In this document: positions 1 to 64,000 of the stretch, piece after piece
Layout: every line of letters begins with the position of its first letter
How positions within the stretch are numbered: the stretch's first letter is position 1
Assembly: GCA_002269645.1 (NCBI GenBank)
Contig: NIVC01000628.1
Coordinates: 186,001 to 250,000 of the forward strand
DNA length: 64,000 nucleotides
From: Macrostomum lignano
Taxonomy: Eukaryota
Direction: 5' to 3'
Notes under the pieces: generated by a model
What the model saw: only the letters and a program-made list of their open reading frames with translations
What the model was told of the DNA's origin: nothing
Database searches by the model: none
Made by a program: the position numbers and the translations under genes

Positions 1-282
1 ACTTAAGTAGATACGTTACTTTAGTCATCCTTGAATCTAAAAATAGAAACTTTTTGAACGGCCCAGCCAATCAGCGCCGAGATAGTGTATACAAAGAGTA
101 TGCTAAAAGCATAAGGCGAGAATCCCCAAAAAACATAAATTTGTAATGTGGGAATCCCTGGCTTCAAAAAAAGACGAGTTTTCTTGGTTAAAAATAATAA
201 CTATAGTGAAGAGTTCCTAGTTTAAAAATAGCAATAGGCGGGAATCCTAAAGTTAAAAATAGAAAAGCTAGACTGCACTCAC

Positions 283-508
283 ATCCACACTCGGCCATGC
301 TGTTGAACAGCAGCCACCGGCCCTGCTGCGGCCAGCGGAGCAGGCAGACGTACCGGTCCCGATGCCGGCAGACGGCCGCCCACAGCCGCATTTGGCTAAC
401 TGCGGAGGCTGGGGAAACTCGAAGTCCGGCACCAGCCGCAAATCGGTGCTCAACTTCATCGGAATAGCTGATCTCTGATGCTGCGTGATCGTTGTCGCTG
501 GAGTGGGC
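283..508 (-). CDS. CYLD: CYLD-like protein, coding exon 4 (His box); gene probably continues beyond the window start
   Basis: Acceptor ccgcag|GCC and donor T|GTGAGT. MRLWAAVCRHRDRYVCLLRWPQQGRWLLFNSMAE matches CYLD [35 protein letters not shown]. Confidence 0.8.
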
Positions 509-535
509 CTGCGGATTTATGTGCTTTGTGAGTTC

Positions 536-653
536 ATCTCACCTGACCTCTGCAGATACCATAGAGATCTCATTTCACCTGACCTCTGAAAATACCAAAG
601 AGATCTTATCTCACCTGACCTCTGCAAATACCAAAGAGATCCCATCTCACCTG
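536..653. repeat. 36-bp tandem repeat x~3.3 including the splice donor
   Basis: cacctg at 540, 576, 612 and 648. Confidence 0.85.
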
Positions 654-1045
654 CACTCCGCAAAAGCAGTCGCGGCAGAAAGCAAAGCCGTTCACTCTGC
701 AGCTGTTCGCCGCGGCCAGGCAGCTGCGGCACTCCAGCCGGGCCAGCCGGCCGCAGACGGTGCAAGGCCTCGGCCGGCCAGCCAGCAGCCGGGAGATGTC
801 TATGGCCGGAAGTGGCACGGTGTCCGGCTCGGTCTGCAGCACCAGGCTGATTGGCGGCCGGGCAAAGGAGCCGGGCGGCAGGGCGCAGTGCAGCAGGAAC
901 TCGCAGTCCAGCAGCTGGCGTTCGGCGCCTTCGTCTGCCCTGACCAGCGCCCGCGAGAGCTGCAGGCGGTGGCGCGACTGGGCAACCGACGAGCGGCGAC
1001 GGTTGAGGGCGCCGCCAAGGAGGAGCTCCAGGCAGAGGCCGGGGT
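651..1045 (-). CDS. CYLD: CYLD-like protein, coding exon 3 (USP core plus B-box zinc module)
   Basis: Acceptor ctgcag|AC and donor CAG|GTGAGA. DPGLCLELLL...QLLDCEF...PISLVLQ...IDISRLLAGRPRPCTVCGRLARLECRSC...FCRDC matches CYLD DPEEFLNILF...[28 protein letters not shown]...FCKTC. Confidence 0.85.
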
Positions 1046-1111
1046 CTGCAGCGGTGAGTAAGAAATTGTAGGGATTTTAAGGTAATGGGAGATTTTATGC
1101 GATAAACGAGC

Positions 1112-1580
1112 GCTATATGTACTCAATGACCCTGAGCAAGGAAGAGTCTATACTCAATGACCCTGAGCAAGGAAGGGTCTGTACTCAATGACCCTGAGCA
1201 GGGAAGGGTCTGTACTCAATGACCCTGAGCAGGGAAGGGTCTGTACTCAATGACCTGAGTAAGGAAGGGTCTATACTCATTGACCCTGAGCAGGGAATGG
1301 TCTGTACTCAATGACCCTGAGCAGGGAATGGTCTGTACTCAATGACCCAGAGCAAGGAAGGGTCTGTACTCAACGACCCTGATCAAGGAAGGGGTCTGCA
1401 CTCAGTGACTCGAACAGGGAAGGCGTCTGTACTCAATGACCCTGATCAAGGAAGGGGTCTGTACTCAGTGACTCGAACAGGGAAGGCGTCTGTACTCAAT
1501 GACCCTGATCAAGGAAGGGGTCTGTACTCAGTGACTCGAACGGAAAGGGGGTCTGTACTCAATGATCCTGAGCAGGGAAG
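1112..1580. repeat. ~30-bp tandem repeat (ctgagcagggaagggtctgtactcaatgac)
   Basis: Direct inspection. Confidence 0.9.
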
Positions 1581-2462
1581 GGTAAGTGCCAATTTAAACA
1601 AACAAGTAAGTACAGGAGACAAAATGGGCGAAAAAGAACATCTAACACACTGTACTTGACGCTAACCAGCGGTACACACTCACAAGAGCTCACGTACACG
1701 CGGTCTTGAATGCATTTTTCCATTTAGAAAAATTCAAGATTAAGATAAAGAATGCCATGGGATCTGATACTGCTTAATCTTCAACAGAGCGGAGCGAGAG
1801 AGAGAGAGAGAGAGAAAGGATGCAGCTGTGAGATCGATGACCTTTCCTTCTCCTCTAACTGCCATTCAATTCGCTTGCAATGCCGGAACTCAGAGAAAAC
1901 AAACAAATAAATGAAAACTTGATAACCTGCCGCTGGCCACTGACTGATGGCTGCGCACAGCTGGCAAAGTGCAAAGGAGAGGGATCCGCTTTCCCCGAGC
2001 TGATGGGCCGACTGAAGTCATACAAAGAACTTTTTGGCGCAATCGAGAAAATCGCTTCGAAAATTTCCTCTTTGTGTATGACTAATCCTCAAATCCCGCT
2101 TTTGAGTCCTATAGACTAGTAATTTGACTAATTTTGTAGAATCTCAAGTCTATGTGGACCCCTGGCTTTCTCGATTTGTGCGTAGCAGACCTGCGCCTGC
2201 ATGAGTCTTTAAAACTTTCACATTGCTGAAATCGATGTGTAAATTATAGACCAGATTTTGAGAAAAGCTCAATTTCTGCAACTTGCCTCGAAGATTAACA
2301 ATCTCGTTAGTGCAGTGGGGCGCAGAGATAAAGCTCGGCCTGCATCCCTTGTCAAAGAAATTGGCTTCATTTTAAATATAAATTTATCGAATCTTAACCC
2401 GGCATTTGAATATAGCTCTATTTGACTGTGCTTATTGATCTGCCCCTGCACACTGGGTAGAT

Positions 2463-2843
<381 letters not shown>

Positions 2844-3139
2844 GGCAGCCAGGCGGGAGTGCGGGGGAGCGGAGAGGCTGAAGGGCCGAAAGCTCAGCTG
2901 GCCGTCAATCGATAAGTTGGCACGCGAGGCCACAGGGGAAGGAAGCGAGCCCTGCCCCCGTATTTGATTGCTCCAAAACTGGACTATAATTGGCACAAAG
3001 CTGAATCTCCCGGAGCGGCCATATGATGATGCCGGAGATTAAGTACTTATCACACTCGTAAGCTCGCAAACTTGTTGAGATTAAATAGTTGTTGTTATGT
3101 CGAAAAGTTCGCCAGAAATCCAGCTGCGACGGCTTAAGG

Positions 3140-3750
3140 CAGTGGGTCGGCAAACTTTTTACCTCAAGGGCCAAATGGGGAATCCAGACCATGACTGCGG
3201 CCAGAGGACGAGAGAGAGGAGATGGAATAGAGGAGAAGAGAGAAGAGAGGAAGAGATAGGAGAGAAGGGAGGGGAGAGAAGGGAGGGGAGAGAAGGGAGG
3301 GGAGAGAAGGGAGGGGAGAGAAGGGAGGGGAGAGAAGGGAGGGGTGAGACTGGAGGGGAGAGAAGGGAGGGGAGAGATTGGAGGGAAGAGAAGGGAGGGA
3401 AGAGAAGGGAGGGGAGAGAAGGGAGGGGAGAGAAGGGAGGGGAGAGAAGGGAGGGGAGAGAAGGGAGGGGAGAGAAGGGAGTGGATAGAAGGGAGGGGAG
3501 AGAAGGGAGGGGAGAGAAGGGAGGGGAGAGAAGGGAGGGGAGAGAAGGGAGGGGAGAGAAGGGAGGGGAGAGAAGGGAGAGAAGGGAGAGGAGAGAAGGG
3601 AGGGGAGAGAAGGGAGGGGAGAGAAGGGAGAGAAGGGAGAGGAGATTAGAGAGAAGAGAGCTAAGAGGCACAAGCCTTGAGACACTATTGTGAAGTTCAA
3701 AGGAGGCTTGGTGGGCCGCAAGTGGCCCGCGGACCGGAGTTTGCCTAAGG
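3140..3750 (+). mobile_element. hAT (MER58/Charlie-like) non-autonomous element with an internal (GGGGAGAGAAGGGA)n array
   Basis: Starts CAGTGGGTCGGCAAAC and ends GGCCCGCGGACCGGAGTTTGCC (degenerate TIR); GCTTAAGG at 3132-3139 and 3751-3758 could be an 8-bp TSD. Confidence 0.55.
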
Positions 3751-4475
3751 GCTTAAGGGAATGCCTTGGCTTTGGGGATCTAGCAATGGGGAAGCGGGCC
3801 AGCTCTGAGCAGTGGCAGATACGTTAGCGACCCCACTCGACTTCCCCTAACACGAATCGTCCCTCTTCCCTAAGTCGTTCCAAGGAAAGCGGCTGGTTGA
3901 GGCATTATTCGAATTCCTGCAGCACGAGTGTGGGTATATATTAGGCCTGAGCAAGGGAGATTCGTTGAGGATTTCGCGAGAGGCTGTCAGAGTCCGGGGA
4001 GCGGATATGAGAGCAAGCAAGGAGCTCAAGTGCTACTCGGCCCGCTAACCTCGGGTGCAAGTAGAAGCTGCGAGAGAGCGCCAGAACTGGAGTACTATGG
4101 GTATGCGTGTGAGCACTGCGCATTAGAGCTGGCCACGGCGCTGATTCTCACCAAAGAAGCAGCGTGTTCTCTAAACACCCCTGCTCGCTATACCTTTCTC
4201 TGATGCTCTTCATAAAAACTTTTCTACTAATCCAACTTTGGAGAGCTCAGTTCTGAAGTGTCGCATTCCGGAATTCCAGCCCCTGTGCAGCTCTTTCTTT
4301 ATTCTCCGTGTCTCTCCATCACAATCTTCATTCTCAGCTGCTGGGTGGAATGCAAAATTTTCAATGCAACCCCAGGAGATGCACTGCACGGATCTGGCTT
4401 CGGTTGCACGTACTTTAGGATGCAAAATTTACAAGGCAATGAAGGCAACGATTGATGCACGAAGCTGTCACTCAC

Positions 4476-4567
4476 CGACTTCGCCGCTTTTCAAATCTGG
4501 CGCCGAATCGAGGCTGCCGAGGTAGCGGCGCAGTTTCAGCACCTTGCCGGCTGGGACGAAGTTGGCC
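4476..4567 (-). CDS. CYLD: CYLD-like protein, coding exon 2
   Basis: Acceptor ccgcag|G and donor G|GTGAGT; 92 nt with phases 2/1 fitting both neighbours. Encodes ANFVPAGKVLKLRRYLGSLDSAPDLKSGEV, similar to CYLD [28 protein letters not shown]. Confidence 0.8.
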
Positions 4568-4654
4568 CTGCGGGTCGTTGTTGGAACAGGTTGGTTTGGT
4601 GAAGTAAGAGTTGGCTGCGTTTTTATGCCGTGTGCAGTGACTCTGGCCAAGCCT

Positions 4655-4935
4655 GCACCTCACTCAGCGCACCCATCTCACTTTGCACACCCACCTCACT
4701 CCGCACATCTACCTCACTCCACACACCCACCTCACTCCGCACAACCACCTCACTTCGCACAACCACCTCACTCCGCATACCCACCTCAATCCGCACAACC
4801 ACCTCAATCCGCATACCTACCTCACTCCACACACCCACCTCACTCCGCACACCCACCTCACTCCGCACACCCACCTCACTCCGCATACCTACCTCACTTC
4901 GCACACCTTACTCCGCACATCCACCTCAATCCGCA
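4655..4935. repeat. ~18-bp C/A-rich minisatellite (cacccacctcactccgca)
   Basis: Direct inspection. Confidence 0.9.
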
Positions 4936-5479
4936 CACCCAAATCACTCCTACCTCCATACCTATCAAGCAACCAGGCTACGCATTATCTATTAAGAGTA
5001 AAATTTCAGTTAAGCATAGCTTAGATACTAAAAAGGAATTCAAGCAAACAGTTTCCTTCCTGTTGCTCGATCCCCCAAGTCCAATTGAGCAGCTGCAATT
5101 CTGGCTAATCCCATAACTGAATTTGAAAATTGTAGCTCAAAATTCCGGCACCCGGCAGTGGCAGCTAGCCGGATATTGGGGCAGACATACAGAGCCAGCA
5201 CATCTCCATCATTCTGCTCTTGAGTCTGTATTTGCTCAGTGCGAGTCGTATTGTAGCCAACTGAGATGGGGATTTCGTTCTCCTCTTTCAGTTCAGTTCA
5301 ACACGATGAGCACAAGTTTTTTGCTTAGAAATGCACTCGTTTGTTTCCCAGTACTCAATCCGCGACATGCTTGCACTAAAAATTTCCCGAAGCACTTTCT
5401 AATGCACAGCATAAAACATGTCGGTTGGGGAACATTCACGCTATCTTTACCCAAAACCTTCCAACTTCACAGCTACTTC

Positions 5480-6735
5480 ACTCCGCCAGCTCACTCCAAA
5501 CACCCAGCTCACTCCAAACACCCACCTCACTCTAAACACCCACCTCACTCCAAACACCGACCTCACTTCAAACACCCACTCCCTCCAAACACCCCACCTC
5601 ACTCCAAACGCCCATCTCACTCCTAACACCCACCTTTTTCAAAACACCCATCTCACTCCGGAAACACCCATCTCACTCCAACCACCTATTTCACTCCAAA
5701 CACCCACCTCACTCCAAACACCTACCTCACCCCCCAAACACCCATCTCACTCCAAACACCCATCTCACTCCAAACACCTACCTCACCCCCCAAACACCCA
5801 TCTCACTCCAAACACCCACTCACTCCAATCACCCACCTCACTCCAAACACCCACCTCACTCCCCAAACACCCATCTCACTCCAAACACCAATCTCACTCC
5901 AAACACCCACCTCACTCCAAACACCCACCTCACTCCAATCACCCACCTCACTCCAAACATCCATCTCACTCAAAACACCCACCTCACTCACTAAACACCC
6001 ATCTCACTCAAAACACCCACCTCACTCCCCAAACACCCACCTCACTCCCTAAACACCCATCTCACTCAAAACACCCACCTCACTCCCCAAACACCCACCT
6101 CACTCCCTAAACACCCACCTCACTCCAAACACCCACCTCACTCCCCAAACACCCATCTCACTCCAAACACCCATCTCACTCCAAACACCCATCTCACTCC
6201 AAACACCTACCTCACTCCAAACACCCATCTCACTCCAAACACCCACCTCGCTCCCCAAACACCCATCTCACTCCAAACACCCACCTCACTCCCTAAACAC
6301 CCACCTCACTCCAAACACCCACCTCACTCCCCAAACACCCATCTCACTCCAAACACCCATCTCACTCCAAACACCCATCTCACTCCAAACACCCATCTCA
6401 CTCCAAACACCCACCTCACTCCCCAAACACCCATCTCACTCCAAACACCCACCTCACTCCCTAAACACCCACCTCACTCCAAACACCCACCTCACTCCCC
6501 AAACACCCATCTCACTCCAAACACCCATCTCACTCCAAACACCCATCTCACTCCAAACACCCATCTCACTCCAAACACCTACCTCACTCCAAACACCCAT
6601 CTCACTCCAAACACCCACCTCACTCCCCAAACACCCATCTCACTCCAAACACCTACCTCACTCCAAACACCCATCTCACTCCAAACACCCACCTCACTCC
6701 CCAAACACCCATCTCACTCCAAACGCCGATTTCAC
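5480..6735. repeat. 18-20-bp minisatellite (aaacacccacctcactcc), related to 4655-4935
   Basis: Direct inspection. Confidence 0.92.
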
Positions 6736-7604
6736 TCCATGCTGCCCTCGGATCTAATTTGAATTCGCAGCATCCTCGCAAGTAGCACAATAGAGTTCCA
6801 TTGGAAAGATCTAATTTCTAAAGTAGAAAACAGCAAAGCTAGAAAACCCTGAAGCTTTTGGCTGGAAAAGCCTCACTAAATGGGAGAAAAGAAGGTGATT
6901 ATGAAAACTTTGTCAAGCAATAAACTGCGTGAATTATTTACTACACAAGTGGAGAAGCAGGAACAGTGCGGTTAGTCTCGCAGGCCAGATGGGGCAGCAA
7001 AACTAGCCCAGGCGATGTGAGGATATAATGAGAAGAGTACTGGCAGCTGGCAACGTGTTTGCTTTAAGGGCTACAACTATCCCCCCTAAGCCGGATTGTT
7101 AGCAAACCTGTTGGAGATAGACGCGGAGGCGGCGAACCGGTTGTCAGGGGATTTTTTCCTCTTTACTGCACGGTCTCCCCAGCTGAGAGCGAGCAGTTGC
7201 TAGCTATAGAATCCTTCCCAAATCCCTGAGCGAAATCATCATCTTCTCCCTTTCATGGTGCCGCAGAAAAAAGCGATGGCATTGAATGAGCTAGGCTCTC
7301 TATGGCTACCGTTTAAACCCTGCTGAGTCCCCCGGATGGTTGCCAGGTGCTCCTCGCTAGCTAACTCCCTCCTCCCTCGTGCCGAGCATTGAGTTGTCGC
7401 TCGTAGCTTATGGGGGCGTTTGCACTTTGAAAAATCTGCATCACCCGAAATCATGCGTGCGGACTGCAGGGAGGGCGGGATGCGACTGGGAAATTGCTGG
7501 AACAGCACAGCCAGTATCCGTTGGAAAGGGAAGGCTGACTAATTCAAACGATAATGAGACGAAATTGAGAACAAAATGCACCTCTCCACACAGCAGCCAG
7601 AAGC

Positions 7605-8330
7605 ACTGCGTACAGCACCTACACGTCACTGCATACAGCACCTACACGTCACTGCATACAGCACCTACACGTCACTGCATACAGCACCTACACGTCACTG
7701 CTCATCATCTACACGTCACTGCATACAGCATCTACACATCAGTGCATACAGCACCTACACGTCACTGCATACAGCACCTACACGTCACTGCATACAGCAC
7801 CTACACGTCACTGCATACAGCACCTACACGTCACTGCATACAGCACCTACACGTCACTGCATACAGCACCTACACGTCACTGCATACAGCACCTACACGT
7901 CACTGCATACAGCACCTACACGTCACTGCTCATCATCTACACGTCACTGCATACAGCATCTACACATCAGTGCATACAGCACCTACACGTCACTGCATAC
8001 AGCACCTACACGTCACTGCATACAGCACCTACACGTCACTGCATACAGCACCTACACGTCACTGCATACAGCACCTACACGTCACTGCATACAGCACCTA
8101 CACGTCACTGCATACAGCACCTACACGTCACTGCATACAGCACCTACACGTCACTGCATACAGCACCTACACGTCACTGCATACAGCACCTACACGTCAC
8201 TGCATACAGCACCTACACGTCACTGCATACAGCACCTACTCGTCACTGCATACAGCACCTACACGTCACTGCATACAGCACCTACACGTCACTGCATACA
8301 GCATCTACAGGTCACTGCATACAGCATACA
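7605..8330. repeat. 23-bp satellite (cagcacctacacgtcactgcata)
   Basis: Period 23 read from the sequence. Confidence 0.95.
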
Positions 8331-9290
8331 GAGAACTTGCACTTTTAAACATTAGCATCATCCATTGCGTTCGTCCGAACCCACTTTCTCACCGATAACA
8401 GAAGAAAGTCCGGCTTGTCTTGCTACACATTGGACAAGCTCTGCATACATTACAGAGTAGCAAATCGAGCCTCAGAGACGGCTGAGACTCGGGAGACAGA
8501 ACAGAGAGAGAGAGAAGAGGGCGTCGCACTGTTACAGCATTCAATTAGCAAGCAGAATCCGCCTCAGGTCCTTCTCCAGGCTCAACCGCCTCCCGCTCCT
8601 CAGAGTCTGCACTGGCACTAAAATATTGCTTCATAGCAGAGACCGGCAGTCAAAGACGTTTTTTGATAATAATCCATTTTCCCGTACTCGCAGCAGGGCA
8701 GGCAAAATAGCTGGGAACATAATGGGCACGGGAGTGAAGCCAAAACAGTCGCTCTGCCATCCCCCTACGCGTTGCATTGCCTGCTGCCTGCTTTCCTGCA
8801 GAGAAGGGGGCGGCAGTGGAAGTGGCTGCCGCCGTGGCCACAGCCACGGTTTGCGCAGCTGCGCCGCAGGCAGGGCGCTCCCTGCGTGCGTCGCACGATT
8901 TTTTTCTTTTAGAAGAAGAAAAAGAAGGAAGACAGGCAAAAGCAAGAAAAATCGCCCGGCTAGTCAAAGGAATGCAGCACAGGGTGTCCTTTTTCTGTCT
9001 GTTGTTCCGTCATCAATTTTATTGCTTTCCCTACTGAGCAATGGGAGGGTTTATTGCCAATTATTGGTCAGTAAAAGTTTATTTCAGTCACCAGTTTACT
9101 GCCCAGGGCGGTTGAGGCAATAAAAAGTATTTAGAAGCAAAAAATTCAGTACTTGTTGATTAGAGGGGTGTTTCAGAAAGCGAGGTTGGAACTTAAGATC
9201 CATATGTTTATGGTACAAACGGAGTATAGGTGGAACCTATACTTAGGACGAATGAGTTGTCCAAATTTCTAAATTCAGAGTTAGTGTCTA

Positions 9291-9824
9291 CTAGCAATCC
9301 AGCCCGTTCGGGGAGTGCAAAAGGGAAAATGAAAATATTGCTAATATATTAAAGAATAGACCAGTGCTTCCAGTAAGCCCTGGCATCTCAGCGAATCCAC
9401 CAGCTGTACGCCTTGACAATAACATCTTAGCAATGCTCCCAGTAAGCCTTGACATCTCAAAAAACATTCAAACAATCAGTTCCGGATTCAAACAATTCAA
9501 GTTGAAGACAAAGATATTCATAAATTTTACAATTTAATAAGCTAGGTATAGCTATTTATAACTCATAGCAGCAGCTCAAGAATTGAAGTTTAGTCTATGG
9601 CCATAGACGTATTGAGCTCTCACTGCAAGAAAAATACACTAATTAGATAGGTAAAATACAGTTTTTCGAATATTTAATCCCTTTAAAATGAAGCAATCTC
9701 TTAGCCACAACCCATGTACCGTCACGGAAAAATTTCTGATCGAATGGTGCAAGTCTGGTGAAAATCGGTTGAGCCGTTTTTCGCACAGACAGACAGACAG
9801 ACAGATACAGCTTAGATATATAGA
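9291..9824 (-). mobile_element. Non-autonomous Helitron-like element (534 bp)
   Basis: Minus strand: A|TCTATATAT, (CTGT)n, GGCTCAACCGATT at the 5' end; CCCGAACGGG hairpin then CTAG|T at the 3' end; inserted between A and T. Confidence 0.7.
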
Positions 9825-9964
9825 TAGAAGATTTCACTGCTTCGAAAAAATATGCTTGCCATCTTGGCTGCCTGTGGCTCTCATCATTTAGATTTTTAAC
9901 ATTTCCAATTGTTCCAACATTTCCTGTCAGGTATAAGTCACGAGTCGTGCTTGGCTCTAAAAAT

Positions 9965-10194
9965 GGGTTGTGGCCTAGTGGTCAGAGCGTCGGAACTCAC
10001 GACTGAAAGGTCGGGGGTTCGATTCTCGACCTACTCGGAACAATTTGTGTCCTTGAGCAAGAGACACTTAACCCTGCATTGCATTGCAGGGCGTGTGGCG
10101 AACCCCCAGTCCTTGGACTGAACAGCCGTACGCAGCCTTCAGACGCGCCGCGCAATAGCTGCACCGGCAGGTGTAATCAATTGTTACTATTATT
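9965..10194 (+). mobile_element. tRNA-derived SINE
   Basis: A box TGGCCTAGTGG, B box GGTTCGATTC, conserved-domain-like GTGTCCTTGAGCAAG..ACACTTAACCC, and a short AT tail. Confidence 0.7.
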
Positions 10195-10744
10195 TGGAAC
10201 TATGGTTTCAAACTTTAAGACACACTCAACGCTCAAAGAATCTTTGGGTTCGAAAATAGAGTTTTTTTCTAGTTTTTTATTTATTTGAAAGTGCGCAGGA
10301 AATGTTATTCAGTTAGCACTCTATATAGTAGGTTACTGAGGCGGCTGCTCACAACTCAACAGGCCTGACCTGCACGCCTCATCCGAGGCCTAGAGGGGGC
10401 AGCTGCGTGGACCCGACTCCGGAAAATTGAATTTCCACATCCACTGTCGTCTTCTTCTTACGCGGCCTCCTTGCAGCTTCCAGCGGCCTCGCGTCTGCAC
10501 TGCCCGCCGGCTCTTGCCTGCACCAAAGGGTTCGGTGCAGAAAGTCGACCCTTGGGACGCCTTGCGGGCTTACTTGAACACTCGAACTATTAATGCACCG
10601 CCATGTGATAATATAAGCCTATGATGCCAGCGCCACTAATGGAAAACAAGTAGGGAAACTTTTTATGAAAAACTATGGAATCATATGATGGGATTGGACC
10701 GCCGGCTCTTGGGCACTTAAAATATTGCGCTGAAATAGGGCTCT

Positions 10745-11175
10745 TCACCTCTCACTGCCTCACTCAGACTGTGACTGCCTCACACTCTCTCTCTCTCTGC
10801 CCCTCTCACTGCCTCACTCAGACTGTGACTGCCTCACTCTCTCTCTCTCTCTGCCCCTCTCACTGCCTCACTCAGACTGTGACTGCCTTACTCTCGCTCT
10901 CTCTGCCCCTCTCACTGCCTCACTCAGACTGTGACTGCCTCACTCTCTCTCTCTCTGCCCCTCTCACTGCCTCACTCAGACTGTGACTGTCTCACTCTCT
11001 CTCACTCTGCCCCTCTCACTGCCTCACTCAGACTGTAACTGCCTCACTCTCTCTCTCTCTGCCCCTCTCACTGCCTCACTCAGACTGTGACTGTTTCACT
11101 CTCTCTCACTCTGCCCCTCTCACTGCCTCACTCAGACTGTGACTGCCTCACTCTCCCTCACACTGCTTCACTCTC
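10745..11175. repeat. ~50-bp CT-rich tandem repeat (ctctcactgcctcactcagactgtgactgcctcact...)
   Basis: Direct inspection. Confidence 0.85.
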
Positions 11176-11769
11176 TCTCACTCTGCACAAACACACGTCA
11201 AAGTACAATAACGATACGGCCACAAGAGCAGTCCAAGTGCAATGCCGCATATACGCGATAAAAAGAGTCCACAGGCGGCTCTGGATAAAGAAATGAAAAA
11301 GCGTAGAAAGCAAGTCTCGGTCCCTGTCAGGCTCATCCGGCTCGATGGACGGCATAAAATAGCGTATTTGCATAATAGCGTGGGGCCCGACATCGCTTAT
11401 CTTCATACATCCGCTGTCCCCTCACTCTCTCACCCTCTTCCCCCACTCTTGACCGGACAGAAAGGGACCGGGGGGGGGGTATTCGGCATGCAGTATGCAG
11501 TTTGCGCCAAGCAGACAGAAAACTAAACAGGGCCAAATTGTCTGCCGCATCGCCCAACACGATTAGTCATTAAGAAGTTCATGCGCATCAGGCGGACCGC
11601 ACGCATTTATCCAATGCTTTTGCTGCGAATTCAAGCGTGCGGACTGCAGGGAGGGCGGGATGCGACTGGGAAATTGCTGGGACAGCCCAGCCAGTAACTG
11701 TTGGAAAGGGGACGGCTGACTAATATTATAGCCGGCGTTGAGGAGTGAGAAGAAATTGCACCTCTCCAC

Positions 11770-14150
11770 CCACAGGCATTGCATACAGCACCCATAGACA
11801 TTGCATACAGCACCCATAGACATTGCATACAGCACCCATAGACATTGCATACAGCACCCACAGGCACTGCATACAGCACCCATAGATATTGCATACAGCA
11901 CCCACAGGCACTGCATACAGCACCCATAGACATTGCATACAGCACCCATAGACATTGCATACAGCACCCATAGACATTGCATACAGCACCCATAGACATT
12001 GCATACAGCACCCATAGACATTGCATACAGCACCCATAGACATTGCATACAGCACCCATAGACATTGCATACAGCACCCACAGGCACTGCATACAGCACC
12101 CATAGATATTGCATACAGCACCCACAGGCACTGCATACAGCACCCATAGACATTGCATACAGCACCCAGACATTGCATACAGCACCCATAGACATTGCAT
12201 ACAGCACCCATAGACATTGCATACAGCACCCATAGACATTGCATACAGCACCCATAGACATTGCATACAGCACCCATAGACATTGCATACAGCACCCACA
12301 GGCACTGCATACAGCACCCATAGATATTGCATACAGCACCCACAGGCACTGCATACAGCACCCATAGACATTGCATACAGCACCCATAGACATTGCATAC
12401 AGCACCCATAGACATTGCATACAGCACCCATAGACATTGCATACAGCACCCATAGACATTGCATACAGCACCCATAGACATTGCATACAGCACCCATAGA
12501 CATTGCATACAGCACCCATAGACATTGCATACAGCACCCATAGACATTGCATACAGCACCCACAGGCACTGCATACAGCACCCATAGATATTGCATACAG
12601 CACCCACAGGCACTGCATACAGCACCCATAGACATTGCATACAGCACCCATAGACATTGCATACAGCACCCATAGACATTGCATACAGCACCCATAGACA
12701 TTGCATACAGCACCCATAGACATTGCATACAGCACCCATAGACATTGCATACAGCACCCACAGGCACTGCATACAGCACCCATAGACATTGCATACAGCA
12801 CCCATAGACATTGCATACAGCACCCATAGACATTGCATACAGCACCCACAGGCACTGCATACAGCACCCATAGATATTGCATACAGCACCCACAGGCACT
12901 GCATACAGCACCCATAGACATTGCATACAGCACCCATAGACATTGCATACAGCACCCATAGACATTGCATACAGCACCCATAGACATTGCATACAGCACC
13001 CACAGGCATTGCATACAGCACCCATAGACATTGCATACAGCACCCATAGACATTGCATACAGCACCCATAGACATTGCATACAGCACCCATAGACATTGC
13101 ATACAGCACCCATAGACATTGCATACAGCACCCATAGACATTGCATACAGCACCCATAGACATTGCATACAGCACCCATAGACATTGCATACAGCACCCA
13201 TAGACATTGCATACAGCACCCACAGGCACTGCATACAGCACCCATAGATATTGCATACAGCACCCACAGGCACTGCATACAGCACCCATAGACATTGCAT
13301 ACAGCACCCATAGACATTGCATACAGCACCCATAGACATTGCATACAGCACCCATAGACATTGCATACAGCACCCATAGACATTGCATACAGCACCCATA
13401 GACATTGCATACAGCACCCACAGGCACTGCATACAGCACCCATAGACATTGCATACAGCACCCATAGACATTGCATACAGCACCCATAGACATTGCATAC
13501 AGCACCCACAGGCACTGCATACAGCACCCATAGATATTGCATACAGCACCCACAGGCACTGCATACAGCACCCATAGACATTGCATACAGCACCCATAGA
13601 CATTGCATACAGCACCCATAGACATTGCATACAGCACCCATAGACATTGCATACAGCACCCACAGGCATTGCATACAGCACCCATAGACATTGCATACAG
13701 CACCCATAGACATTGCATACAGCACCCATAGACATTGCATACAGCACCCATAGACATTGCATACAGCACCCATAGACATTGCATACAGCACCCATAGACA
13801 TTGCATACAGCACCCACAGGCATTGCATACAGCACCCACAGGCACTGCATACAGCACCCATAGACATTGCATACAGCACCCATAGACATTGCATACAGCA
13901 CCCATAGACATTGCATACAGCACCCACAGGCACTGCATACAGCACCCATAGACATTGCATACAGCACCCACAGGCACAGCATACAGCACCCATAGACATT
14001 GCATACAGCACCCACAGGCACTGCATACAGCACCCACAGGCATTGCATACAGCACCCACAGGCATTGCATACAGCACCCACAGGCACTGCATACAGCACC
14101 CACAGACACTGCATACAGCACCCACAGGCACTGCATACAGCACTCACAGG
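11770..14150. repeat. 22-bp satellite (cagcacccatagacattgcata), ~108 copies
   Basis: Period 22; open in all three minus-strand frames. Confidence 0.97.
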
Positions 14151-14559
14151 CACTGCAGCAGCCACACGTCGCACTAAGTTTTAGGAAGCCAATGCAGAAA
14201 GTGCAGTGCCATCACCCAGGCCCTCAAGACGCCGTCCCATCCCCAGACACGCAGGAATTTCCGAGCCCAATTGCCAGTCTGTATAGGAAAATATAATTTA
14301 ACCCCAGGGAAGATACACAGCATATAAAGTGGCATTTTAGCATTCAAGCATAGCATAGCTTAACAGCAAGGAGGGTGGCGGAGGAGAATGAGATCATCAT
14401 GTTTTTAATTCTGCCTTCAAGTCACTGGCTCTTGCCGCGTCCGCTATATAATCGTAAGTGCGTAGCTTAAGTGGCGCCGATAAAAGTACGGCTGCAAAAT
14501 ACTGGGCCGTGGATTTTTAACAGAAATGCACACGCTCTTCCAAAACGTCCCGTTCCACT

Positions 14560-14968
14560 AAACATCCGAAATACCCCCACGAAACATTTGAAACACCCCC
14601 GCATTAAACATCCGAAATACCCCACAATAAACGTCCGAAATACCCCACACCAAACATCCGAAATACCCCACACCAAACATCCGAAATACCCCACAATAAA
14701 CATCCGAAATACCCCACACTAAACGTCCGAAATACCCCACACCAAACATCCGAAATACCCCACAATAAACATCCGAAATACCCCACAATAAACGTCCGAA
14801 ATACCCACACCAAACATCCGAAATACCCCACAATAAACGTCCCAAATACTCCACACCAAACATCCGAAATACCCCACAATAAACACCCAAATACATCACA
14901 ATAAACATCCGAAATACCCCACACTAAACACCCGAAATACCCACACTAAACACCCGAAATGACCCACA
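14560..14968. repeat. ~23-bp tandem repeat (aaacatccgaaataccccacac) starting at the CYLD-like exon 1 donor
   Basis: Direct inspection. Confidence 0.9.
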
Positions 14969-14973
14969 CTCAC

Positions 14974-15548
14974 TCCCTGAGATCCGCCACGATCTCTCTG
15001 CGCAGGCAGTTCTGAATCGCGCAGAATTTCTCAGGGTCGCCCGGCCGCCGCGGCCGCTCCAGCAGAGGCCGGTAGGGCGAGCCGGGCAGGGCGAACATGG
15101 CCACCAGCAGGGCGTCCAGAAACGACGAGTCCGTGTGGCCCTGAATGCCCCGACCGCGGCCGGTGACCGGCATAGGCCAGTCCTCCTCATCGTCGTAGTC
15201 TTCGTCATCAGTGGCATCGTCGTCCTCGACATCGCTGGAGCAGCGGTCGCCGTCCTGCTGGCTGGTCGGCGGCCAACTTGCCGACGGTGCAGCCTGCACT
15301 ACCGGAAAAGCCGCGGCCCCGGCACTGGCCGTGGAAGCGACAGGCGGGAAGCTTTTGCCGCCAGTAGAGCGCATCTGCACAAAGTGCAGCGGATTCTCCA
15401 GCGTTCGCAGGGGCCGCTGCAGCGGGTTGGTCGGGTTCAGGGTAGTGTACTTGTACATGGCCGCCTCTCGCTCCGAGATCACCTCCGTGTGGCTGACTGG
15501 CGAGCGTTGGCCGTCGCCCAGCGTCACCAGCGTGTATTTGGTTGCCAT
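14974..15548 (-). CDS. CYLD: CYLD-like USP-family pseudo-deubiquitinase, coding exon 1 (low-complexity/acidic N-terminus plus Cys box)
   Basis: RGIQGHTDSSFLDALLVAMF...LRREIVADLR matches the CYLD Cys box [20 protein letters not shown]...LRTEIVNPLR. ATG at 15548; donor GA|GTGAGT at 14974/14973 (phase 2). Confidence 0.85.
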
Positions 15549-15774
15549 GGAGACTATATATGCTCATAAATCGAAGATTCACGCCTTGTACTATTCTTGA
15601 GAAGTTGCATATGCTCTTCGCTAACCATTTTGGCATAAATAGGTGAAAAATATGAAATCAAATTGACCAATCGGCGTAACCGACCAATAGCAGCTGCATG
15701 ATGATCAGCTCGTTTAAATCATTTGATGGGCTACAACTGCTACTGTCAGCGAGCAGTAGTATAATGTGCACGCT

Positions 15775-15860
15775 GGGGTGCCGTAGCCCAGTGGTCTAGC
15801 GCGGCGCTCTGATGTGCCAGAGGCCCAGGCTCGATTCCAAGTGCAGTCACATTAATTTGG
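15775..15860 (+). mobile_element. tRNA-derived SINE head (degenerate)
   Basis: A-box-like TAGCCCAGTGG and B-box-like GCTCGATTCC; no clean acceptor stem seen. Confidence 0.45.
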
Positions 15861-16440
15861 GGCTAAATTGGAATCTCGGCTTGGCTCTGCTCGTGCAATT
15901 AACGGCCTTGAGGGCCACCCCCCCCCCAAGGCACAGTGAAGTGTACATGCCTAACGATAGATAAAGTTAGGGCCGCTGTACGTATGTGCGTTATTTATTT
16001 AGAAATTTAAGTACTTTTGATGCACAAAACACTTTTGGTGTCAAAGAGCCAAAATTTGTACTTTTTTGTAGAATCCACTGTCCAAGAAGGGCATGATTGA
16101 CAAATAAATCAAGGGATTTTTCACGATCGCTTTTGTTTTTATTTTGAATGCGAAGAAAATTGCAGTTCGATGGGAAACTCAAGGAATTTAATATAGTTAG
16201 TCCTGAATAAAAAGCGGCTATATAAATGACAAACAGAATTAAGGGAATCGATTTAAATCAAGATTTCAGCTCGTAACAGCTTAAAAGTTCGTAAACCAGA
16301 AAGATTTTAATCACTAAAAATTTTGCTTATTAGACTTGAAAACTATAACAAGAGTTAATTATGAAAGAAGCGAATTTAAGACAGTTTTTCCAACATGAAG
16401 TTAGTTTTTAGGCGGCAAAAACAGACCGACAAACACTGGT

Positions 16441-16539
16441 TTAACCGTTGACCAAGGCTTTCAGTTTGCCCTGGTCAGCCAAAGCTTTGGTCTCCGTGCC
16501 GCCGCCGATGTACTTGCCGTTAATGAAAACTTGGGGAAC
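16441..16539 (-). CDS. GLRX: Dithiol glutaredoxin, exon 2
   Basis: Acceptor ttcgcag|GTT; VPQVFINGKYIGGGTETKALADQGKL...* completes the TVP and GG glutaredoxin motifs; 102 aa in total. Confidence 0.92.
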   Translation of the reverse strand, partial: VPQVFINGKYIGGGTETKALADQGKLKALVNG

Positions 16540-16619
16540 CTGCGAACGTGCAGTAGTATGTTGTGATCATGGGACAGTAGTATGATGCGACTGAAACTAT
16601 GTAAGTGTCTGCGCCCTTA

Positions 16620-17200
16620 GAATGATTTCAGTGCTGGACTCGGGGCGATTCTCAGTGGACTCAGGGGGGCGGTTCTCAGTGGACTCGGGGGGGGGGGCGA
16701 TTCTCAGTGGGCTCAGAGGGCGATTCTCAGTGGACTTGGGGGGGGAGGGCGATTCTCAGTGGACTCAGGGGGGGACGATTCTCAGTGGACTCAGGGGGGG
16801 GGGGCGATTCTCAGTGGTCTCAGGGGGGAGGGCAATTCTCAGTGGACTCATGGGCAGAGCGATTCTCAGTGGGCTCAGGGGGAGGGCGATTCTCAGTAGA
16901 CTTAGGGGGCCGAATCTCAGTGGACTCAGGGGAAGGGCGATTCTCAGTAGACTTAGGGGGCCGAATCTCAGTGGACTCAGGGGAGGGCGATTCTCAGTAG
17001 ACTCAGGGGGAAAGCGATTCTCAGTAGACTCAGGGGGAAAGCGATTCTCAGTAGACTCAGGGGGAAAGCGATTCTCAGTAGACTCAGGGGGAGGGCGATT
17101 CTCAGTAGACTCAGGGGGGAGGGCGATTCTCAGTAGACTCAGGGGGGAGGGCGATTCTCAGTAGACTCAGGGGGCCGAATCTCAGTGGACTCGGGGAAAT
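16620..17200. repeat. ~27-30-bp G-rich tandem repeat in the glutaredoxin intron
   Basis: gggcgattctcagtggactcagggg units. Confidence 0.9.
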
Positions 17201-17313
17201 TTTCAGTGTTGGATTTGCAGGCAATTCATTGAGTCACTGAGATCACAGACTCTAGCTAAGCAATGTATGCGTGTAAGATTTCAGCCTACACTCAAGGACA
17301 GTCAGTAACTTAC

Positions 17314-17523
17314 TGTGCGCGACTTGGTCATGCTGCACAGAGTGTCCTGAATGTTGCTACAGTCCTTCCGTTTTTCGATCTCTTCCACAGTGTATGCAAT
17401 TCCACAGCTGTCAAGCGCCTTTTTAGCCATGGTGCAGAAGGGGCAACTGGACTTAGAAAACATCATTACTTTGTTTGAGGCAATCTTCTCTTCAATCCAG
17501 TTACGGGTATCTCCACTGGCCAT
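17314..17523 (-). CDS. GLRX: Dithiol glutaredoxin, exon 1
   Basis: MASGDTRNWIEEKIASNKVMMFSKSSCPFCTMAK (CPFC active site); donor ACA|GTAAGT. Confidence 0.92.
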
Positions 17524-17938
17524 GGTTGCTATTTTCTGTGAGCAAAGAAATTTTGTAATTTAAGACAGACAGTAGAGATAGTATATTGTGATTATTTAAT
17601 AATTGAAATATTAAAAAATTAGCTATAGTTTAGGAAGCATAAAGAAATTTATAAAATTATAGATTCTTTAAGGTACATTGGATCCTCAATTCTTTATTTC
17701 AAGTTTTTGTTTTCAATTTTTACAACTTCTAAACTTCCTAGATAAATATTAAAAAAACTCAACAGCCTTACAAACACATAATAAGAATTTTTGCAGTATA
17801 AAAGTTTTCTAAGTTGTCAATAACCAGATGGGCTACACTGAGTTCTCAATGTGGGCACAATTTCACTCATAGCAAAGTTCCAAGTACTTTACAAAATGGC
17901 TTCTAGCTGTAGCCTGAAGCATTTTAACCTGTAGGCCC

Positions 17939-18177
17939 TATAACTTTTGCTGACACATTTCTAGACACATCTTCCAATACTTTTTAATACTTTAAATGTT
18001 GCTTAGAGCTAAGTCATGTATATGTATATCAATTAATGCAAATGACATGCAACACAACTGATATACTGCAGGCTACTGCAGTACTATAACAAACATACAT
18101 GGACAAATGTACATGAATATAATACATATACATGGATATTGGAAGATGTGTCTAAAAATGTGTTGGCAAAAGTTATA
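17939..18177. mobile_element. Small MITE-like element
   Basis: ~41-bp imperfect TIR: tataacttttgctgacacatttctagacacatcttccaata versus its reverse complement at 18137-18177. Confidence 0.55.
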
Positions 18178-18732
18178 CAGGTAGGCCTAGCACTTTGCAT
18201 ATTATCAAAGTAATATGTAAATTAATGCAAATTAATGAAAATTATAATTTGCATTATAAATATGGCACTTATAAAATATTACTTATACTAAAAAAACTTA
18301 TACACTTATACCATAAGTTATAGCACCATAAAAATAACTTACAACTAACTTTTAGCCTATATTTTAAGTTATTTTTATTTTATATATCCAATTGTACCAT
18401 AAACAAAAAGATTTAAAGAGCACATTACAATTTGAAAGTGCTCATATTAAGAACTTTATTTAGCCCATCAGGTTATTGACAACTTAGAAAACTTTTATAT
18501 TACAAAAATACTTGTATTGTAGGGCCTATTCTTTAAGTTTAGGGCTTATTAAGTTAAATTAATGTTTCTATATATACATATATATAATAGTTATTTATTT
18601 TAAGCTTAAAATTGTTCAGTTACTTATGTACCACTAATAAATAAAAATCATTTGACTTTTCTATCAGTTTCCCTATTATAACAATAAAATAAGACTCAAT
18701 TCATTAACATTAAGCAATTAGGCCCTAGATAG

Positions 18733-19312
18733 AATTAATTGGCAATAGTGCAGTTTTGTTTGCAAAATTATTTCCTGTTTAAATTTGAAAGTTCGAAACC
18801 AGAAAACAATAACAACAATGTTTTAAACCGTTCTAATGACTGTGTCAGAGCTCACTGGTCACGGAACTTTTAAAGCAAATGGGCACTCTATTAATATACT
18901 TTTTTCATTAAATCTGTGCCACACTCGAATGCTACTTGAAACACAAGTTGTCTATGGAAAAATAGTTTAAAAAATCGAAAGGGGCTCAAGTGAGGGGGGC
19001 TTGAACTGTTTCCCTTTAGCTGAGAAGCTGCTAATATCTGCTTTTTCTTTTGGACAACATATTGTATCATGGCTAGACAACCACCAAGACCCTCATGGAT
19101 AATTCCGCCGAATGAAGTGCTGCTAGCGAATGCTCTACTACCGCAACTAGAGCTAAATGCGCGTGATCCAATGGCTGCCACGGTCTCTGCCAGAATCGTT
19201 AGACTGGTTTAAAACATCAATTTTTATTGTTGTTATTGTTTTCTGGTTTTGAACTTTCAAATTTAAACAAAAAATAATGTTGCAAATGAAACTGCACTAT
19301 TGCCAATTAATT
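18733..19312. mobile_element. MITE-like element with ~110-bp imperfect TIRs
   Basis: aattaattggcaatagtgcag... / ...ctgcactattgccaattaatt, flanked by TAG on both sides. Confidence 0.65.
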
Positions 19313-20015
19313 TAGGTACATAAATTTATATAAAAATACATAATAGTGCTTTGATTTTATCAATATCCTTTATTTATTAGTTTTAACTAATAAATAAGGT
19401 TAGGAACCAACTTAGTCTTAGACAGATTAGAAATCAAATAAATAATTTTAAAAATAAAAGGCTTATCTAGTAAAAAGCTAACAAAATAAATTTAAATAAT
19501 TTTAGGCTTTAGCAAGCTTTCAGATATTTTTATATTGCTATAATGATCAACTAATAATCAATCCTCATGCATTTTTTGCTATCTACCAATTAAAAAAGTA
19601 ACAAGCAAAAATACTAAACATGGCATTCTCTACATTCCCCAACCAATTAAACCCATGCCCATCCCATAGATTCTAATCCTAATTTGCAAGTTAGAAAGTT
19701 AGATTAGGCCTAAACATGAATATAAATCCAAACCAAAGGCAAAATTTGATCCACATTTAAAGAAATGCATAGGCCTATGCCTATTCAATTAAACCATTTT
19801 CAAAGTTAAAATGACCTACTCACTCTACTGCTGGTAGGTAATAAAATACTAAGGCCAAGTACAAATTTAAATTAATAATATAAGCATGCTGAGCATATAA
19901 GGCATCACTTAGTAAACAGAAACACCCAAACACAGTCGCTAAAGAATAACTTGACAACGTCAGACTAAATACTGACTATCAGACTGATCCTCTGCCCCCA
20001 TATCGTATAGTATAC

Positions 20016-20780
20016 ATGTGTGGGTTCCCCGACAGATATTCACCCGACAGATATTTTTTCTTCGGGCAGATAATTCAAACAAAAAATGAATTTATGTTTC
20101 GGGATACATTTCTTACTCTGACGCCATATTCAGCTTTAAAAATTTGTAAGCAGAATTTTTCTGACCCAAAGAATAAAAAATTGGCATGAATGCAAAGTGT
20201 GTCAAAAGACGAATTCATTGGCACCCCTAACAAACACATTTTGGAAGCAAATATCTCGGGAAATACAAAAGGGAATCATGTGTCTAAGATGTCATTGCAA
20301 AGCTGAGACATGCGTCAAGAAGTGATAAAAGTTTCAAGCAAATGATTGAAGCATTGAGACGCAGCGATAAATCAAAGTTTTGGTTTATCTTGGTTGAAGA
20401 TCGTTGATCAACAAAAACTTTGATTTATCGCTGCGTCTCAATGCTTCAATCATTTGCTCTGAAACTTTTATCACTTCTTGACGCATGTCTCAGCTTTGCA
20501 ATGACATCTTAGACACATGATTCCCGTTTGTATTTCCCGAGATATTTGCTTCCAAAATGTGTTTGTTAGGGGTGCCAATGAATTCGTCTTTTGACACACT
20601 TTGCATTCATGCCAATTTTTTATTCTTTGGGTCAGAAAAATTCTGCTTACAAATTTTTAAAGCTGAATATGGCGTCAGAGTAAGAAATGTATCCCGAAAC
20701 ATAAGTTCATTTTTTGTTTGATTTATCTGCCCGAAGAAAAAATATCTGTCGGGTGAATATCTGTCGGGGAACCCACACAT
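20016..20780. mobile_element. Foldback element / near-perfect palindrome
   Basis: Arms 20016-~20381 and ~20415-20780 are reverse complements with ~4 differences; ~33-bp spacer. Confidence 0.85.
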
Positions 20781-21177
20781 ATCGTATACTGAAAATCGCT
20801 TTCAAGTCGATTTTAAACCACCTGTAACTTGAACAACAACATATTGCACGCAAGAAAATTAAAATACAATAAGATATTAAATACAATAGAAAAAAATTAA
20901 CTAGTACAAGCTTAGCTTACTGCTTGTTAAGACAACTAATAAACAAATTTAATTTGGTCTTGTTTTACTATAATAAATCAGAACATAGCGACCAGATTTT
21001 GTTTACTTTGAAAATTCAGTACCGTTACGGCTATTTAATCTGCGCAGCTTTTTTGTGTTTGTGTGTATTTTTATTTGAAATTTAATAGTTATTGGAGAAG
21101 AGCTAGTTATTTATATTTGCCATTTTTTTATTTGTTAGCCTTATTTTTGGGCTACTTGCCCTACCACAACATAAAAT

Positions 21178-21231
21178 ATGGCAAAGGCATCAATTTGTGG
21201 CCCTGTAGTAACAAATTTGACTGGAAGCTGG
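21178..21231 (+). CDS. CIMIP7: C3orf84/CIMIP7-like HDNR protein, probable exon 1
   Basis: MAKASICGPVVTNLTGSW then GTAGGT, phase 0. Joining gives GSW|FPSGYYGH, similar to human C3orf84 GSWHNNGFYGH (recalled). Confidence 0.55.
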
Positions 21232-21399
21232 GTAGGTATTATTTCACTGCCTTTTTATGACGTTTTCTATATATTTTTACTTTTAATATTAAATTTTAAT
21301 ACAGCCATACATGCCTGTGCATTTATTTACTTGTATTTGTAATCACAGTACATATTATTCAGAGTAGAAACTAAAACTGTTAATATGGTATGATGAAAT

Positions 21400-21557
21400 A
21401 AGCTAGCCATGGCATGGATGCCTAGCCATGGATGCTTGCTGTCTTGGGATGTTTTCTTTTTAGAGGAAATGTCTGTTGTTTTTTCGTTATCTCTTTGTTA
21501 CTTGTAAAGAACAAATATTCTATCCAGATGTCCCCCATCAGGGGCGAAAATTGCTAG
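21400..21557 (+). mobile_element. Helitron-like 3' end fragment
   Basis: Homologous to 26290-26447 (ttgttacttgtaaagaaca...tctatccagatgtcccccatc...attgCTAG|T). Confidence 0.55.
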
Positions 21558-22769
21558 TTTTATCTATTTTTATTAGCTTTAGTTATAATTCAAATTTGCA
21601 GCTTAGATTATATAGAAAGGCATGTCTAATTAAATACCATTAGTAGATAAGTTGGCAACACAATTTGACAGCAAACAAAATGATTGGAACCCCTTGCTAT
21701 TGGCTTTCTTTGGCATAAGATTAGGATAGACTAGTAATCAGCACCCTCTGTTAGTGTTGGGGAGCCAGAGTACAAGTTGTTTTTAATAAACTACATGTAG
21801 CATCTCTTTGCAATATTCCTTAGTAGTCCTTTGTAAGCCTTGACATGTTAGCAATTCCCCCCACAAGCTTTAACATATCAACTCCCCCCTTTGAAATCTC
21901 AGCGATACCCCCATAAGCCTTTTAATCTTAAAAAAATCAGTCAATGTTCTAACCCTAACCCTAGCCTGACCCCCATAGTCAAGAAGGTGGCAAGTGCATG
22001 CAGGAATCAATTTATGGAAAAATCCTTGGTGCACGCCAATGTATGCCAATTTTTTAAAACCCTTAACATGACGTTTCTATTGCATGCCAAAAATCTTGAA
22101 TACCAAAAATCAAGATTTTTATTCTATATTGACAATGTATTTGCATTCTTGATTTGAATATTAACCATATCCTATATACTAAAAATGAGTTGTCTGTGGG
22201 TATGCGATAGATTTCAGAAAAATTGGCTCAACCGATTTTCTTCAAACTTGCACCATTCGATCAGAAATTTTCCTGGGACGGTACATGCATCTTGGCTAAG
22301 AAATTGCTCAATGTTAAAGGGATTAAATATTCGAAAAACATGCTTTTTTTGCAAAGGTCAAGCAGCTCTTTCAACCTGAAATGCATTGTAAGAATGCTAG
22401 AGAAAAAACTGACTGACTGAATTCCGATTGTGATAAAGATTGCATCACAACAAGTTGAAAACAGTGCCAAAGAAATGCACACACGACTTGATTGAAATTG
22501 CGTAACCATATTGCTAACTTTAATTGAGACTGATTCTGGCTGACTGAGAAATTGATTATGTCATAACTTTTTACTCCAATTGACTTGCTGTAAGAATTGA
22601 ATTATAAGGGCCACAATTCATGTTCTCCAATTGAAAAGAGATAGCCCTGATGCGAACAGACTGGAATGCTAATGTAGCGACCTGGGTTCGAATCTTAGTA
22701 GTGCAAAAAGATTTTTTTTATTAAAACACCTTAAAAACACAACAAAACTGCTAAACATCAAAGAAGCGC

Positions 22770-25755
22770 AATGTCAAACATATAAGAGCCAACATATCGA
22801 ACATAAAAGAGTTACCATGTCAAACATAAAAGAGCTACCATGTCAAACATTAAAGAGCTACCATGTCGAACATTAAAGAGCCACCATGTCAAACATTTAA
22901 GAGCCACCATGTCAAACATAAAAGAGCCACCATGTCAAACATAAAACAGCCACCATTTCGAACATTAAAGAGCCACCATTTCGAACATTAAAGAGCCACC
23001 ATTTTGAACATTAAAGAGCCACTATGTCAAACATTTAGGAGCCACCATGTCAAACATATATGTGACTTTATGTCAAATATTAAAGAGCCACCATGTCAAA
23101 CCTAAAAGAGCCACCATGTCGAACATAAAAGAGCCACAATGTCAAACATTAAAGAGCCACCATTTCAAACCTAAAGGAGCCACCATGTCGAACATTAAAG
23201 AGCCACCATGTCGAACATAAAAGAGCCACCATATCAAACATAAAAGAGTTACCATGTCAAACATTAAAGAGCCACCATGTCAAACATAAAAGAGACAACA
23301 TGTCAGACATTAAAAAGCCACCGTATCAAACATAAAAGAGTTACCATGTAGAACATTAAAAAGCCACCATTTCAAACCTAAAAGAGCCACCATGTCAAAC
23401 ATTAAAGAGCCACCTTGTCAAATATTAAAGAGCCACCATTTCAAACCTAAAAGAGCCACCATGTCAACATTAAGAAGCCACCATGTCAAACATTAAAAAG
23501 CCACAATGTCAAACATTAAAGAGCCACCATTTCAAACCTAAAGGAGCCACCATGTCGAACATACAAGAGCCTCCATGTCAAACATTAAAGAGTCACCATG
23601 TCAAACATTAAAGAGCCACCGTTTCAAACCTAAAAGAGCCACCATGTCGAACATTAAAAAGCCACCATGTCAAACATTAAAGAGCCACAATGTCAAACAT
23701 TAAAGAGCCACAATTTCAAACCTCAAGGAGCCACCATGTCGAACATTAAAGAGCCACCATGTGAAACATAAAAGAGCCACCATATCAAACATACATGTAA
23801 AAGAGTTACTATGTTAAAAATTAAAGAGCCACCATGTCGAACATTAAAGAGCCACCATGTCAAACATTAAAGAGCCACCATGTCAAATATAAAAGAGCCA
23901 CCATTTCGAAAATTAAGGAGCCACCATTTCGAAAATTAAAGAGCCACCATGTTAAACATTAAAGGGCCACCTTGTCAAATATTAAAGAGCCACCATTTCA
24001 AACCTAAAAGAGCGACCATGTCGAACATACAAGAGCCACCATGTCAAACATAAAGGAGCAGCCATGTAGAACATAAAACAGCCACCATTTCGAAAATTAA
24101 GGAGCCACCATTTCGAAAATTAAGGAGCCACCATGTCGAACATTAAAGAGCCACATTGTCAAATATTAAAGAGCCACAATGTCAAACATTAAAGAGCCAC
24201 CATTTCAAACCTAAAGGAGCCACCATGTCGAACATTAAAGAGCCACCATTTCGAACATAAAAGAGCCACCATATCAAACATAAAAGAGTTACCATGTTAA
24301 AAATTAAAGAGCCACCATGTCGAACAATAAAGAGCCACCATGTCAAACATAAAACAGACACCATTAAGAACATTAAAGAGCCACCATGTCGAACATTAAA
24401 GAGCCACCATGTCAAACATAAAACAGCCACCATTTCGAAAATTAAGGAGCCACCATTTCGAAATTTAAAGAGCCACCATGTTAAACATTAAAGGGCCACC
24501 TTGTCAAATATTAAAGAGCCACCATTTCAAACCTAAAAGAGCAACCATGTCGAACATACAAGAGCCACCATGTCGAACATAAAAGAGCAGCCATGTAGAA
24601 CATAAAAGAGCCACCATGTCGAACATAAAAGAGCCACCATGTCAAACATAAAAAAGCCAGCATGTCAAACATAAAAGAGCCAACATGAAGAACATTAAAG
24701 AGCCACCATGTCGACCATTAAAAGAGCCACCATGTCGAACATACAAGAGCCACCATGTCAAACATAAAAAAGCCACCATGTCAAACATTAAAGAGCCACC
24801 GTTTCAAACCTATAAGAGCCACCATGTCGAACATTAAAAAGCCACCATGTCAAACATTAAAGAGCCACAATGTTAAACATTAAAGAGCCACCATTTCAAA
24901 CCTAAAGGAGCCACTATGTCAAACATAAAAGAGCCACCATATCAAACATAAAAGAGTCACCATGTTAAAAATTAAAGAGCCACCATGTCGAACATTAAAG
25001 AGCCACCATGTCAAACAAAAAAAAGCCACCATTTCAAAAATTAAAGAGCCACCATGTCAAACATTAAAGAGCCACCATGTCGAACATTAAAGAGCCACCA
25101 TGTCAAACATAAAACAGCCACCATTTCAAAAATTAAAGAGCCACCATGTCAAACATTAAAGAGCCACCATGTCGAACATTAAAGAGCCACCATGTCGAAC
25201 ATAAAAGAGCCACCATATCAAACATAAAAGAGTTACCATGTTAAAAATTAAAGAGCCACCATGTCGAACAATAAAGAGCCACCATGTCAAACATAAAACA
25301 GACACCATTAAGAACATTAAAGAGCCACCATGTCGAACATTAAAGAGCCACCATGTCGAACATAAAAGAGCCACCATTTCGAAAATTAAGGAGCCACCAT
25401 TTCAAACCTAAAAGAGCCACCATGTCGAACATTAAAAAGCCACCATGTCGAACATTAAAGAGCCACCATGTCGAACATTAAAAAGCCAACATGTCGAACA
25501 TTAAAAAGCCAACATGTCAAACATAAAAGAGCCACCATGTCAAACCTAAAAAAGCCACCATGTCAAACATAGAAGAGCCACCATGTCAAACATAAAAGAG
25601 CCACCATGTCAAACATAAAAGAGCCACCATGTCAAACATAAAAGAGCCACCATGTCAAACATAAAAGAGCCACCATGTCAAACATAAAAGAGCCACCATG
25701 TCAAACATAGAAGAGCCACTATGTCAAACATAAAAGAGCCACCATGTCAAACATT
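22770..25755. repeat. 21-bp satellite (aaagagccaccatgtcaaaca[t/a]), ~140 diverged copies
   Basis: Direct inspection. Confidence 0.95.
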
Positions 25756-25864
25756 CAAGATATACAATTTCAAATGTAAAGGTATAAAGCGCCATGCCAA
25801 TTTAAAGGAGCCACTATAAAGCTAAGGAAATTGTCGCTCTAGCTACTTATTGTCTGGTGGATGG

Positions 25865-26300
25865 TTGCTATTTGGGGATGCTATCTATCTGGGGGATGCT
25901 TGCTATTTGGAGGATGCTTGCTTTCTGGGGGATGCTTGCTATCTGGGCGATGCTTGCAATTTGGGGGATGCTTGCTATCTGAGGGATGCTTGCTATCTGG
26001 TGGATGCTTGCTATCTGAGGGATGCTTGCTATCTGAGTGATGCTTGCTATTTGGGGTATGCTTGCTATCTGAGGGATGCTTGCTATCTGGGGAATGCTTG
26101 CTATCTGGGGAATGTTTGCTATCTGGGGAATGCTTGCTATCTGGGGAATGCTTGCTATCTGGGGGATGTTTGCTATCTGGGGGATGCTTGCTATCTGGGG
26201 GATGCTTGCTATCTGGGGGATGCTTGCTATCTGGGGGATGCTTGCTATTTGAGGGATGCTTGCTATCTGGGGAATGCTTGCTATCTGGGGGATGCTTGTG
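25865..26300. repeat. 18-bp tandem repeat (ggggatgcttgctatctg)
   Basis: Direct inspection. Confidence 0.92.
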
Positions 26301-27765
26301 GTCTTGGGAAGATTTCTTATTGCAATTCACTTCATTTGAGCAGTTTGTCTGTTGTCTTTGTGAAGGATTTTTTGGCTGTCTTTTTGTTACTTGTAAAGAA
26401 CAGAGATTCTATCCAGATGTCCCCCATCGGGGGGCGAAGATTGCTAGTTAGATACTATTTTTAAATAAATTTTCTACTTACGGAAACAAAGTTTATATAA
26501 AAAAAGGAAATTTGCTACAAAGAACATAGTGAGTATCAAAAACTTTTTCTTCACATTTCAAGAAACAAATAAACTAAAAGTCTACAAGAGTCACAAAATA
26601 AGAGCATTTAAAAGTTATTGGATATTTTAATTTAAATGTAGGCTATAGAGTGTAGGCCTGGCTATAGGCTAGGCTGTAGCCTCAACTAGTTGGTTTAATC
26701 AATATTCAAATTCAATTGTTCATGTTTAACTTTATATATTGTATATATATAGTGTATACATCTATATCTGACTTGTTGATATACTGTCAGTTTTTAATTG
26801 CACGCCAAGGTTACACACCAAGTAAAAAACTTGTACGCTGAAAATTTAGGCGTGGCTTAAGACCCCTATTTGCACGCCAACTTTGCATGCCAAAATTTTA
26901 GCGTGGCTTGTGCACGCGGGAAAATTCCCGCGTGCAGGCCACCTTCCTGAGTATGGCCTGACCCTAACCCTAACTATAACCCTAAAGCATTAACATTTCA
27001 GTAATTTTCCCAAGAGTCATTAGCCTATAGCACTATAGCATTATAGAAATTCCCTATAAGCCTTAGCATTGTAGGGATTCTCTTTGATTCTTGATAGATG
27101 CTTATTCTTTATCATATACTTTATTTATTGTTTTAAAAAGATAGAGTTAGCTTTTAGCTAAAAGATAATAATCATAATTATTATAGTCAACACAATAGTT
27201 CAAATGATCAATGGTTAAGTTAAATGTTATGGCTAAGCTGTTTTGCTAATTTATATAGCTTTGTGAATGCTAGAATATATTATATAAAACTGTGATTAAC
27301 AATTATGTTTAATTGTCCAATCAGATTGACCCCTTTTATAGTGGTTTTCATTGAATTTTAATTCTAGACAGGTATAAGACATGCTTTGTTTTTTATAACC
27401 TAAAAGTGTAATGTTTGACAACTCATACATATTTCAGCTTTGCAGATAAAAAAATCTTTGGTAATCTAATTAATGTTTATAAATAAGCAGTATTTAAAAA
27501 GGCTGTTTTTTCATGTACATTCTTTTACCTAACTACTTATCTCTATCCATTTCTTTTGCTTAATATTGTGCATTCAAAAAAGTTGGTTGTAATTTTTTAG
27601 TGCTATGTATAAAATTCTTCTAAGTCAAATCGTAAATCTTGGTGATTTATCATTCATAATATATTTAGCTAATTTTAGATCATATATAAAGTAACAATAC
27701 AGTATATATGAAGTATGCTTGTGCAGTTTTAACTCATTTATGTCTCATCGATCGAAAATTCACAG

Positions 27766-27879
27766 TTTCCCTCTGGTTACTATGGACACAACAGGGACAG
27801 CCATCGCAATGACATCTATACAGAATACCGCAGGCTTGCCAAGCCTCAGCCGCCTCGGGTGTTTCTCACCAGAATGAAG
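27766..27879 (+). CDS. CIMIP7: C3orf84/CIMIP7-like protein, exon 2
   Basis: cacag|FPSGYYGHNRDSHRNDIYTEYRRLAKPQPPRVFLTRMK|gtatat; matches the AKPQPPAVFLQR motif. Confidence 0.75.
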
Positions 27880-28124
27880 GTATATAAGCGTCTACTAATT
27901 GTGCTAATGCTTTATGGTTAATGTATGGTTTTATATTTCATCTCCAAAGATTTTTATTGACTAGCCTTGTAGTTGACTAGTTTGACATATATGCCGTCAA
28001 TAAAAGTTTCTGAATTAAAAAAATTTGAATAAAACTTCTATACTCCCGATTTCGAAATGGAAGCTGCAGTCTGGAGATTCTGCAAAGAAAGCTAGTGCAG
28101 ATTACAGTCTGCAAGCTGCAGATT

Positions 28125-28445
28125 CCAAATAAAAGCTACATGTTCCCACTTGGAAGCTACAGATTCCAAATAGGAAGCTATGGATTCCAGTCGGAAGCTA
28201 CATATTCCAAATAGAAAGCTACGGATTCCAGTCGGAAGCTACATATTCCAAATAGGAAGCTATGGATTCCAGTCAGAAGCTACATATTCCAAACGGGAAG
28301 CTACGTATTCCAAATAGGAAGCTACGGATTCCAGTCAGAAGCTACATATTCCAAAGCTTAAGATAATAATCATAAGCTATACGTATTCCAAACGGGAAGC
28401 TACATGTTCTAAATTGGAAGCTGCATATTCTAAATAGGAAGCTAT
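28125..28445. repeat. ~21-bp tandem repeat (ggaagctacatattccaaata)
   Basis: Direct inspection. Confidence 0.85.
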
Positions 28446-28509
28446 GTATTATAACCTATATTAATCTCTAGCGCATAAGTGAATGTCCATCCACAATTTT
28501 CGCTCACAG

Positions 28510-28587
28510 GACGATCCGGTGAGGCATATATTTTCCAAGCACGACAATCGCTACAGCTTTATCACAGACGCCACTTATTTGGATTTG
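28510..28587 (+). CDS. CIMIP7: C3orf84/CIMIP7-like protein, exon 3 (HDNR motif)
   Basis: cacag|DDPVRHIFSKHDNRYSFITDATYLDL|gtgagc; contains the FSKHDNR signature. Confidence 0.8.
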
Positions 28588-28911
28588 GTGAGCAAAACTC
28601 TCTTAAGAACAATTACGCTTGTACTAACAAATGAATGGCTGGGTTTTTTTCGTCTGGATGTTGAATTTCAGGGTCCAGGTCCAGTTTCTAATACTGTCGT
28701 GCTCTTAATGCCTGAAGTTTGACCTCCGATGTCAAAAATAAATTAGCTCCTTGATTTTTATCCTAGATAAGTGCCGTTTTTCTTTTACCGCGAGTCGGGA
28801 CTAGGGACTTAAACTTCTTTCCATTGCTAAATTCTGTGAGTCAGAAGCTCAGATCAGTGCGAATAAAAGACAACCAATGATTCTATTGTTTTCGGAACTC
28901 AATTCTTCAAG

Positions 28912-29138
28912 GGCGTCGGCAAGAAGCGGAAAGTGCCCGAGTCCCGTTGCAACCGCGTCACGGACGATCTCATCAGCTGGGCGCCGCAGATGCGCAATCT
29001 GAAGGAGGGCGCCGAGCCGGCCCTGTCAGCCTACAAGCAGGCCTTCACTGCTGGCCGGCAGCCCGCTCAGCTGCTGGTGTCCCGGCCAAAGACGTCGTTT
29101 GACGAGGACGCGCAGGTCCGGCAGACAACCAGCTATCG
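28912..29138 (+). CDS. CIMIP7: C3orf84/CIMIP7-like protein, exon 4
   Basis: ttcaag|GVGKKRK...WAP...SAYKQAF...TTSY, then CG|GTGAGC (phase 2). Confidence 0.75.
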
Positions 29139-29283
29139 GTGAGCGGAGCTCTGCCTCATCAATTCAACATGGTTGCCATGTAGACTAATGCCCCTGACGA
29201 TGATTGCGGCCATAATAAATCCAACTAAATAGGATTTACAAAGGTAGACTCAGGTATATTTTCCCAGCTCCATCAGCATACAC

Positions 29284-29437
29284 GCACAACCTTGGGAATC
29301 ACTCGGCCGTTTCTATTGGCAACACACACATGTAAGTCGCTATTGGCTGAGAGCAGTCACGTGACTACTATTCCGTCCAATAGCGACTTTCATGTGTGTG
29401 TTGCCAATAGAAACGGCTGGGTGAATCCAGGTTGCGC
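29284..29437. repeat. Intronic hairpin / mini-MITE with ~62-bp arms
   Basis: ccgtttctattggcaacacacacatgtaagtcgctattgg versus ccaatagcgactttcatgtgtgtgttgccaatagaaacgg. Confidence 0.8.
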
Positions 29438-29537
29438 CCAAGCATGTCCATCAGCACTAAAATTACGACAGGTAGATTATTGAATTTTTTTATCGCCGCA
29501 AACGATTATTATTACACCTCCGCCGTCTCTTAATTAG

Positions 29538-29880
29538 CTACGCCTTTGGCCCGGAGCTGTACAACCCCAACAAGACTGTCGTTGAGGCCATTGGCCGGCC
29601 TGCTGTGCTCGCCCGACCCTGCGCTGTGAAGCCGAAGCCGCCAGCGGTCGGAGTTTCGCGCGCTCGCACCGCATGCGACGGCCGGCTATCCGTAGCTGAC
29701 TGCCTCACCTGGCAGCCGCACGGTCCGGAGTCCGCCTGCGCCGGCCTGCCGCGACGCCTCGACGGTGTTGAAGCTCCGCTGGGCCGTAGTTTCAGCCGGT
29801 TCGGCCCGCTGGTGCCGGAGGCGACGCCGACCTGTCTGCCCGCCGCGGCTGACGCCTCCGCCGCCGCTGCCGCCGACTAG
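29538..29880 (+). CDS. CIMIP7: C3orf84/CIMIP7-like protein, exon 5 (last)
   Basis: taattag|C phase 2 fits exon 4; YAFGPELYNPN...SVADCLTW resembles the C-terminal VSECLNW; stop TAG at 29880. Confidence 0.65.
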
Positions 29881-31724
29881 ACTGGTTGATGGTTTCGCTC
29901 GCTTTTCACGATGCTCATTGCTATATTTTGTGATGTTTTCTAAGAATAAGAGAGATTATTGGATTATTACTTAACAAGCAATTCTTAACAAGCAAATCCT
30001 TGCTGGTTTGTCACAATTTATTGAAAAATATCTATTGGTAGCCTTAAACTACTAGTTTAGGTGGCAGTAGTATGTAAGTGAACACTTTTTTAAACCATAC
30101 TATCCTTATGAGTGTGTGTAACAGTAAGAAATTGTATATTCTAGTACTTGATTATGCTTTAATATTAAAATACTGATAGCGTAGCATAGCGCTCCTAGTT
30201 ATTAGGCAGTTCGTTGCATTAGAATCCCATGCTATAATAATATTTATTATTGATGTATATTTTTCTTTTATACGTAGTGTTAAGTAACCCTTTTAAAATT
30301 TAGGTTGCGAAATGAAAATTACAATAATCTATCTATGTTATGTAACGCCCACATAAAGTTGTAATTAGTATGAGCCGAAACCAAAATTTCTTGAAACTTT
30401 AGTGCATTATTGAATGCTTTTCTGTGGCAGAAACGGAACAATGGGTTGTGAAAATTTACTTTGCGATCCTTTTTAGAATCACTGTCAAATATGAAAGGTT
30501 CACAATTTTATTTCGTAGCTGACTTTCTGTGATACCAACAATTTTGCTTTCTTCAAGCCTTTGAAATTTGCCATGACTTTGATGATATTTCTTTTTTCTG
30601 GTTTGATGTTTGAACTTATTAAAAAGTTAATCATGCGCACTTTCATTTTAAAAGGAATATCAGTGGTACTAAGTGGGCTGAACATGACTCATATTATCGA
30701 TTTTAATCGACTACAGAATCCGATCAATGACCGAAAAATGTGGTGAGTGGCTGACTGGTATCGATTTTCTCTAGACACTTGACCCACAGTCACGCGACTC
30801 TTTCCTATCCCGCCTGCCCCCTCTGTCAAGTTCACTAGTATTAGACCAGTCCGAAAATGAGGCGGGCGATTGTTATCGATTTTCTAGCCGGCGCCCTCAA
30901 CCCCCACCCCACGCAACCCTTTTCCGGCCTACCCTCACTGCCTTGTTTATCAAGTTTACTAGAATTAGGCCAGACAGAAAACGAGGCGGGTGTCTGTTAT
31001 CGATTTTCTAGGTTTACTCTACTTTTCTACCCTAGCCACATCCATTTGATTTTGTCTGTTGCGGGATAGAAAGTTATTCTAAGCCTACCACCCTTAAACT
31101 ATCATTCGTTGGTTAATGTTTTCTAGTTTTTTTACCTTTTTTAGCTCCCGTTTTATTGTAGCACTGCTGATTATAAATAATATATTGTTACACGCAAAGG
31201 AAACTTTCTGCTACTTGTTTTGTAAAGCTTAATTTCTAAAAAGTATCTTTCAATCTGTTTTGAAAAGATCAAACTGTGCTCACAGATCTTCAATATTTTT
31301 TCTAGCAAATGTATTTGTACTCGGCACAAAAGATCTGTCCACTGCTGTTTTTTATATACTTCGTAATAATTAATTTGCTTTTGCCAGCTTTTGTTGCTTT
31401 GAATCGTGTTTTTTACCCTCCGTCCACGTGTCGATATTATTCCATGGAGCCTGTCTTGGTCGCCACTTCCCTAACCCCACTGCCACTTTTTTATCGTGCT
31501 TGTTGTTTCTGTTCTACGTCTACAATTTATTTGCCTTAGAGTTTTCCTATCGTTTACTAATAATCTCAATCTGTATCACCGCACTGCTGCCTTATCTATT
31601 TTGTTTATTATATTTTGCTACTACTTTTAACTAAAGTTGCTATAACTTTCCTTTTGTCTACTTTTATATCAGCCTTATGTGAGTTTCTAATTTTTTTGCG
31701 AATCAAGCATTTCAAGAGGCATGA

Positions 31725-31970
31725 GAAAGGATTTCCCATCGAAATGAGGCATAAAAAAGGCTTTCCCATAGAAATGAGGCATAAGAAAGGCTTTCCCATA
31801 GAAATGAGGCATAAGAAAGGATTTCCCATAGAAATGAGGCATAAAAAAGGCTTTCCCATAGAAATGAGGCATAAGAAAGGCTTTCCCATAGAAATGAGGC
31901 ATAAGAAAGGATTTCCCATAGAAATGAGGCATGAGAAAGGATTTCCCGTAGAAATGAGGCATAAGAATAG
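31725..31970. repeat. 30-bp tandem repeat x8 (gaaatgaggcataagaaaggctttcccata)
   Basis: Direct inspection. Confidence 0.92.
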
Positions 31971-32060
31971 ATTCACTCTAAGAAGTCAGACACGAGAACA
32001 AGCTTAACCCTAGAAGTCAGTCACAGCAGACCCAACCGCCCCCTGCCGCAGGTGTGGGCC

Positions 32061-32394
32061 ATGTCAAGAAGCGACTCGCCGCGGCCAGGCAGCGCGTTAG
32101 GCGGCGCGTCAAGCGTTTTAGCGGGCTCCGACACTGAGGGTTGGCTGGCGCGGACCCTGCAGCTGCTGGCCTCGAGCCGGCCCGACAGTGTTCAGCAGCT
32201 GCGCGAGCTCCTTGACCAGGCTATCGGTTCTGAGCAGGCGCCCGGCGGGTCAGCGGCGCAGCAGCAGCAGCAACACAGTGTCAGGAACAGCAATAATGGC
32301 CAAGTTGTTGGCGAACCGGAAAAGAAAAAGGCTAAGATGACTAATTCCGAGAGTCGTTTGCGGCTTATTGACGTTTTTAGTGGCGATGGCGGGG
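32061..32394 (+). CDS. INTS12: Integrator complex subunit 12, coding exon 1
   Basis: WLARTLQLLASSRPDSVQQLRELLDQAI resembles the INTS12 N-terminal motif [27 protein letters not shown]; donor G|GTAAGA. Confidence 0.75.
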
Positions 32395-32449
32395 GTAAGA
32401 TTCAAGACTGTTATTGATTTCTTTTATTTGTCCCGGATCAAGAGGTATG

Positions 32450-33250
32450 TTCTGATTGGTCCCGGATTGAGAGTTCGGTTCTGATTGGTCCCGGATTGAG
32501 AGTTCGGTTCTGATTGGTCCCGAACTGACAGTTCGGTTTTGATTGGTCCCGGATTGAGAGTTCGATTCTGATTGGTCCCGGATTGAGAGTTCGGTTCTGA
32601 TTGGTCCCGGATTTTGAGTTCGGTTCTGGTTGGTCCCGGATTGAGAGTTCGGTTCTGATTGGTCCCGGATTGAGAGTTCGGTTCTGATTGGTCCCGGATT
32701 GAGAGTTCGGTTCTGATTGGTCCCGGATTGAGAGTTCGGTTCTGATTGGTCCCGGATTGAGAGTTCGGTTCTGATTGGTCCCGGATTGAGAGTTCGGTTC
32801 TGATTGGTCCCGGATTGAGAGTTCGGTTCTGATTGGTCCCGGATTTAGAGTTCGGTTCTGGTTGGTCCCGGATTGAGAGTTCGGTTCTGATTGGTCCCTG
32901 ATTGAGAGTTCGGTTCTGATTGGTCCCGGATTGAGAGTTCGGTTCTGATTGGTCCCGGATTGAGAGTTCGGTTCTGATTGGTCCCGGATTGAGAGTTCGG
33001 TTCTGATTGGTCCCGGATTGAGAGTTCGGTTCTGATTGGTCCCGGATTGAGAGTTCGGTTCTGATTGGTCCCGGATTGAGAGTTCGGTTCTGATTGGTCC
33101 CGGATTTAGAGTTCGGTTCTGGTTGGTCCCGGATTGAGAGTTCGGTTCTGATTGGTCCCTGATTGAGAGTTCGGTTCTGATTGGTCCCGGATTGAGAGTT
33201 CGGTTCTGATTGGTCCCGGATTGAGAGTTCGGTTCTGATTGGTCCCTGAT
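32450..33250. repeat. 29-bp satellite in the INTS12 intron (ttctgattggtcccggattgagagttcgg)
   Basis: Period 29, ~27 copies. Confidence 0.95.
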
Positions 33251-33382
33251 TGACAGATAGATTTTGATTGGTACGAGGTGGATTTCGATTGGCCGATTAG
33301 AGGCAGTTGTGCTTAGATATATGATGAGGGAAGTCGCTACTCAATATCAATGTTTTGCTTTTGCCTGCCCTTCACTAACCAG

Positions 33383-33852
33383 CAGCGTCGGCAAGCGGCA
33401 GCCCGGACACCGGCAGCGGCTCTTTGTCCAAGTCGCGGTCCAGGCCGGAGCTGTCTAGCAGCGATCAGCTGTCCACTGCGCCGGCTTGGCAGTCCGACCC
33501 GGCGCACTGCTGCGTAAAGTGCCGCTCCAGCCGCGGTCAATTAGTGGACTGTTTCGACTGCAAAGACATGTACCACCTGGACTGTCACAATCCGCCAGTG
33601 TCTGAGAGTGAAGTCAGCGACCAGCGCAGCGTCTGGTACTGCCTGCGCTGCCGGCGAAAGGGCCGCCAATCTGCTGTAGCCGCCGATCTGCCCGTCAGGC
33701 CGCCGGCCGCCTCTTCGGGCGGATCGGCAGCTGCCGCAGCTGCCTCTTCAGCCGCAGCTAGCAGCGGCGGGCACAAGATCAAAGCGGCCGCCGCAGCCGC
33801 CGGGCCAGCCTCAGAGTTGGCGCCGGCTAAGAAGCGGCCAAAGCGAGACTGA
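33383..33852 (+). CDS. INTS12: INTS12 coding exon 2 (PHD finger)
   Basis: Branch-point-like CTAAC followed by a CAGCAG acceptor. CVKC...LVDCFDCKDMYHLDCHNPPVSESEVSDQRSVWYCLRC is an INTS12-type PHD finger. Confidence 0.85.
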
Positions 33853-34154
33853 CATGATACTGCTTTTAGAAATATTGGATTAGTTGCTGCTTTAGTGCAA
33901 TTTATGTACAATTCGTCTTTATAAGTGGGAACTCAGACAAAAGAAGATGCCGCCTCTAGACTGCTCTCTGTGTTGATGAAAGTTCAGCCTTTAAATTTAG
34001 CCGAGAGGAATAAAGATTGCAGGAAAATTTGAAAAACCCAAATCTAAAATAGTGCGTGTGCGTAGCGAGCAAGAAAAAGGGTTGGCATCTCAGGCCCAGC
34101 CAGGCCGATAAACAGTTAAGCTTTCCTCTCGCCCGCTTGAGTCTGAATTTTGAC

Positions 34155-34490
34155 CTCTCTCCTCACTGCTCTCTCATTGGCTGAGCTAGATTGGGTCTAG
34201 GCTTGACTTTCGTCGGTGTAACTTAGACCTCTCTCCTTGCTGCTCTCTCATTGGCTGAGCTAGATTGGGTCTAGGCTTGACTTTCGTCGGTGTAACTTAG
34301 ACCTCTCTCCTTGCTGCTCTCTCATTGACTGAGCTAGATTGGGTCTAGGCTTGACTTTCGTCGGTGTAACTTAGACCTCTCTCCTTGCTGCTCTCTCATT
34401 GGCTGAGCTAGATTGGGTCTAGGCTTGACTTTCGTCGGTGTAACTTAGACCTCCTTACTGCTCTCTCATTGGCTCAGCTACGAGCTAGAT
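34155..34490. repeat. 74-bp tandem repeat x~4.5
   Basis: cattg anchors at 34175, 34249, 34323, 34397 and 34467. Confidence 0.9.
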
Positions 34491-35129
34491 TGGTCCCTCT
34501 TTCGTTCACTTATGTGCATCGAGTTAAATGCTTGTTCATTCTTAACCCCATATGCTCCTGAGGCTGCAAACCCCGAATAAGGAAAGGAAAATTTAAATTC
34601 AGCTACAGCTGGAGGTGTGGGACTGACCCAGATGTGAATTTACTGATCTCTGTAACTGAAATCACTCATCTCTCCAGCCAATTAAAAAATTAGTTTAATT
34701 AAAGTATTGAATGGTTGAAAGTGGTTATCAAATATACATATAATTTGTACTATGATCGTATTATTGTTTTATTATGGTTTAGCATACTAACAACGCTTCA
34801 CTTGAAAATGCATTGTTTAACGATGTTTCGGCAAATTTTACCATAGACTATGGTAAGAAACGAGGTTTTATTCGAAAAAAACAGTAGAAACCATACTAGC
34901 GCTTAGCAATATTCGTTTACTAGATGGTATTGCAATAATAACCAGTTCAAATTGTTACTACAAGCACAGCATGTTCTTGATCTCTACGTCTCCCTGATTT
35001 GGAACGTGCAATTCTCGAATTTTCCATTGAAATTCAGGAACACCCTTGCATCAGTAGTAATCTGCACAATCTCGGAAGTGTCTGAATTAGCAGTCCTGGC
35101 TCCACCGCTAGCTTCTGTTGCAATCACGG

Positions 35130-35722
35130 GCGCTATAGCCTCACTGTCAGCCTCGTCAGCAGCTTTGGCAGCTCCGTCGTTTGAAGCTTGACATCGGTAT
35201 TCGCATTAGATGTAGTTGCTAATGGTCGTTCCAGCGCTATACTTACGAAATCCGAAATGCGAGTTACCCGAATGCAATTATTAGCTGACGTTTTAGACAA
35301 ATCGCATACGTCACTTAGGTGACGCATAAAATTAGCTAGCCAATTAATGCCTCGAACTTGGTTGATAGAGAAACGCAGGTTGCCGCTTCCATCGTTGGCT
35401 AAGGGGTGTGGAAAAAATGATTAATCCTTTGTGTTCTCAGGTAGGAGATTGCAGTAGTAGACGACAAACTCTCGTTGCTGTCCATAGAGACGAGCTTGCT
35501 TTGCTATGTTGTTCTGAGCACGCGTCGGATCGGTCGATTGATTTTTTGTTGGCATATCCGGTAGGCTCAAATATGCTTGGCCATCAGCGTCTACTCCTTC
35601 TACCAAAGTACCCTTCTTCTTCAGATACTTCAGGTGCTCTTGGCCGCGTTTATCTAACCTATAGAGTAACATAAATATCACTTCATCCTGAAGACGCTCT
35701 GCTGTACTTCTGTCAAAGTAAC
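35130..35722 (-). pseudogene. Crypton A tyrosine recombinase, 3' part (stop codon, degenerate catalytic motifs)
   Basis: YFDRSTAERLQDEVIF...KRGQEHLKYL...PTKNQ...RGINWLANFM...NNCIRVT; continues the frame of the 42024+ part once the LTR element is removed. Confidence 0.7.
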
Positions 35723-35926
35723 TGTTGTGTCTTCTGTTTTTTAATGACAAATCAAATGAGCAAGTCTGGAACTTATAATGTTAAGTATAAGGTATCACCC
35801 CCATGGACTGATTTATCTGGCCCACATACAAGACTGAGGACTGCGTTGGGGTGATACCTTATACGTACGTTGCGCTGGGAAGCAAATCATTTTGTTTATG
35901 GTTCGGCTTGGCTTATAGCCACAGCA
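35723..35926 (-). repeat. 3' LTR (204 bp); central ~80 bp differs from the 5' LTR
   Basis: Preceded by a PPT; the terminal ~62-bp blocks on each side are near-identical to the 5' LTR. Confidence 0.88.
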
Positions 35927-35999
35927 TCTCCCCCTTTTATAAAAATAACGAACAGTTTAAGTCCCAAACTTGAGTGATCAAGGAAGTCTCAAAATAGTC

Positions 36000-37955
36000 A
36001 CTTTTTTTAATCCCCGGCATGGCCCAGCCAATAGTCTATGGCCGTCATTTAACTGGCCGGGCCAAGAAAAAAGTAATTTCTTCGACCGGGCCATTAAACG
36101 GCCTTTAGAAAATTTCAAATAAGGATAAGAAAACTTAATATATATTGGTTTATTATCGAATAACGCAAAACATACTGAACTGTTTTTAATAAACATGGCA
36201 AAACAACAAGACCTCAACAGCTGGCAGATACACTCGTACCTCACAAGAATTGCTACACGAAACTCTGAAGTCTACACGATATTCATTAGTCGAAATAGAT
36301 CACTACCTTGTTGTTGACTCCGTCAGCTTCTATTCTCATTCTCTTCTTTTCGGTTCCGGAACAGAAATTCCAACCTTCTCTAGCGCGACGACAGCCGTTT
36401 CCTTGGCGTCAGGAGCCACCAGGAGCGACTCTGGACCGTCCGCAGCCAGATCCACAGCCAGAACAGCTTCATTGACATCGGAACTCTTATGCCCGTCGAA
36501 TTCCCGGCAATGATGGCACTAGTACGACGTTGCACGCCAACAGACATGCCAATGTAGCGTTCAATGGCGCTGCTACTATGACCTGTGATACGAATGTTTT
36601 TTCAATAAAAGAAAAAATATTTAATATAAGATAATATTTTAATGTAAGAAAAGTAAAACTTTATGACCTGTGATCCAACAAATGTCCGCGCGTTTAATTC
36701 CAGCGTCGTGTAATCGGGTAGCAGTTGTCTTCTGCAAGCTTTGGTTGGTGTACCGTCCAGAATCTTCCGGCGCCACCTTAGACGTCAAGTTGGACACCAG
36801 TCCGGCCAAAGAATGTCGACCCATCGGCGTTTTCGTGAACCATCCACCAGACTTTCCCGGCGCCCAGAACCGTTTGGGCGACAAAAAGAGCGCTTGGTCA
36901 GAGTCCTCAGGTCGCTTTGCGATGTAAGCCTTGTAGACACACACGATACATCGCTCATGGCTATCAGAATTGAATGCACGGACGACCTTTGGATCCCGTC
37001 GCAACTCCTTCAGTCCGCCCTGGTGCGTCTTCGTCACAGAATTGTTCACGTACTTTAGACACTCGCTTCCATCGACGCAATCCAGTAGAATCTGCTTCTC
37101 AAATTGCAAATCTCTGAGCTCGGAACCACCACGCAAAGCAAAATGCTTGCCAACAAGCCACACAATCTCCAAGAAGTTCGGAGCCCCAGAGGCAGTCCTC
37201 GACAGAACACGGAATGGCTTCAGCTCGACGGACGGAGTCCGGCACATTTTCCATCCCTCGTTGAGAGCTTCATTAAAGCATCCAATGCTCGTCGACTCTC
37301 GCTAAATTCCGGTTCCTTCCAGAAACTCCGATCCTTCTTTAAGGTGTTTTGAACATAGTACTGGATCATAGAAAACAGGTCTTTTAACGTCGACGCGGTG
37401 TATCATTCACCTTCGTGGGTTCTCACTTCAAATACAAAAAACTTGAGCAGGTAGTTCAGATCGCCTTTGCTCATTTCTTCGCAACTCTTAATCACCATCA
37501 GGCCAGTTGTAGTTCCATCAGCCCAAGCAGTCTTCTTAGCCTCGTGCCATGCAGTAAAGACGCTCATAGCCCAATCGGCCTTTTTCCTCGTTGACGCAGG
37601 TGCACTTGCCAACAGCTCTCTCTCAATGTCTTCATTTGTGATCATCTTGAAGCGTTGGACTCCTCCGTTCTTCTCTTCGTAGAAGTCGAGCAGCTCCTCA
37701 GAAATAAAAAACTCCGACGGGTTTTGAGAAGCTCTATTTTCCATATCAATTGATTCAGTTTATTAATTGATTGATTTCGCCTTGCAGAATATCTTCACGG
37801 CCATATACACATTTTGGGGAGGGTCCCAGGCTGAACTATGCTCAAGATTAAATACGATACTGCCCCCCAAAAACTGCGCCTCGGCCAAGAAACGAGTCCT
37901 CAGCCAACTTCATGGCCAAAGAAACGTTTTGGGGGGTATTATCTTATACGTAAAT
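36000..37955 (-). mobile_element. Crypton-like element B nested between the integrase end and the PPT
   Basis: YR ORF remnants; hairpin at ~37850-37950; ~36005-36050 resembles the reverse complement of ~37800-37855. Ends are approximate. Confidence 0.6.
36335..37744 (-). pseudogene. Crypton B tyrosine recombinase (ZMYM/DUF3504-like), inactivated
   Basis: TRKKADWAMSVF...EVR, HFALRGGSELRDL, KTHQGG, TNQSLQ (canonical TNHSLR), ITGH|SSSAIERY; in-frame TGA at 37403 and a frameshift near 37180. Confidence 0.85.
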
Positions 37956-38163
37956 CACTCTTTGCTTGCTTGGCTTGCCGCGTGCTGCGCCGTGGCAATT
38001 CCTGTATAGCTGGCTTAAACGTATGGTCCACTCGGACTGACTCAGACTCAGAATCCATTTGCAGTTCCGAAATGCCATCGTCATCGTGCACATGCTTTCC
38101 ACCAGGGTTGCCATCGTTTTTACGCATCATTGGGTTTCCAATGCTGACATCCTTGTTCGAATC

Positions 38164-41121
38164 TCATTGATCGTCTCCCTGAGACTTCGGGTCTGAGCTT
38201 GTTCGTTGAAGCTGATCTCTGTGCACTTTCTGGAATCTTCCGTCTTCCAGCTTGACAATTGCGGTATTCCTTCCCAATGGATTGATCAGCCTGGCCTCGT
38301 GTGTTGACTTCTCCGTCTTGTACACTACGGTTTCACCAGGACTCCATCCAGCTGCTGACATCAAAGGTACACGCAGTTTTCTTCCCATCAGTAATTCTGC
38401 TAGAATAGAAGGTACCTGTCGATTGCGGCTTGGGAAAATCTATTTGCACTGACAGCTTTTTTATTGTACGAACAAATCGCTCAGTCAGACCGTTGCTAGC
38501 TGGGTGGTATGCTGGGGTCGTTACATGATCTCACCCGATTTGAGTCAACCAACCTTGTGTCTCTTGGCTAACAAAGCTTGATCCATTGTCGGACACCAGG
38601 ACTCTCGGTACCCCTAGCTGGGAGAATGTTCTTCTCAACCTCGAGATCACCGTAGCGGATGTCATGTCCCGTGTCACGTGCACCTCTGGATAGTTCGAAT
38701 GAGAATCAACCATGACGAGCAAATTATTGTCCTTCTATCGGACCCGCAAAATCGATGTGAATTCGATCCCAGGGGCCTTGTGGTGCTTGCCATGAAGTTC
38801 GGAAATTTCGATTTAGAGGCTTCGCCTTCTTGCATGTCAGACAACAACCAACTACACGCTCTACCGCCTTATCGACACCTGGCCACCAGAAGTACTCGCG
38901 CAATAGAGACTTAGTGCGTGTCATGCCTAGGTGTACACCGTGAGCTGCGTTCACTGCTTTATCTTGAAGTGCAACTGGCAACACTATCTTGGACCCACGA
39001 AGCACCAAGTCTCCCTCAGTTGATAGTTCTCCAGCCAGTGGTTTGTAGCTACCCATCTCACTGTTCTAGAACTGTCCAGTTTGAATTGCCTCTCGGAGAG
39101 TTCGCAGTTCGTGGCACTTCCTGGGCCAAAACCGAAAATCGGTCAGCTTGAGCAGATGACTTTCTCTGCTCAAGAGATGGATTGCACCAGTCGCGTGAGT
39201 TGGAGCCTCCATCGAAGCGTTTACAAACCTAGATAGTGCATCAGATCGCATCTCCACCAACTTCCGATATGTTATGCTGTAGTCGTAGCCGGACAGTAAA
39301 ATAGCCCATCTTTGCAGGCGCGCCGAAACCCTTTCTGGTAGCTGACTAGAGGGTCCGAACACGAAGGTCAGAGGACGGTGGTCAGTTACTAGCGAGAATT
39401 CTCTGCCACAAAGAAACCGGTGACATCGTCGAATGCCCCAGACAATCGCCAATGCTTCGCGTTCGATCTGTGAATATTCTCTTTTGCGCCGGTGACAACA
39501 ACTTGCTAATGAAGATTATGGGTCTGCCTTCCTGAGAGAGCACGCCACCAATGGCCACCTGCGAAGCGTCACATTCGATTTCCACTGTTTTCTTCGGATC
39601 GTACGAATGCAACATAGACTCAGTCGACAGTGCCATCTTGATCTTATTGAAAGCTTGTTCGTGCTTGTCTGTCTAAGTGAACTCGGCTCCTCTGCGTCTA
39701 AGCTGTGACAGGGGCTCAATGAGTTCTGCGAGGTTGCGAATAAATTTACCGCAGAAATTAACGAGGCCAAGAAACGATTCCTATTCCGGTAGATTTTTAG
39801 GGGCTGACATCTCCCTTAACGCGTGCACCTTCTCTTAATCTGGCTTCACTGTCCCTGACTCGAGAATGTGACCCAGAAAGCGGACCCGAGTCTGCATTAT
39901 CTAACATTTTTCCTCGTTTGCTGTCAAGTTGTGCTTGGCCAACCGTGCTCTAACTTCGGCTTCTCTGTCTCTGAGGTCTTCTTTGGTCACGCCGCCAATG
40001 AGAATATCATCGACATATGCTACTGGTCCAGAAATTCCTTGAATCACTTCTACAATGTAACGTTGGAAAATACTGGGGGCAGTCTTTAACCCAAAGACTA
40101 GACGGTTGTATCTGAAGTTCCCGAATGGTGTAGACATCACAGTGATATCCTTGGAAGAGTCGTCTAGGTGCACCTGGTTATATGCTTTCTCGAGATCCAG
40201 AATCGTGTAGTATTTGCAATTTGTCACTGCTGCGAATGCTTCTTCAACTGTCGGCAACGGGTAGCTATCCCGCTGTAGCTGTGGATTGACTGTCGTCTTA
40301 TAGTCGACACAGATCCTGAGACCGCCATTGGGTTCTTGCACAGTCACAATGGGTGACGCCCACTGCGAAAAGCTAACTTGCTCGATCACTCCGTCAGTCA
40401 CAAGCTTGTCGATCTCGCATTTCAGACGCTCGCGCAATGCGAATGGCACAGGCCTCGCTTTGATGTACTTGGGCACTGCGCCATCGACTAATCGGAACGG
40501 AACTTGCCTTGCCTTGAACGGAACTGAATCTTTCATCTCTGTATGTCCAATAGAGACGCATTCCGGATTGAGTTTGATGACATCTCGTCCGAGCAATGCA
40601 AAGTTGCGGTTTGAGCGGACTACTTGAAACGTAATCTTGATGTTTCTTCCTTTCCGTTCCGTGACGACAGGCAATGAACCCAACTGGTCGAATTTGTGTC
40701 CGTCGGTGTAGCCCACCAAAGTCGAGGTGCTACCTCGCAACTTCGGCTTTCCAAATTTACACCACAGCTTGCTGGACAGAACTGAAACCGAAGCTCCCGT
40801 GTCAATCTGACAGATTATGGATTGCATTTTGCCTTCTACTTGACATGCCAGCTTTACTGTAGAGCACGACGCTTCTCTGCCAGTGTCAGTGTGCAAAATG
40901 TCTCTTTGTGCAGAATCCTCAGCCACAAAGTTCTGTTGACTGGGTATGCTTGACCGACATGCCTTTTGAAAATGGTTTGGCTTACCGCATCTCTTGCAGG
41001 TTTTTCCCATAGCCGGACATGCTGTATTTGGATGCTGGTTGCCACCACAACGAGGGCACTTCTTGTCTCCTCTGGGTGGGATCGGCCTAGACAGTTTTGG
41101 CTTTGAGCTGCCGATTTTCAT
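38164..41121 (-). pseudogene. Gypsy pol (zinc knuckles, protease, RT, RNase H, integrase) with stops and frameshifts
   Basis: CxxCGKPNHxxxxC, IDTGASVS, WASPIV, YVDDILI, CDASQVAIG, H..HLG...C..C, IHIDFAGP, VSDNG. Confidence 0.92.
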
Positions 41122-41798
41122 GACCGTCCCTTTCGCTTTTGATGTGACGCATACGCCTCGGCTTCCGCCACAGCAGCCTTGAAGGTTAGCTCCTCAAAAT
41201 CTCGGATTAGCAGCTTTGCTATGATGACTTTGTCATTCAGTCCGCAGATGAATTGGTCCCGGAGCCGTTCCTCCTTGACCTTGTTGCTAAATGCACATTT
41301 ATCCGACGCTTTGAGCAGCCTCTCAGCGAATGCTCGAATGCCCTCTTTTGCGTCCTTCTTGGCATTTTGAAAGGCGTACCGTTCAGACAGGACATATGTT
41401 TTAGGCACCAGGATCTCCTTCAGCGCCTTGTTGAGCTCTTCGAAAGACATTGTGCTCGGTAATGTACACAGAGCCAGATGATCCGCCAGAGTGTCGTACA
41501 GACCAGCAGACAGACGCATGAGCAAAATCTGCGCCCTTTCTTCTTCTCCCCATTTGCAGAGATTGGCCGTAACTGTGAAGCGTTCCATCCATCGTGGAAG
41601 CGACTTTCCTTCCTCCAGCTTCTCAATGTCGATCATGTTGAGCATGTTGTTTCCGATCATTGGCTGGTGGAATTGTGCAGTTTGGCCGATTCCTTCCAGA
41701 CTCGAAGGCAGTGGCACTTTGCCATCCTTAGTCACCGTCTTTGCTGCAGACTTCACTGGCGATGCCATTTTCTCAGCTGCCGGTGTTGGTGGTGCCAT
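41118..41798 (-). pseudogene. Gypsy gag
   Basis: WMERF...LLMRLSAGLYDTL...VLSERYAF...ERLRDQFICGL; frameshifted relative to the downstream CCHC knuckles. Confidence 0.8.
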
Positions 41799-41815
41799 CC
41801 TGCTTGCGATGCCAC

Positions 41816-42023
41816 TGTTGTGTCTTCTGTTTTTTAATGACAAATCAAATGAGCAAGTCTGAAACTTAAAATGTTAAATTAACCAGCCGATCTTCGACTC
41901 TTGTCTTATTATTTATTTCTGCAAGCCTAGCTTGCTCTTGTTACGCGTAGATCGCTAAAGCGTACGGTGCGCTGGGAAGCAAATCATTTTGTTTATGGTT
42001 CGGCTTGGCTTATAGCCACAGCA
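41816..42023 (-). repeat. 5' LTR (208 bp)
   Basis: TG..CA termini; followed by PBS and the gag ATG at 41798. Confidence 0.88.
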
Positions 42024-42493
42024 GTATCTGCGAGGTCTTACTAGGTCACCTTCCTCGATTGGTGGATATTGTCTTCTGACAGAACCAGATCCAATATACT
42101 CTCGTACTTTGACAAGCAGCATTCGATTTGCAGCAGCAAATTCGTCTCCAGAAATTATGTTGACAGAGCGCTTGAGAACCAAGCAGAAATATCTCTGAAT
42201 GCCGGCATGCATGCAAACCAAGGAAGCAGGTGAGTAAACTCCACCGTCAACTTCTTCAAAGAGAAGTAATTAAAACGTAGAAACTCGTTTAGGATGGTCT
42301 CCGACATTGTCACAGGCGAAACTTCAGTTTGTCTTCCTAGAAACTCCACGAACGCTTTACCATGCTGGAACATCTGTTCTCGCGTAGTCTTGGCTAGCAA
42401 GTCGATTTCAACGCGATCTAGATCTATAATCGGCAAAACAGCATCTTCTGGTAGATCGGGTAGAGTAGTGTTCAGTAGCAGCTGGGTCATCAT
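42024..42493 (-). pseudogene. Crypton A tyrosine recombinase, 5' part (frameshifted)
   Basis: FLRFNYFSLKK / VDGGVYSPASLVCMHAGIQRY...EFAAANRML...PPIEEGDL resembles the N-terminal half of DUF3504/KCTD1-type YR. Confidence 0.7.
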
Positions 42494-43866
42494 TGGTAGG
42501 ATCTATAGGTAGTGAATAAAACTCATTAGATCAGCGTCATCAGCGTGGTCTTTTGCACTCAACATAGGAAGAAAATCCATTTCGTTGGCAGACACCGTTA
42601 AGGGAGTCGGTTGGCAAGTTTTTCCAATTTATTAGATGCGTTCTAGAGAAGAGTAGACAGTGTTCAACCAAATCAAGCTTATAAAAATCGAACCAAAGCC
42701 CTATGTGTTCTTCTCCTTTTTCACTCCATAGTCTATAGCACAGTTGTAGCGGTCTGATGTATGTCTATGGCCAAAATCTGCGCAGTCTGGAACGTTTCTG
42801 ATTTGCAGAGGCATCGTTAAACAATCGGTATTAAAACAACGCTTCAGCGTTAAACAATGCTTCTAGTCGAGTATGCTAAACGATATAGTAACAATAAGCT
42901 TATTCATATGGTACTAGAGGTAAACAATAAGCAAAATCACTAGTGGCTGTACTTCAAGACAGACAAGCAGTGGCTACGCCACTCGTGATTTTGCTTATTG
43001 TTTACCTCTTATAGTACCATACGAATAATCTACCATTGCTTGTCTATCTGTTTAATTAGGTTCTTCGATCGGGAGCTATTTTACTGTGTTTTTTAGTTCA
43101 CACCTCACTACATAGGAAAGCAAAGGTTTGCGCTGGATCAGACAGGTGAAAGTATATCTGGTACATATACCTGTGATTTATTGCGAGCAACGTGTTATCT
43201 AAAGCTGTTCCCTAGCTGAGAGGGTCTGGCTTGCCTCGGCCAATCACTGCACTCGAATGCTTCATTGGCCTGCTGTAGTACTCGTATATACATGTATTTC
43301 TTTCTAGCCCATATCGCAGCGCTTCGGTTTGCTTGTGTTAGCTGTTAAGAAAACATTTCGTAAAAGTATAGTTGAACCCGCGGCTTCGAACTGCAAAGTC
43401 ATCATGGTACTCTTGGGTGAGGCTGTTCGCGAGATCTGCCGTCAGGGCCTGTTCTGCAAGATGACCTCCGGGGAGCTGATGTGTAAGGAGGAATATTGCT
43501 GATATCTGAAATTTTTGGCAGCTATGCTTTGTAAAACTCAAGAAACTTTGTCACCGAAAGACAGAATCTTTCACAATATCGAAATTTCGCATAGTCGATA
43601 ATAGCATAATGATGCAATTTTTCACATGACAGACCTGCGCGGTCCCTTCAGCGCGATAAATTTCAACCTCGAAAGCTGGCAATTTTCAAAAAATACTATA
43701 ATTTGCTAGTCGTATTGAAAACTTGATACTGTAGAGTCTTGAAACTCAAATTCTGTTGCTAATATTAAGACATGGCTATGCACGTTGAACACTCGAATAC
43801 TCAAAACCTCGATTCGCAGCGACACGGGAGGAGCGAACCCTCACCGTCCAGCATCCGATCGTGCTG

Positions 43867-43910
43867 ATGGCCCACTGCCTCTGGTGCGGCTCGTCTGCGA
43901 TTAACGAAGC
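43867..43910 (+). CDS. NPY/NPF-receptor-like GPCR, probable coding exon 1
   Basis: ATG...GAA GC|GTAAGT; this phase-2 donor matches the phase-2 acceptors at 44997/45069/45141, and the large exon has no in-frame ATG upstream of TM1. Confidence 0.5.
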
Positions 43911-44249
43911 GTAAGTTGAGCTTAAGTCCCTGCCTCAGAGTTTGCATTGGTGATACTTGTGTGACTTTACTTGTGCGTATGTGTGCAGTTTTACCAACAT
44001 CAACCAAACCAAATTAATGCGGTCTAGTTCCTTTACTAAACACGATGATCAGATGGTCAAGTTCCTTGAAACAACGCTAGGGTGCAGTAGAGTCTCTCAT
44101 TTACAGTGATGCAGTCCCAGTTTCTAAACCAGCCACTAAAAACACAATGACTTCAGTCCAGTTTCTTATTAGGAACAAAAAAATAAAGTCCAATAGACCA
44201 CTGATGCCATCCAAATCACTGAATGAAGCACTGAACACATGATGCGGTC

Positions 44250-44975
44250 CAGTTCCTAAATGAACCACTGAACACAATGATGCGGTCCAGTTCCTAAATG
44301 AAACACTGAACACAATGATGCGGTCCAATTCCTAAATGAAACACTGAACACAATGATGCGGTCCAATTCCTAAATGAAACACTGAACACAATGATGCGGT
44401 CCAGTTCCTAAATAAACCACGGAACACAATGATGCTGTCCAGTTCCTAAATGAAACACTGAACACAATGATGCTGTCCAGTTCCTAAATGAAACACTGAA
44501 CACAATGATGCGGTCCAGTTCCTAAATGAAACACTGAACACAATGATGCGGTCCAGTTCCTAAATGAAACACTGAACACAATGATGCGGTCCAGTTCCTA
44601 AATGAAACACTGAACACAATGATGCGGTCCAGTTCCTAAATGAACCACTGAACACAATGATGCGGTCCAGTTCCTAAATGAAACACTGAACACAATGATG
44701 CGATCCAGTTCCTAAATGAACCACTGAACACAATGATGCGGTCCAGTTCCTAAATGAAACACTAAACACAATGATGCGGTCCAGTTCCTAAATCAAACAC
44801 TGAACACGATGATGCGGTCCAGTTCCTAAATGAACCACTGAACACAATGATGCGGTCCAGTTCCTAAATGAACCACTGAACACAATGATGCGGTCCAGTT
44901 CCTAAATAAACCACGGAACACAATGATGCTGTCCAGTTCCTAAATGAAACACTGAACACAATGATGCGGTCCAGT
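44250..44975. repeat. 38-bp satellite in GPCR intron 1
   Basis: aatgatgcggtccagttcctaaatgaaacactgaacac. Confidence 0.93.
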
Positions 44976-45195
44976 TTCTATCTTTCCATCCCTCAGATCC
45001 AGCTGCTTCAGCCACATCCTGCCCAACCTGAACAGCTCGGGTCCAGTTTCTATCTTTCCATCCCTCAGATCCAGCTGCTTCAGCCACATCCTGTCCAACC
45101 TGAACAGCTCGGGTCCAGTTTCTATCTTTCCATCCCTCAGATCCAGCTGCTTCAGCCACATCCTGTCCAACCTGAACAGCTCGGGTCCAGTTTCC
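44968..45195. repeat. 72-bp tandem triplication spanning the GPCR intron-1 acceptor
   Basis: cctcag|atcc exon starts at 44997, 45069 and 45141. Confidence 0.92.
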
Positions 45196-46126
45196 CAACT
45201 GTCGCACCCGTCGTCAAAGTCGACGCAACAGCCGCAGTTGCAGCAGTCGAATTTAAGCCATCTCGACGATGGCGTCAAAGTCACAGCCGCCGTAGGCGTG
45301 GCCGTTGCTCTCCACTGCCTGCTGATCGCAGTCGGCCTCGTGAGCAATTTGCTCGTGTCCGGGATGCTCATCCGTAGGCGCCAGTTCGCCAACGTGACCA
45401 ACCTGTTCGTCCTTGGCCTGTCCCTGTCGGACATCCTCATCTGCGGCCTGCTGATGCCTTCGCTGATGTACTACGACCTGTCCAGACGGGGCTATATCTC
45501 GGCCAGCCCGCCCGGCCGGCTCTACTGCCAGCTGCTGCTCACCTCGCTAAACGTGCCGATCTACGCCAGCTGCCTCATCATCCTGTGGATCGCGGTGGAT
45601 CGGCACCGCCTCATTTGCCAGCCGCATCGTCGCCGGATGTCCCGGCCGGTGGCCGTCGGCCTCCTGCTGCTGACCGGCTTGGTCAGCGCGCTCGTCCACT
45701 CGCCGACTGTGGCGTTCAACGCGCCGCCAGACGGCCGACGGAGCCAGTTCTGCGCCGAGCAGTGGCCAGACAAGCGGCTGCGGCTGGCCTACTCGATCGG
45801 CGCCTTCTGCCTGCAGTTCTGCACTCCGCTGCTCGTCACCGGGGCGCTGTACAGCCGCATCTACCGCCGCCTGCAGGTCCGGGCGGCCAACCGGCAGCGC
45901 CGGGAGACCCGGCGGAAGCGGCGCACCAATCGAATCCTCGTTGCCATAGTGATCAGCTTCGCCATCTTCTGGAGTCCCTGGTCGGTGTTCAACGTGGTGT
46001 CGGAGATCGAGCAGTTCAAGAGGCGGGCCGATCCGGTCGAAGTGGCCGCCTTCTTGGATTGCGTCAACATGACCCAGCCGTGGGACACCGTCAATGAGAA
46101 CCTGCGTACTCTCTTCGACTCTTACA
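45141..46126 (+). CDS. Class A GPCR, NPY/NPF/sNPF-receptor-like, TM1-TM6 exon (alternative in-frame starts at 44997 and 45069)
   Basis: VSN...NVTNLFVLGLSLSD, IAVDRH, FCAEQWP, RRTNRILVAIVISFAIFWSP; donor A|GTGAGT. Confidence 0.88.
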
Positions 46127-46380
46127 GTGAGTCTTTGGGTTGTAATCGGACAGCGAGAGTCTGTGGGTTGTACTCGGACAGTGACAGTCTGTGAATTTTA
46201 CTCGGACAGTGAGAGTCTGTGGGTTGCACTCGGACAGTGAGAGTCTGAATGTTGTACTCGGACAGTGAGAGTCTGAAGGTTGTACTCGGACAGTGACAGT
46301 CTGTGAATTGTACTCGGACAGTGAGAGTCTGTGAATTGTACTCGGACAGTCTGTGGCTTGGCTTGTTAGACTCGGACAGC
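46127..46380. repeat. 28-bp tandem repeat starting at the GPCR exon 2 donor
   Basis: tactcggacagtgagagtctgtgggttg units. Confidence 0.88.
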
Positions 46381-47169
46381 GAGGTTTTGTGAGATTGGTT
46401 TTGACTCGGATAATAGTGCGTACACCTGAACAGCTCAGGTACATTTGACACTTCGTAGTGTCTGCTTGGCTTTTACCCGTCTTTTTTTCAAAATTTTTTT
46501 CGAGTTTGCTAGGCTTCGAACTTGTGGAAACAGTGATTGGGCGAAATGGAGAAGTCTACTGGGGTGTTTTGTTGTTCCAGTGCAAGCAACCGCCAGAAGA
46601 CATCGACAAAGTGGAGCTGGCATTAACTGGGTTGGGGCAGCCACCTCTTATAAATGATTTAACGAGTTCTTTTTCCCTGACTTCATCCCAGATTCCGCCT
46701 CCTCCTCACTAAGCCTGGCCCCCAACCAAGCAGCTCCATCTTTTATTGGCGAAAGAGAGGACGCCAAAGGCAAGTGCGCTTGACTGTCTTGAAACAGGCG
46801 GTTTATGGCTTAGCCGAACGTGGCTACATGAAATGCTGGATACTACGAATTCGATATTTAGCTGAAAAGTACTTCGGCGTTTTTCAACTATGATACTATC
46901 ACGATGAAAGTTGGGATTTTTAGGGACTTTTCTGCACATTTCTCTTACGATTGGCAGTCATAGACGACTACATGACCTACTAAATTTGTCTTTTAAGGTT
47001 TTAAGGCTTCTCGGGTAGTTGAAGATATATTAGCTCTTGTCTACTTCTCTCCTGCATGTCTACTTTCCCCTATGCCCAACTCTCGTTTGTCTATTCCTCA
47101 TCCTCGGCTTTCATAGGCTCTCATATTGTTTATCTACTTCTCTCCCCTATGCCCACTCCTCTCCAATCT

Positions 47170-48400
47170 ACTTCTCTCCCCCGTGCCCTATCTACTTGTC
47201 TCCCCCGTGCCCTATCTACTCGTACTCTCTCCCCGTGCCTATCTACTTCTCTCCCCCGTGCCCTATCTACTTCTCTCCCTCGTGCCCTATCTACTTCTCT
47301 CCCCTTGCCCTATCTACTTATCTCCCCCGTGCCCTATTTACTTCTCTCCCCGTGCCCTATCTACTTCTCTCCCCGTGCCCTATCTACTTCTCTCCCCCGT
47401 GCCCTATCTACTTATCTCCCCCGTGCCCTATCTACTTCTCTCTCTCCCGTGCCCTATCTACTTCTCTCTCCGTGCCCTATCTACTTATCTCCCCCGTGCC
47501 CTATCTACTTCTCTCCCTCGTGCCCTATCTACTTCTCTCCCCTTGCCCTATCTACTTATCTCCCCCGTGCCCTATTTACTTCTCTCCCCGTGCCCTATCT
47601 ACTTCTCTCCCCCGTGCCCTATCTACTTCTCTCCCCCGTTGCCCTATCTACTTCTCTCCCTCGTGCCCTATCTACTTCTCTCCCCCGTGCCCTATCTACT
47701 TCTTTCCCCGTGCCCTATCTACTTCTCTCCCCCGTGCCCTATCTACTTCTCTCTCCGTGCCCTATCTACTTATCTCCCCCGTGCCCTATATACTTATCTC
47801 CCCCGTGCCCTATCTACTCGTGTTATCTCCCCGTGCCTATCTACTTCTCTCCCCCGTGCCTATCTACTTCTCTTCCTCGTGCCCTATCTACTTCTCTCCC
47901 CGTGCCCTATCTACTTATCTCCCCCGTGCCCTATCTACTTCTTTCCCCGTGCCCTATCTACTTCTCTCCCCGTGCCCTATCTACTTATCTCCCCCGTGCT
48001 CATCTACTTATCTCCCCCGTGCCCTATCTACTTCTCTCCCTCGTGCCCTATCTACTTCTCTCCCCGTGCCCTATTTACTTCTCTCCCCGTGCCCTATCTA
48101 CTTATCTCCCCCGTGCCCTATCTACTTCTCTCTCCCGTGCCCTATCTACTTATCTCCCCCGTGCCCTATCTACTTCTCTCCCCGTGCCCTATCTACTTCT
48201 CTCCCCCGTGCCTATCTACTTCTCTCCCCCGTGCCCTATCTACTTCTCTCCCGTGCCCTATCTACTTATCTCCCCCGTGCCCTATCTACTTATCTCCCCC
48301 GTGCCCTATCTACTTATCTCCCCCGTGCCCTATCTACGTCTCTCCCCGTGCCCTATCTACTTATCTCCCCCGTGCCCTATCTACTTCTCTCCCCCGTGTC
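47170..48400. repeat. 23-25-bp pyrimidine-rich satellite (ccgtgccctatctacttctctccc)
   Basis: Direct inspection. Confidence 0.95.
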
Positions 48401-49080
48401 CATTTATCCCCTGTCTACTTCGCTCCCGTGTGCCCACTTCTCTCCCAGACAGCCACCTAAATCTCCTTCTCAGTCCTTCAGTCGATATATTTTCTCTTAT
48501 CTATTATTTACAAATATATATTTCTACAGCTACTCCTCATTTTTGCTCCCATACGATCTCGGTTGACCCAACAGATCCCAAAAATATCCCTTCACCCAGA
48601 TGCGAATCCTTTATTTAATTCCAATATTCTCTCGGTTTGGCCAATAAATTCCGCATTTCATTTCCTATTCTGCGAGCCCACGGCGGGTCATTGGAAAAAG
48701 GCCAGGCGAGGCGACCGAACCGCGGCTAGAAAATTGCGAATTTTTCTAAAAAAATCATCCCACTTCCCAGATTCCGCTACAAATCCTCCATCCTGTCACT
48801 TTCTTCCCCATTCCCGCCTTCCTCCGCGTCTGCCTCTCCGAAAGCCGAGCTGTCCCGGCTGTCGGTGTCATCAAGTGCGAACAATAATGACCCGGTCATG
48901 CCTCCCAGCAACCCGTGGAGCGCGTTTGCAGTTTTTTAACCTGAATGTGGGCGCGTAACGCGCAGAAACCACAGAGTGCTTAGGCTATTTCGACTACAAT
49001 GACTGAAGCGCCTTACCCATATGTCAATTTCCCTCTCCCCTGACAATTTTACTTGAGAGACTAGCTGAGGATATCCGGCA

Positions 49081-49202
49081 GTTGAGGTTTGCTCACTGTT
49101 GAGGTTTGCTCACTGTTGAGGTTTGCTCACTGTTGAGGTTTGCTCACTGTTGAGGTTTGCTCACTGTTGAGGTTTGCTCACTGTTGAGGTTTGCTCACTG
49201 TT
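49081..49202. repeat. 17-bp perfect tandem repeat x7 (gttgaggtttgctcact)
   Basis: Direct inspection. Confidence 0.92.
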
Positions 49203-49443
49203 GGTCAGCGAAGCTAGAGAAATTCGCAACAGCGTGTCCCCAACTGGTGCCACCTGTTGAAGGTCCAGAAGCTCCACGTGGCCTCCCTATTTCCTGGGAA
49301 GGTTGGCGACTTGATTCTTGTTTGAGAATTACGCAACAAAAAGTTATTTGATCCTATTTGCTTTTTTTCTTCCCCTGGCCCTTTCTCTCGTGCAATTCAA
49401 CCATAGCTAAAACTGTTATAAATCCCTTGAAACTCGCCCATAG

Positions 49444-49868
49444 CGGACTCGATCGTGCAAGGCTCCTGGAATCTGCTCGAACTTTATGTGCGCCTCTTCG
49501 CCCTGGGCTCGGCCTGCGTCAACCCCTACCTGTACGGCTGGCTTAATGAGCAGGTGCGCTCGGGCCTCACCGCCTGCCTGCCCTGCTGCGCCGGGCCTCG
49601 CGGATTTGACGCCGAGGGCAGCGGCAGCCGCTACCGCGGCGAGTCACGCAGCGACTTCCGCAGCACCAGGCGGGGCTTCCTCGCCAGCAGCTGCCGGAGC
49701 GCCACCCGCCAGATGTCGCTGCAGCCGATGCGCCCGGCCAGCTCCGCCGCTGGCAGCGTCGTCGGCGGGAACGGCCACCGCGGCTCGTTGAACACCGATT
49801 GCAGCGGGGCCGTCGGCAAACGGAAGAACCGACAGCCGGTGTCTGTTGTCATGGAAACGGCGGCGTGA
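49444..49868 (+). CDS. GPCR last exon (TM7 and C-terminal tail)
   Basis: ccatag|CG phase 1 fits; RLFALGSACVNPYLYGWLNE carries NPxxY; CLPCC is a possible palmitoylation site. Confidence 0.85.
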
Positions 49869-49909
49869 ATTTTCAGCATTCATTTTCTAGTGGTTTCGCT
49901 TATAACAGC

Positions 49910-50450
49910 GACCACAATGATGCGGTCCAGTTTTTTCAGATATGAACACAATGATGCGGTCCAGTTGTTTTCAGATATGAACACAATGATGCGGTCCAGT
50001 TCTTTTAGATAGTGACCACAATGATGCGGTCCAGTTTTTCAGATATGAGCACAATGATGCGGTCCAGTTGTTTTCAGATATGAACACAATGATGCGGTCC
50101 AGCTGTTTTCAGATATGAACACAATGATGCGGTCCAGCTGTTTTCAGATATGAACACAATGATGCGGTCCAGTTCTTTTAGATAGTGACCACAATGATGC
50201 GGTCCAGTTTTTCAGATATGAGCACAATGATGCGGTCCAGTTGTTTTCAGATATGAACACAATGATGCGGTCCAGCTGTTTTCAGATATGAACACAATGA
50301 TGCGGTCCAGCTGTTTTCAGATATGAACACAATGATGCGGTCCAGCTGTTTTCAGATATGAACACAATGATGCGGTCCAGCTGTTTTCAGATATGAACAC
50401 AATGATGCGGTCCAGCTGTTTTCAGATATGAACACAATGATGCGGTCCAT
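49910..50450. repeat. ~35-bp satellite downstream of the GPCR stop
   Basis: cacaatgatgcggtccagctgttttcagatatgaa; shares its core with 44250-44975. Confidence 0.92.
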
Positions 50451-51424
50451 TTTTCCGAATTGTGTAACGTTAATTTGGTTTATGCTTGTGTGCATTGCAA
50501 TCAATATCCGTTGTAAAGTTTCACATTAATAATCTTGTTTATTCGCTTTTACCAGTTGGGTTTTTAGAGAAATTTTTCAATTCTTCGATATTTCACTGCT
50601 TGTATTTTTGTCTCGCATTTTTTGTTAACATTTGCATCAGCGCTGTTTACTGAAACAATCACAGCTGTCCAAATGGCTCCCCTGTTGTTCTAGTCTGTCA
50701 ATTTTTAGAAAATTAAAAATTGACAAAAATCAGTTTCGAATGTTGCTGTAATTCTAATTTTATTGATTTTTTAAATTTAATTTGCACCAGTTCACCGATT
50801 AGAAACACTACCTGCACAACAATGCTGTGCAATATCTTTTTAAACGCCAGAAATCACTGTAAAGATGCACGTTACAAGAAATACAAGAACAGTTCTGCAA
50901 AAAATGAAATCAGTTAAGCCGTAATGAATCACCATGCGCATAGGGGGTAATGGGCTTTCCAAGAAACGTGTGACCCATTTAGAACTCGCTAATACGGGGC
51001 CTTGCCGTTCAAAGGTCTCTCTCCATGCGCTCTGATTAGAGAGGCTGATTCGATAAGGAAAAAATTGAGCTAAAATGCGAAATATGAAATGCGTTTTTGA
51101 TGACAGCTTTCCTGTGTGCTTGACTGCAGCACCTTCCTAGCAATCTCCCCGCCCCTCAGCACCCAGGGGAGGGAGAGTTGCGGCAACTTTCGTGCAGATG
51201 TTAATCAGCCTGCCGCCTATGAAGTAATAATAATATTAATTAATCCACTTTGGACTTTCAGCTCTTACAAAAAAATCTAATGGCTTTGAGGTTTACCAGT
51301 CTAGTGACTTGACTGCCCCGATTCTGACTTGATTAGTTCATTTCATGGAGGAGGGCTTTTTATAAGTTTCCGATGATCCAAAGTCACGTGCATTTCTAAG
51401 AAAATAGAAATAGAAATAGAAATA

Positions 51425-52735
51425 GACTGCCTCTCCGCTCCCTCAGTCCCTGAGAATCTGCCTCTCCGCTCCATCACTGCTTGAGAATCTGCCTCTCCGC
51501 TCCCTCAGTCCCTGAGAATCTGCCTCTCCGCTCCCTCACTGCTTGAGAATCTGCCTCTCCGCTCCCTCAGTCTCTGAAAATCTGCCTCTCCGCTCCCTCA
51601 GTGCTTGAGAATCTGCCTCCCCGCTCCCTCACTGCTTGAGAATCTGCCTCTCCGCTCCCTCAGTCCCTGAGAATCTGCCGCTCCGCTCCCTCAGTGCTTG
51701 AGAATCTGCCTCTCCGCTCCCTCAGTGCTTGAGAATCTGCCTCTCCGCTCCCTCAGTGCTTGAGAATCTGCCTCCCCGCTCCCTCAGTGCTTGAGAATCT
51801 GCCTCTCCGCTCCCTCAGTCCCTGAAAATCTGCCTCTCCGCTCCCTCAGTGCTTGAGAATCTGCCTCCCCGCTCCCTCACTGCTTGAGAATCTGCCTCTC
51901 CGCTCCCTCAGTCCTTGAGGATCTGCCTCTCCGCTCCCTCAGTGCTTGAGAATCTGCCTCTCCGCTGCCCCATTGCTTGAGAATCTGCCTCTCCGCTCCC
52001 TCAGTCTCTGAAAATCTGCCTCTCCGCTCCCTCAGTGCTTGAGAATCTGCCTCCCCGCTCCCTCACTGCTTGAGAATCTGCCTCTCCGCTCCCTCAGTCC
52101 CTGAGAATCTGCCGCTCCGCTCCCTCAGTGCTTGAGAATCTGCCTCTCCGCTCCCTCAGTGCTTGAGAATCTGCCTCTCCGCTCCCTCAGTGCTTGAGAA
52201 TCTGCCTCCCCGCTCCCTCAGTGCTTGAGAATCTGCCTCTCCGCTCCCTCAGTCCCTGAAAATCTGCCTCTCCGCTCCCTCAGTGCTTGAGAATCTGCCT
52301 CCCGCTCCCTCACTGCTTGAGAATCTGCCTCTCCGCTCCCTCAGTCCTTGAGGATCTGCCTCTCCGCTCCCTCAGTGCTTGAGAATCTGCCTCTCCGCTG
52401 CCCCATTGCTTGAGAATCTGCCTCTCCGCTCCCTCAGTGCTTGAGAATCTGCCTCTCCGCTGCCCATTGCTTGAGAATCTGCCTCTCCGCTGCCTCATTG
52501 CTTGAGAATCCGCCTCTCCGCTGCCTCATTGCTTGAGAATCTGCCTCTCCGCTGCCTCATTGCTTGAGAATCCGCCTCTCCGCTGCCTCATTGCTTGAGA
52601 ATCTGCCTCTCCGCTGCTTCATTGCTTGAGAATCTGCCTCTCCGCTGCCTCATTGCTTGAGAATCTGCCTCTCCGCTGCCTAATTGCTTGAGAATCTGCC
52701 TCTCCGCTGCCTCATTGCTTGAGAATCTGCCTCTC
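51425..52735. repeat. 31-bp satellite (gagaatctgcctctccgctccctcagtgctt)
   Basis: Direct inspection. Confidence 0.95.
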
Positions 52736-53299
52736 AAAAATTATAACAAACAAGTAAATGCCTTTGTTGTGATTCTGATGAAATGTCAATTTCAATTATA
52801 TTTTAGAATGCCATCTAATTTGCAGACTGCCTGAAACAGACCTTTCGCCTCTCATATCCAATCATTGTTTACGTCAGAATTCTTTCAGCTTCTTAAAAAG
52901 CGACTAGGGATTTTTTCGGCAGAATGGGCGTCTCTGTATATCAGAGACAGCTGTTAATTGAATGCAGCTTTGCAGAGAATTAATTTGCATACCTAACGCA
53001 TTGCCAAAGGGGGCTTCTCACCTGCTTCTACACTCTCAGCCCATATGGCTAGGGCTGAAGGAACGTAGGACCCAGTCCTTAAAATACAATATTAAAGAAG
53101 CCAGCCTGCGAGCTAACAACGTTTGATAATACATCTGCGTATTTATATGCGAGCGAGCTGGCTATTATGCTTTTTGTAACATTTAGCAACAATGTGTTAA
53201 TGATTCAAGCTGCAGTCATCAAGGCTGATGAACACCAGCCCTCATGGCTCTCTCACCCTCAAGGATCTACGATGTCTGTGCCTTGGGGCTGGCCCTGGC

Positions 53300-53995
53300 C
53301 CTACCCATCAGGCAAAATGTCCTACCTATCCGGCAAAATGTCCTACCCATCAGGCAAAATGTCCTTCCCATCAGGCAAAATGTCCCACCCATCAGGCAAA
53401 ATGTCCTACCCATCAGGCAAAATGTCCTACCCATCCGGCCAAATGTCCTACCCATCAGGCAAAATGTCCTACCCATCAGGCAAAATGTCCTTCCCATCAG
53501 GCAAAATGTCCTACCCATTAGGCAAAATGTCCTACCCATCAGGCAAAATGTCCTACCCATCAGGCCAAATGTCCTAAACATCAGGCAAAATGTCCTATCC
53601 ATCAGGCAAAATGTCCTACCCATCAGGCAAAATGTCCTACCCATCAGGCAACATGTCCTTCCCATCAGGCAACATGTCCTTCCCATCAGGCAAAATGTCC
53701 CACCCATCAGGCAAAATGTCCTACCCATCAGGCAAAATGTCCTACCCATCAGGCAAAATGTCCTACCCATCAGGCCAAATGTCCTACCCATCAGGCAAAA
53801 TGTCCTAAACATCAGGCAAAATGTCCTTCCCATCAGGCAACATGTCCTTCCCATCAGGCAACATGTCCTTCCCATCAGGCAAAATGCCCTACCCATCAGG
53901 CAAAATGTCCTACCCATCAGGCAAAATGTCCTACCCATCAGGCAAAATGTCCTACCCATCAGGCAACATGTCCTACCCATCAGGCAACATGTCCC
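53300..53995. repeat. 21-bp satellite (cccatcaggcaaaatgtccta)
   Basis: Direct inspection. Confidence 0.93.
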
Positions 53996-54814
53996 GTTGA
54001 TCAACAGAGCAGCGAGTTTTCAGTCTCCTATCATGTGCTCAATAACAAGCCTTAGTAAACAGGCAAGACGATTGTAATTAAAAGGCGCAAAAGCAAAGCA
54101 GAAGCCTTTCGCTTTGATTTCTGCTGCAAATGATTTCTTTCTTCTGCTTCCTGAAGAAGTTTGCTGCTGTGCGGACGCATTAAACTGACCACTTCAACCA
54201 AGAAGAGAGGCATGAATGCTCCTTTTCTGCTTAATTGATCAGATCTGGGCAGTCTGCTTGAGGTATCCAGCTCGCTTCGCTCCGTTCGCTTGGCCTGAGC
54301 TGTCGAGGACTTTGAGAGAAGCTGGTGCACTAGCTGACCTGGCTCAGACCCGCATGAGCTGATTGGGTGCAACTCTCCCTTTCATGCCCACTGCTCCTCT
54401 TGTGACAGCCCCATCTAGTCCTTACTGGCCTCAGCTGCTTTCACATCCAGGCACTCAAAAGCATTATCTGTGGCAGGTGTTTCAACACGAAATTTTCAGT
54501 ACGCTGATTAGTGCTCTGCAGTTACTGCAGTTTCACTATCATGGGCTCAGGAAATCAGGCTCTGTTGCAGAAGACAGGAGGGTCATTGTGATTGAAGGGT
54601 GACTTGACTACTGAGCGTAAAAAATTGATTACGGGCTTGAATTTGGGCTTCTGTGACCTGTTGTCTCAGTGATAGACTGTCACGAGCAGTGCGTCATTCT
54701 AAAAGCGTAGTTAGGGTAAAAAAGACAACTGAAAAGACAAAGAAAGGCGAGAAAAATACAAAAAGGATGCAAATACAGACTCGAAAACAAACAATAGGAG
54801 AGAAAACTAACGCA

Positions 54815-55170
<356 letters not shown>

Positions 55171-56009
55171 TTTCCATTTCCATTTCGGCATTTCCAGCAG
55201 GAAGCACGCAATCCGAATTGATCCTTAGCTCTCACTCATTCCTTTCATAGTGCAGCCGCGGCCGTGAGCAAACAGGAGCATTAGACAGTAAATGGGGATT
55301 TATTTGACTTGCACCCGCTGGCAACTGGCGCCTTGCGGTGGCATGCTGGTATCCTGACACCATTGCGCATTCTTAAGTTCTTCAAATACATTTCTTGTTT
55401 GTTAATAGACGAGATTGGCATGTACAGTTTCAGCTTTGCTGCCTATATTTAGTGCCAATAGCTGACTATAAAGATTTGTGTCTCATTCGCTGCTCAGTGC
55501 TTTGAAACCGAGGTGAGTAAGGTGAGTTCATTAACCAATTCATCCGTTCTTCCGGAGCTGGTAAGGTGCAATGACGTTTTAGTATGCGGATCGCACTTTC
55601 ATAAATTGGGAGCTTTCTAAACATAGAGTGGATACTTTATTAAAGATTTTTAATAAAGCAAACACCCACAGGGAGTGTAAAGTGGCCCTGACATTTACAC
55701 TTCGGGTCAAGGGGCCGCTTTAGAACCTCGAAATTTCACAAGCTCGAACCTTCACAAGCTCGAACCTTCACATTGTTGAATAGTCTTGTTTCTCACATCC
55801 GCAAGGCGCTGAATTTCAGCATTAGCGATGTCTTAGACAGCTGTTTTTCCTCTGTGCGCCTTCGAGGCCTGTGATCTTGTCTTCCTTGTCTCGTCAGGAA
55901 TTTTTCTGAGTAGCTCACAATGGCCCGCAGCTAACCTGTATAATTATGTGCTAGCGAGGGGGAACACGCGAGCTGGGCGGCTTCCTACAAGTTTTGTTGC
56001 CACACTTCC

Positions 56010-56870
56010 TCAGTCCTTGAAAATCTGCCTCTCCGCTCCCTCAGTCCTTGAGAATCTGCCTCTCCGCTCCCTCAGTCCTTGAGAATCTGCCTCTCCGCTG
56101 CCTCAGTCCTTGAGAATCTGCCTCTCCGCTGCCTCAGTCCTTAAGAATCTGCCTCTCCGCTGCCTCAGTGCTTGAGAATCTGCCTCTCCGCTCCCTCATT
56201 GCTTGAGAATCTGCCTCTCCGCTCCCTCAGTCCTTGAGAATCTGCCTCTCCGCTCCCTCAGTCCTTGAGAATCTGCCTCTCCGCTGCCTCAGTGCTTGAG
56301 AATCTGCCTCTCCGCTCCCTCATTGCTTGAGAATCTGCCTCTCCGCTCCCTCAGTGCTTGAGAATCTGCCTCTCCGCTCCCTCAGTCCTTGAGAATCGGC
56401 CTCTCCGCTCCCTCACTGCTTGAGAATCTGCCTCTCCGCTCCCTCAGTCCTTGAGAATCTGCCTCTCCGCTGCCTCATTGCTTGAGAATCTGCCTCTCTG
56501 CTCCCTCACTGCTTGAGAATCTGCCTCTCCGCTCCCTCACTGCTTGAGAATCTGCCTCTCCGCTCCATCACTGCTTGAGAATCTGCCTCTCCGCTCCTCC
56601 AGTCCTTGAGAATCTGCCTCTCCGCTCCCTCAGTGCTTGAGAATCTGCCTCTCCGCTCCCTCAGTGCTTGAGAATCTGCCTCTCCGCTCCCTCAGTGCTT
56701 GAGAATCTGCCTCTCCGCTCCCTCAGTGCTTGAGAATCTGCCTCTCCGCTCCCTCAGTGCTTGAGAATCTGCCTCTCCGCTCCCTCAGTCCTTGAGAATC
56801 TGCCTCTCCGCTCCCTCAGTCCTTGAGAATCTGCCTCTCCGCTCCCTCAGTGCTTGAGAATCTGCCTTTC
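56010..56870. repeat. Second array of the 31-bp satellite
   Basis: Same unit as 51425-52735. Confidence 0.95.
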
Positions 56871-57499
56871 GGTCTCCTTTAGTCACTGAGAATATGCCCT
56901 TTCCTGTTCTTGTACAAATATTAGTTTTACCTTCGAACTGGATGATTAGTGCAAAACTGCGCATAAGCTATTTATGCCATTGTGACTTTCTACCGGTAAG
57001 TTCGCCATGAAAAGATTTTATGCCTGGCCACTCAAGTTAAAAAGGAAGTCGGCTAGCAGACAGCTGTTCACTATGCTCTATGTAATCTGCTTGAAGTGCG
57101 GAATCTAATGGTCTTTTACGAAATGTGGCATTCAGAATATCACTAAGCTTACGAGCGTATTATGAGTGCCATTGCTCTCTTGGCACTGAATAGATGCTTC
57201 TTTTGTAGAAAATTGAATTTCCTTTGGAAATCCATCCCGCGTGAACTTTCGGTGTGGGGCAAGCGTGCGCTCTCCTGCTAATTAGCGGGTTGGCTCGCGG
57301 TCTGATTCATTATATAGCAGACGGTCGAATTCGGTTTAGGGATACCGCAGGTTGCAGTGTAGGAAATGCGGGTTAGCTTTCCATTACATAGAGTACTTCT
57401 AGCCCCATGGCAGACGGGTTGTAGTTCCCATGAACTGTATGAGTATACGATGCACACTGCGGGGAGGCCTTTTGTAACATTGCACTGATGACGTCAGCT

Positions 57500-57745
57500 G
57501 GGATTTCGATGACGTTTTCTCGGACTTTGATGACATTATCACGGACTTTGATTCCTTTTTCGGATTTCGATGACGGCGTTTGATGACGTTTTCTTTGGGT
57601 TTGATGATGTTTTCTTGAAGTTTGATTATGTTTTCTTGGGGTTTGATGACGTTTTCTTTGGGTTTGATGACATTTTCTTGGAGTTTGATGACATTTTCTT
57701 TGGGTTTGATGACATTTTCTTTGGGTTTGATGACGTTTTCTCGGA
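57500..57745. repeat. 21-bp T-rich tandem repeat (tttgatgacgttttctttggg)
   Basis: Direct inspection. Confidence 0.85.
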
Positions 57746-57843
57746 GTTTGATAAAGTCAGCTCGGAGTTTAGAGTCGTTACTCTGTCTTCTGCTTCCGCT
57801 TCACTACATTGATGAAGTCAGTCTCAAACAAATTTCCAGAAGG

Positions 57844-58173
57844 ATGTCCAGCAAGCCGGCTGCAGCCGACAGCCTCGCTGGCAGCTCCGAGGCCCGACCG
57901 ATCCTCGGCGACGACGCAGAAAATTCCTCCGCTCTGCTGACTGCCGCCGCCGTGTCGGCCGTGGCCGCCGATTGGTCCTCGTCCACCTCGCTGCACGGAG
58001 TGGCGCACCTGTCAACTACGTCCTGCTGTCGGCGTCTTCTGTGGCTTCTGCTACTGTTGGCCTCTTTGGGTGCTTTTCTGGCCATCTTGGGCACGTTGAT
58101 TATGAAGTACAGGAGCTACCCAGTCAGCTGGGTGCACGAGGAGAACGTGGTGTCTAGCATGGCCTTCCCAGCA
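57844..58173 (+). CDS. DEG/ENaC (amiloride-sensitive) channel, exon 1
   Basis: STSLHG motif, TM1 RLLWLLLL..., YRSYPV, FPA|gtaagt. Confidence 0.85.
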
Positions 58174-58999
58174 GTAAGTTCACCGTTTATTTTATCCATA
58201 TTTTCATTCTAACTCCCTTTTCAGGAAACTCTGTTCTAAAAATTCTAAATGTCTTTTCGCTTCAATTCATAGAAAATAGAATGACATCATTTGTTATTTT
58301 ACATCCCACCAATTACCCATAAGCAATAAAATTTCAGCAATTCGCCTCATGAACCTAGACATCTCAGCAATACCCCTGAGCTACAGAATTTCAACGATTC
58401 CCTAATGAGTCTTTATATAATTGACATATTTATGGTTGAATCTAATCCTGCTAAGAGTCAGGATTTCAGCAATGTTCTTAAAATATACTCTTATTAATAT
58501 TCAACTGCTGCAATATTTCAGAAACGAGTTGAAATTAATTCATATTGATTTACAAAGAAGAGGAAGAAAATAATTCCCTTCAATGCGGTTGCGGGTTGGT
58601 GCGGGTTGAAGGCTTCCTTTGCCCGAAAACAGTGAATAGGTCAACAGGTGCAAAAGCAGTTAACGTACCTTACTAAAGGCGACTAAATTAATCCTGCAAT
58701 TTGCGTATTAAAGAATCGTCACTGCAGACTTGTTGACCCGATAAAGACTATCTGGAATTCTGCCCCAATGTTGGCCTGTTTGTCAATTCAATTTCATATT
58801 TATTCTAAATTTTGAAATAAGCCAGAGGCGGAAGTTGCGATGTGATTTGTTTAAACGCATTTTGCCTGGCCTTTTCTAAGAAAGTATTAACCTTGCAATT
58901 AGCAGATTGCTTGCAGTTGTACGCACTTGTTTACCTCCAGGGTTTGCTCAATTTGTAACCTATTATTTGAAGAAAATTTTATGCCAAATTAGAGACTCA

Positions 59000-59360
59000 C
59001 GAATGTACATCATTGAGAGCAAGGGCTTTGGGGCTGTATATTGGGGGAGAGACATTTGCGAATGTACATTGAGGGCAAGGGCTTTGGGGCTGTAGATTAG
59101 GGGAGAGAGATTTGCGAATGTACATTGAGGGTAAGGACATACCTACCTACCTACCGACAGACCATTTTTAGTATATGGATATTGGGGGAGAGACATATGC
59201 GAATGTACATTGAGGGCAAGGGCTTTAGTGCTGTAGATTAGTGGAGAGAGAGCTGCGAATGTACATTGAGGGCAAGAGCTTTAGGGCTGTAGATTAGTGG
59301 AGAGAGAGCTGCGAATATACATTGAGGGCAAGAGCTTTAGGGCTGTAGATTTGGGAGAGG
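59000..59360. repeat. ~55-bp diverged tandem repeat (gcgaatgtacattgagggcaagggcttt...)
   Basis: Direct inspection. Confidence 0.8.
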
Positions 59361-59445
59361 GAGACAGTCCTGCAACAAACCTCTTTTGGCCCAAGACTCC
59401 ATCCTTCTGATGGGCCAATTAGCTCATTTTCTCGAATTACTCCAG

Positions 59446-59754
59446 GTGACGTTGTGCCCACTCAATCCGGTCTCTCGTTACTTGAGCTCACGCAGTCCAA
59501 AAGTGCGCAGCCTGCTAGGCGTGCTGACTCATCAGGACAATGAAAACAGTCTGCCACCGTCAAATCGGCGAAGGTTGAAGCCCCGAAGGCCGCGCGGTTT
59601 CCATCGCTGGAGTCGACTTCGTCAATGCAGGTGGGCACACGCATCGGCGGCCGAGTCCGCCTGGAGGCGCGTCGAGCCCAACAGGCCGAAGCGGTTGCAG
59701 ACTCTGCGGGACACCGTGCAGATGGCCCTGGCCGCGCTGTCCGATGCCGAACAG
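59446..59754 (+). CDS. DEG/ENaC channel, exon 2
   Basis: tccag|VTLCPLNP completes the FPAVTxC motif; donor CAG|GTGAGA. Confidence 0.8.
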
Positions 59755-59872
59755 GTGAGACTTAAGGGAGAGAGAGACGAGAGATAGAGCAGGGACTTCT
59801 CTATATAGCATCTATGTTATATTATATGTTAGATCATATGTTATATGTTAGATGCTACATAGAGAAGTCCCT

Positions 59873-59979
<107 letters not shown>

Positions 59980-60823
59980 GTGAGAGAGGAGAGGTCACGG
60001 CGTATTGAGGTCTAAAATTATTGGCTACCGGTTTCAAGCCTCTGGGCTCTTCGTCAGGCCAAAAGGACCGGTTTCTGTTTCTTCATTGTCCGTCGTCAGC
60101 TGATCTTAACTGATGAGCCAGGACCTCACAGTTAAAGGCGCATGTTCGAAGTTCTAATAAACTTTTGTAACCATACATGTAAAAAAGATTCGCTTAACAT
60201 TCTGTTCTGTCTACTTTTAATAGGCAATAACAAAAGTCACTAAAATCACGAAATTTTCCGTCGGGAGGTCGTAATAGCTAAATTTAATGAAACTTTATTT
60301 GAAGGCTCAATTTTGCTTTAAAAAGCATTGGCAAGATAAAAAGTTCAAAAACAAATCTCTTTGTATGAAGATGCAAGCTTATAAAGTGGCTGAGTGATTG
60401 AATTCGATTTACAATGTTGGCAATAAATTAAACTTAACTACATCCCGTGCTTAACTTGGTATCTCCTTTAAAGTGTTTTACGTCCGCCGACTTCTACTGC
60501 CAAATCTGGAGGTGTATAATAATAAATATTCGCAGAAGGGTTGCGGGCACCCTCTGGCACATCGTCCGACAAGCCAGCTCTGAGGCAATTCTGCCCGTTC
60601 CGCTGACTCCTGAGCTACATACAAGTGCAATACAATACTGTGCGCAGACACTCATTCATACGCACGCGCACACAGGGTGTACAGCAGCCCTGACTTCTAA
60701 TCGTCAGGCATGAACACTCGCTGTGCCTTGCGGGTTGGCCCTCATGGCCTGTGAACCGCCGCACAACTGAATGTGGCCACCCCCAATCCGCACTGTAAAA
60801 CTGCACTGCGCCCTCACACACAG

Positions 60824-61288
60824 GCCTCCGTGATGCCCAGTCTGGGCGGTCTCATGGCCGACTGCCAGTTCAACGGGCGCCAGTGCACGCCGGAGAATTT
60901 CACTGAGATTGTCAGCCCGGAGTTCGGTCGCTGTTATTCGTTTAATTTTCGCGGCTCAGAGCGAGTTCGGTCGGCCGGGCCCGACTCGGGCCTGTTCCTG
61001 AGCCTGTTCGCCAACCAGTCCGACTACGTGGCCGGCCTGGCCAACTCGGTCGGCTTCCGCCTGGTGCTGCACCGGCCTGGCGAGCTGCCGCTGTCGGGCA
61101 GCGAGGGCTTCGACCTGGCGCCGGGGCTGCTCACCAGGGTTGGCTTCGCGCCGAGAGTCCAGCTAGTGCTGCCGCCGCCCTACGGCAAGTGCAGGCGAGT
61201 TGGAGCCAAGGAGAATTCTGAGCGGAATCTGTTCAGCGCGATGGTGGCAGATCCGGTAACCAATGCTAGTCTGGTGAAGTACACCAAG
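60824..61288 (+). CDS. DEG/ENaC channel, exon 3
   Basis: DCQFNGRQC, FGRCYSFN, GPDSGLFL, VGFRLVLH, PPPYGKC; donor AAG|GTGAGA. Confidence 0.88.
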
Positions 61289-61807
61289 GTGAGAGATGCA
61301 TTCATTCACCACAGACCGCTAAAATTAGAAAGTAAGGACACTTGGTTTCTAGGAAAAAATTGAAGGTTAATGGTTTCCAAGAAAGAACATTTTCGAGAGT
61401 GGCCTTTTTCATTTTTTAACATTACCATCGTTCCGAGGGGCACAAAGGGTACAAATACAATATCCAAAGGCACTGAAAGCTCAAAGGCAGCGTCTCCTTC
61501 ATAAAATCTCATGAATGTCTTTGCAAGAATTTTAGGGCTGGGTTATTATTCCTAAAATCAGATTTGTTATAATATTAGTAAAATAATTTAGTATATTAGA
61601 TAAGCATAATATCGGTCTCACATGACGATGTCGCTCGATCTCTATATTGATAGTGCATTTTTTAAATCGTGAGCTTCCACAAATTTCCAAAATAGGAAGT
61701 AGTCCTGTCCTACTTTTTTAGTCGTATTTTAGGTTGATATACATGAATTAAAAATAGATTATATTCTAAGCCGATCTTATGAAGCCATTTGATGTCTAAA
61801 CCCCCAG

Positions 61808-62377
61808 GCCACCTGCTTACTCTCCTGTACTCAGCGCCTGGCCCTCCAGCATCCGGCCTGTCGCTGCTTCATCCCACGCTACTACGCCCCCGAAGAGATT
61901 CGCCTGGCCAGCAAAGCCTGCGAGATTCGACGCGGCCGCGAGAGCCCCTGCCTGCAGCGGGCGTTCTTGTCAGCCGCGGCAGCCGCCTGCGACGCAGCCT
62001 GCCCCGACCAGTGCAGCCGAGTGCGCTACCGGGCGACCATCAGCGCCTCGGGCTGGCCCACGGCTGTGACATCCACCAGGCTTCTGCACCGTCTTGCTAG
62101 TCGCCACCTGGTGCCAAGCAAACTGATGCGCCGATTATCCCGCGGTCAGCAGAGACAGTTTATCCAGCAGAATGCTTTGGCCGCCTCTGTCTACGTGGAG
62201 GAGCTTCGAATTCGCTTTAGCCGACAGGAGAGCTCCTACGGCCTTGCCGACCTGCTGTCTGACATCGGTGGCCAAGGTGGCCTTTGGCTTGGCGTCAGCT
62301 TTTTAACTGTTTGCGAACTACTCGAAATGCTGGCCAAACTTTTCCAACTCTGCTGCTGTGGTTTCTGGGCTCGGTGA
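61808..62377 (+). CDS. DEG/ENaC channel, exon 4 (Cys-rich thumb and TM2)
   Basis: ccccag|ATCLLSCTQ...CRC...CPDQC; YGLADLLSDIGGQGGLWLGVSFLTVCE carries the GxS filter; about 557 aa in total. Confidence 0.88.
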   Translation, partial: ATCLLSCTQRLALQHPACRCFIPRYYAPEEIRLASKACEIRRGRESPCLQRAFLSAAAAACDAACPDQCSRVRYRATISASGWPTAVTSTRLLHRLASRHLVPSKLMRRLSRGQQRQFIQQNALAASVYVEELRIRFSRQESSYGLADLLSDIGGQGGLWLGVSFLTVCELLEMLAKLFQLCCCGFWAR

Positions 62378-63721
62378 AGCTATTTTTGACCCAACAAGTA
62401 AAAATTTAGAGGGAAGGTGTTCACGCACGAGCTTAATTGTTTTGCATAGAGAAGTGATTAAAACTATTTTACAAAAACCACAGGGAGGAATTGCACAAAC
62501 TATACTATAACTATAATGTTGAGAGTAATAGGCGTTGCTAAGCGGGCTGTCGGATTAAACAAGGCTTCCTGATTATATAGGTTAAAGAGGAGTGTGCTAG
62601 CAATTAGGAATAGAGCAGATCCTTTTGTCTGGAATTTATAAGCTATTCTCAATTAATAAAAACCCGTTTTAGACAGCATGAAATCAAAAAATATAGGACT
62701 GGTGCCAATTGATTCACAATCGTTTATTTAATTCATCAGCCAGCCACTGATTGCTGACTTGAGGACAAATCGGACAGATTCCCAAAGTTGCACAATATTG
62801 AAAGTTACAAACGCGAATTCAGTCATTTTAGAAATGACGTAATTAGAAAAGTTCATTTCGTTTTTTAGTTGCAACCTAAATTATAAATCATCTCAAGTGA
62901 CAGGTTTAAAACTTTTAAGTAGGTAAAGCATTTTTTTATTTGGAGAAATAAATGACATAATCATATAAAAAATATCCTAAATTTGTTCTTATTTAATAAC
63001 GGAATAATTACGGACAATTTTGTATTATCGAGCCCCGAAAACTTCCAATATTTTACTTCAAGTTATTGTATTTCTAGATCGTCTTGAGTCTAGTAGTGAT
63101 TATTTTAAGTAACATATAGGATTTTAAAAAAAATTGGCTTTATGTTTATTAAATGGAAATTTGAATCTACTTCCTAATTATCTTGTATCATAATTGTAAC
63201 ACTGCTTTGTCTTTACATAAAAATTTTTAGTTAATATATGTAACTTTCTTCTGTTTGATTCTTTCATTATGATTAATATTGTCTATTAAAATTGATAAAG
63301 TATCAGCCTGCTCAATTTAAAAATGTGTTTACTGGCCTGAGCAAAAGGCTACTTCTACTACTACATGGCTAGTACTATTGTTGTGCTGTATATTTATTAT
63401 TAACATTAAATATCTTTATTTATATGAAATATACAAGTTACATTAATAATATATAATATAGAAATTATTGAAGCTTGGTAATATAACTGTCTTATTCGGT
63501 TTAGCAGGCCGCCAAGAACCACCAATATTAGGGCCCTTCAAAGTAAAGAATTCTAAAACAGCAAGTGTGCAGCTGCATGCTAAAGAAAATTGGGCAAAGT
63601 CCTACTTTGCTGCGTTAAATTATTTTGACGATAAAAAGTTAAAATCACGCTAATTAGAGTTACAGTTACACTGGAGTAGAGTTAGGAGAGTAGTTAGAAG
63701 GACGTAGGCCCATGTTAGCAA

Positions 63722-63967
63722 TTAATAGTAGTGAGCAACCCAGTACATGAAGTTGCCGAATGTCTTCTCCGGGAAGAGGCGGCGCCAGAGGAACTCATTC
63801 AGGTGAGTCTCGAACAGTGCATCACTCGTGCCATGCATCCTTCGGAATTTGTCCTTGACATGTGCCCACGATCCCTCAATGGTGTTGGTGTGCACGGTGG
63901 GGTCGTTAGGGTCGACAAAGTGCAGATGGTGGTTCACCAATGGCATAAATGAAAAAAAAGAGGTCAA
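63722..63967 (-). mobile_element. ISXO2/IS1595 (Merlin-like) transposase C-terminal fragment, partial at the window edge
   Basis: VNH...FVDP...VHTNTIEGSWAHVK...HLNEFLWRR is the typical ISXO2-like motif. Confidence 0.8.
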
Positions 63968-64000
63968 AATAATTTAACGCAGCTTTGGGATCTAACGACT

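Follow-up and report, generated by a model that had tools for sequence, protein, structure and literature searches.

In K63/M1 ubiquitin signalling, CYLD acts as a central negative regulator. Dimerisation of its USP domain is mediated by the B-box, with I790 in the interface (PMC5031558). Among pseudo-deubiquitinases of the USP family, the known roles are those of scaffolds or allosteric partners (PMC10919355), while in a neighbouring family OTULINL/FAM105A is an inactive paralog of the M1-specific deubiquitinase (DUB) OTULIN (PMC5135002). Duplication of CYLD itself has given rise to a CYLD-like paralog in vertebrates, CYLDL (PMC5381560). No catalytically dead CYLD paralog was found in the literature searched, and all CYLD relatives that we inspected, that of Macrostomum lignano included, keep the catalytic motifs (99-100% of 88 aligned active sequences), in line with the preliminary description of the locus analysed here, which knew of no such paralog. 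This locus is a CYLD-like gene on the minus strand of a 64-kb stretch of DNA, referred to as a whole as the window, in whose coordinates all positions are given.

Results

The visible part of the gene consists of four exons (15548-14974, 4567-4476, 1045-651 and 508-283), which join into an open frame of 1288 nt, or 429 codons with 0 stops. Each is bordered by AG and GTGAG(T/A), making 8/8 splice sites canonical, and the in-frame, stop-free four-exon structure proposed earlier was thus reproduced. The remaining five frames of the coding sequence hold 7-12 stops in four cases and 1 in the fifth, and nucleotide-shuffled versions are stop-free in 5e-5 of trials; together these exclude chance as the origin of the open frame.

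Exon 1 (14974..15548) begins with the ATG at 15548-15546 and encodes a 133-residue non-CYLD N-terminus, part of which is acidic and of low complexity. After it come the degenerate Cys box and the opening helices of the USP domain, and the exon's last residues are ...ADLR(E) before a GTGAGT donor in phase 2. Exon 2 (4476..4567, 92 nt), encoding (E)ANFVPAGKVLKLRRYLGSLDSAPDLKSGEV(D), was the top of 723 AG...GT candidates in the correct phase, and its length and boundaries equal those of the M. lignano CYLD exon HQFVRADHVIKLREQLDKLGKVPGMLGEEK. Exon 3 (651..1045) contains DPGL (formerly DPEE), degenerate central strands, a deletion in the QMPRFGK loop and most of the B-box, and exon 4 (283..508) the beta12-13 region, the degenerate His box CRHRDRYVCL and LFNSMAE. 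Exon 4 closes in phase 1 at the donor GTGAGTGCAG (282-273), and the gene continues past the edge of the window: positions 1..282, the start of the last intron, are AT-rich and without CYLD-like coding sequence or any further CYLD-like exon. The last exon, some 55 C-terminal codons by analogy with the M. lignano CYLD exon GLESGYNIPEV...AAMYR, lies beyond the edge, and could carry a lesion of its own. The frame that had been called intact is so for the visible 429 codons, a statement that does not reach the 3' end.

The predicted protein matches human CYLD (2VHF) with a phmmer E-value of 1.1e-17. Among 1.8 billion representative proteins there are 172 matches, apparently all CYLD relatives, and catalytic motifs are kept in all of the approximately 60 examined in full. 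The best match (E=2e-35) is M. lignano CYLD (UniRef A0A1I8HQJ8 / PAA64070.1), 37% identical over 294 aligned residues, which has in common with our protein a USP fold with an inserted B-box and the derived, lineage-specific motifs LVLQT and YVCxLR. The Pfam UCH profile (PF00443) does not match the 429-residue model even at E<=1, whereas both M. lignano and vertebrate CYLD do match it. An AF2 model (pLDDT 77, pTM 0.76) resembles 2VHF in a Foldseek comparison (TM 0.73, E=3.5e-18), a similarity to be read with the model's bias toward the CYLD fold, as it is driven by an alignment of CYLDs. On this evidence the earlier assignment, a USP domain of CYLD type that carries a B-box, stands.

In a neighbour-joining tree the protein groups with the CYLDs, and 195/200 bootstraps pair it with M. 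lignano CYLD as its sister. At 0.93 substitutions per site, its terminal branch far exceeds the median of 0.19 and is about 3.5 times as long as the 0.27 of the sister, which corresponds to a 3.5-fold faster evolutionary rate; such a long branch fits relaxed constraint as well as new function. A search of approximately 15 billion predicted proteins found neither an ortholog or allele of the CYLD-like gene nor a similar protein derived from transcripts, the best match being 38% identical, and exact look-ups gave no match. At least three loci of M. lignano encode canonical CYLD. The window and the surroundings of M. lignano CYLD have no gene order in common, no gene of the window being found near the latter, and this absence argues neither for nor against paralogy.

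Gene structure tells a similar story of common descent with M. lignano CYLD. Three intron positions are exactly alike and a fourth differs by 7 codons; those after LRE, EEK and SMADxxG are common to both genes, the intron after exon 4 corresponding to that after FFDSMADRSG, while an intron inside GIQ|GH of M. lignano CYLD is absent here. The introns themselves are very different in size: in M. lignano CYLD the four that separate USP-domain exons are all shorter than 0.4 kb, whereas those of the CYLD-like gene reach 10 kb. Intron 1 (4568..14973), of 10.4 kb compared with 73 bp for its M. lignano homolog, consists mainly of tandem-repeat arrays (22-bp x109, 23-bp x32, 18-bp x68 and others), and intron 3 (509..650, 142 bp) is nearly all a 36-bp tandem repeat that reiterates the donor-like site CAG|GTGAGAT. 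A processed (retro)pseudogene, intronless and with a poly(A) remnant, is ruled out by the three introns of the visible part, all of which occupy ancestral positions or lie close to them.

The 133-residue N-terminus bears out the previously noted stretch of about 130 residues ahead of the USP domain, with acidic low-complexity sequence. It matches no CYLD N-terminus, nor anything else among the 172 collected proteins (nearly all CYLD relatives), and is unrelated to the approximately 460-residue N-terminus of M. lignano CYLD. The upstream gene is indeed a glutaredoxin (Pfam E=2.9e-19), with its TAA at 16443-16441, about 890 bp from the ATG. The reported absence of CAP-Gly domains also holds, with no Pfam CAP_GLY match in the protein and no CAP-Gly-like exon anywhere in the 64-kb window; it is, however, less distinctive than was thought, since M. 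lignano CYLD, the closest active relative, is likewise without a Pfam-detectable CAP-Gly.

In the HMMER alignment to human CYLD 2VHF, Ser142, Arg406 and Asn423 sit opposite the catalytic Cys, His and Asp. The codons agree with those first reported: in the degenerate Cys box GIQGHTDSSFLDA (15111..15149), the catalytic Cys has become Ser142 (TCG, 15125-15123), in the His box AAVCRHRDRYVCL the catalytic His has become Arg406 (CGG, 355-353), and FFDSM has become LFNSM, with Asn423 (AAC, 304-302) in place of the catalytic Asp. The Cys-to-Ser replacement needs two base changes, as was pointed out, and the same holds for His to Arg. Within the Cys box, the conserved Asn two residues ahead of the Cys is also replaced (N140D, GAC, 15131-15129), as is the Tyr after it (Y143F, TTT, 15122-15120); in 88 active CYLDs, the aligned N, C and Y columns are 100% conserved. 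Read from the aligned codons, then, none of the catalytic Cys, His and Asp is kept, nor is the Cys-box Asn; these four columns are 99-100% conserved in the 88 active CYLDs and unchanged in M. lignano CYLD. The substitutions in exon 4 are I402R, T404R, S405D, H406R, F410L, F421L, D423N and D427E.

Further losses affect motifs outside the catalytic residues. The QMPRFGK loop, which is nearly invariant in CYLDs and full in M. lignano CYLD, is interrupted by a 9-residue deletion between codons 295 and 296 (at 828/827), the DPEE motif reads DPGL, and the stretch opposite the CYLD segment PLLKIRS...YFYQIFMEKNEK is degenerate and of low confidence in the AF2 model. In total 18/50 invariant residues are lost, and the indels relative to CYLD are all in frame.

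The B-box zinc-finger insertion (485..764, C317 to H362, across the exon 3/4 junction) has fared otherwise. Its pattern CTVC...CRSC...CRDC...H...H keeps the six conserved Cys, as originally noted, and the conserved distal His (C317, C320, C328, C331, C346, C349 and H362). V319 occupies the position of human CYLD I790, the dimer-interface residue.

Codon usage and the distribution of losses bear on whether the gene has been maintained. GC3 is 0.80 in the CYLD-like coding sequence (0.80 in exon 1, 0.85 in codons 1-60 and 0.77 in exon 2), compared with 0.72-0.87 in neighbouring genes and a GC content of 0.40-0.52 in non-coding DNA; a high GC3 could outlast the death of a gene for some time. The CYLD-like gene keeps 32/50 invariant columns but 21/127 variable ones. 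Invariant residues are lost at 15/24 positions in catalytic motifs versus 3/26 elsewhere (Fisher p=3e-4, with motif windows picked after viewing the alignment), and this clustering suggests that relaxation has been selective rather than uniform. Under simulated unconstrained substitution, the frame stays stop-free in 2.5% of cases at 20% amino-acid divergence and in 0.1% at 40%. Taken together, GC3, splice sites, ancestral introns, the simulation and the clustering of losses speak for a coding gene that has been maintained rather than for a pseudogene in decay.

Discussion

We propose, with a probability of roughly 0.55, that the locus is a protein-coding, lineage-specific paralog of Macrostomum-type CYLD and a pseudo-deubiquitinase of the CYLD subfamily. 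The selected pseudoenzyme suggested in the preliminary description is upheld as regards the loss of catalytic residues, and the coding-type signals give its selective maintenance indirect support. The strongest rival reading, which we regard as unlikely rather than far-fetched, is that of an unprocessed pseudogene, that is, a duplicated, non-functional CYLD whose visible frame is open only because its final loss was recent. The lack of a similar protein in the databases searched would be expected of such a copy, as would a branch 3.5 times that of its sister, the loss of all catalytic residues and 18/50 invariant residues along with nine residues of the QMPRFGK loop, the replacement of the parental-type N-terminal 460 residues by 133 unrelated ones, introns swollen with satellite arrays and a 3' end beyond the window; the multiplicity of canonical CYLD loci in M. 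lignano (at least three) further implies that redundancy is plentiful in the lineage. What this history does not accommodate well is the state of the 429 codons, with 0 stops or frameshifts over four exons and all splice sites canonical, a GC3 of 0.80 that resembles live neighbours and not the surrounding DNA, and a simulation that permits only a small neutral share of the divergence. The concentration of losses in catalytic motifs, with the B-box and core residues kept, points instead to long selection after catalysis was lost.

The remaining explanations question the paralogy, the loss of activity or the data. Were the gene the sole CYLD ortholog of its species, with CYLD activity lost altogether, the absence of a second CYLD within the 64-kb window would follow, but CYLD has intact catalytic motifs in all relatives that were inspected, M. 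lignano among them, and the long branch and different neighbourhood (glutaredoxin upstream) better fit a relocated duplicate; we consider this improbable. A hydrolase with non-canonical residues, for example with Ser142 as nucleophile and His403, three residues ahead of the lost His, is very hard to defend. There is a Ser at the nucleophile position and a nearby His in CRHRDRYV, and a precedent exists in USP53 and USP54, once called pseudoenzymes, which have been re-classified as active (PMC12037411). Cys-box Asn, His, Asp and the QMPRFGK loop have nevertheless changed together, and on the strand His403 does not line up with the canonical His. The precedent also differs in kind, as USP53 and USP54 kept Cys and His, unlike the CYLD-like protein. 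That the key codons reflect an error of sequencing or assembly is scarcely credible, given that the Cys-to-Ser and His-to-Arg replacements take two base changes each and that at least 18 invariant positions differ consistently over three exons.

If the gene is a maintained paralog, its product is probably a non-enzymatic pseudo-deubiquitinase, of a kind already known from other families. Its history would have begun with a DNA-level duplication of a flatworm CYLD gene, the duplicate gaining a new, short N-terminus and losing its deubiquitinase chemistry while retaining the USP scaffold and B-box. The protein would then act non-catalytically, most likely through the intact B-box, the CYLD dimerisation module, which could give homodimers, or heterodimers with active CYLD, in the role of scaffold or dominant-negative modulator. 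Degeneration of several ubiquitin-contact elements makes high-affinity binding of ubiquitin chains appear less likely, and the decoy function once suggested is weakened accordingly by the QMPRFGK deletion, the altered DPEE and the decayed PLLKIRS... stretch. As for regulation of an active CYLD paralog, also raised at the outset, a canonical CYLD is documented in M. lignano, but there is no second CYLD within the window. That a selected dead paralog pairs with active CYLD via the B-box interface, and so tunes K63/M1 deubiquitination in a regenerating flatworm, is a speculative proposal to which we give rather low odds. MPN+/MPN- pairs offer a comparison for a DUB/pseudo-DUB heterodimer, and we know of no such pair described for CYLD.

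A natural dead CYLD with its B-box kept would amount to a ready-made dominant-negative or scaffold form, and a pseudo-deubiquitinase here would extend the list of these proteins to the CYLD subfamily. If, on the other hand, the duplicate is dying, in a genome that is polyploid and rich in repeats, it would be an ordinary by-product of gene duplication. RNAi works in Macrostomum, an experimentally tractable model of regeneration, which makes the idea of such a role accessible to experiment.

Compared with known systems, the gene stands apart from other CYLD duplicates. Several of the matches (e.g. P0052, P0058, P0060 and P0074), which we take to be vertebrate CYLD-like sequences, keep Cys, His and Asp and are thus presumably active. 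USP39 and PAN2/USP52, USP-family pseudo-deubiquitinases (among which USP53/54 were formerly counted), have kept the USP fold and are missing catalytic residues, as here; they are of ancient origin, conserved across many lineages and have functions that have been demonstrated, whereas the CYLD-like protein belongs to the CYLD subfamily and is apparently lineage-restricted. OTULINL/FAM105A differs in its OTU fold, its vertebrate distribution and its known expression, but, like the proposed CYLD-like pseudo-deubiquitinase, it is a dead paralog that accompanies an active DUB in the M1/K63 branch of signalling.

Structure of the window gene

The minus-strand CYLD-like gene with replaced catalytic residues (hereafter the window gene) begins with an ATG-started open frame at 15548, which closes at a GTGAGT donor at 14974. 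A tblastn search of the window with a human CYLD sequence, used as a lead only (all conclusions are based on database sequences), returned three aligned pieces, at 15161-14976, 920-645 and 394-290. Exon 2 was missed by this search, and the joining phases of the flanking pieces require an additional exon of length 3n+2. Of the 723 stop-free AG...GT intervals that lie between the outer exons, all of which were enumerated, a single one stood out, at 4567-4476, encoding ANFVPAGKVLKLRRYLGSLDSAPDLKSGEV. The final model, entirely on the minus strand, thus consists of exon 1 (15548-14974), this exon 2, exon 3 (1045-651) and exon 4 (508-283), with AG before and GTGAG after every exon.

The visible part of the spliced gene comprises 1288 nt, or 429 codons, and contains no stops. 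One leftover base and a GTGAGTGCAG donor at 282 indicate that the gene runs beyond the left window edge; no CYLD-like coding sequence was found in 1-282. The preliminary description had reported exons joining in frame at canonical splice sites without stops, which the four-exon model bears out, and had read the catalytic codons exactly: Ser142 is TCG (15125-15123) and Arg406 is CGG (355-353). Asn423 is encoded by AAC (304-302).

Relationship to CYLD and probable origin by duplication

HMMER against PDB sequences aligns the window protein to the USP domain of human CYLD (2VHF, E=1.1e-17), with GIQGHTDSSFLDA at the Cys-box position and CRHRDRYVCLL...LFNSMAE opposite the His box ... FFDSMAD. The replaced catalytic positions correspond to C601, H871 and D889 of human CYLD. 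There was no Pfam UCH match, either with single exons or with the complete model. When 1.8 billion representative proteins were scanned in full with HMMER, 172 hits were obtained, all of which, as far as they were read, are CYLD relatives; the best is Macrostomum lignano CYLD (A0A1I8HQJ8 / PAA64070.1; E=2e-35, about 37-38% identity). Synonymous sites are saturated between the window gene and this nearest relative (37% amino-acid identity). The Cys box, His box and FFDSMAD are intact in every relative inspected and in 99-100% of 88 aligned active sequences, and the collection scanned held no counterpart of a dead form of CYLD. In a neighbour-joining tree of 83 sequences, the window gene pairs with M. 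lignano CYLD as its sister (195/200 bootstraps), on a terminal branch of 0.93 substitutions per site versus 0.27 for its sister and a median of 0.19. Two of the checks proposed in the preliminary description, an alignment to CYLD and a phylogeny, place the gene among the CYLDs.

M. lignano CYLD has introns after ...NCLRE, ...GEEK, ...FCK and ...SMADRSG. The first, second and fourth of these occupy the same positions in the window gene and the third is offset by seven codons, whereas an intron of M. lignano CYLD inside GIQGH, between Q and G, is lacking from the window gene. These common positions rule out a retrocopy and identify the window gene as a DNA-level duplicate. The N-terminal 133 residues of the window protein match no CYLD N-terminus. 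CAP-Gly domains, earlier described as absent, have neither a Pfam match in the window protein nor an exon within the 64-kb window; M. lignano CYLD likewise has no Pfam-detected CAP-Gly. No synteny was found between the window and the 10 kb on each side of the M. lignano CYLD locus. M. lignano has three or more canonical CYLD loci (L001, L002 and L003), with products more than 90% identical. Polyploidy in its past is the presumed cause, and in such a setting dead or diverged additional copies could arise.

Loss of the active site in a retained scaffold

Conservation was judged against 88 active CYLD USP domains, with columns at least 95% conserved counted as invariant. The window gene keeps 32 of 50 invariant columns, versus 50/50 for M. 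lignano CYLD, and 21 of 127 variable ones. The 18 invariant losses are concentrated in the Cys box, QMPRFGK loop, His box and FFDSMADR box, with 15/24 positions lost there versus 3/26 outside (Fisher p=3e-4, approximate because the motif windows were set after viewing the alignment). The Cys box carries N140D, C142S and Y143F; a 9-residue deletion takes out PRFGK, and DPEE becomes DPGL; the His box carries I402R, T404R, S405D, H406R and F410L, and the FFDSMADR box F421L, D423N and D427E. Sequencing error can be rejected, as at least 18 invariant positions differ and the Cys to Ser and His to Arg replacements take two base changes each. Residual activity by way of Ser142 and His403 is improbable.

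The B-box, whose cysteines had been described as kept, retains 6/6 of them together with the distal histidine. Val occupies the I790 position in the window protein and M. lignano CYLD alike. An AlphaFold2 model computed with a CYLD alignment as input has pLDDT 77 and pTM 0.76, and reaches TM 0.73 against 2VHF; the stretch opposite the CYLD segment PLLKIRS...YFYQIFMEKNEK is modelled with low confidence and is poorly conserved.

Pseudoenzyme or pseudogene

The reading that we favour, at a probability of roughly 0.55, is that the window gene encodes a CYLD-type pseudo-deubiquitinase. That it is instead a pseudogene seems less likely, even though the lineage has redundant canonical CYLDs at three or more loci, and a 3' exon lies beyond the window edge, so that the open frame covers the visible 429 codons only. 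Against decay stands the absence of any stop in these codons, when four of the other five frames contain 7-12 and the fifth 1; a fraction of 5e-5 of nucleotide shuffles of the coding sequence lacked stops. Every insertion or deletion relative to CYLD preserves the frame. GC3 is 0.80 overall, with 0.69-0.86 for the single exons and 0.85 for codons 1-60, compared with 0.72-0.87 in the neighbouring PHD-finger, GPCR and ASC/DEG-ENaC genes and 0.40-0.52 GC in the non-coding DNA around. Simulated unconstrained substitution left 19%, 2.5% and 0.1% of sequences stop-free at 10%, 20% and 40% amino-acid divergence, respectively; these are substitutions only, and indels would reduce the fractions further.

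The long branch and the targeted losses suggest that most of the divergence, active-site loss included, arose with the frame and scaffold under selection. Judged from its sequence, the lineage was probably long maintained as a functional pseudoenzyme, though it may no longer be one. The selected pseudoenzyme envisaged in the preliminary description has indirect support from the open frame, GC3, the clustered losses and the simulation. The proposed role as a ubiquitin-chain decoy fares worse and appears less likely, because the QMPRFGK loop, DPEE motif and central strands, presumably at or near the ubiquitin-binding cleft of USP domains, are degenerate.

Repeats and neighbouring genes

In 509-664 (minus strand), which takes in intron 3 and the exon 3 end, the intron is almost wholly a 36-bp tandem repeat of 3.6 copies, each unit carrying a donor-like consensus CAG/GTGAGAT and an acceptor-like TTTGCAG. 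If splicing used the following donor, 36 nt further downstream, 12 in-frame codons (VRWDLFGICRGQ) would be inserted. Intron 3 could have been made or lengthened by tandem duplication of this splice-site-bearing unit. Introns of the window gene (4568-14973, 1118-1583 and 2458-3660) are swollen by satellite-like arrays: 22-bp x109 (11767-14157), 23-bp x32 (7604-8326), 18-bp x68 (5486-6739), 23-bp x18 (14556-14970), 52-bp x8 (10741-11166), (TAGA)96 (2458-2842) and 31-bp x15 (1118-1583). The homologous introns of M. lignano CYLD, in contrast, measure only 64-324 bp.

A 196-bp element at 15787-15981, 240-430 bp upstream of the window-gene ATG, is single-copy in the window and 91-92% identical to a sequence present once, some 8 kb downstream, at each of the three M. 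lignano CYLD loci (L001 22013-22204; L002 22230-22421; L003 11047-11238). It is probably a SINE, with a tRNA-like 5' part yet no ARAGORN or Rfam call, and its presence near CYLD genes at the window and these loci may be coincidence. A further repeat, of 677 bp and adjoined by a satellite of ~23-bp units (together at 22188-25700), is 88% identical to M. lignano contig NIVC01003961 (L002 304-969). The repeats in common with M. lignano contigs point to a source in or near the genus Macrostomum.

Directly upstream of the window gene, on the same strand, lies a two-exon CPFC glutaredoxin gene (16441-17523, minus; 102 aa; Pfam E=2.9e-19). It stops ~890 bp from the window-gene ATG, as previously stated. 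Its single intron is occupied by a 51-bp tandem repeat (16642-16998), and its exact protein, like the exon-1 open frame of the window gene, is absent from a 15-billion-protein collection. Elsewhere in the window are plus-strand genes for a PHD-finger protein (31971-33849), a rhodopsin-family GPCR (45250-49865) and an amiloride-sensitive (ASC/DEG-ENaC) channel (57619-62374). The best database match of the GPCR is a partial, 60% identical M. lignano protein wrongly named 'Innexin'. A broken Ty3/gypsy-type LTR retroelement (36642-41873, minus) has gag-like, protease-RT, RNase H-like and integrase zinc-finger ORFs in different frames, and is adjoined by a DUF3504-containing ORF (36642-37301).

Possible function and comparison with known systems

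CYLD USP domains dimerise constitutively via their B-box (PMC5031558). Our best guess is that the window protein would act without catalysis, as a dimerisation partner or scaffold, perhaps a dominant-negative partner of active CYLD.

The literature searched contains no dead CYLD paralog. A vertebrate CYLD duplicate, CYLDL, is known (PMC5381560); judged from likely CYLDL sequences among our hits, it keeps the catalytic residues that are replaced in the window gene. OTULIN, the other M1-specific deubiquitinase, has a dead paralog in FAM105A (PMC5135002). Pseudo-deubiquitinases make up about 13% of deubiquitinases and include USP39 and PAN2 of the USP family (PMC10919355). The class is already known, and a dead member of the CYLD subfamily would add to it.

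Follow-up and report, generated by a model that had tools for sequence, protein, structure and literature searches.

The window, the 64,000-nucleotide stretch of the Macrostomum lignano contig NIVC01000628.1 that was analyzed, contains a single locus where three independent mobile elements, all of them decayed, are stacked: a Crypton whose tyrosine recombinase (YR) gene is split by a Gypsy retrotransposon, which in turn is interrupted by a second Crypton. We estimate the probability that this region is such a stack, most likely formed by successive insertions, at about 93%. The nesting has an ordinary cause, and a new hybrid class of elements is absent. The label "independent" may overstate the randomness of the stack, given the excess of Cryptons in this Gypsy family over the background. 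All three layers are broken by stop codons and frameshifts.

Structure of the locus

The outer Crypton (34763..43038, minus strand), whose ends were determined from inverted repeats and from the analysis of the hairpins, has a broken YR gene and a fold-back left end (42897..43031, minus strand) identified by inverted repeats and folding. The Gypsy element within it is also on the minus strand, and the order from the 5' to the 3' long terminal repeat (LTR) given in the preliminary description is present in the sequence according to LTR comparison, Pfam searches and frame reading. The 5' LTR of 208 nt (41816..42023) is followed by the interior (37950..41815; Pfam and frames) with the primer binding site (PBS) position, gag, a zinc knuckle, the protease (PR), reverse transcriptase (RT), RNase H (RH) and DDE integrase (IN) domains. 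Next come the inner Crypton (36007..37949, minus strand; 1.94 kb, GTATAAG...GGGGATTAA), recognized by the Pfam domain DUF3504 and by lone copies elsewhere, with a left end (37830..37949), then the Gypsy 3' untranslated stretch with the polypurine tract (PPT; 35927..36006), which directly joins the integrase end in nine empty-site loci, and finally the 3' LTR of 204 nt (35723..35926), recognized by comparison with the 5' LTR. Inside the 3' LTR, genome matches identified an 80-nt snap-back fragment on the plus strand (35785..35864), part of the left end of a sister Crypton family.

The flanking 5-mers reported earlier, GATAC (5' copy, 42024..42028) and GTTAC (3' copy, 35718..35722), both read on the minus strand, were recovered in the window, and both sister copies of the locus (n=2) have GATAC on either side. 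The claim that removal of the Gypsy element restores the outer YR gene held as well: in all seven loci examined, relatives of the outer family are uninterrupted at this site and have one such 5-mer.

The composite could have been produced by misassembly, as the genome is repeat-rich with duplicated loci and sequencing may suffer at long hairpins. However, the identical structure is found on three contigs with 2–3% independent differences, the target site duplication (TSD) and the element ends are clean, and 30 of 30 bins of the stretch are covered in four of four public runs, although the whole stretch is in no single piece. An assembly artefact is thus very improbable.

The Gypsy element has the features of Ty3/Gypsy retrotransposons: direct LTRs of the TG...CA type, a PPT preceding the 3' LTR and a 5-bp TSD, within the 4–6 bp typical of this group. 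A TGG-type PBS position lies immediately after the 5' LTR and the TGG-start motif is kept there in other copies; no tRNA gene was found within the 64-kb window. Pfam matches include RVT_1 (E=1.4e-21), aspartyl protease, RT_RNaseH and Integrase_H2C2, and the domain order is PR-RT-RH-IN with a zinc finger plus the DDE integrase, as in Ty3/Gypsy. Several stops and frameshifts disrupt pol, one of each falling in the integrase, whose core D, D and E residues are legible by frame reading. The interior is 91–93% identical to other genomic copies, and the 5' LTR had 41 genome matches (best 40 of 44 candidates scored). According to LTR searches, the family occupies at least 14 sites that differ in their flanking 5-mers, and at 11 of them the 5-mer is duplicated at both ends; the family also leaves solo LTRs.

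The outer Crypton, with its YR ORF and interspersed copies as in known Cryptons, has relatives at more than 70 genomic places (88 matches; best 40 of 70 candidates scored). Its relative P0011 (51% identity) gave weak matches to QRICH1 and phage integrase, and neighbours of P0011 are named "Tyr recombinase domain" in UniRef. No match of the outer YR bore the name KCTD1, the type suggested for it earlier. The closest named proteins are M. lignano YR-domain proteins (43–50% identity), and the sole match in a sequence search of the PDB was again QRICH1 (weak, E=0.0018). Relatives of the inner and outer YRs are only 23% identical. Two YR queries yielded 490 and 858 first-look candidates in the genome.

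The recombinase block is a separate Crypton

The preliminary description left two possibilities, a Crypton that jumped into the retroelement, which it favoured, or a Gypsy lineage carrying a YR in an env-like slot as a new chimeric class. The inner block matches DUF3504 (PF12012, E=1.9e-16 for 36642–37301), and its DUF3504 YR is the only ORF, with no RT, as expected of a Crypton; its relative L152 (57% identity) matches PF12012, PF25561 and, weakly, PF00589. The block also occurs alone at six unrelated sites (88–96% identity), where all copies start and stop at the same termini, and its own ends, suspected earlier, are thereby established. As in other Cryptons, the copies are interspersed and have discrete ends, no terminal inverted repeats (TIRs) and no TSD. 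A YR does lie between the integrase and the PPT, as had been stated, but it does not simply follow the integrase: the block sits in the last integrase codons, which it interrupts, so that the supposed env-like slot is not the place of insertion. The target was not duplicated, and about 20 nt adjoining the junction are unlike all nine empty-site copies.

A genome search with the whole unit gave 84 matches (best 40 of 184 candidates scored), and the only three full-length ones among these best 40 share their flanks at 91–98%; because the flanks are common to all, the three copies represent one locus. No second site of the composite was found among the 40 best of the 184 candidates. Counting Gypsy copies with and without the block, as had been suggested, gave this one locus against nine of nine other loci that cover the integrase end (five independent sites), in all of which the integrase runs straight into the 3' untranslated region. 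Contigs from the public runs join the Gypsy element without the YR block in two of four runs and the outer element without Gypsy in three of four, joints that may derive from other copies.

That a Gypsy lineage captured a YR and retrotransposes with it could be argued from the enclosure of the block by LTRs, PBS position and PPT, all on one strand, and from the three assembled copies. These copies, however, are one locus; the block is missing from every other informative Gypsy locus, carries Crypton termini of its own, exists as a solitary element elsewhere and breaks into the integrase; and the YR is broken in all three copies by stops and frameshifts and has NQSLQK or worse at the second catalytic Arg. 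In the window this Arg is lost (NQSLQK), whereas seven relatives have NQSLRK. We therefore reject the chimeric class, to which we give hardly any credence, because of the single locus among the best 40 of 184 candidates, the empty Gypsy loci, the separable YR element and the uninterrupted reading of the outer family; the favoured alternative, a Crypton that jumped into the retroelement, agrees with the element's own ends, its six lone sites and the nine empty Gypsy loci. Of the catalytic residues, relatives in the inner family retain both Arg, the other His and the Tyr, but the first His is replaced by Gln; this Gln in place of the His of H-x-x-R is found even in open ORFs of 478 aa. Crypton YRs with an open frame include those at L199:5728-7182 and L152:802-2238.

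Probable order of insertions

The stack was probably built in the order outer Crypton, Gypsy element, LTR patch and most likely inner Crypton, followed by duplication of the locus. The Gypsy element entered the outer YR gene with a 5-bp target duplication, as is usual for DDE integrases, presumably by means of its own integrase, and the YR would take no part in its movement. In the patch, about 84 nt in the middle of the 3' LTR were swapped for the 80-nt hairpin fragment of another Crypton family (43 genome matches; best 40 of 47 candidates scored). The end motif of this fragment has 79 exact matches, compared with 0 for a reversed control, and its repeat family has Crypton-type ends. As LTRs are produced as twins by reverse transcription and the change affects just one of them, the patch followed the Gypsy integration. 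The inner Crypton most likely arrived later as well, because no parent Gypsy copy with an inner Crypton was found. The two LTRs differ at 4–5 of 126 shared nt and the three copies of the locus, 97–98% identical, differ from each other by 2–3%; therefore all insertions predate the duplication of the locus.

As has been proposed for Cryptons, the YR of these elements would recombine a short core at the element end with a target that matches it loosely. In a third Crypton family AATG follows all four right ends. Crypton insertion at a short core without duplication is in line with the donor-motif model for Chlamydomonas, as given in the accessible part of PMC9977147.

Distribution of insertions

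The YR–Gypsy–YR nesting had been taken as a hint of targeting between these families. For targeting of Cryptons by Gypsy this was not borne out: only one of 14 Gypsy sites, that of the window, lies in a YR gene, as judged from flanks of up to 1.45 kb, with three of the 14 sites seen from one side only. For targeting of Gypsy by Cryptons there is an excess of four insertions at two sites, but a preference specific to Gypsy is not established by it.

The four Crypton insertions in the Gypsy family belong to four different families and lie at two of 14 sites, three of them in LTRs. Apart from the window, a Gypsy copy on C102 and C46 has a 336-bp non-autonomous Crypton in the 3' LTR, and the C102 version only has an open-frame Crypton of the third family (484 aa) in the 5' LTR. 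A 43-nt deletion in the 5' LTR on C46 was considered as an excision scar and dismissed, as C102 has the same deletion beside the insertion.

Preferential insertion of Cryptons into this Gypsy family or into places already holding Cryptons could explain these numbers. The four insertions fall in about 29 kb of Gypsy sequence, versus two YR fragments and no match to the end library in 531,383 bp of background (54 fixed-position stretches, the first 20 contigs taken from earlier match lists, and a 13-entry end library). This background count is, however, small and misses families outside the end library, while non-autonomous derivatives are abundant. The window, moreover, was picked for its nesting; if its copy is left out, two insertions in about 25 kb remain, with P of about 0.01–0.07 if they are independent and 0.1–0.3 if they are one cluster, assuming background counts of 2–8. 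Genome-wide, 43 of 281 YR places lie within 20 kb of a second one, compared with 4.1 expected, an about tenfold clustering (based on 285 of 300 listed rows, the other 15 being second pieces of places already counted). This favours directed nesting into Crypton-holding places, but the same Crypton–Crypton clustering accounts for the excess with no Gypsy-specific step needed. The Gypsy LTR is A+T-rich (61% vs 54%), and AA or TTAA, judged by eye, often ends the left flanks of Cryptons; on the other hand, Gypsy is absent from the flank in 34 of 39 left-end rows, and sisters of the C102 LTR element, 98–99% identical, lie in other DNA (3/3). Directed nesting thus seems unlikely to us. A weak local preference of Cryptons is possible; one specific to Gypsy is not shown by these counts.

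Fold-back ends of Cryptons

In complete Crypton copies the left end is a fold-back with a long, imperfect stem. The computed energy is −57.8 kcal/mol (z=−12.8) for L152 and −50 kcal/mol (z=−14.3; 0/200 shuffles) for the corresponding end of the outer Crypton. The apex of the latter is GC-GTA-GC, with a short apex insertion in the window copy and the complete form in L056, L058, L059 and L060. The L150/L152 family, related to the inner Crypton, has a complete fold-back as well; in the inner Crypton itself the outer arm reaches a GCA apex, the inner arm is deleted to the stem base, and the sequence beyond the base is complementary to the right end, whose core in this family is ATTAA.

Two complete fold-backs were first found without any G·A requirement. 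A search of 109 YR-oriented loci for the motif stem-GA-stem-GNA-stem-GA-stem revealed 18 loci from five families that have it upstream of the YR on the coding strand, with differing but complementary stem letters. Three matches were on the other strand (one short and two downstream of the YR, probably in neighbouring elements), and 91 loci had no complete motif, the left end being broken or outside the fetched flank. The background was one match in 1,062,766 nt. The stems are 50–70 bp long in the five families, whose YR relatives are 23–24% identical. Six hairpins contain 26 G·A, one T·C, eight G·T and two A·C mismatches; as 12 of the G·A mismatches were forced by the search pattern, 14 to 1 of G·A to T·C are left, in counts that are non-independent since the families are related. 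The stretch inside the fold-back pairs with the right end at 16 of 16 positions in L263 (including two G·T), at 20 of 23 in the inner element of the window (including four G·T) and at 21 of 25 in L058 (no G·T).

About 20 of 50 left-end rows, counted by eye with queries that favoured the outer arm, stop at the apex, and the element on C102 begins at the apex with no target lost. Inversion of the hairpin loop (flip/flop) was considered and then abandoned once complete fold-backs were found, because the forms proved to derive from a single long imperfect stem by differing deletions, in some of them together with correction of one arm to the sequence of the other.

The simplest reading, by analogy with integron attC sites, suggests that the fold-back is needed on one DNA strand. 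The strand-asymmetric fold with conserved unpaired features that an attC-like substrate requires is present in these sequences. Animal Cryptons might accordingly move as a folded single strand, as a eukaryotic counterpart of attC recombination, a proposal drawn from sequence that we hold tentatively, at somewhat less than even odds. In such a process the recombinase-coding strand would circularize, and the right end, core and outer arm would pair with the inner arm and the subterminal stretch, giving a GNA-capped stem that contains tandem G·A pairs and, beside the core, a bulge of 2 nt. The YR would then swap a single strand with a target of loose similarity, and the insertion would be completed by replication. 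If true, the folded-strand model would account for rising copy numbers, loose target choice, copies truncated at the apex and fragments consisting of an end only, among them the LTR patch. Among five joints of the L263 element in contigs of the four runs there was no end-to-end circle joint; contigs drop rare molecules.

The fold-backs may instead act as duplex DNA, in the form of a binding array prone to cruciforms, or as an RNA hairpin, the apex breaks arising after insertion. Computed energies barely differ between the strands (1–6 kcal/mol), and in unguided alignments the inner stretch matched the right end better than shuffles did in only two of six cases and equally well in two. Long palindromes are known to delete near the centre, and tandem G·A pairs are stable in RNA as well as in DNA. 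A double-stranded site, however, does not need the excess of G·A over its strand mirror T·C (26 to 1, or 14 to 1 unforced), C-GNA-G triloops are a stable motif specific to DNA, and the inner stretch finds its pairing partner 2 kb away, at the opposite terminus. We regard the duplex or RNA explanation as a contender that falls somewhat short of an even chance.

Comparison with known systems

Nested insertions of transposable elements are routine, and the locus as such matters little. The fold-back found as a by-product of this analysis could matter for understanding how Cryptons transpose and multiply.

The window element shares with DIRS, Ngaro and VIPER elements, as far as they are described in the available text of PMC13465315, an RT and a YR within a few kb on one strand. 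It differs from them in the DDE integrase, direct LTRs, 5-bp TSD and separable DUF3504 YR; neither a YR replacing the DDE integrase nor inverted terminal with internal complementary repeats (ITR/ICR) or split direct repeats were found here. According to PMC3212892, the YRs of DIRS and Ngaro do not match DUF3504. With Ty3/Gypsy the element shares the order LTR-gag-PR-RT-RH-IN-PPT-LTR, with a putative PBS after the 5' LTR, the 5-bp TSD and the solo LTRs; the family does not differ from this group, and the window copy bears two Crypton insertions.

With the CryptonA type, as portrayed in the sections of PMC3212892 available to us, the Cryptons share a single YR ORF with DUF3504/QRICH1 similarity, the lack of an RT, of TIRs and of target duplication, many non-autonomous derivatives and nested foreign transposable elements, which had been published there (section 8, Table 2). 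They differ in that five families here have a left-end fold-back plus a subterminal stretch complementary to the right end, and in the H-x-x-R of the inner family the His is replaced by Gln. The same sections state that no terminal repeats were found in animal Cryptons (Kojima & Jurka 2011); for some families the accessible text of PMC13465315 gives no description of repeats, and the available part of PMC5753468 notes terminal similarity of salmon Cryptons and Eulor5/6 with no description there of the fold. In the literature searched we found neither a described Crypton fold-back nor a Gypsy–YR chimera; Repbase/Dfam, the supplement of PMC3212892 and Fig. 1c of PMC5753468 may hold such ends.

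CryptonF-1_cRei of Chlamydomonas, in the accessible part of PMC9977147, likewise inserts through a short terminal motif matched to a similar target, without duplication, but it belongs to another Crypton group and the target match is looser here. Its copy number rises despite excision and its mode was called complex there; the fold-back model would address this gain. Circular Crypton intermediates have been hypothesized, according to the available text of bioRxiv 10.64898/2026.09.21.753150.

Integron attC sites, as presented in the accessible part of PMC3458562, differ from the Crypton fold-back, which is predicted from sequence, in that they have no GNA-capped stem of 50–70 bp and are not joined element ends. 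The shared features are a YR substrate, putative in the case of Cryptons, that folds from a single strand and leaves bases close to the core unpaired; as a working analogy, exchange of one strand followed by resolution through replication would copy the element. The open-frame, near-identical Crypton copies of the M. lignano genome, with their defined fold-back, make this single-strand model directly testable.

Clustering and nesting of Cryptons

Cryptons of different families lie less than 20 kb apart about ten times more often than a uniform distribution predicts; contigs with such clusters in the M. lignano genome (G000) are C794, C1799, C3526, C150, C35 and 13 others. Another copy of the window's Gypsy family, represented by sister loci on contigs C102 and C46, also carries Cryptons. 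Its 5' LTR on C102 hosts a Crypton of a third family with an open frame of 484 aa (L199:5512-7493), the first base of which lies exactly at the hairpin apex, and its 3' LTR hosts a 336-bp non-autonomous Crypton (L006:5748-6083, also L007). The sister locus on C46 is free of the third-family Crypton. Three further copies of this Crypton, found elsewhere in the genome, are 98-99% identical, which suggests recent activity.

Other retroelement sequences are inserted in these families too. A relative of the outer Crypton contains a reverse transcriptase frame (L051:1608-3005; Pfam RVT_1, E=6.4e-14), which, judging by its motifs, we take to be DIRS/Ngaro-like, and a further copy of the window's Gypsy family contains a fragment of a different retroelement (L205:2800-6250) with an integrase end and what is presumably a DnaJ/chromodomain-like frame. 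In the window, a presumed host gene lies near the nest, a 409-aa frame on the plus strand (44965-46194) that by its motifs resembles an exon of a rhodopsin-type peptide GPCR.

The inner tyrosine recombinase

At its TGH motif the inner recombinase is interrupted by some 70 nt of A+T-rich sequence in which a 13-mer recurs (window 36590-36660) and which may be an intron or an insertion; the same interruption is seen at loci L014 and L015. In the wider family (L146, L150, L152, L154, L155) Gln replaces His in the H-x-x-R motif, even in open frames of 400-478 aa.

Motifs at Crypton ends

The 8-mer CCATAGAC occurs close to the ends in all Crypton families seen (window 34841, 36034 and 42763; also L006 and L199). 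In the genomic background (54 stretches, 531,383 bp) it was counted 51 times, versus 26 for the reversed control. It is possibly a binding motif common to Crypton families.

The same 8-mer is included in the unit of a 22-bp satellite with 109 copies (window 11767-14157). Tandem arrays on contigs C578 (238794-239303; L122-L129) and C2296 (127705-128447) have one Crypton left-end motif in every unit of about 60 bp, and the C578 array adjoins a Crypton outer arm extending to the apex.
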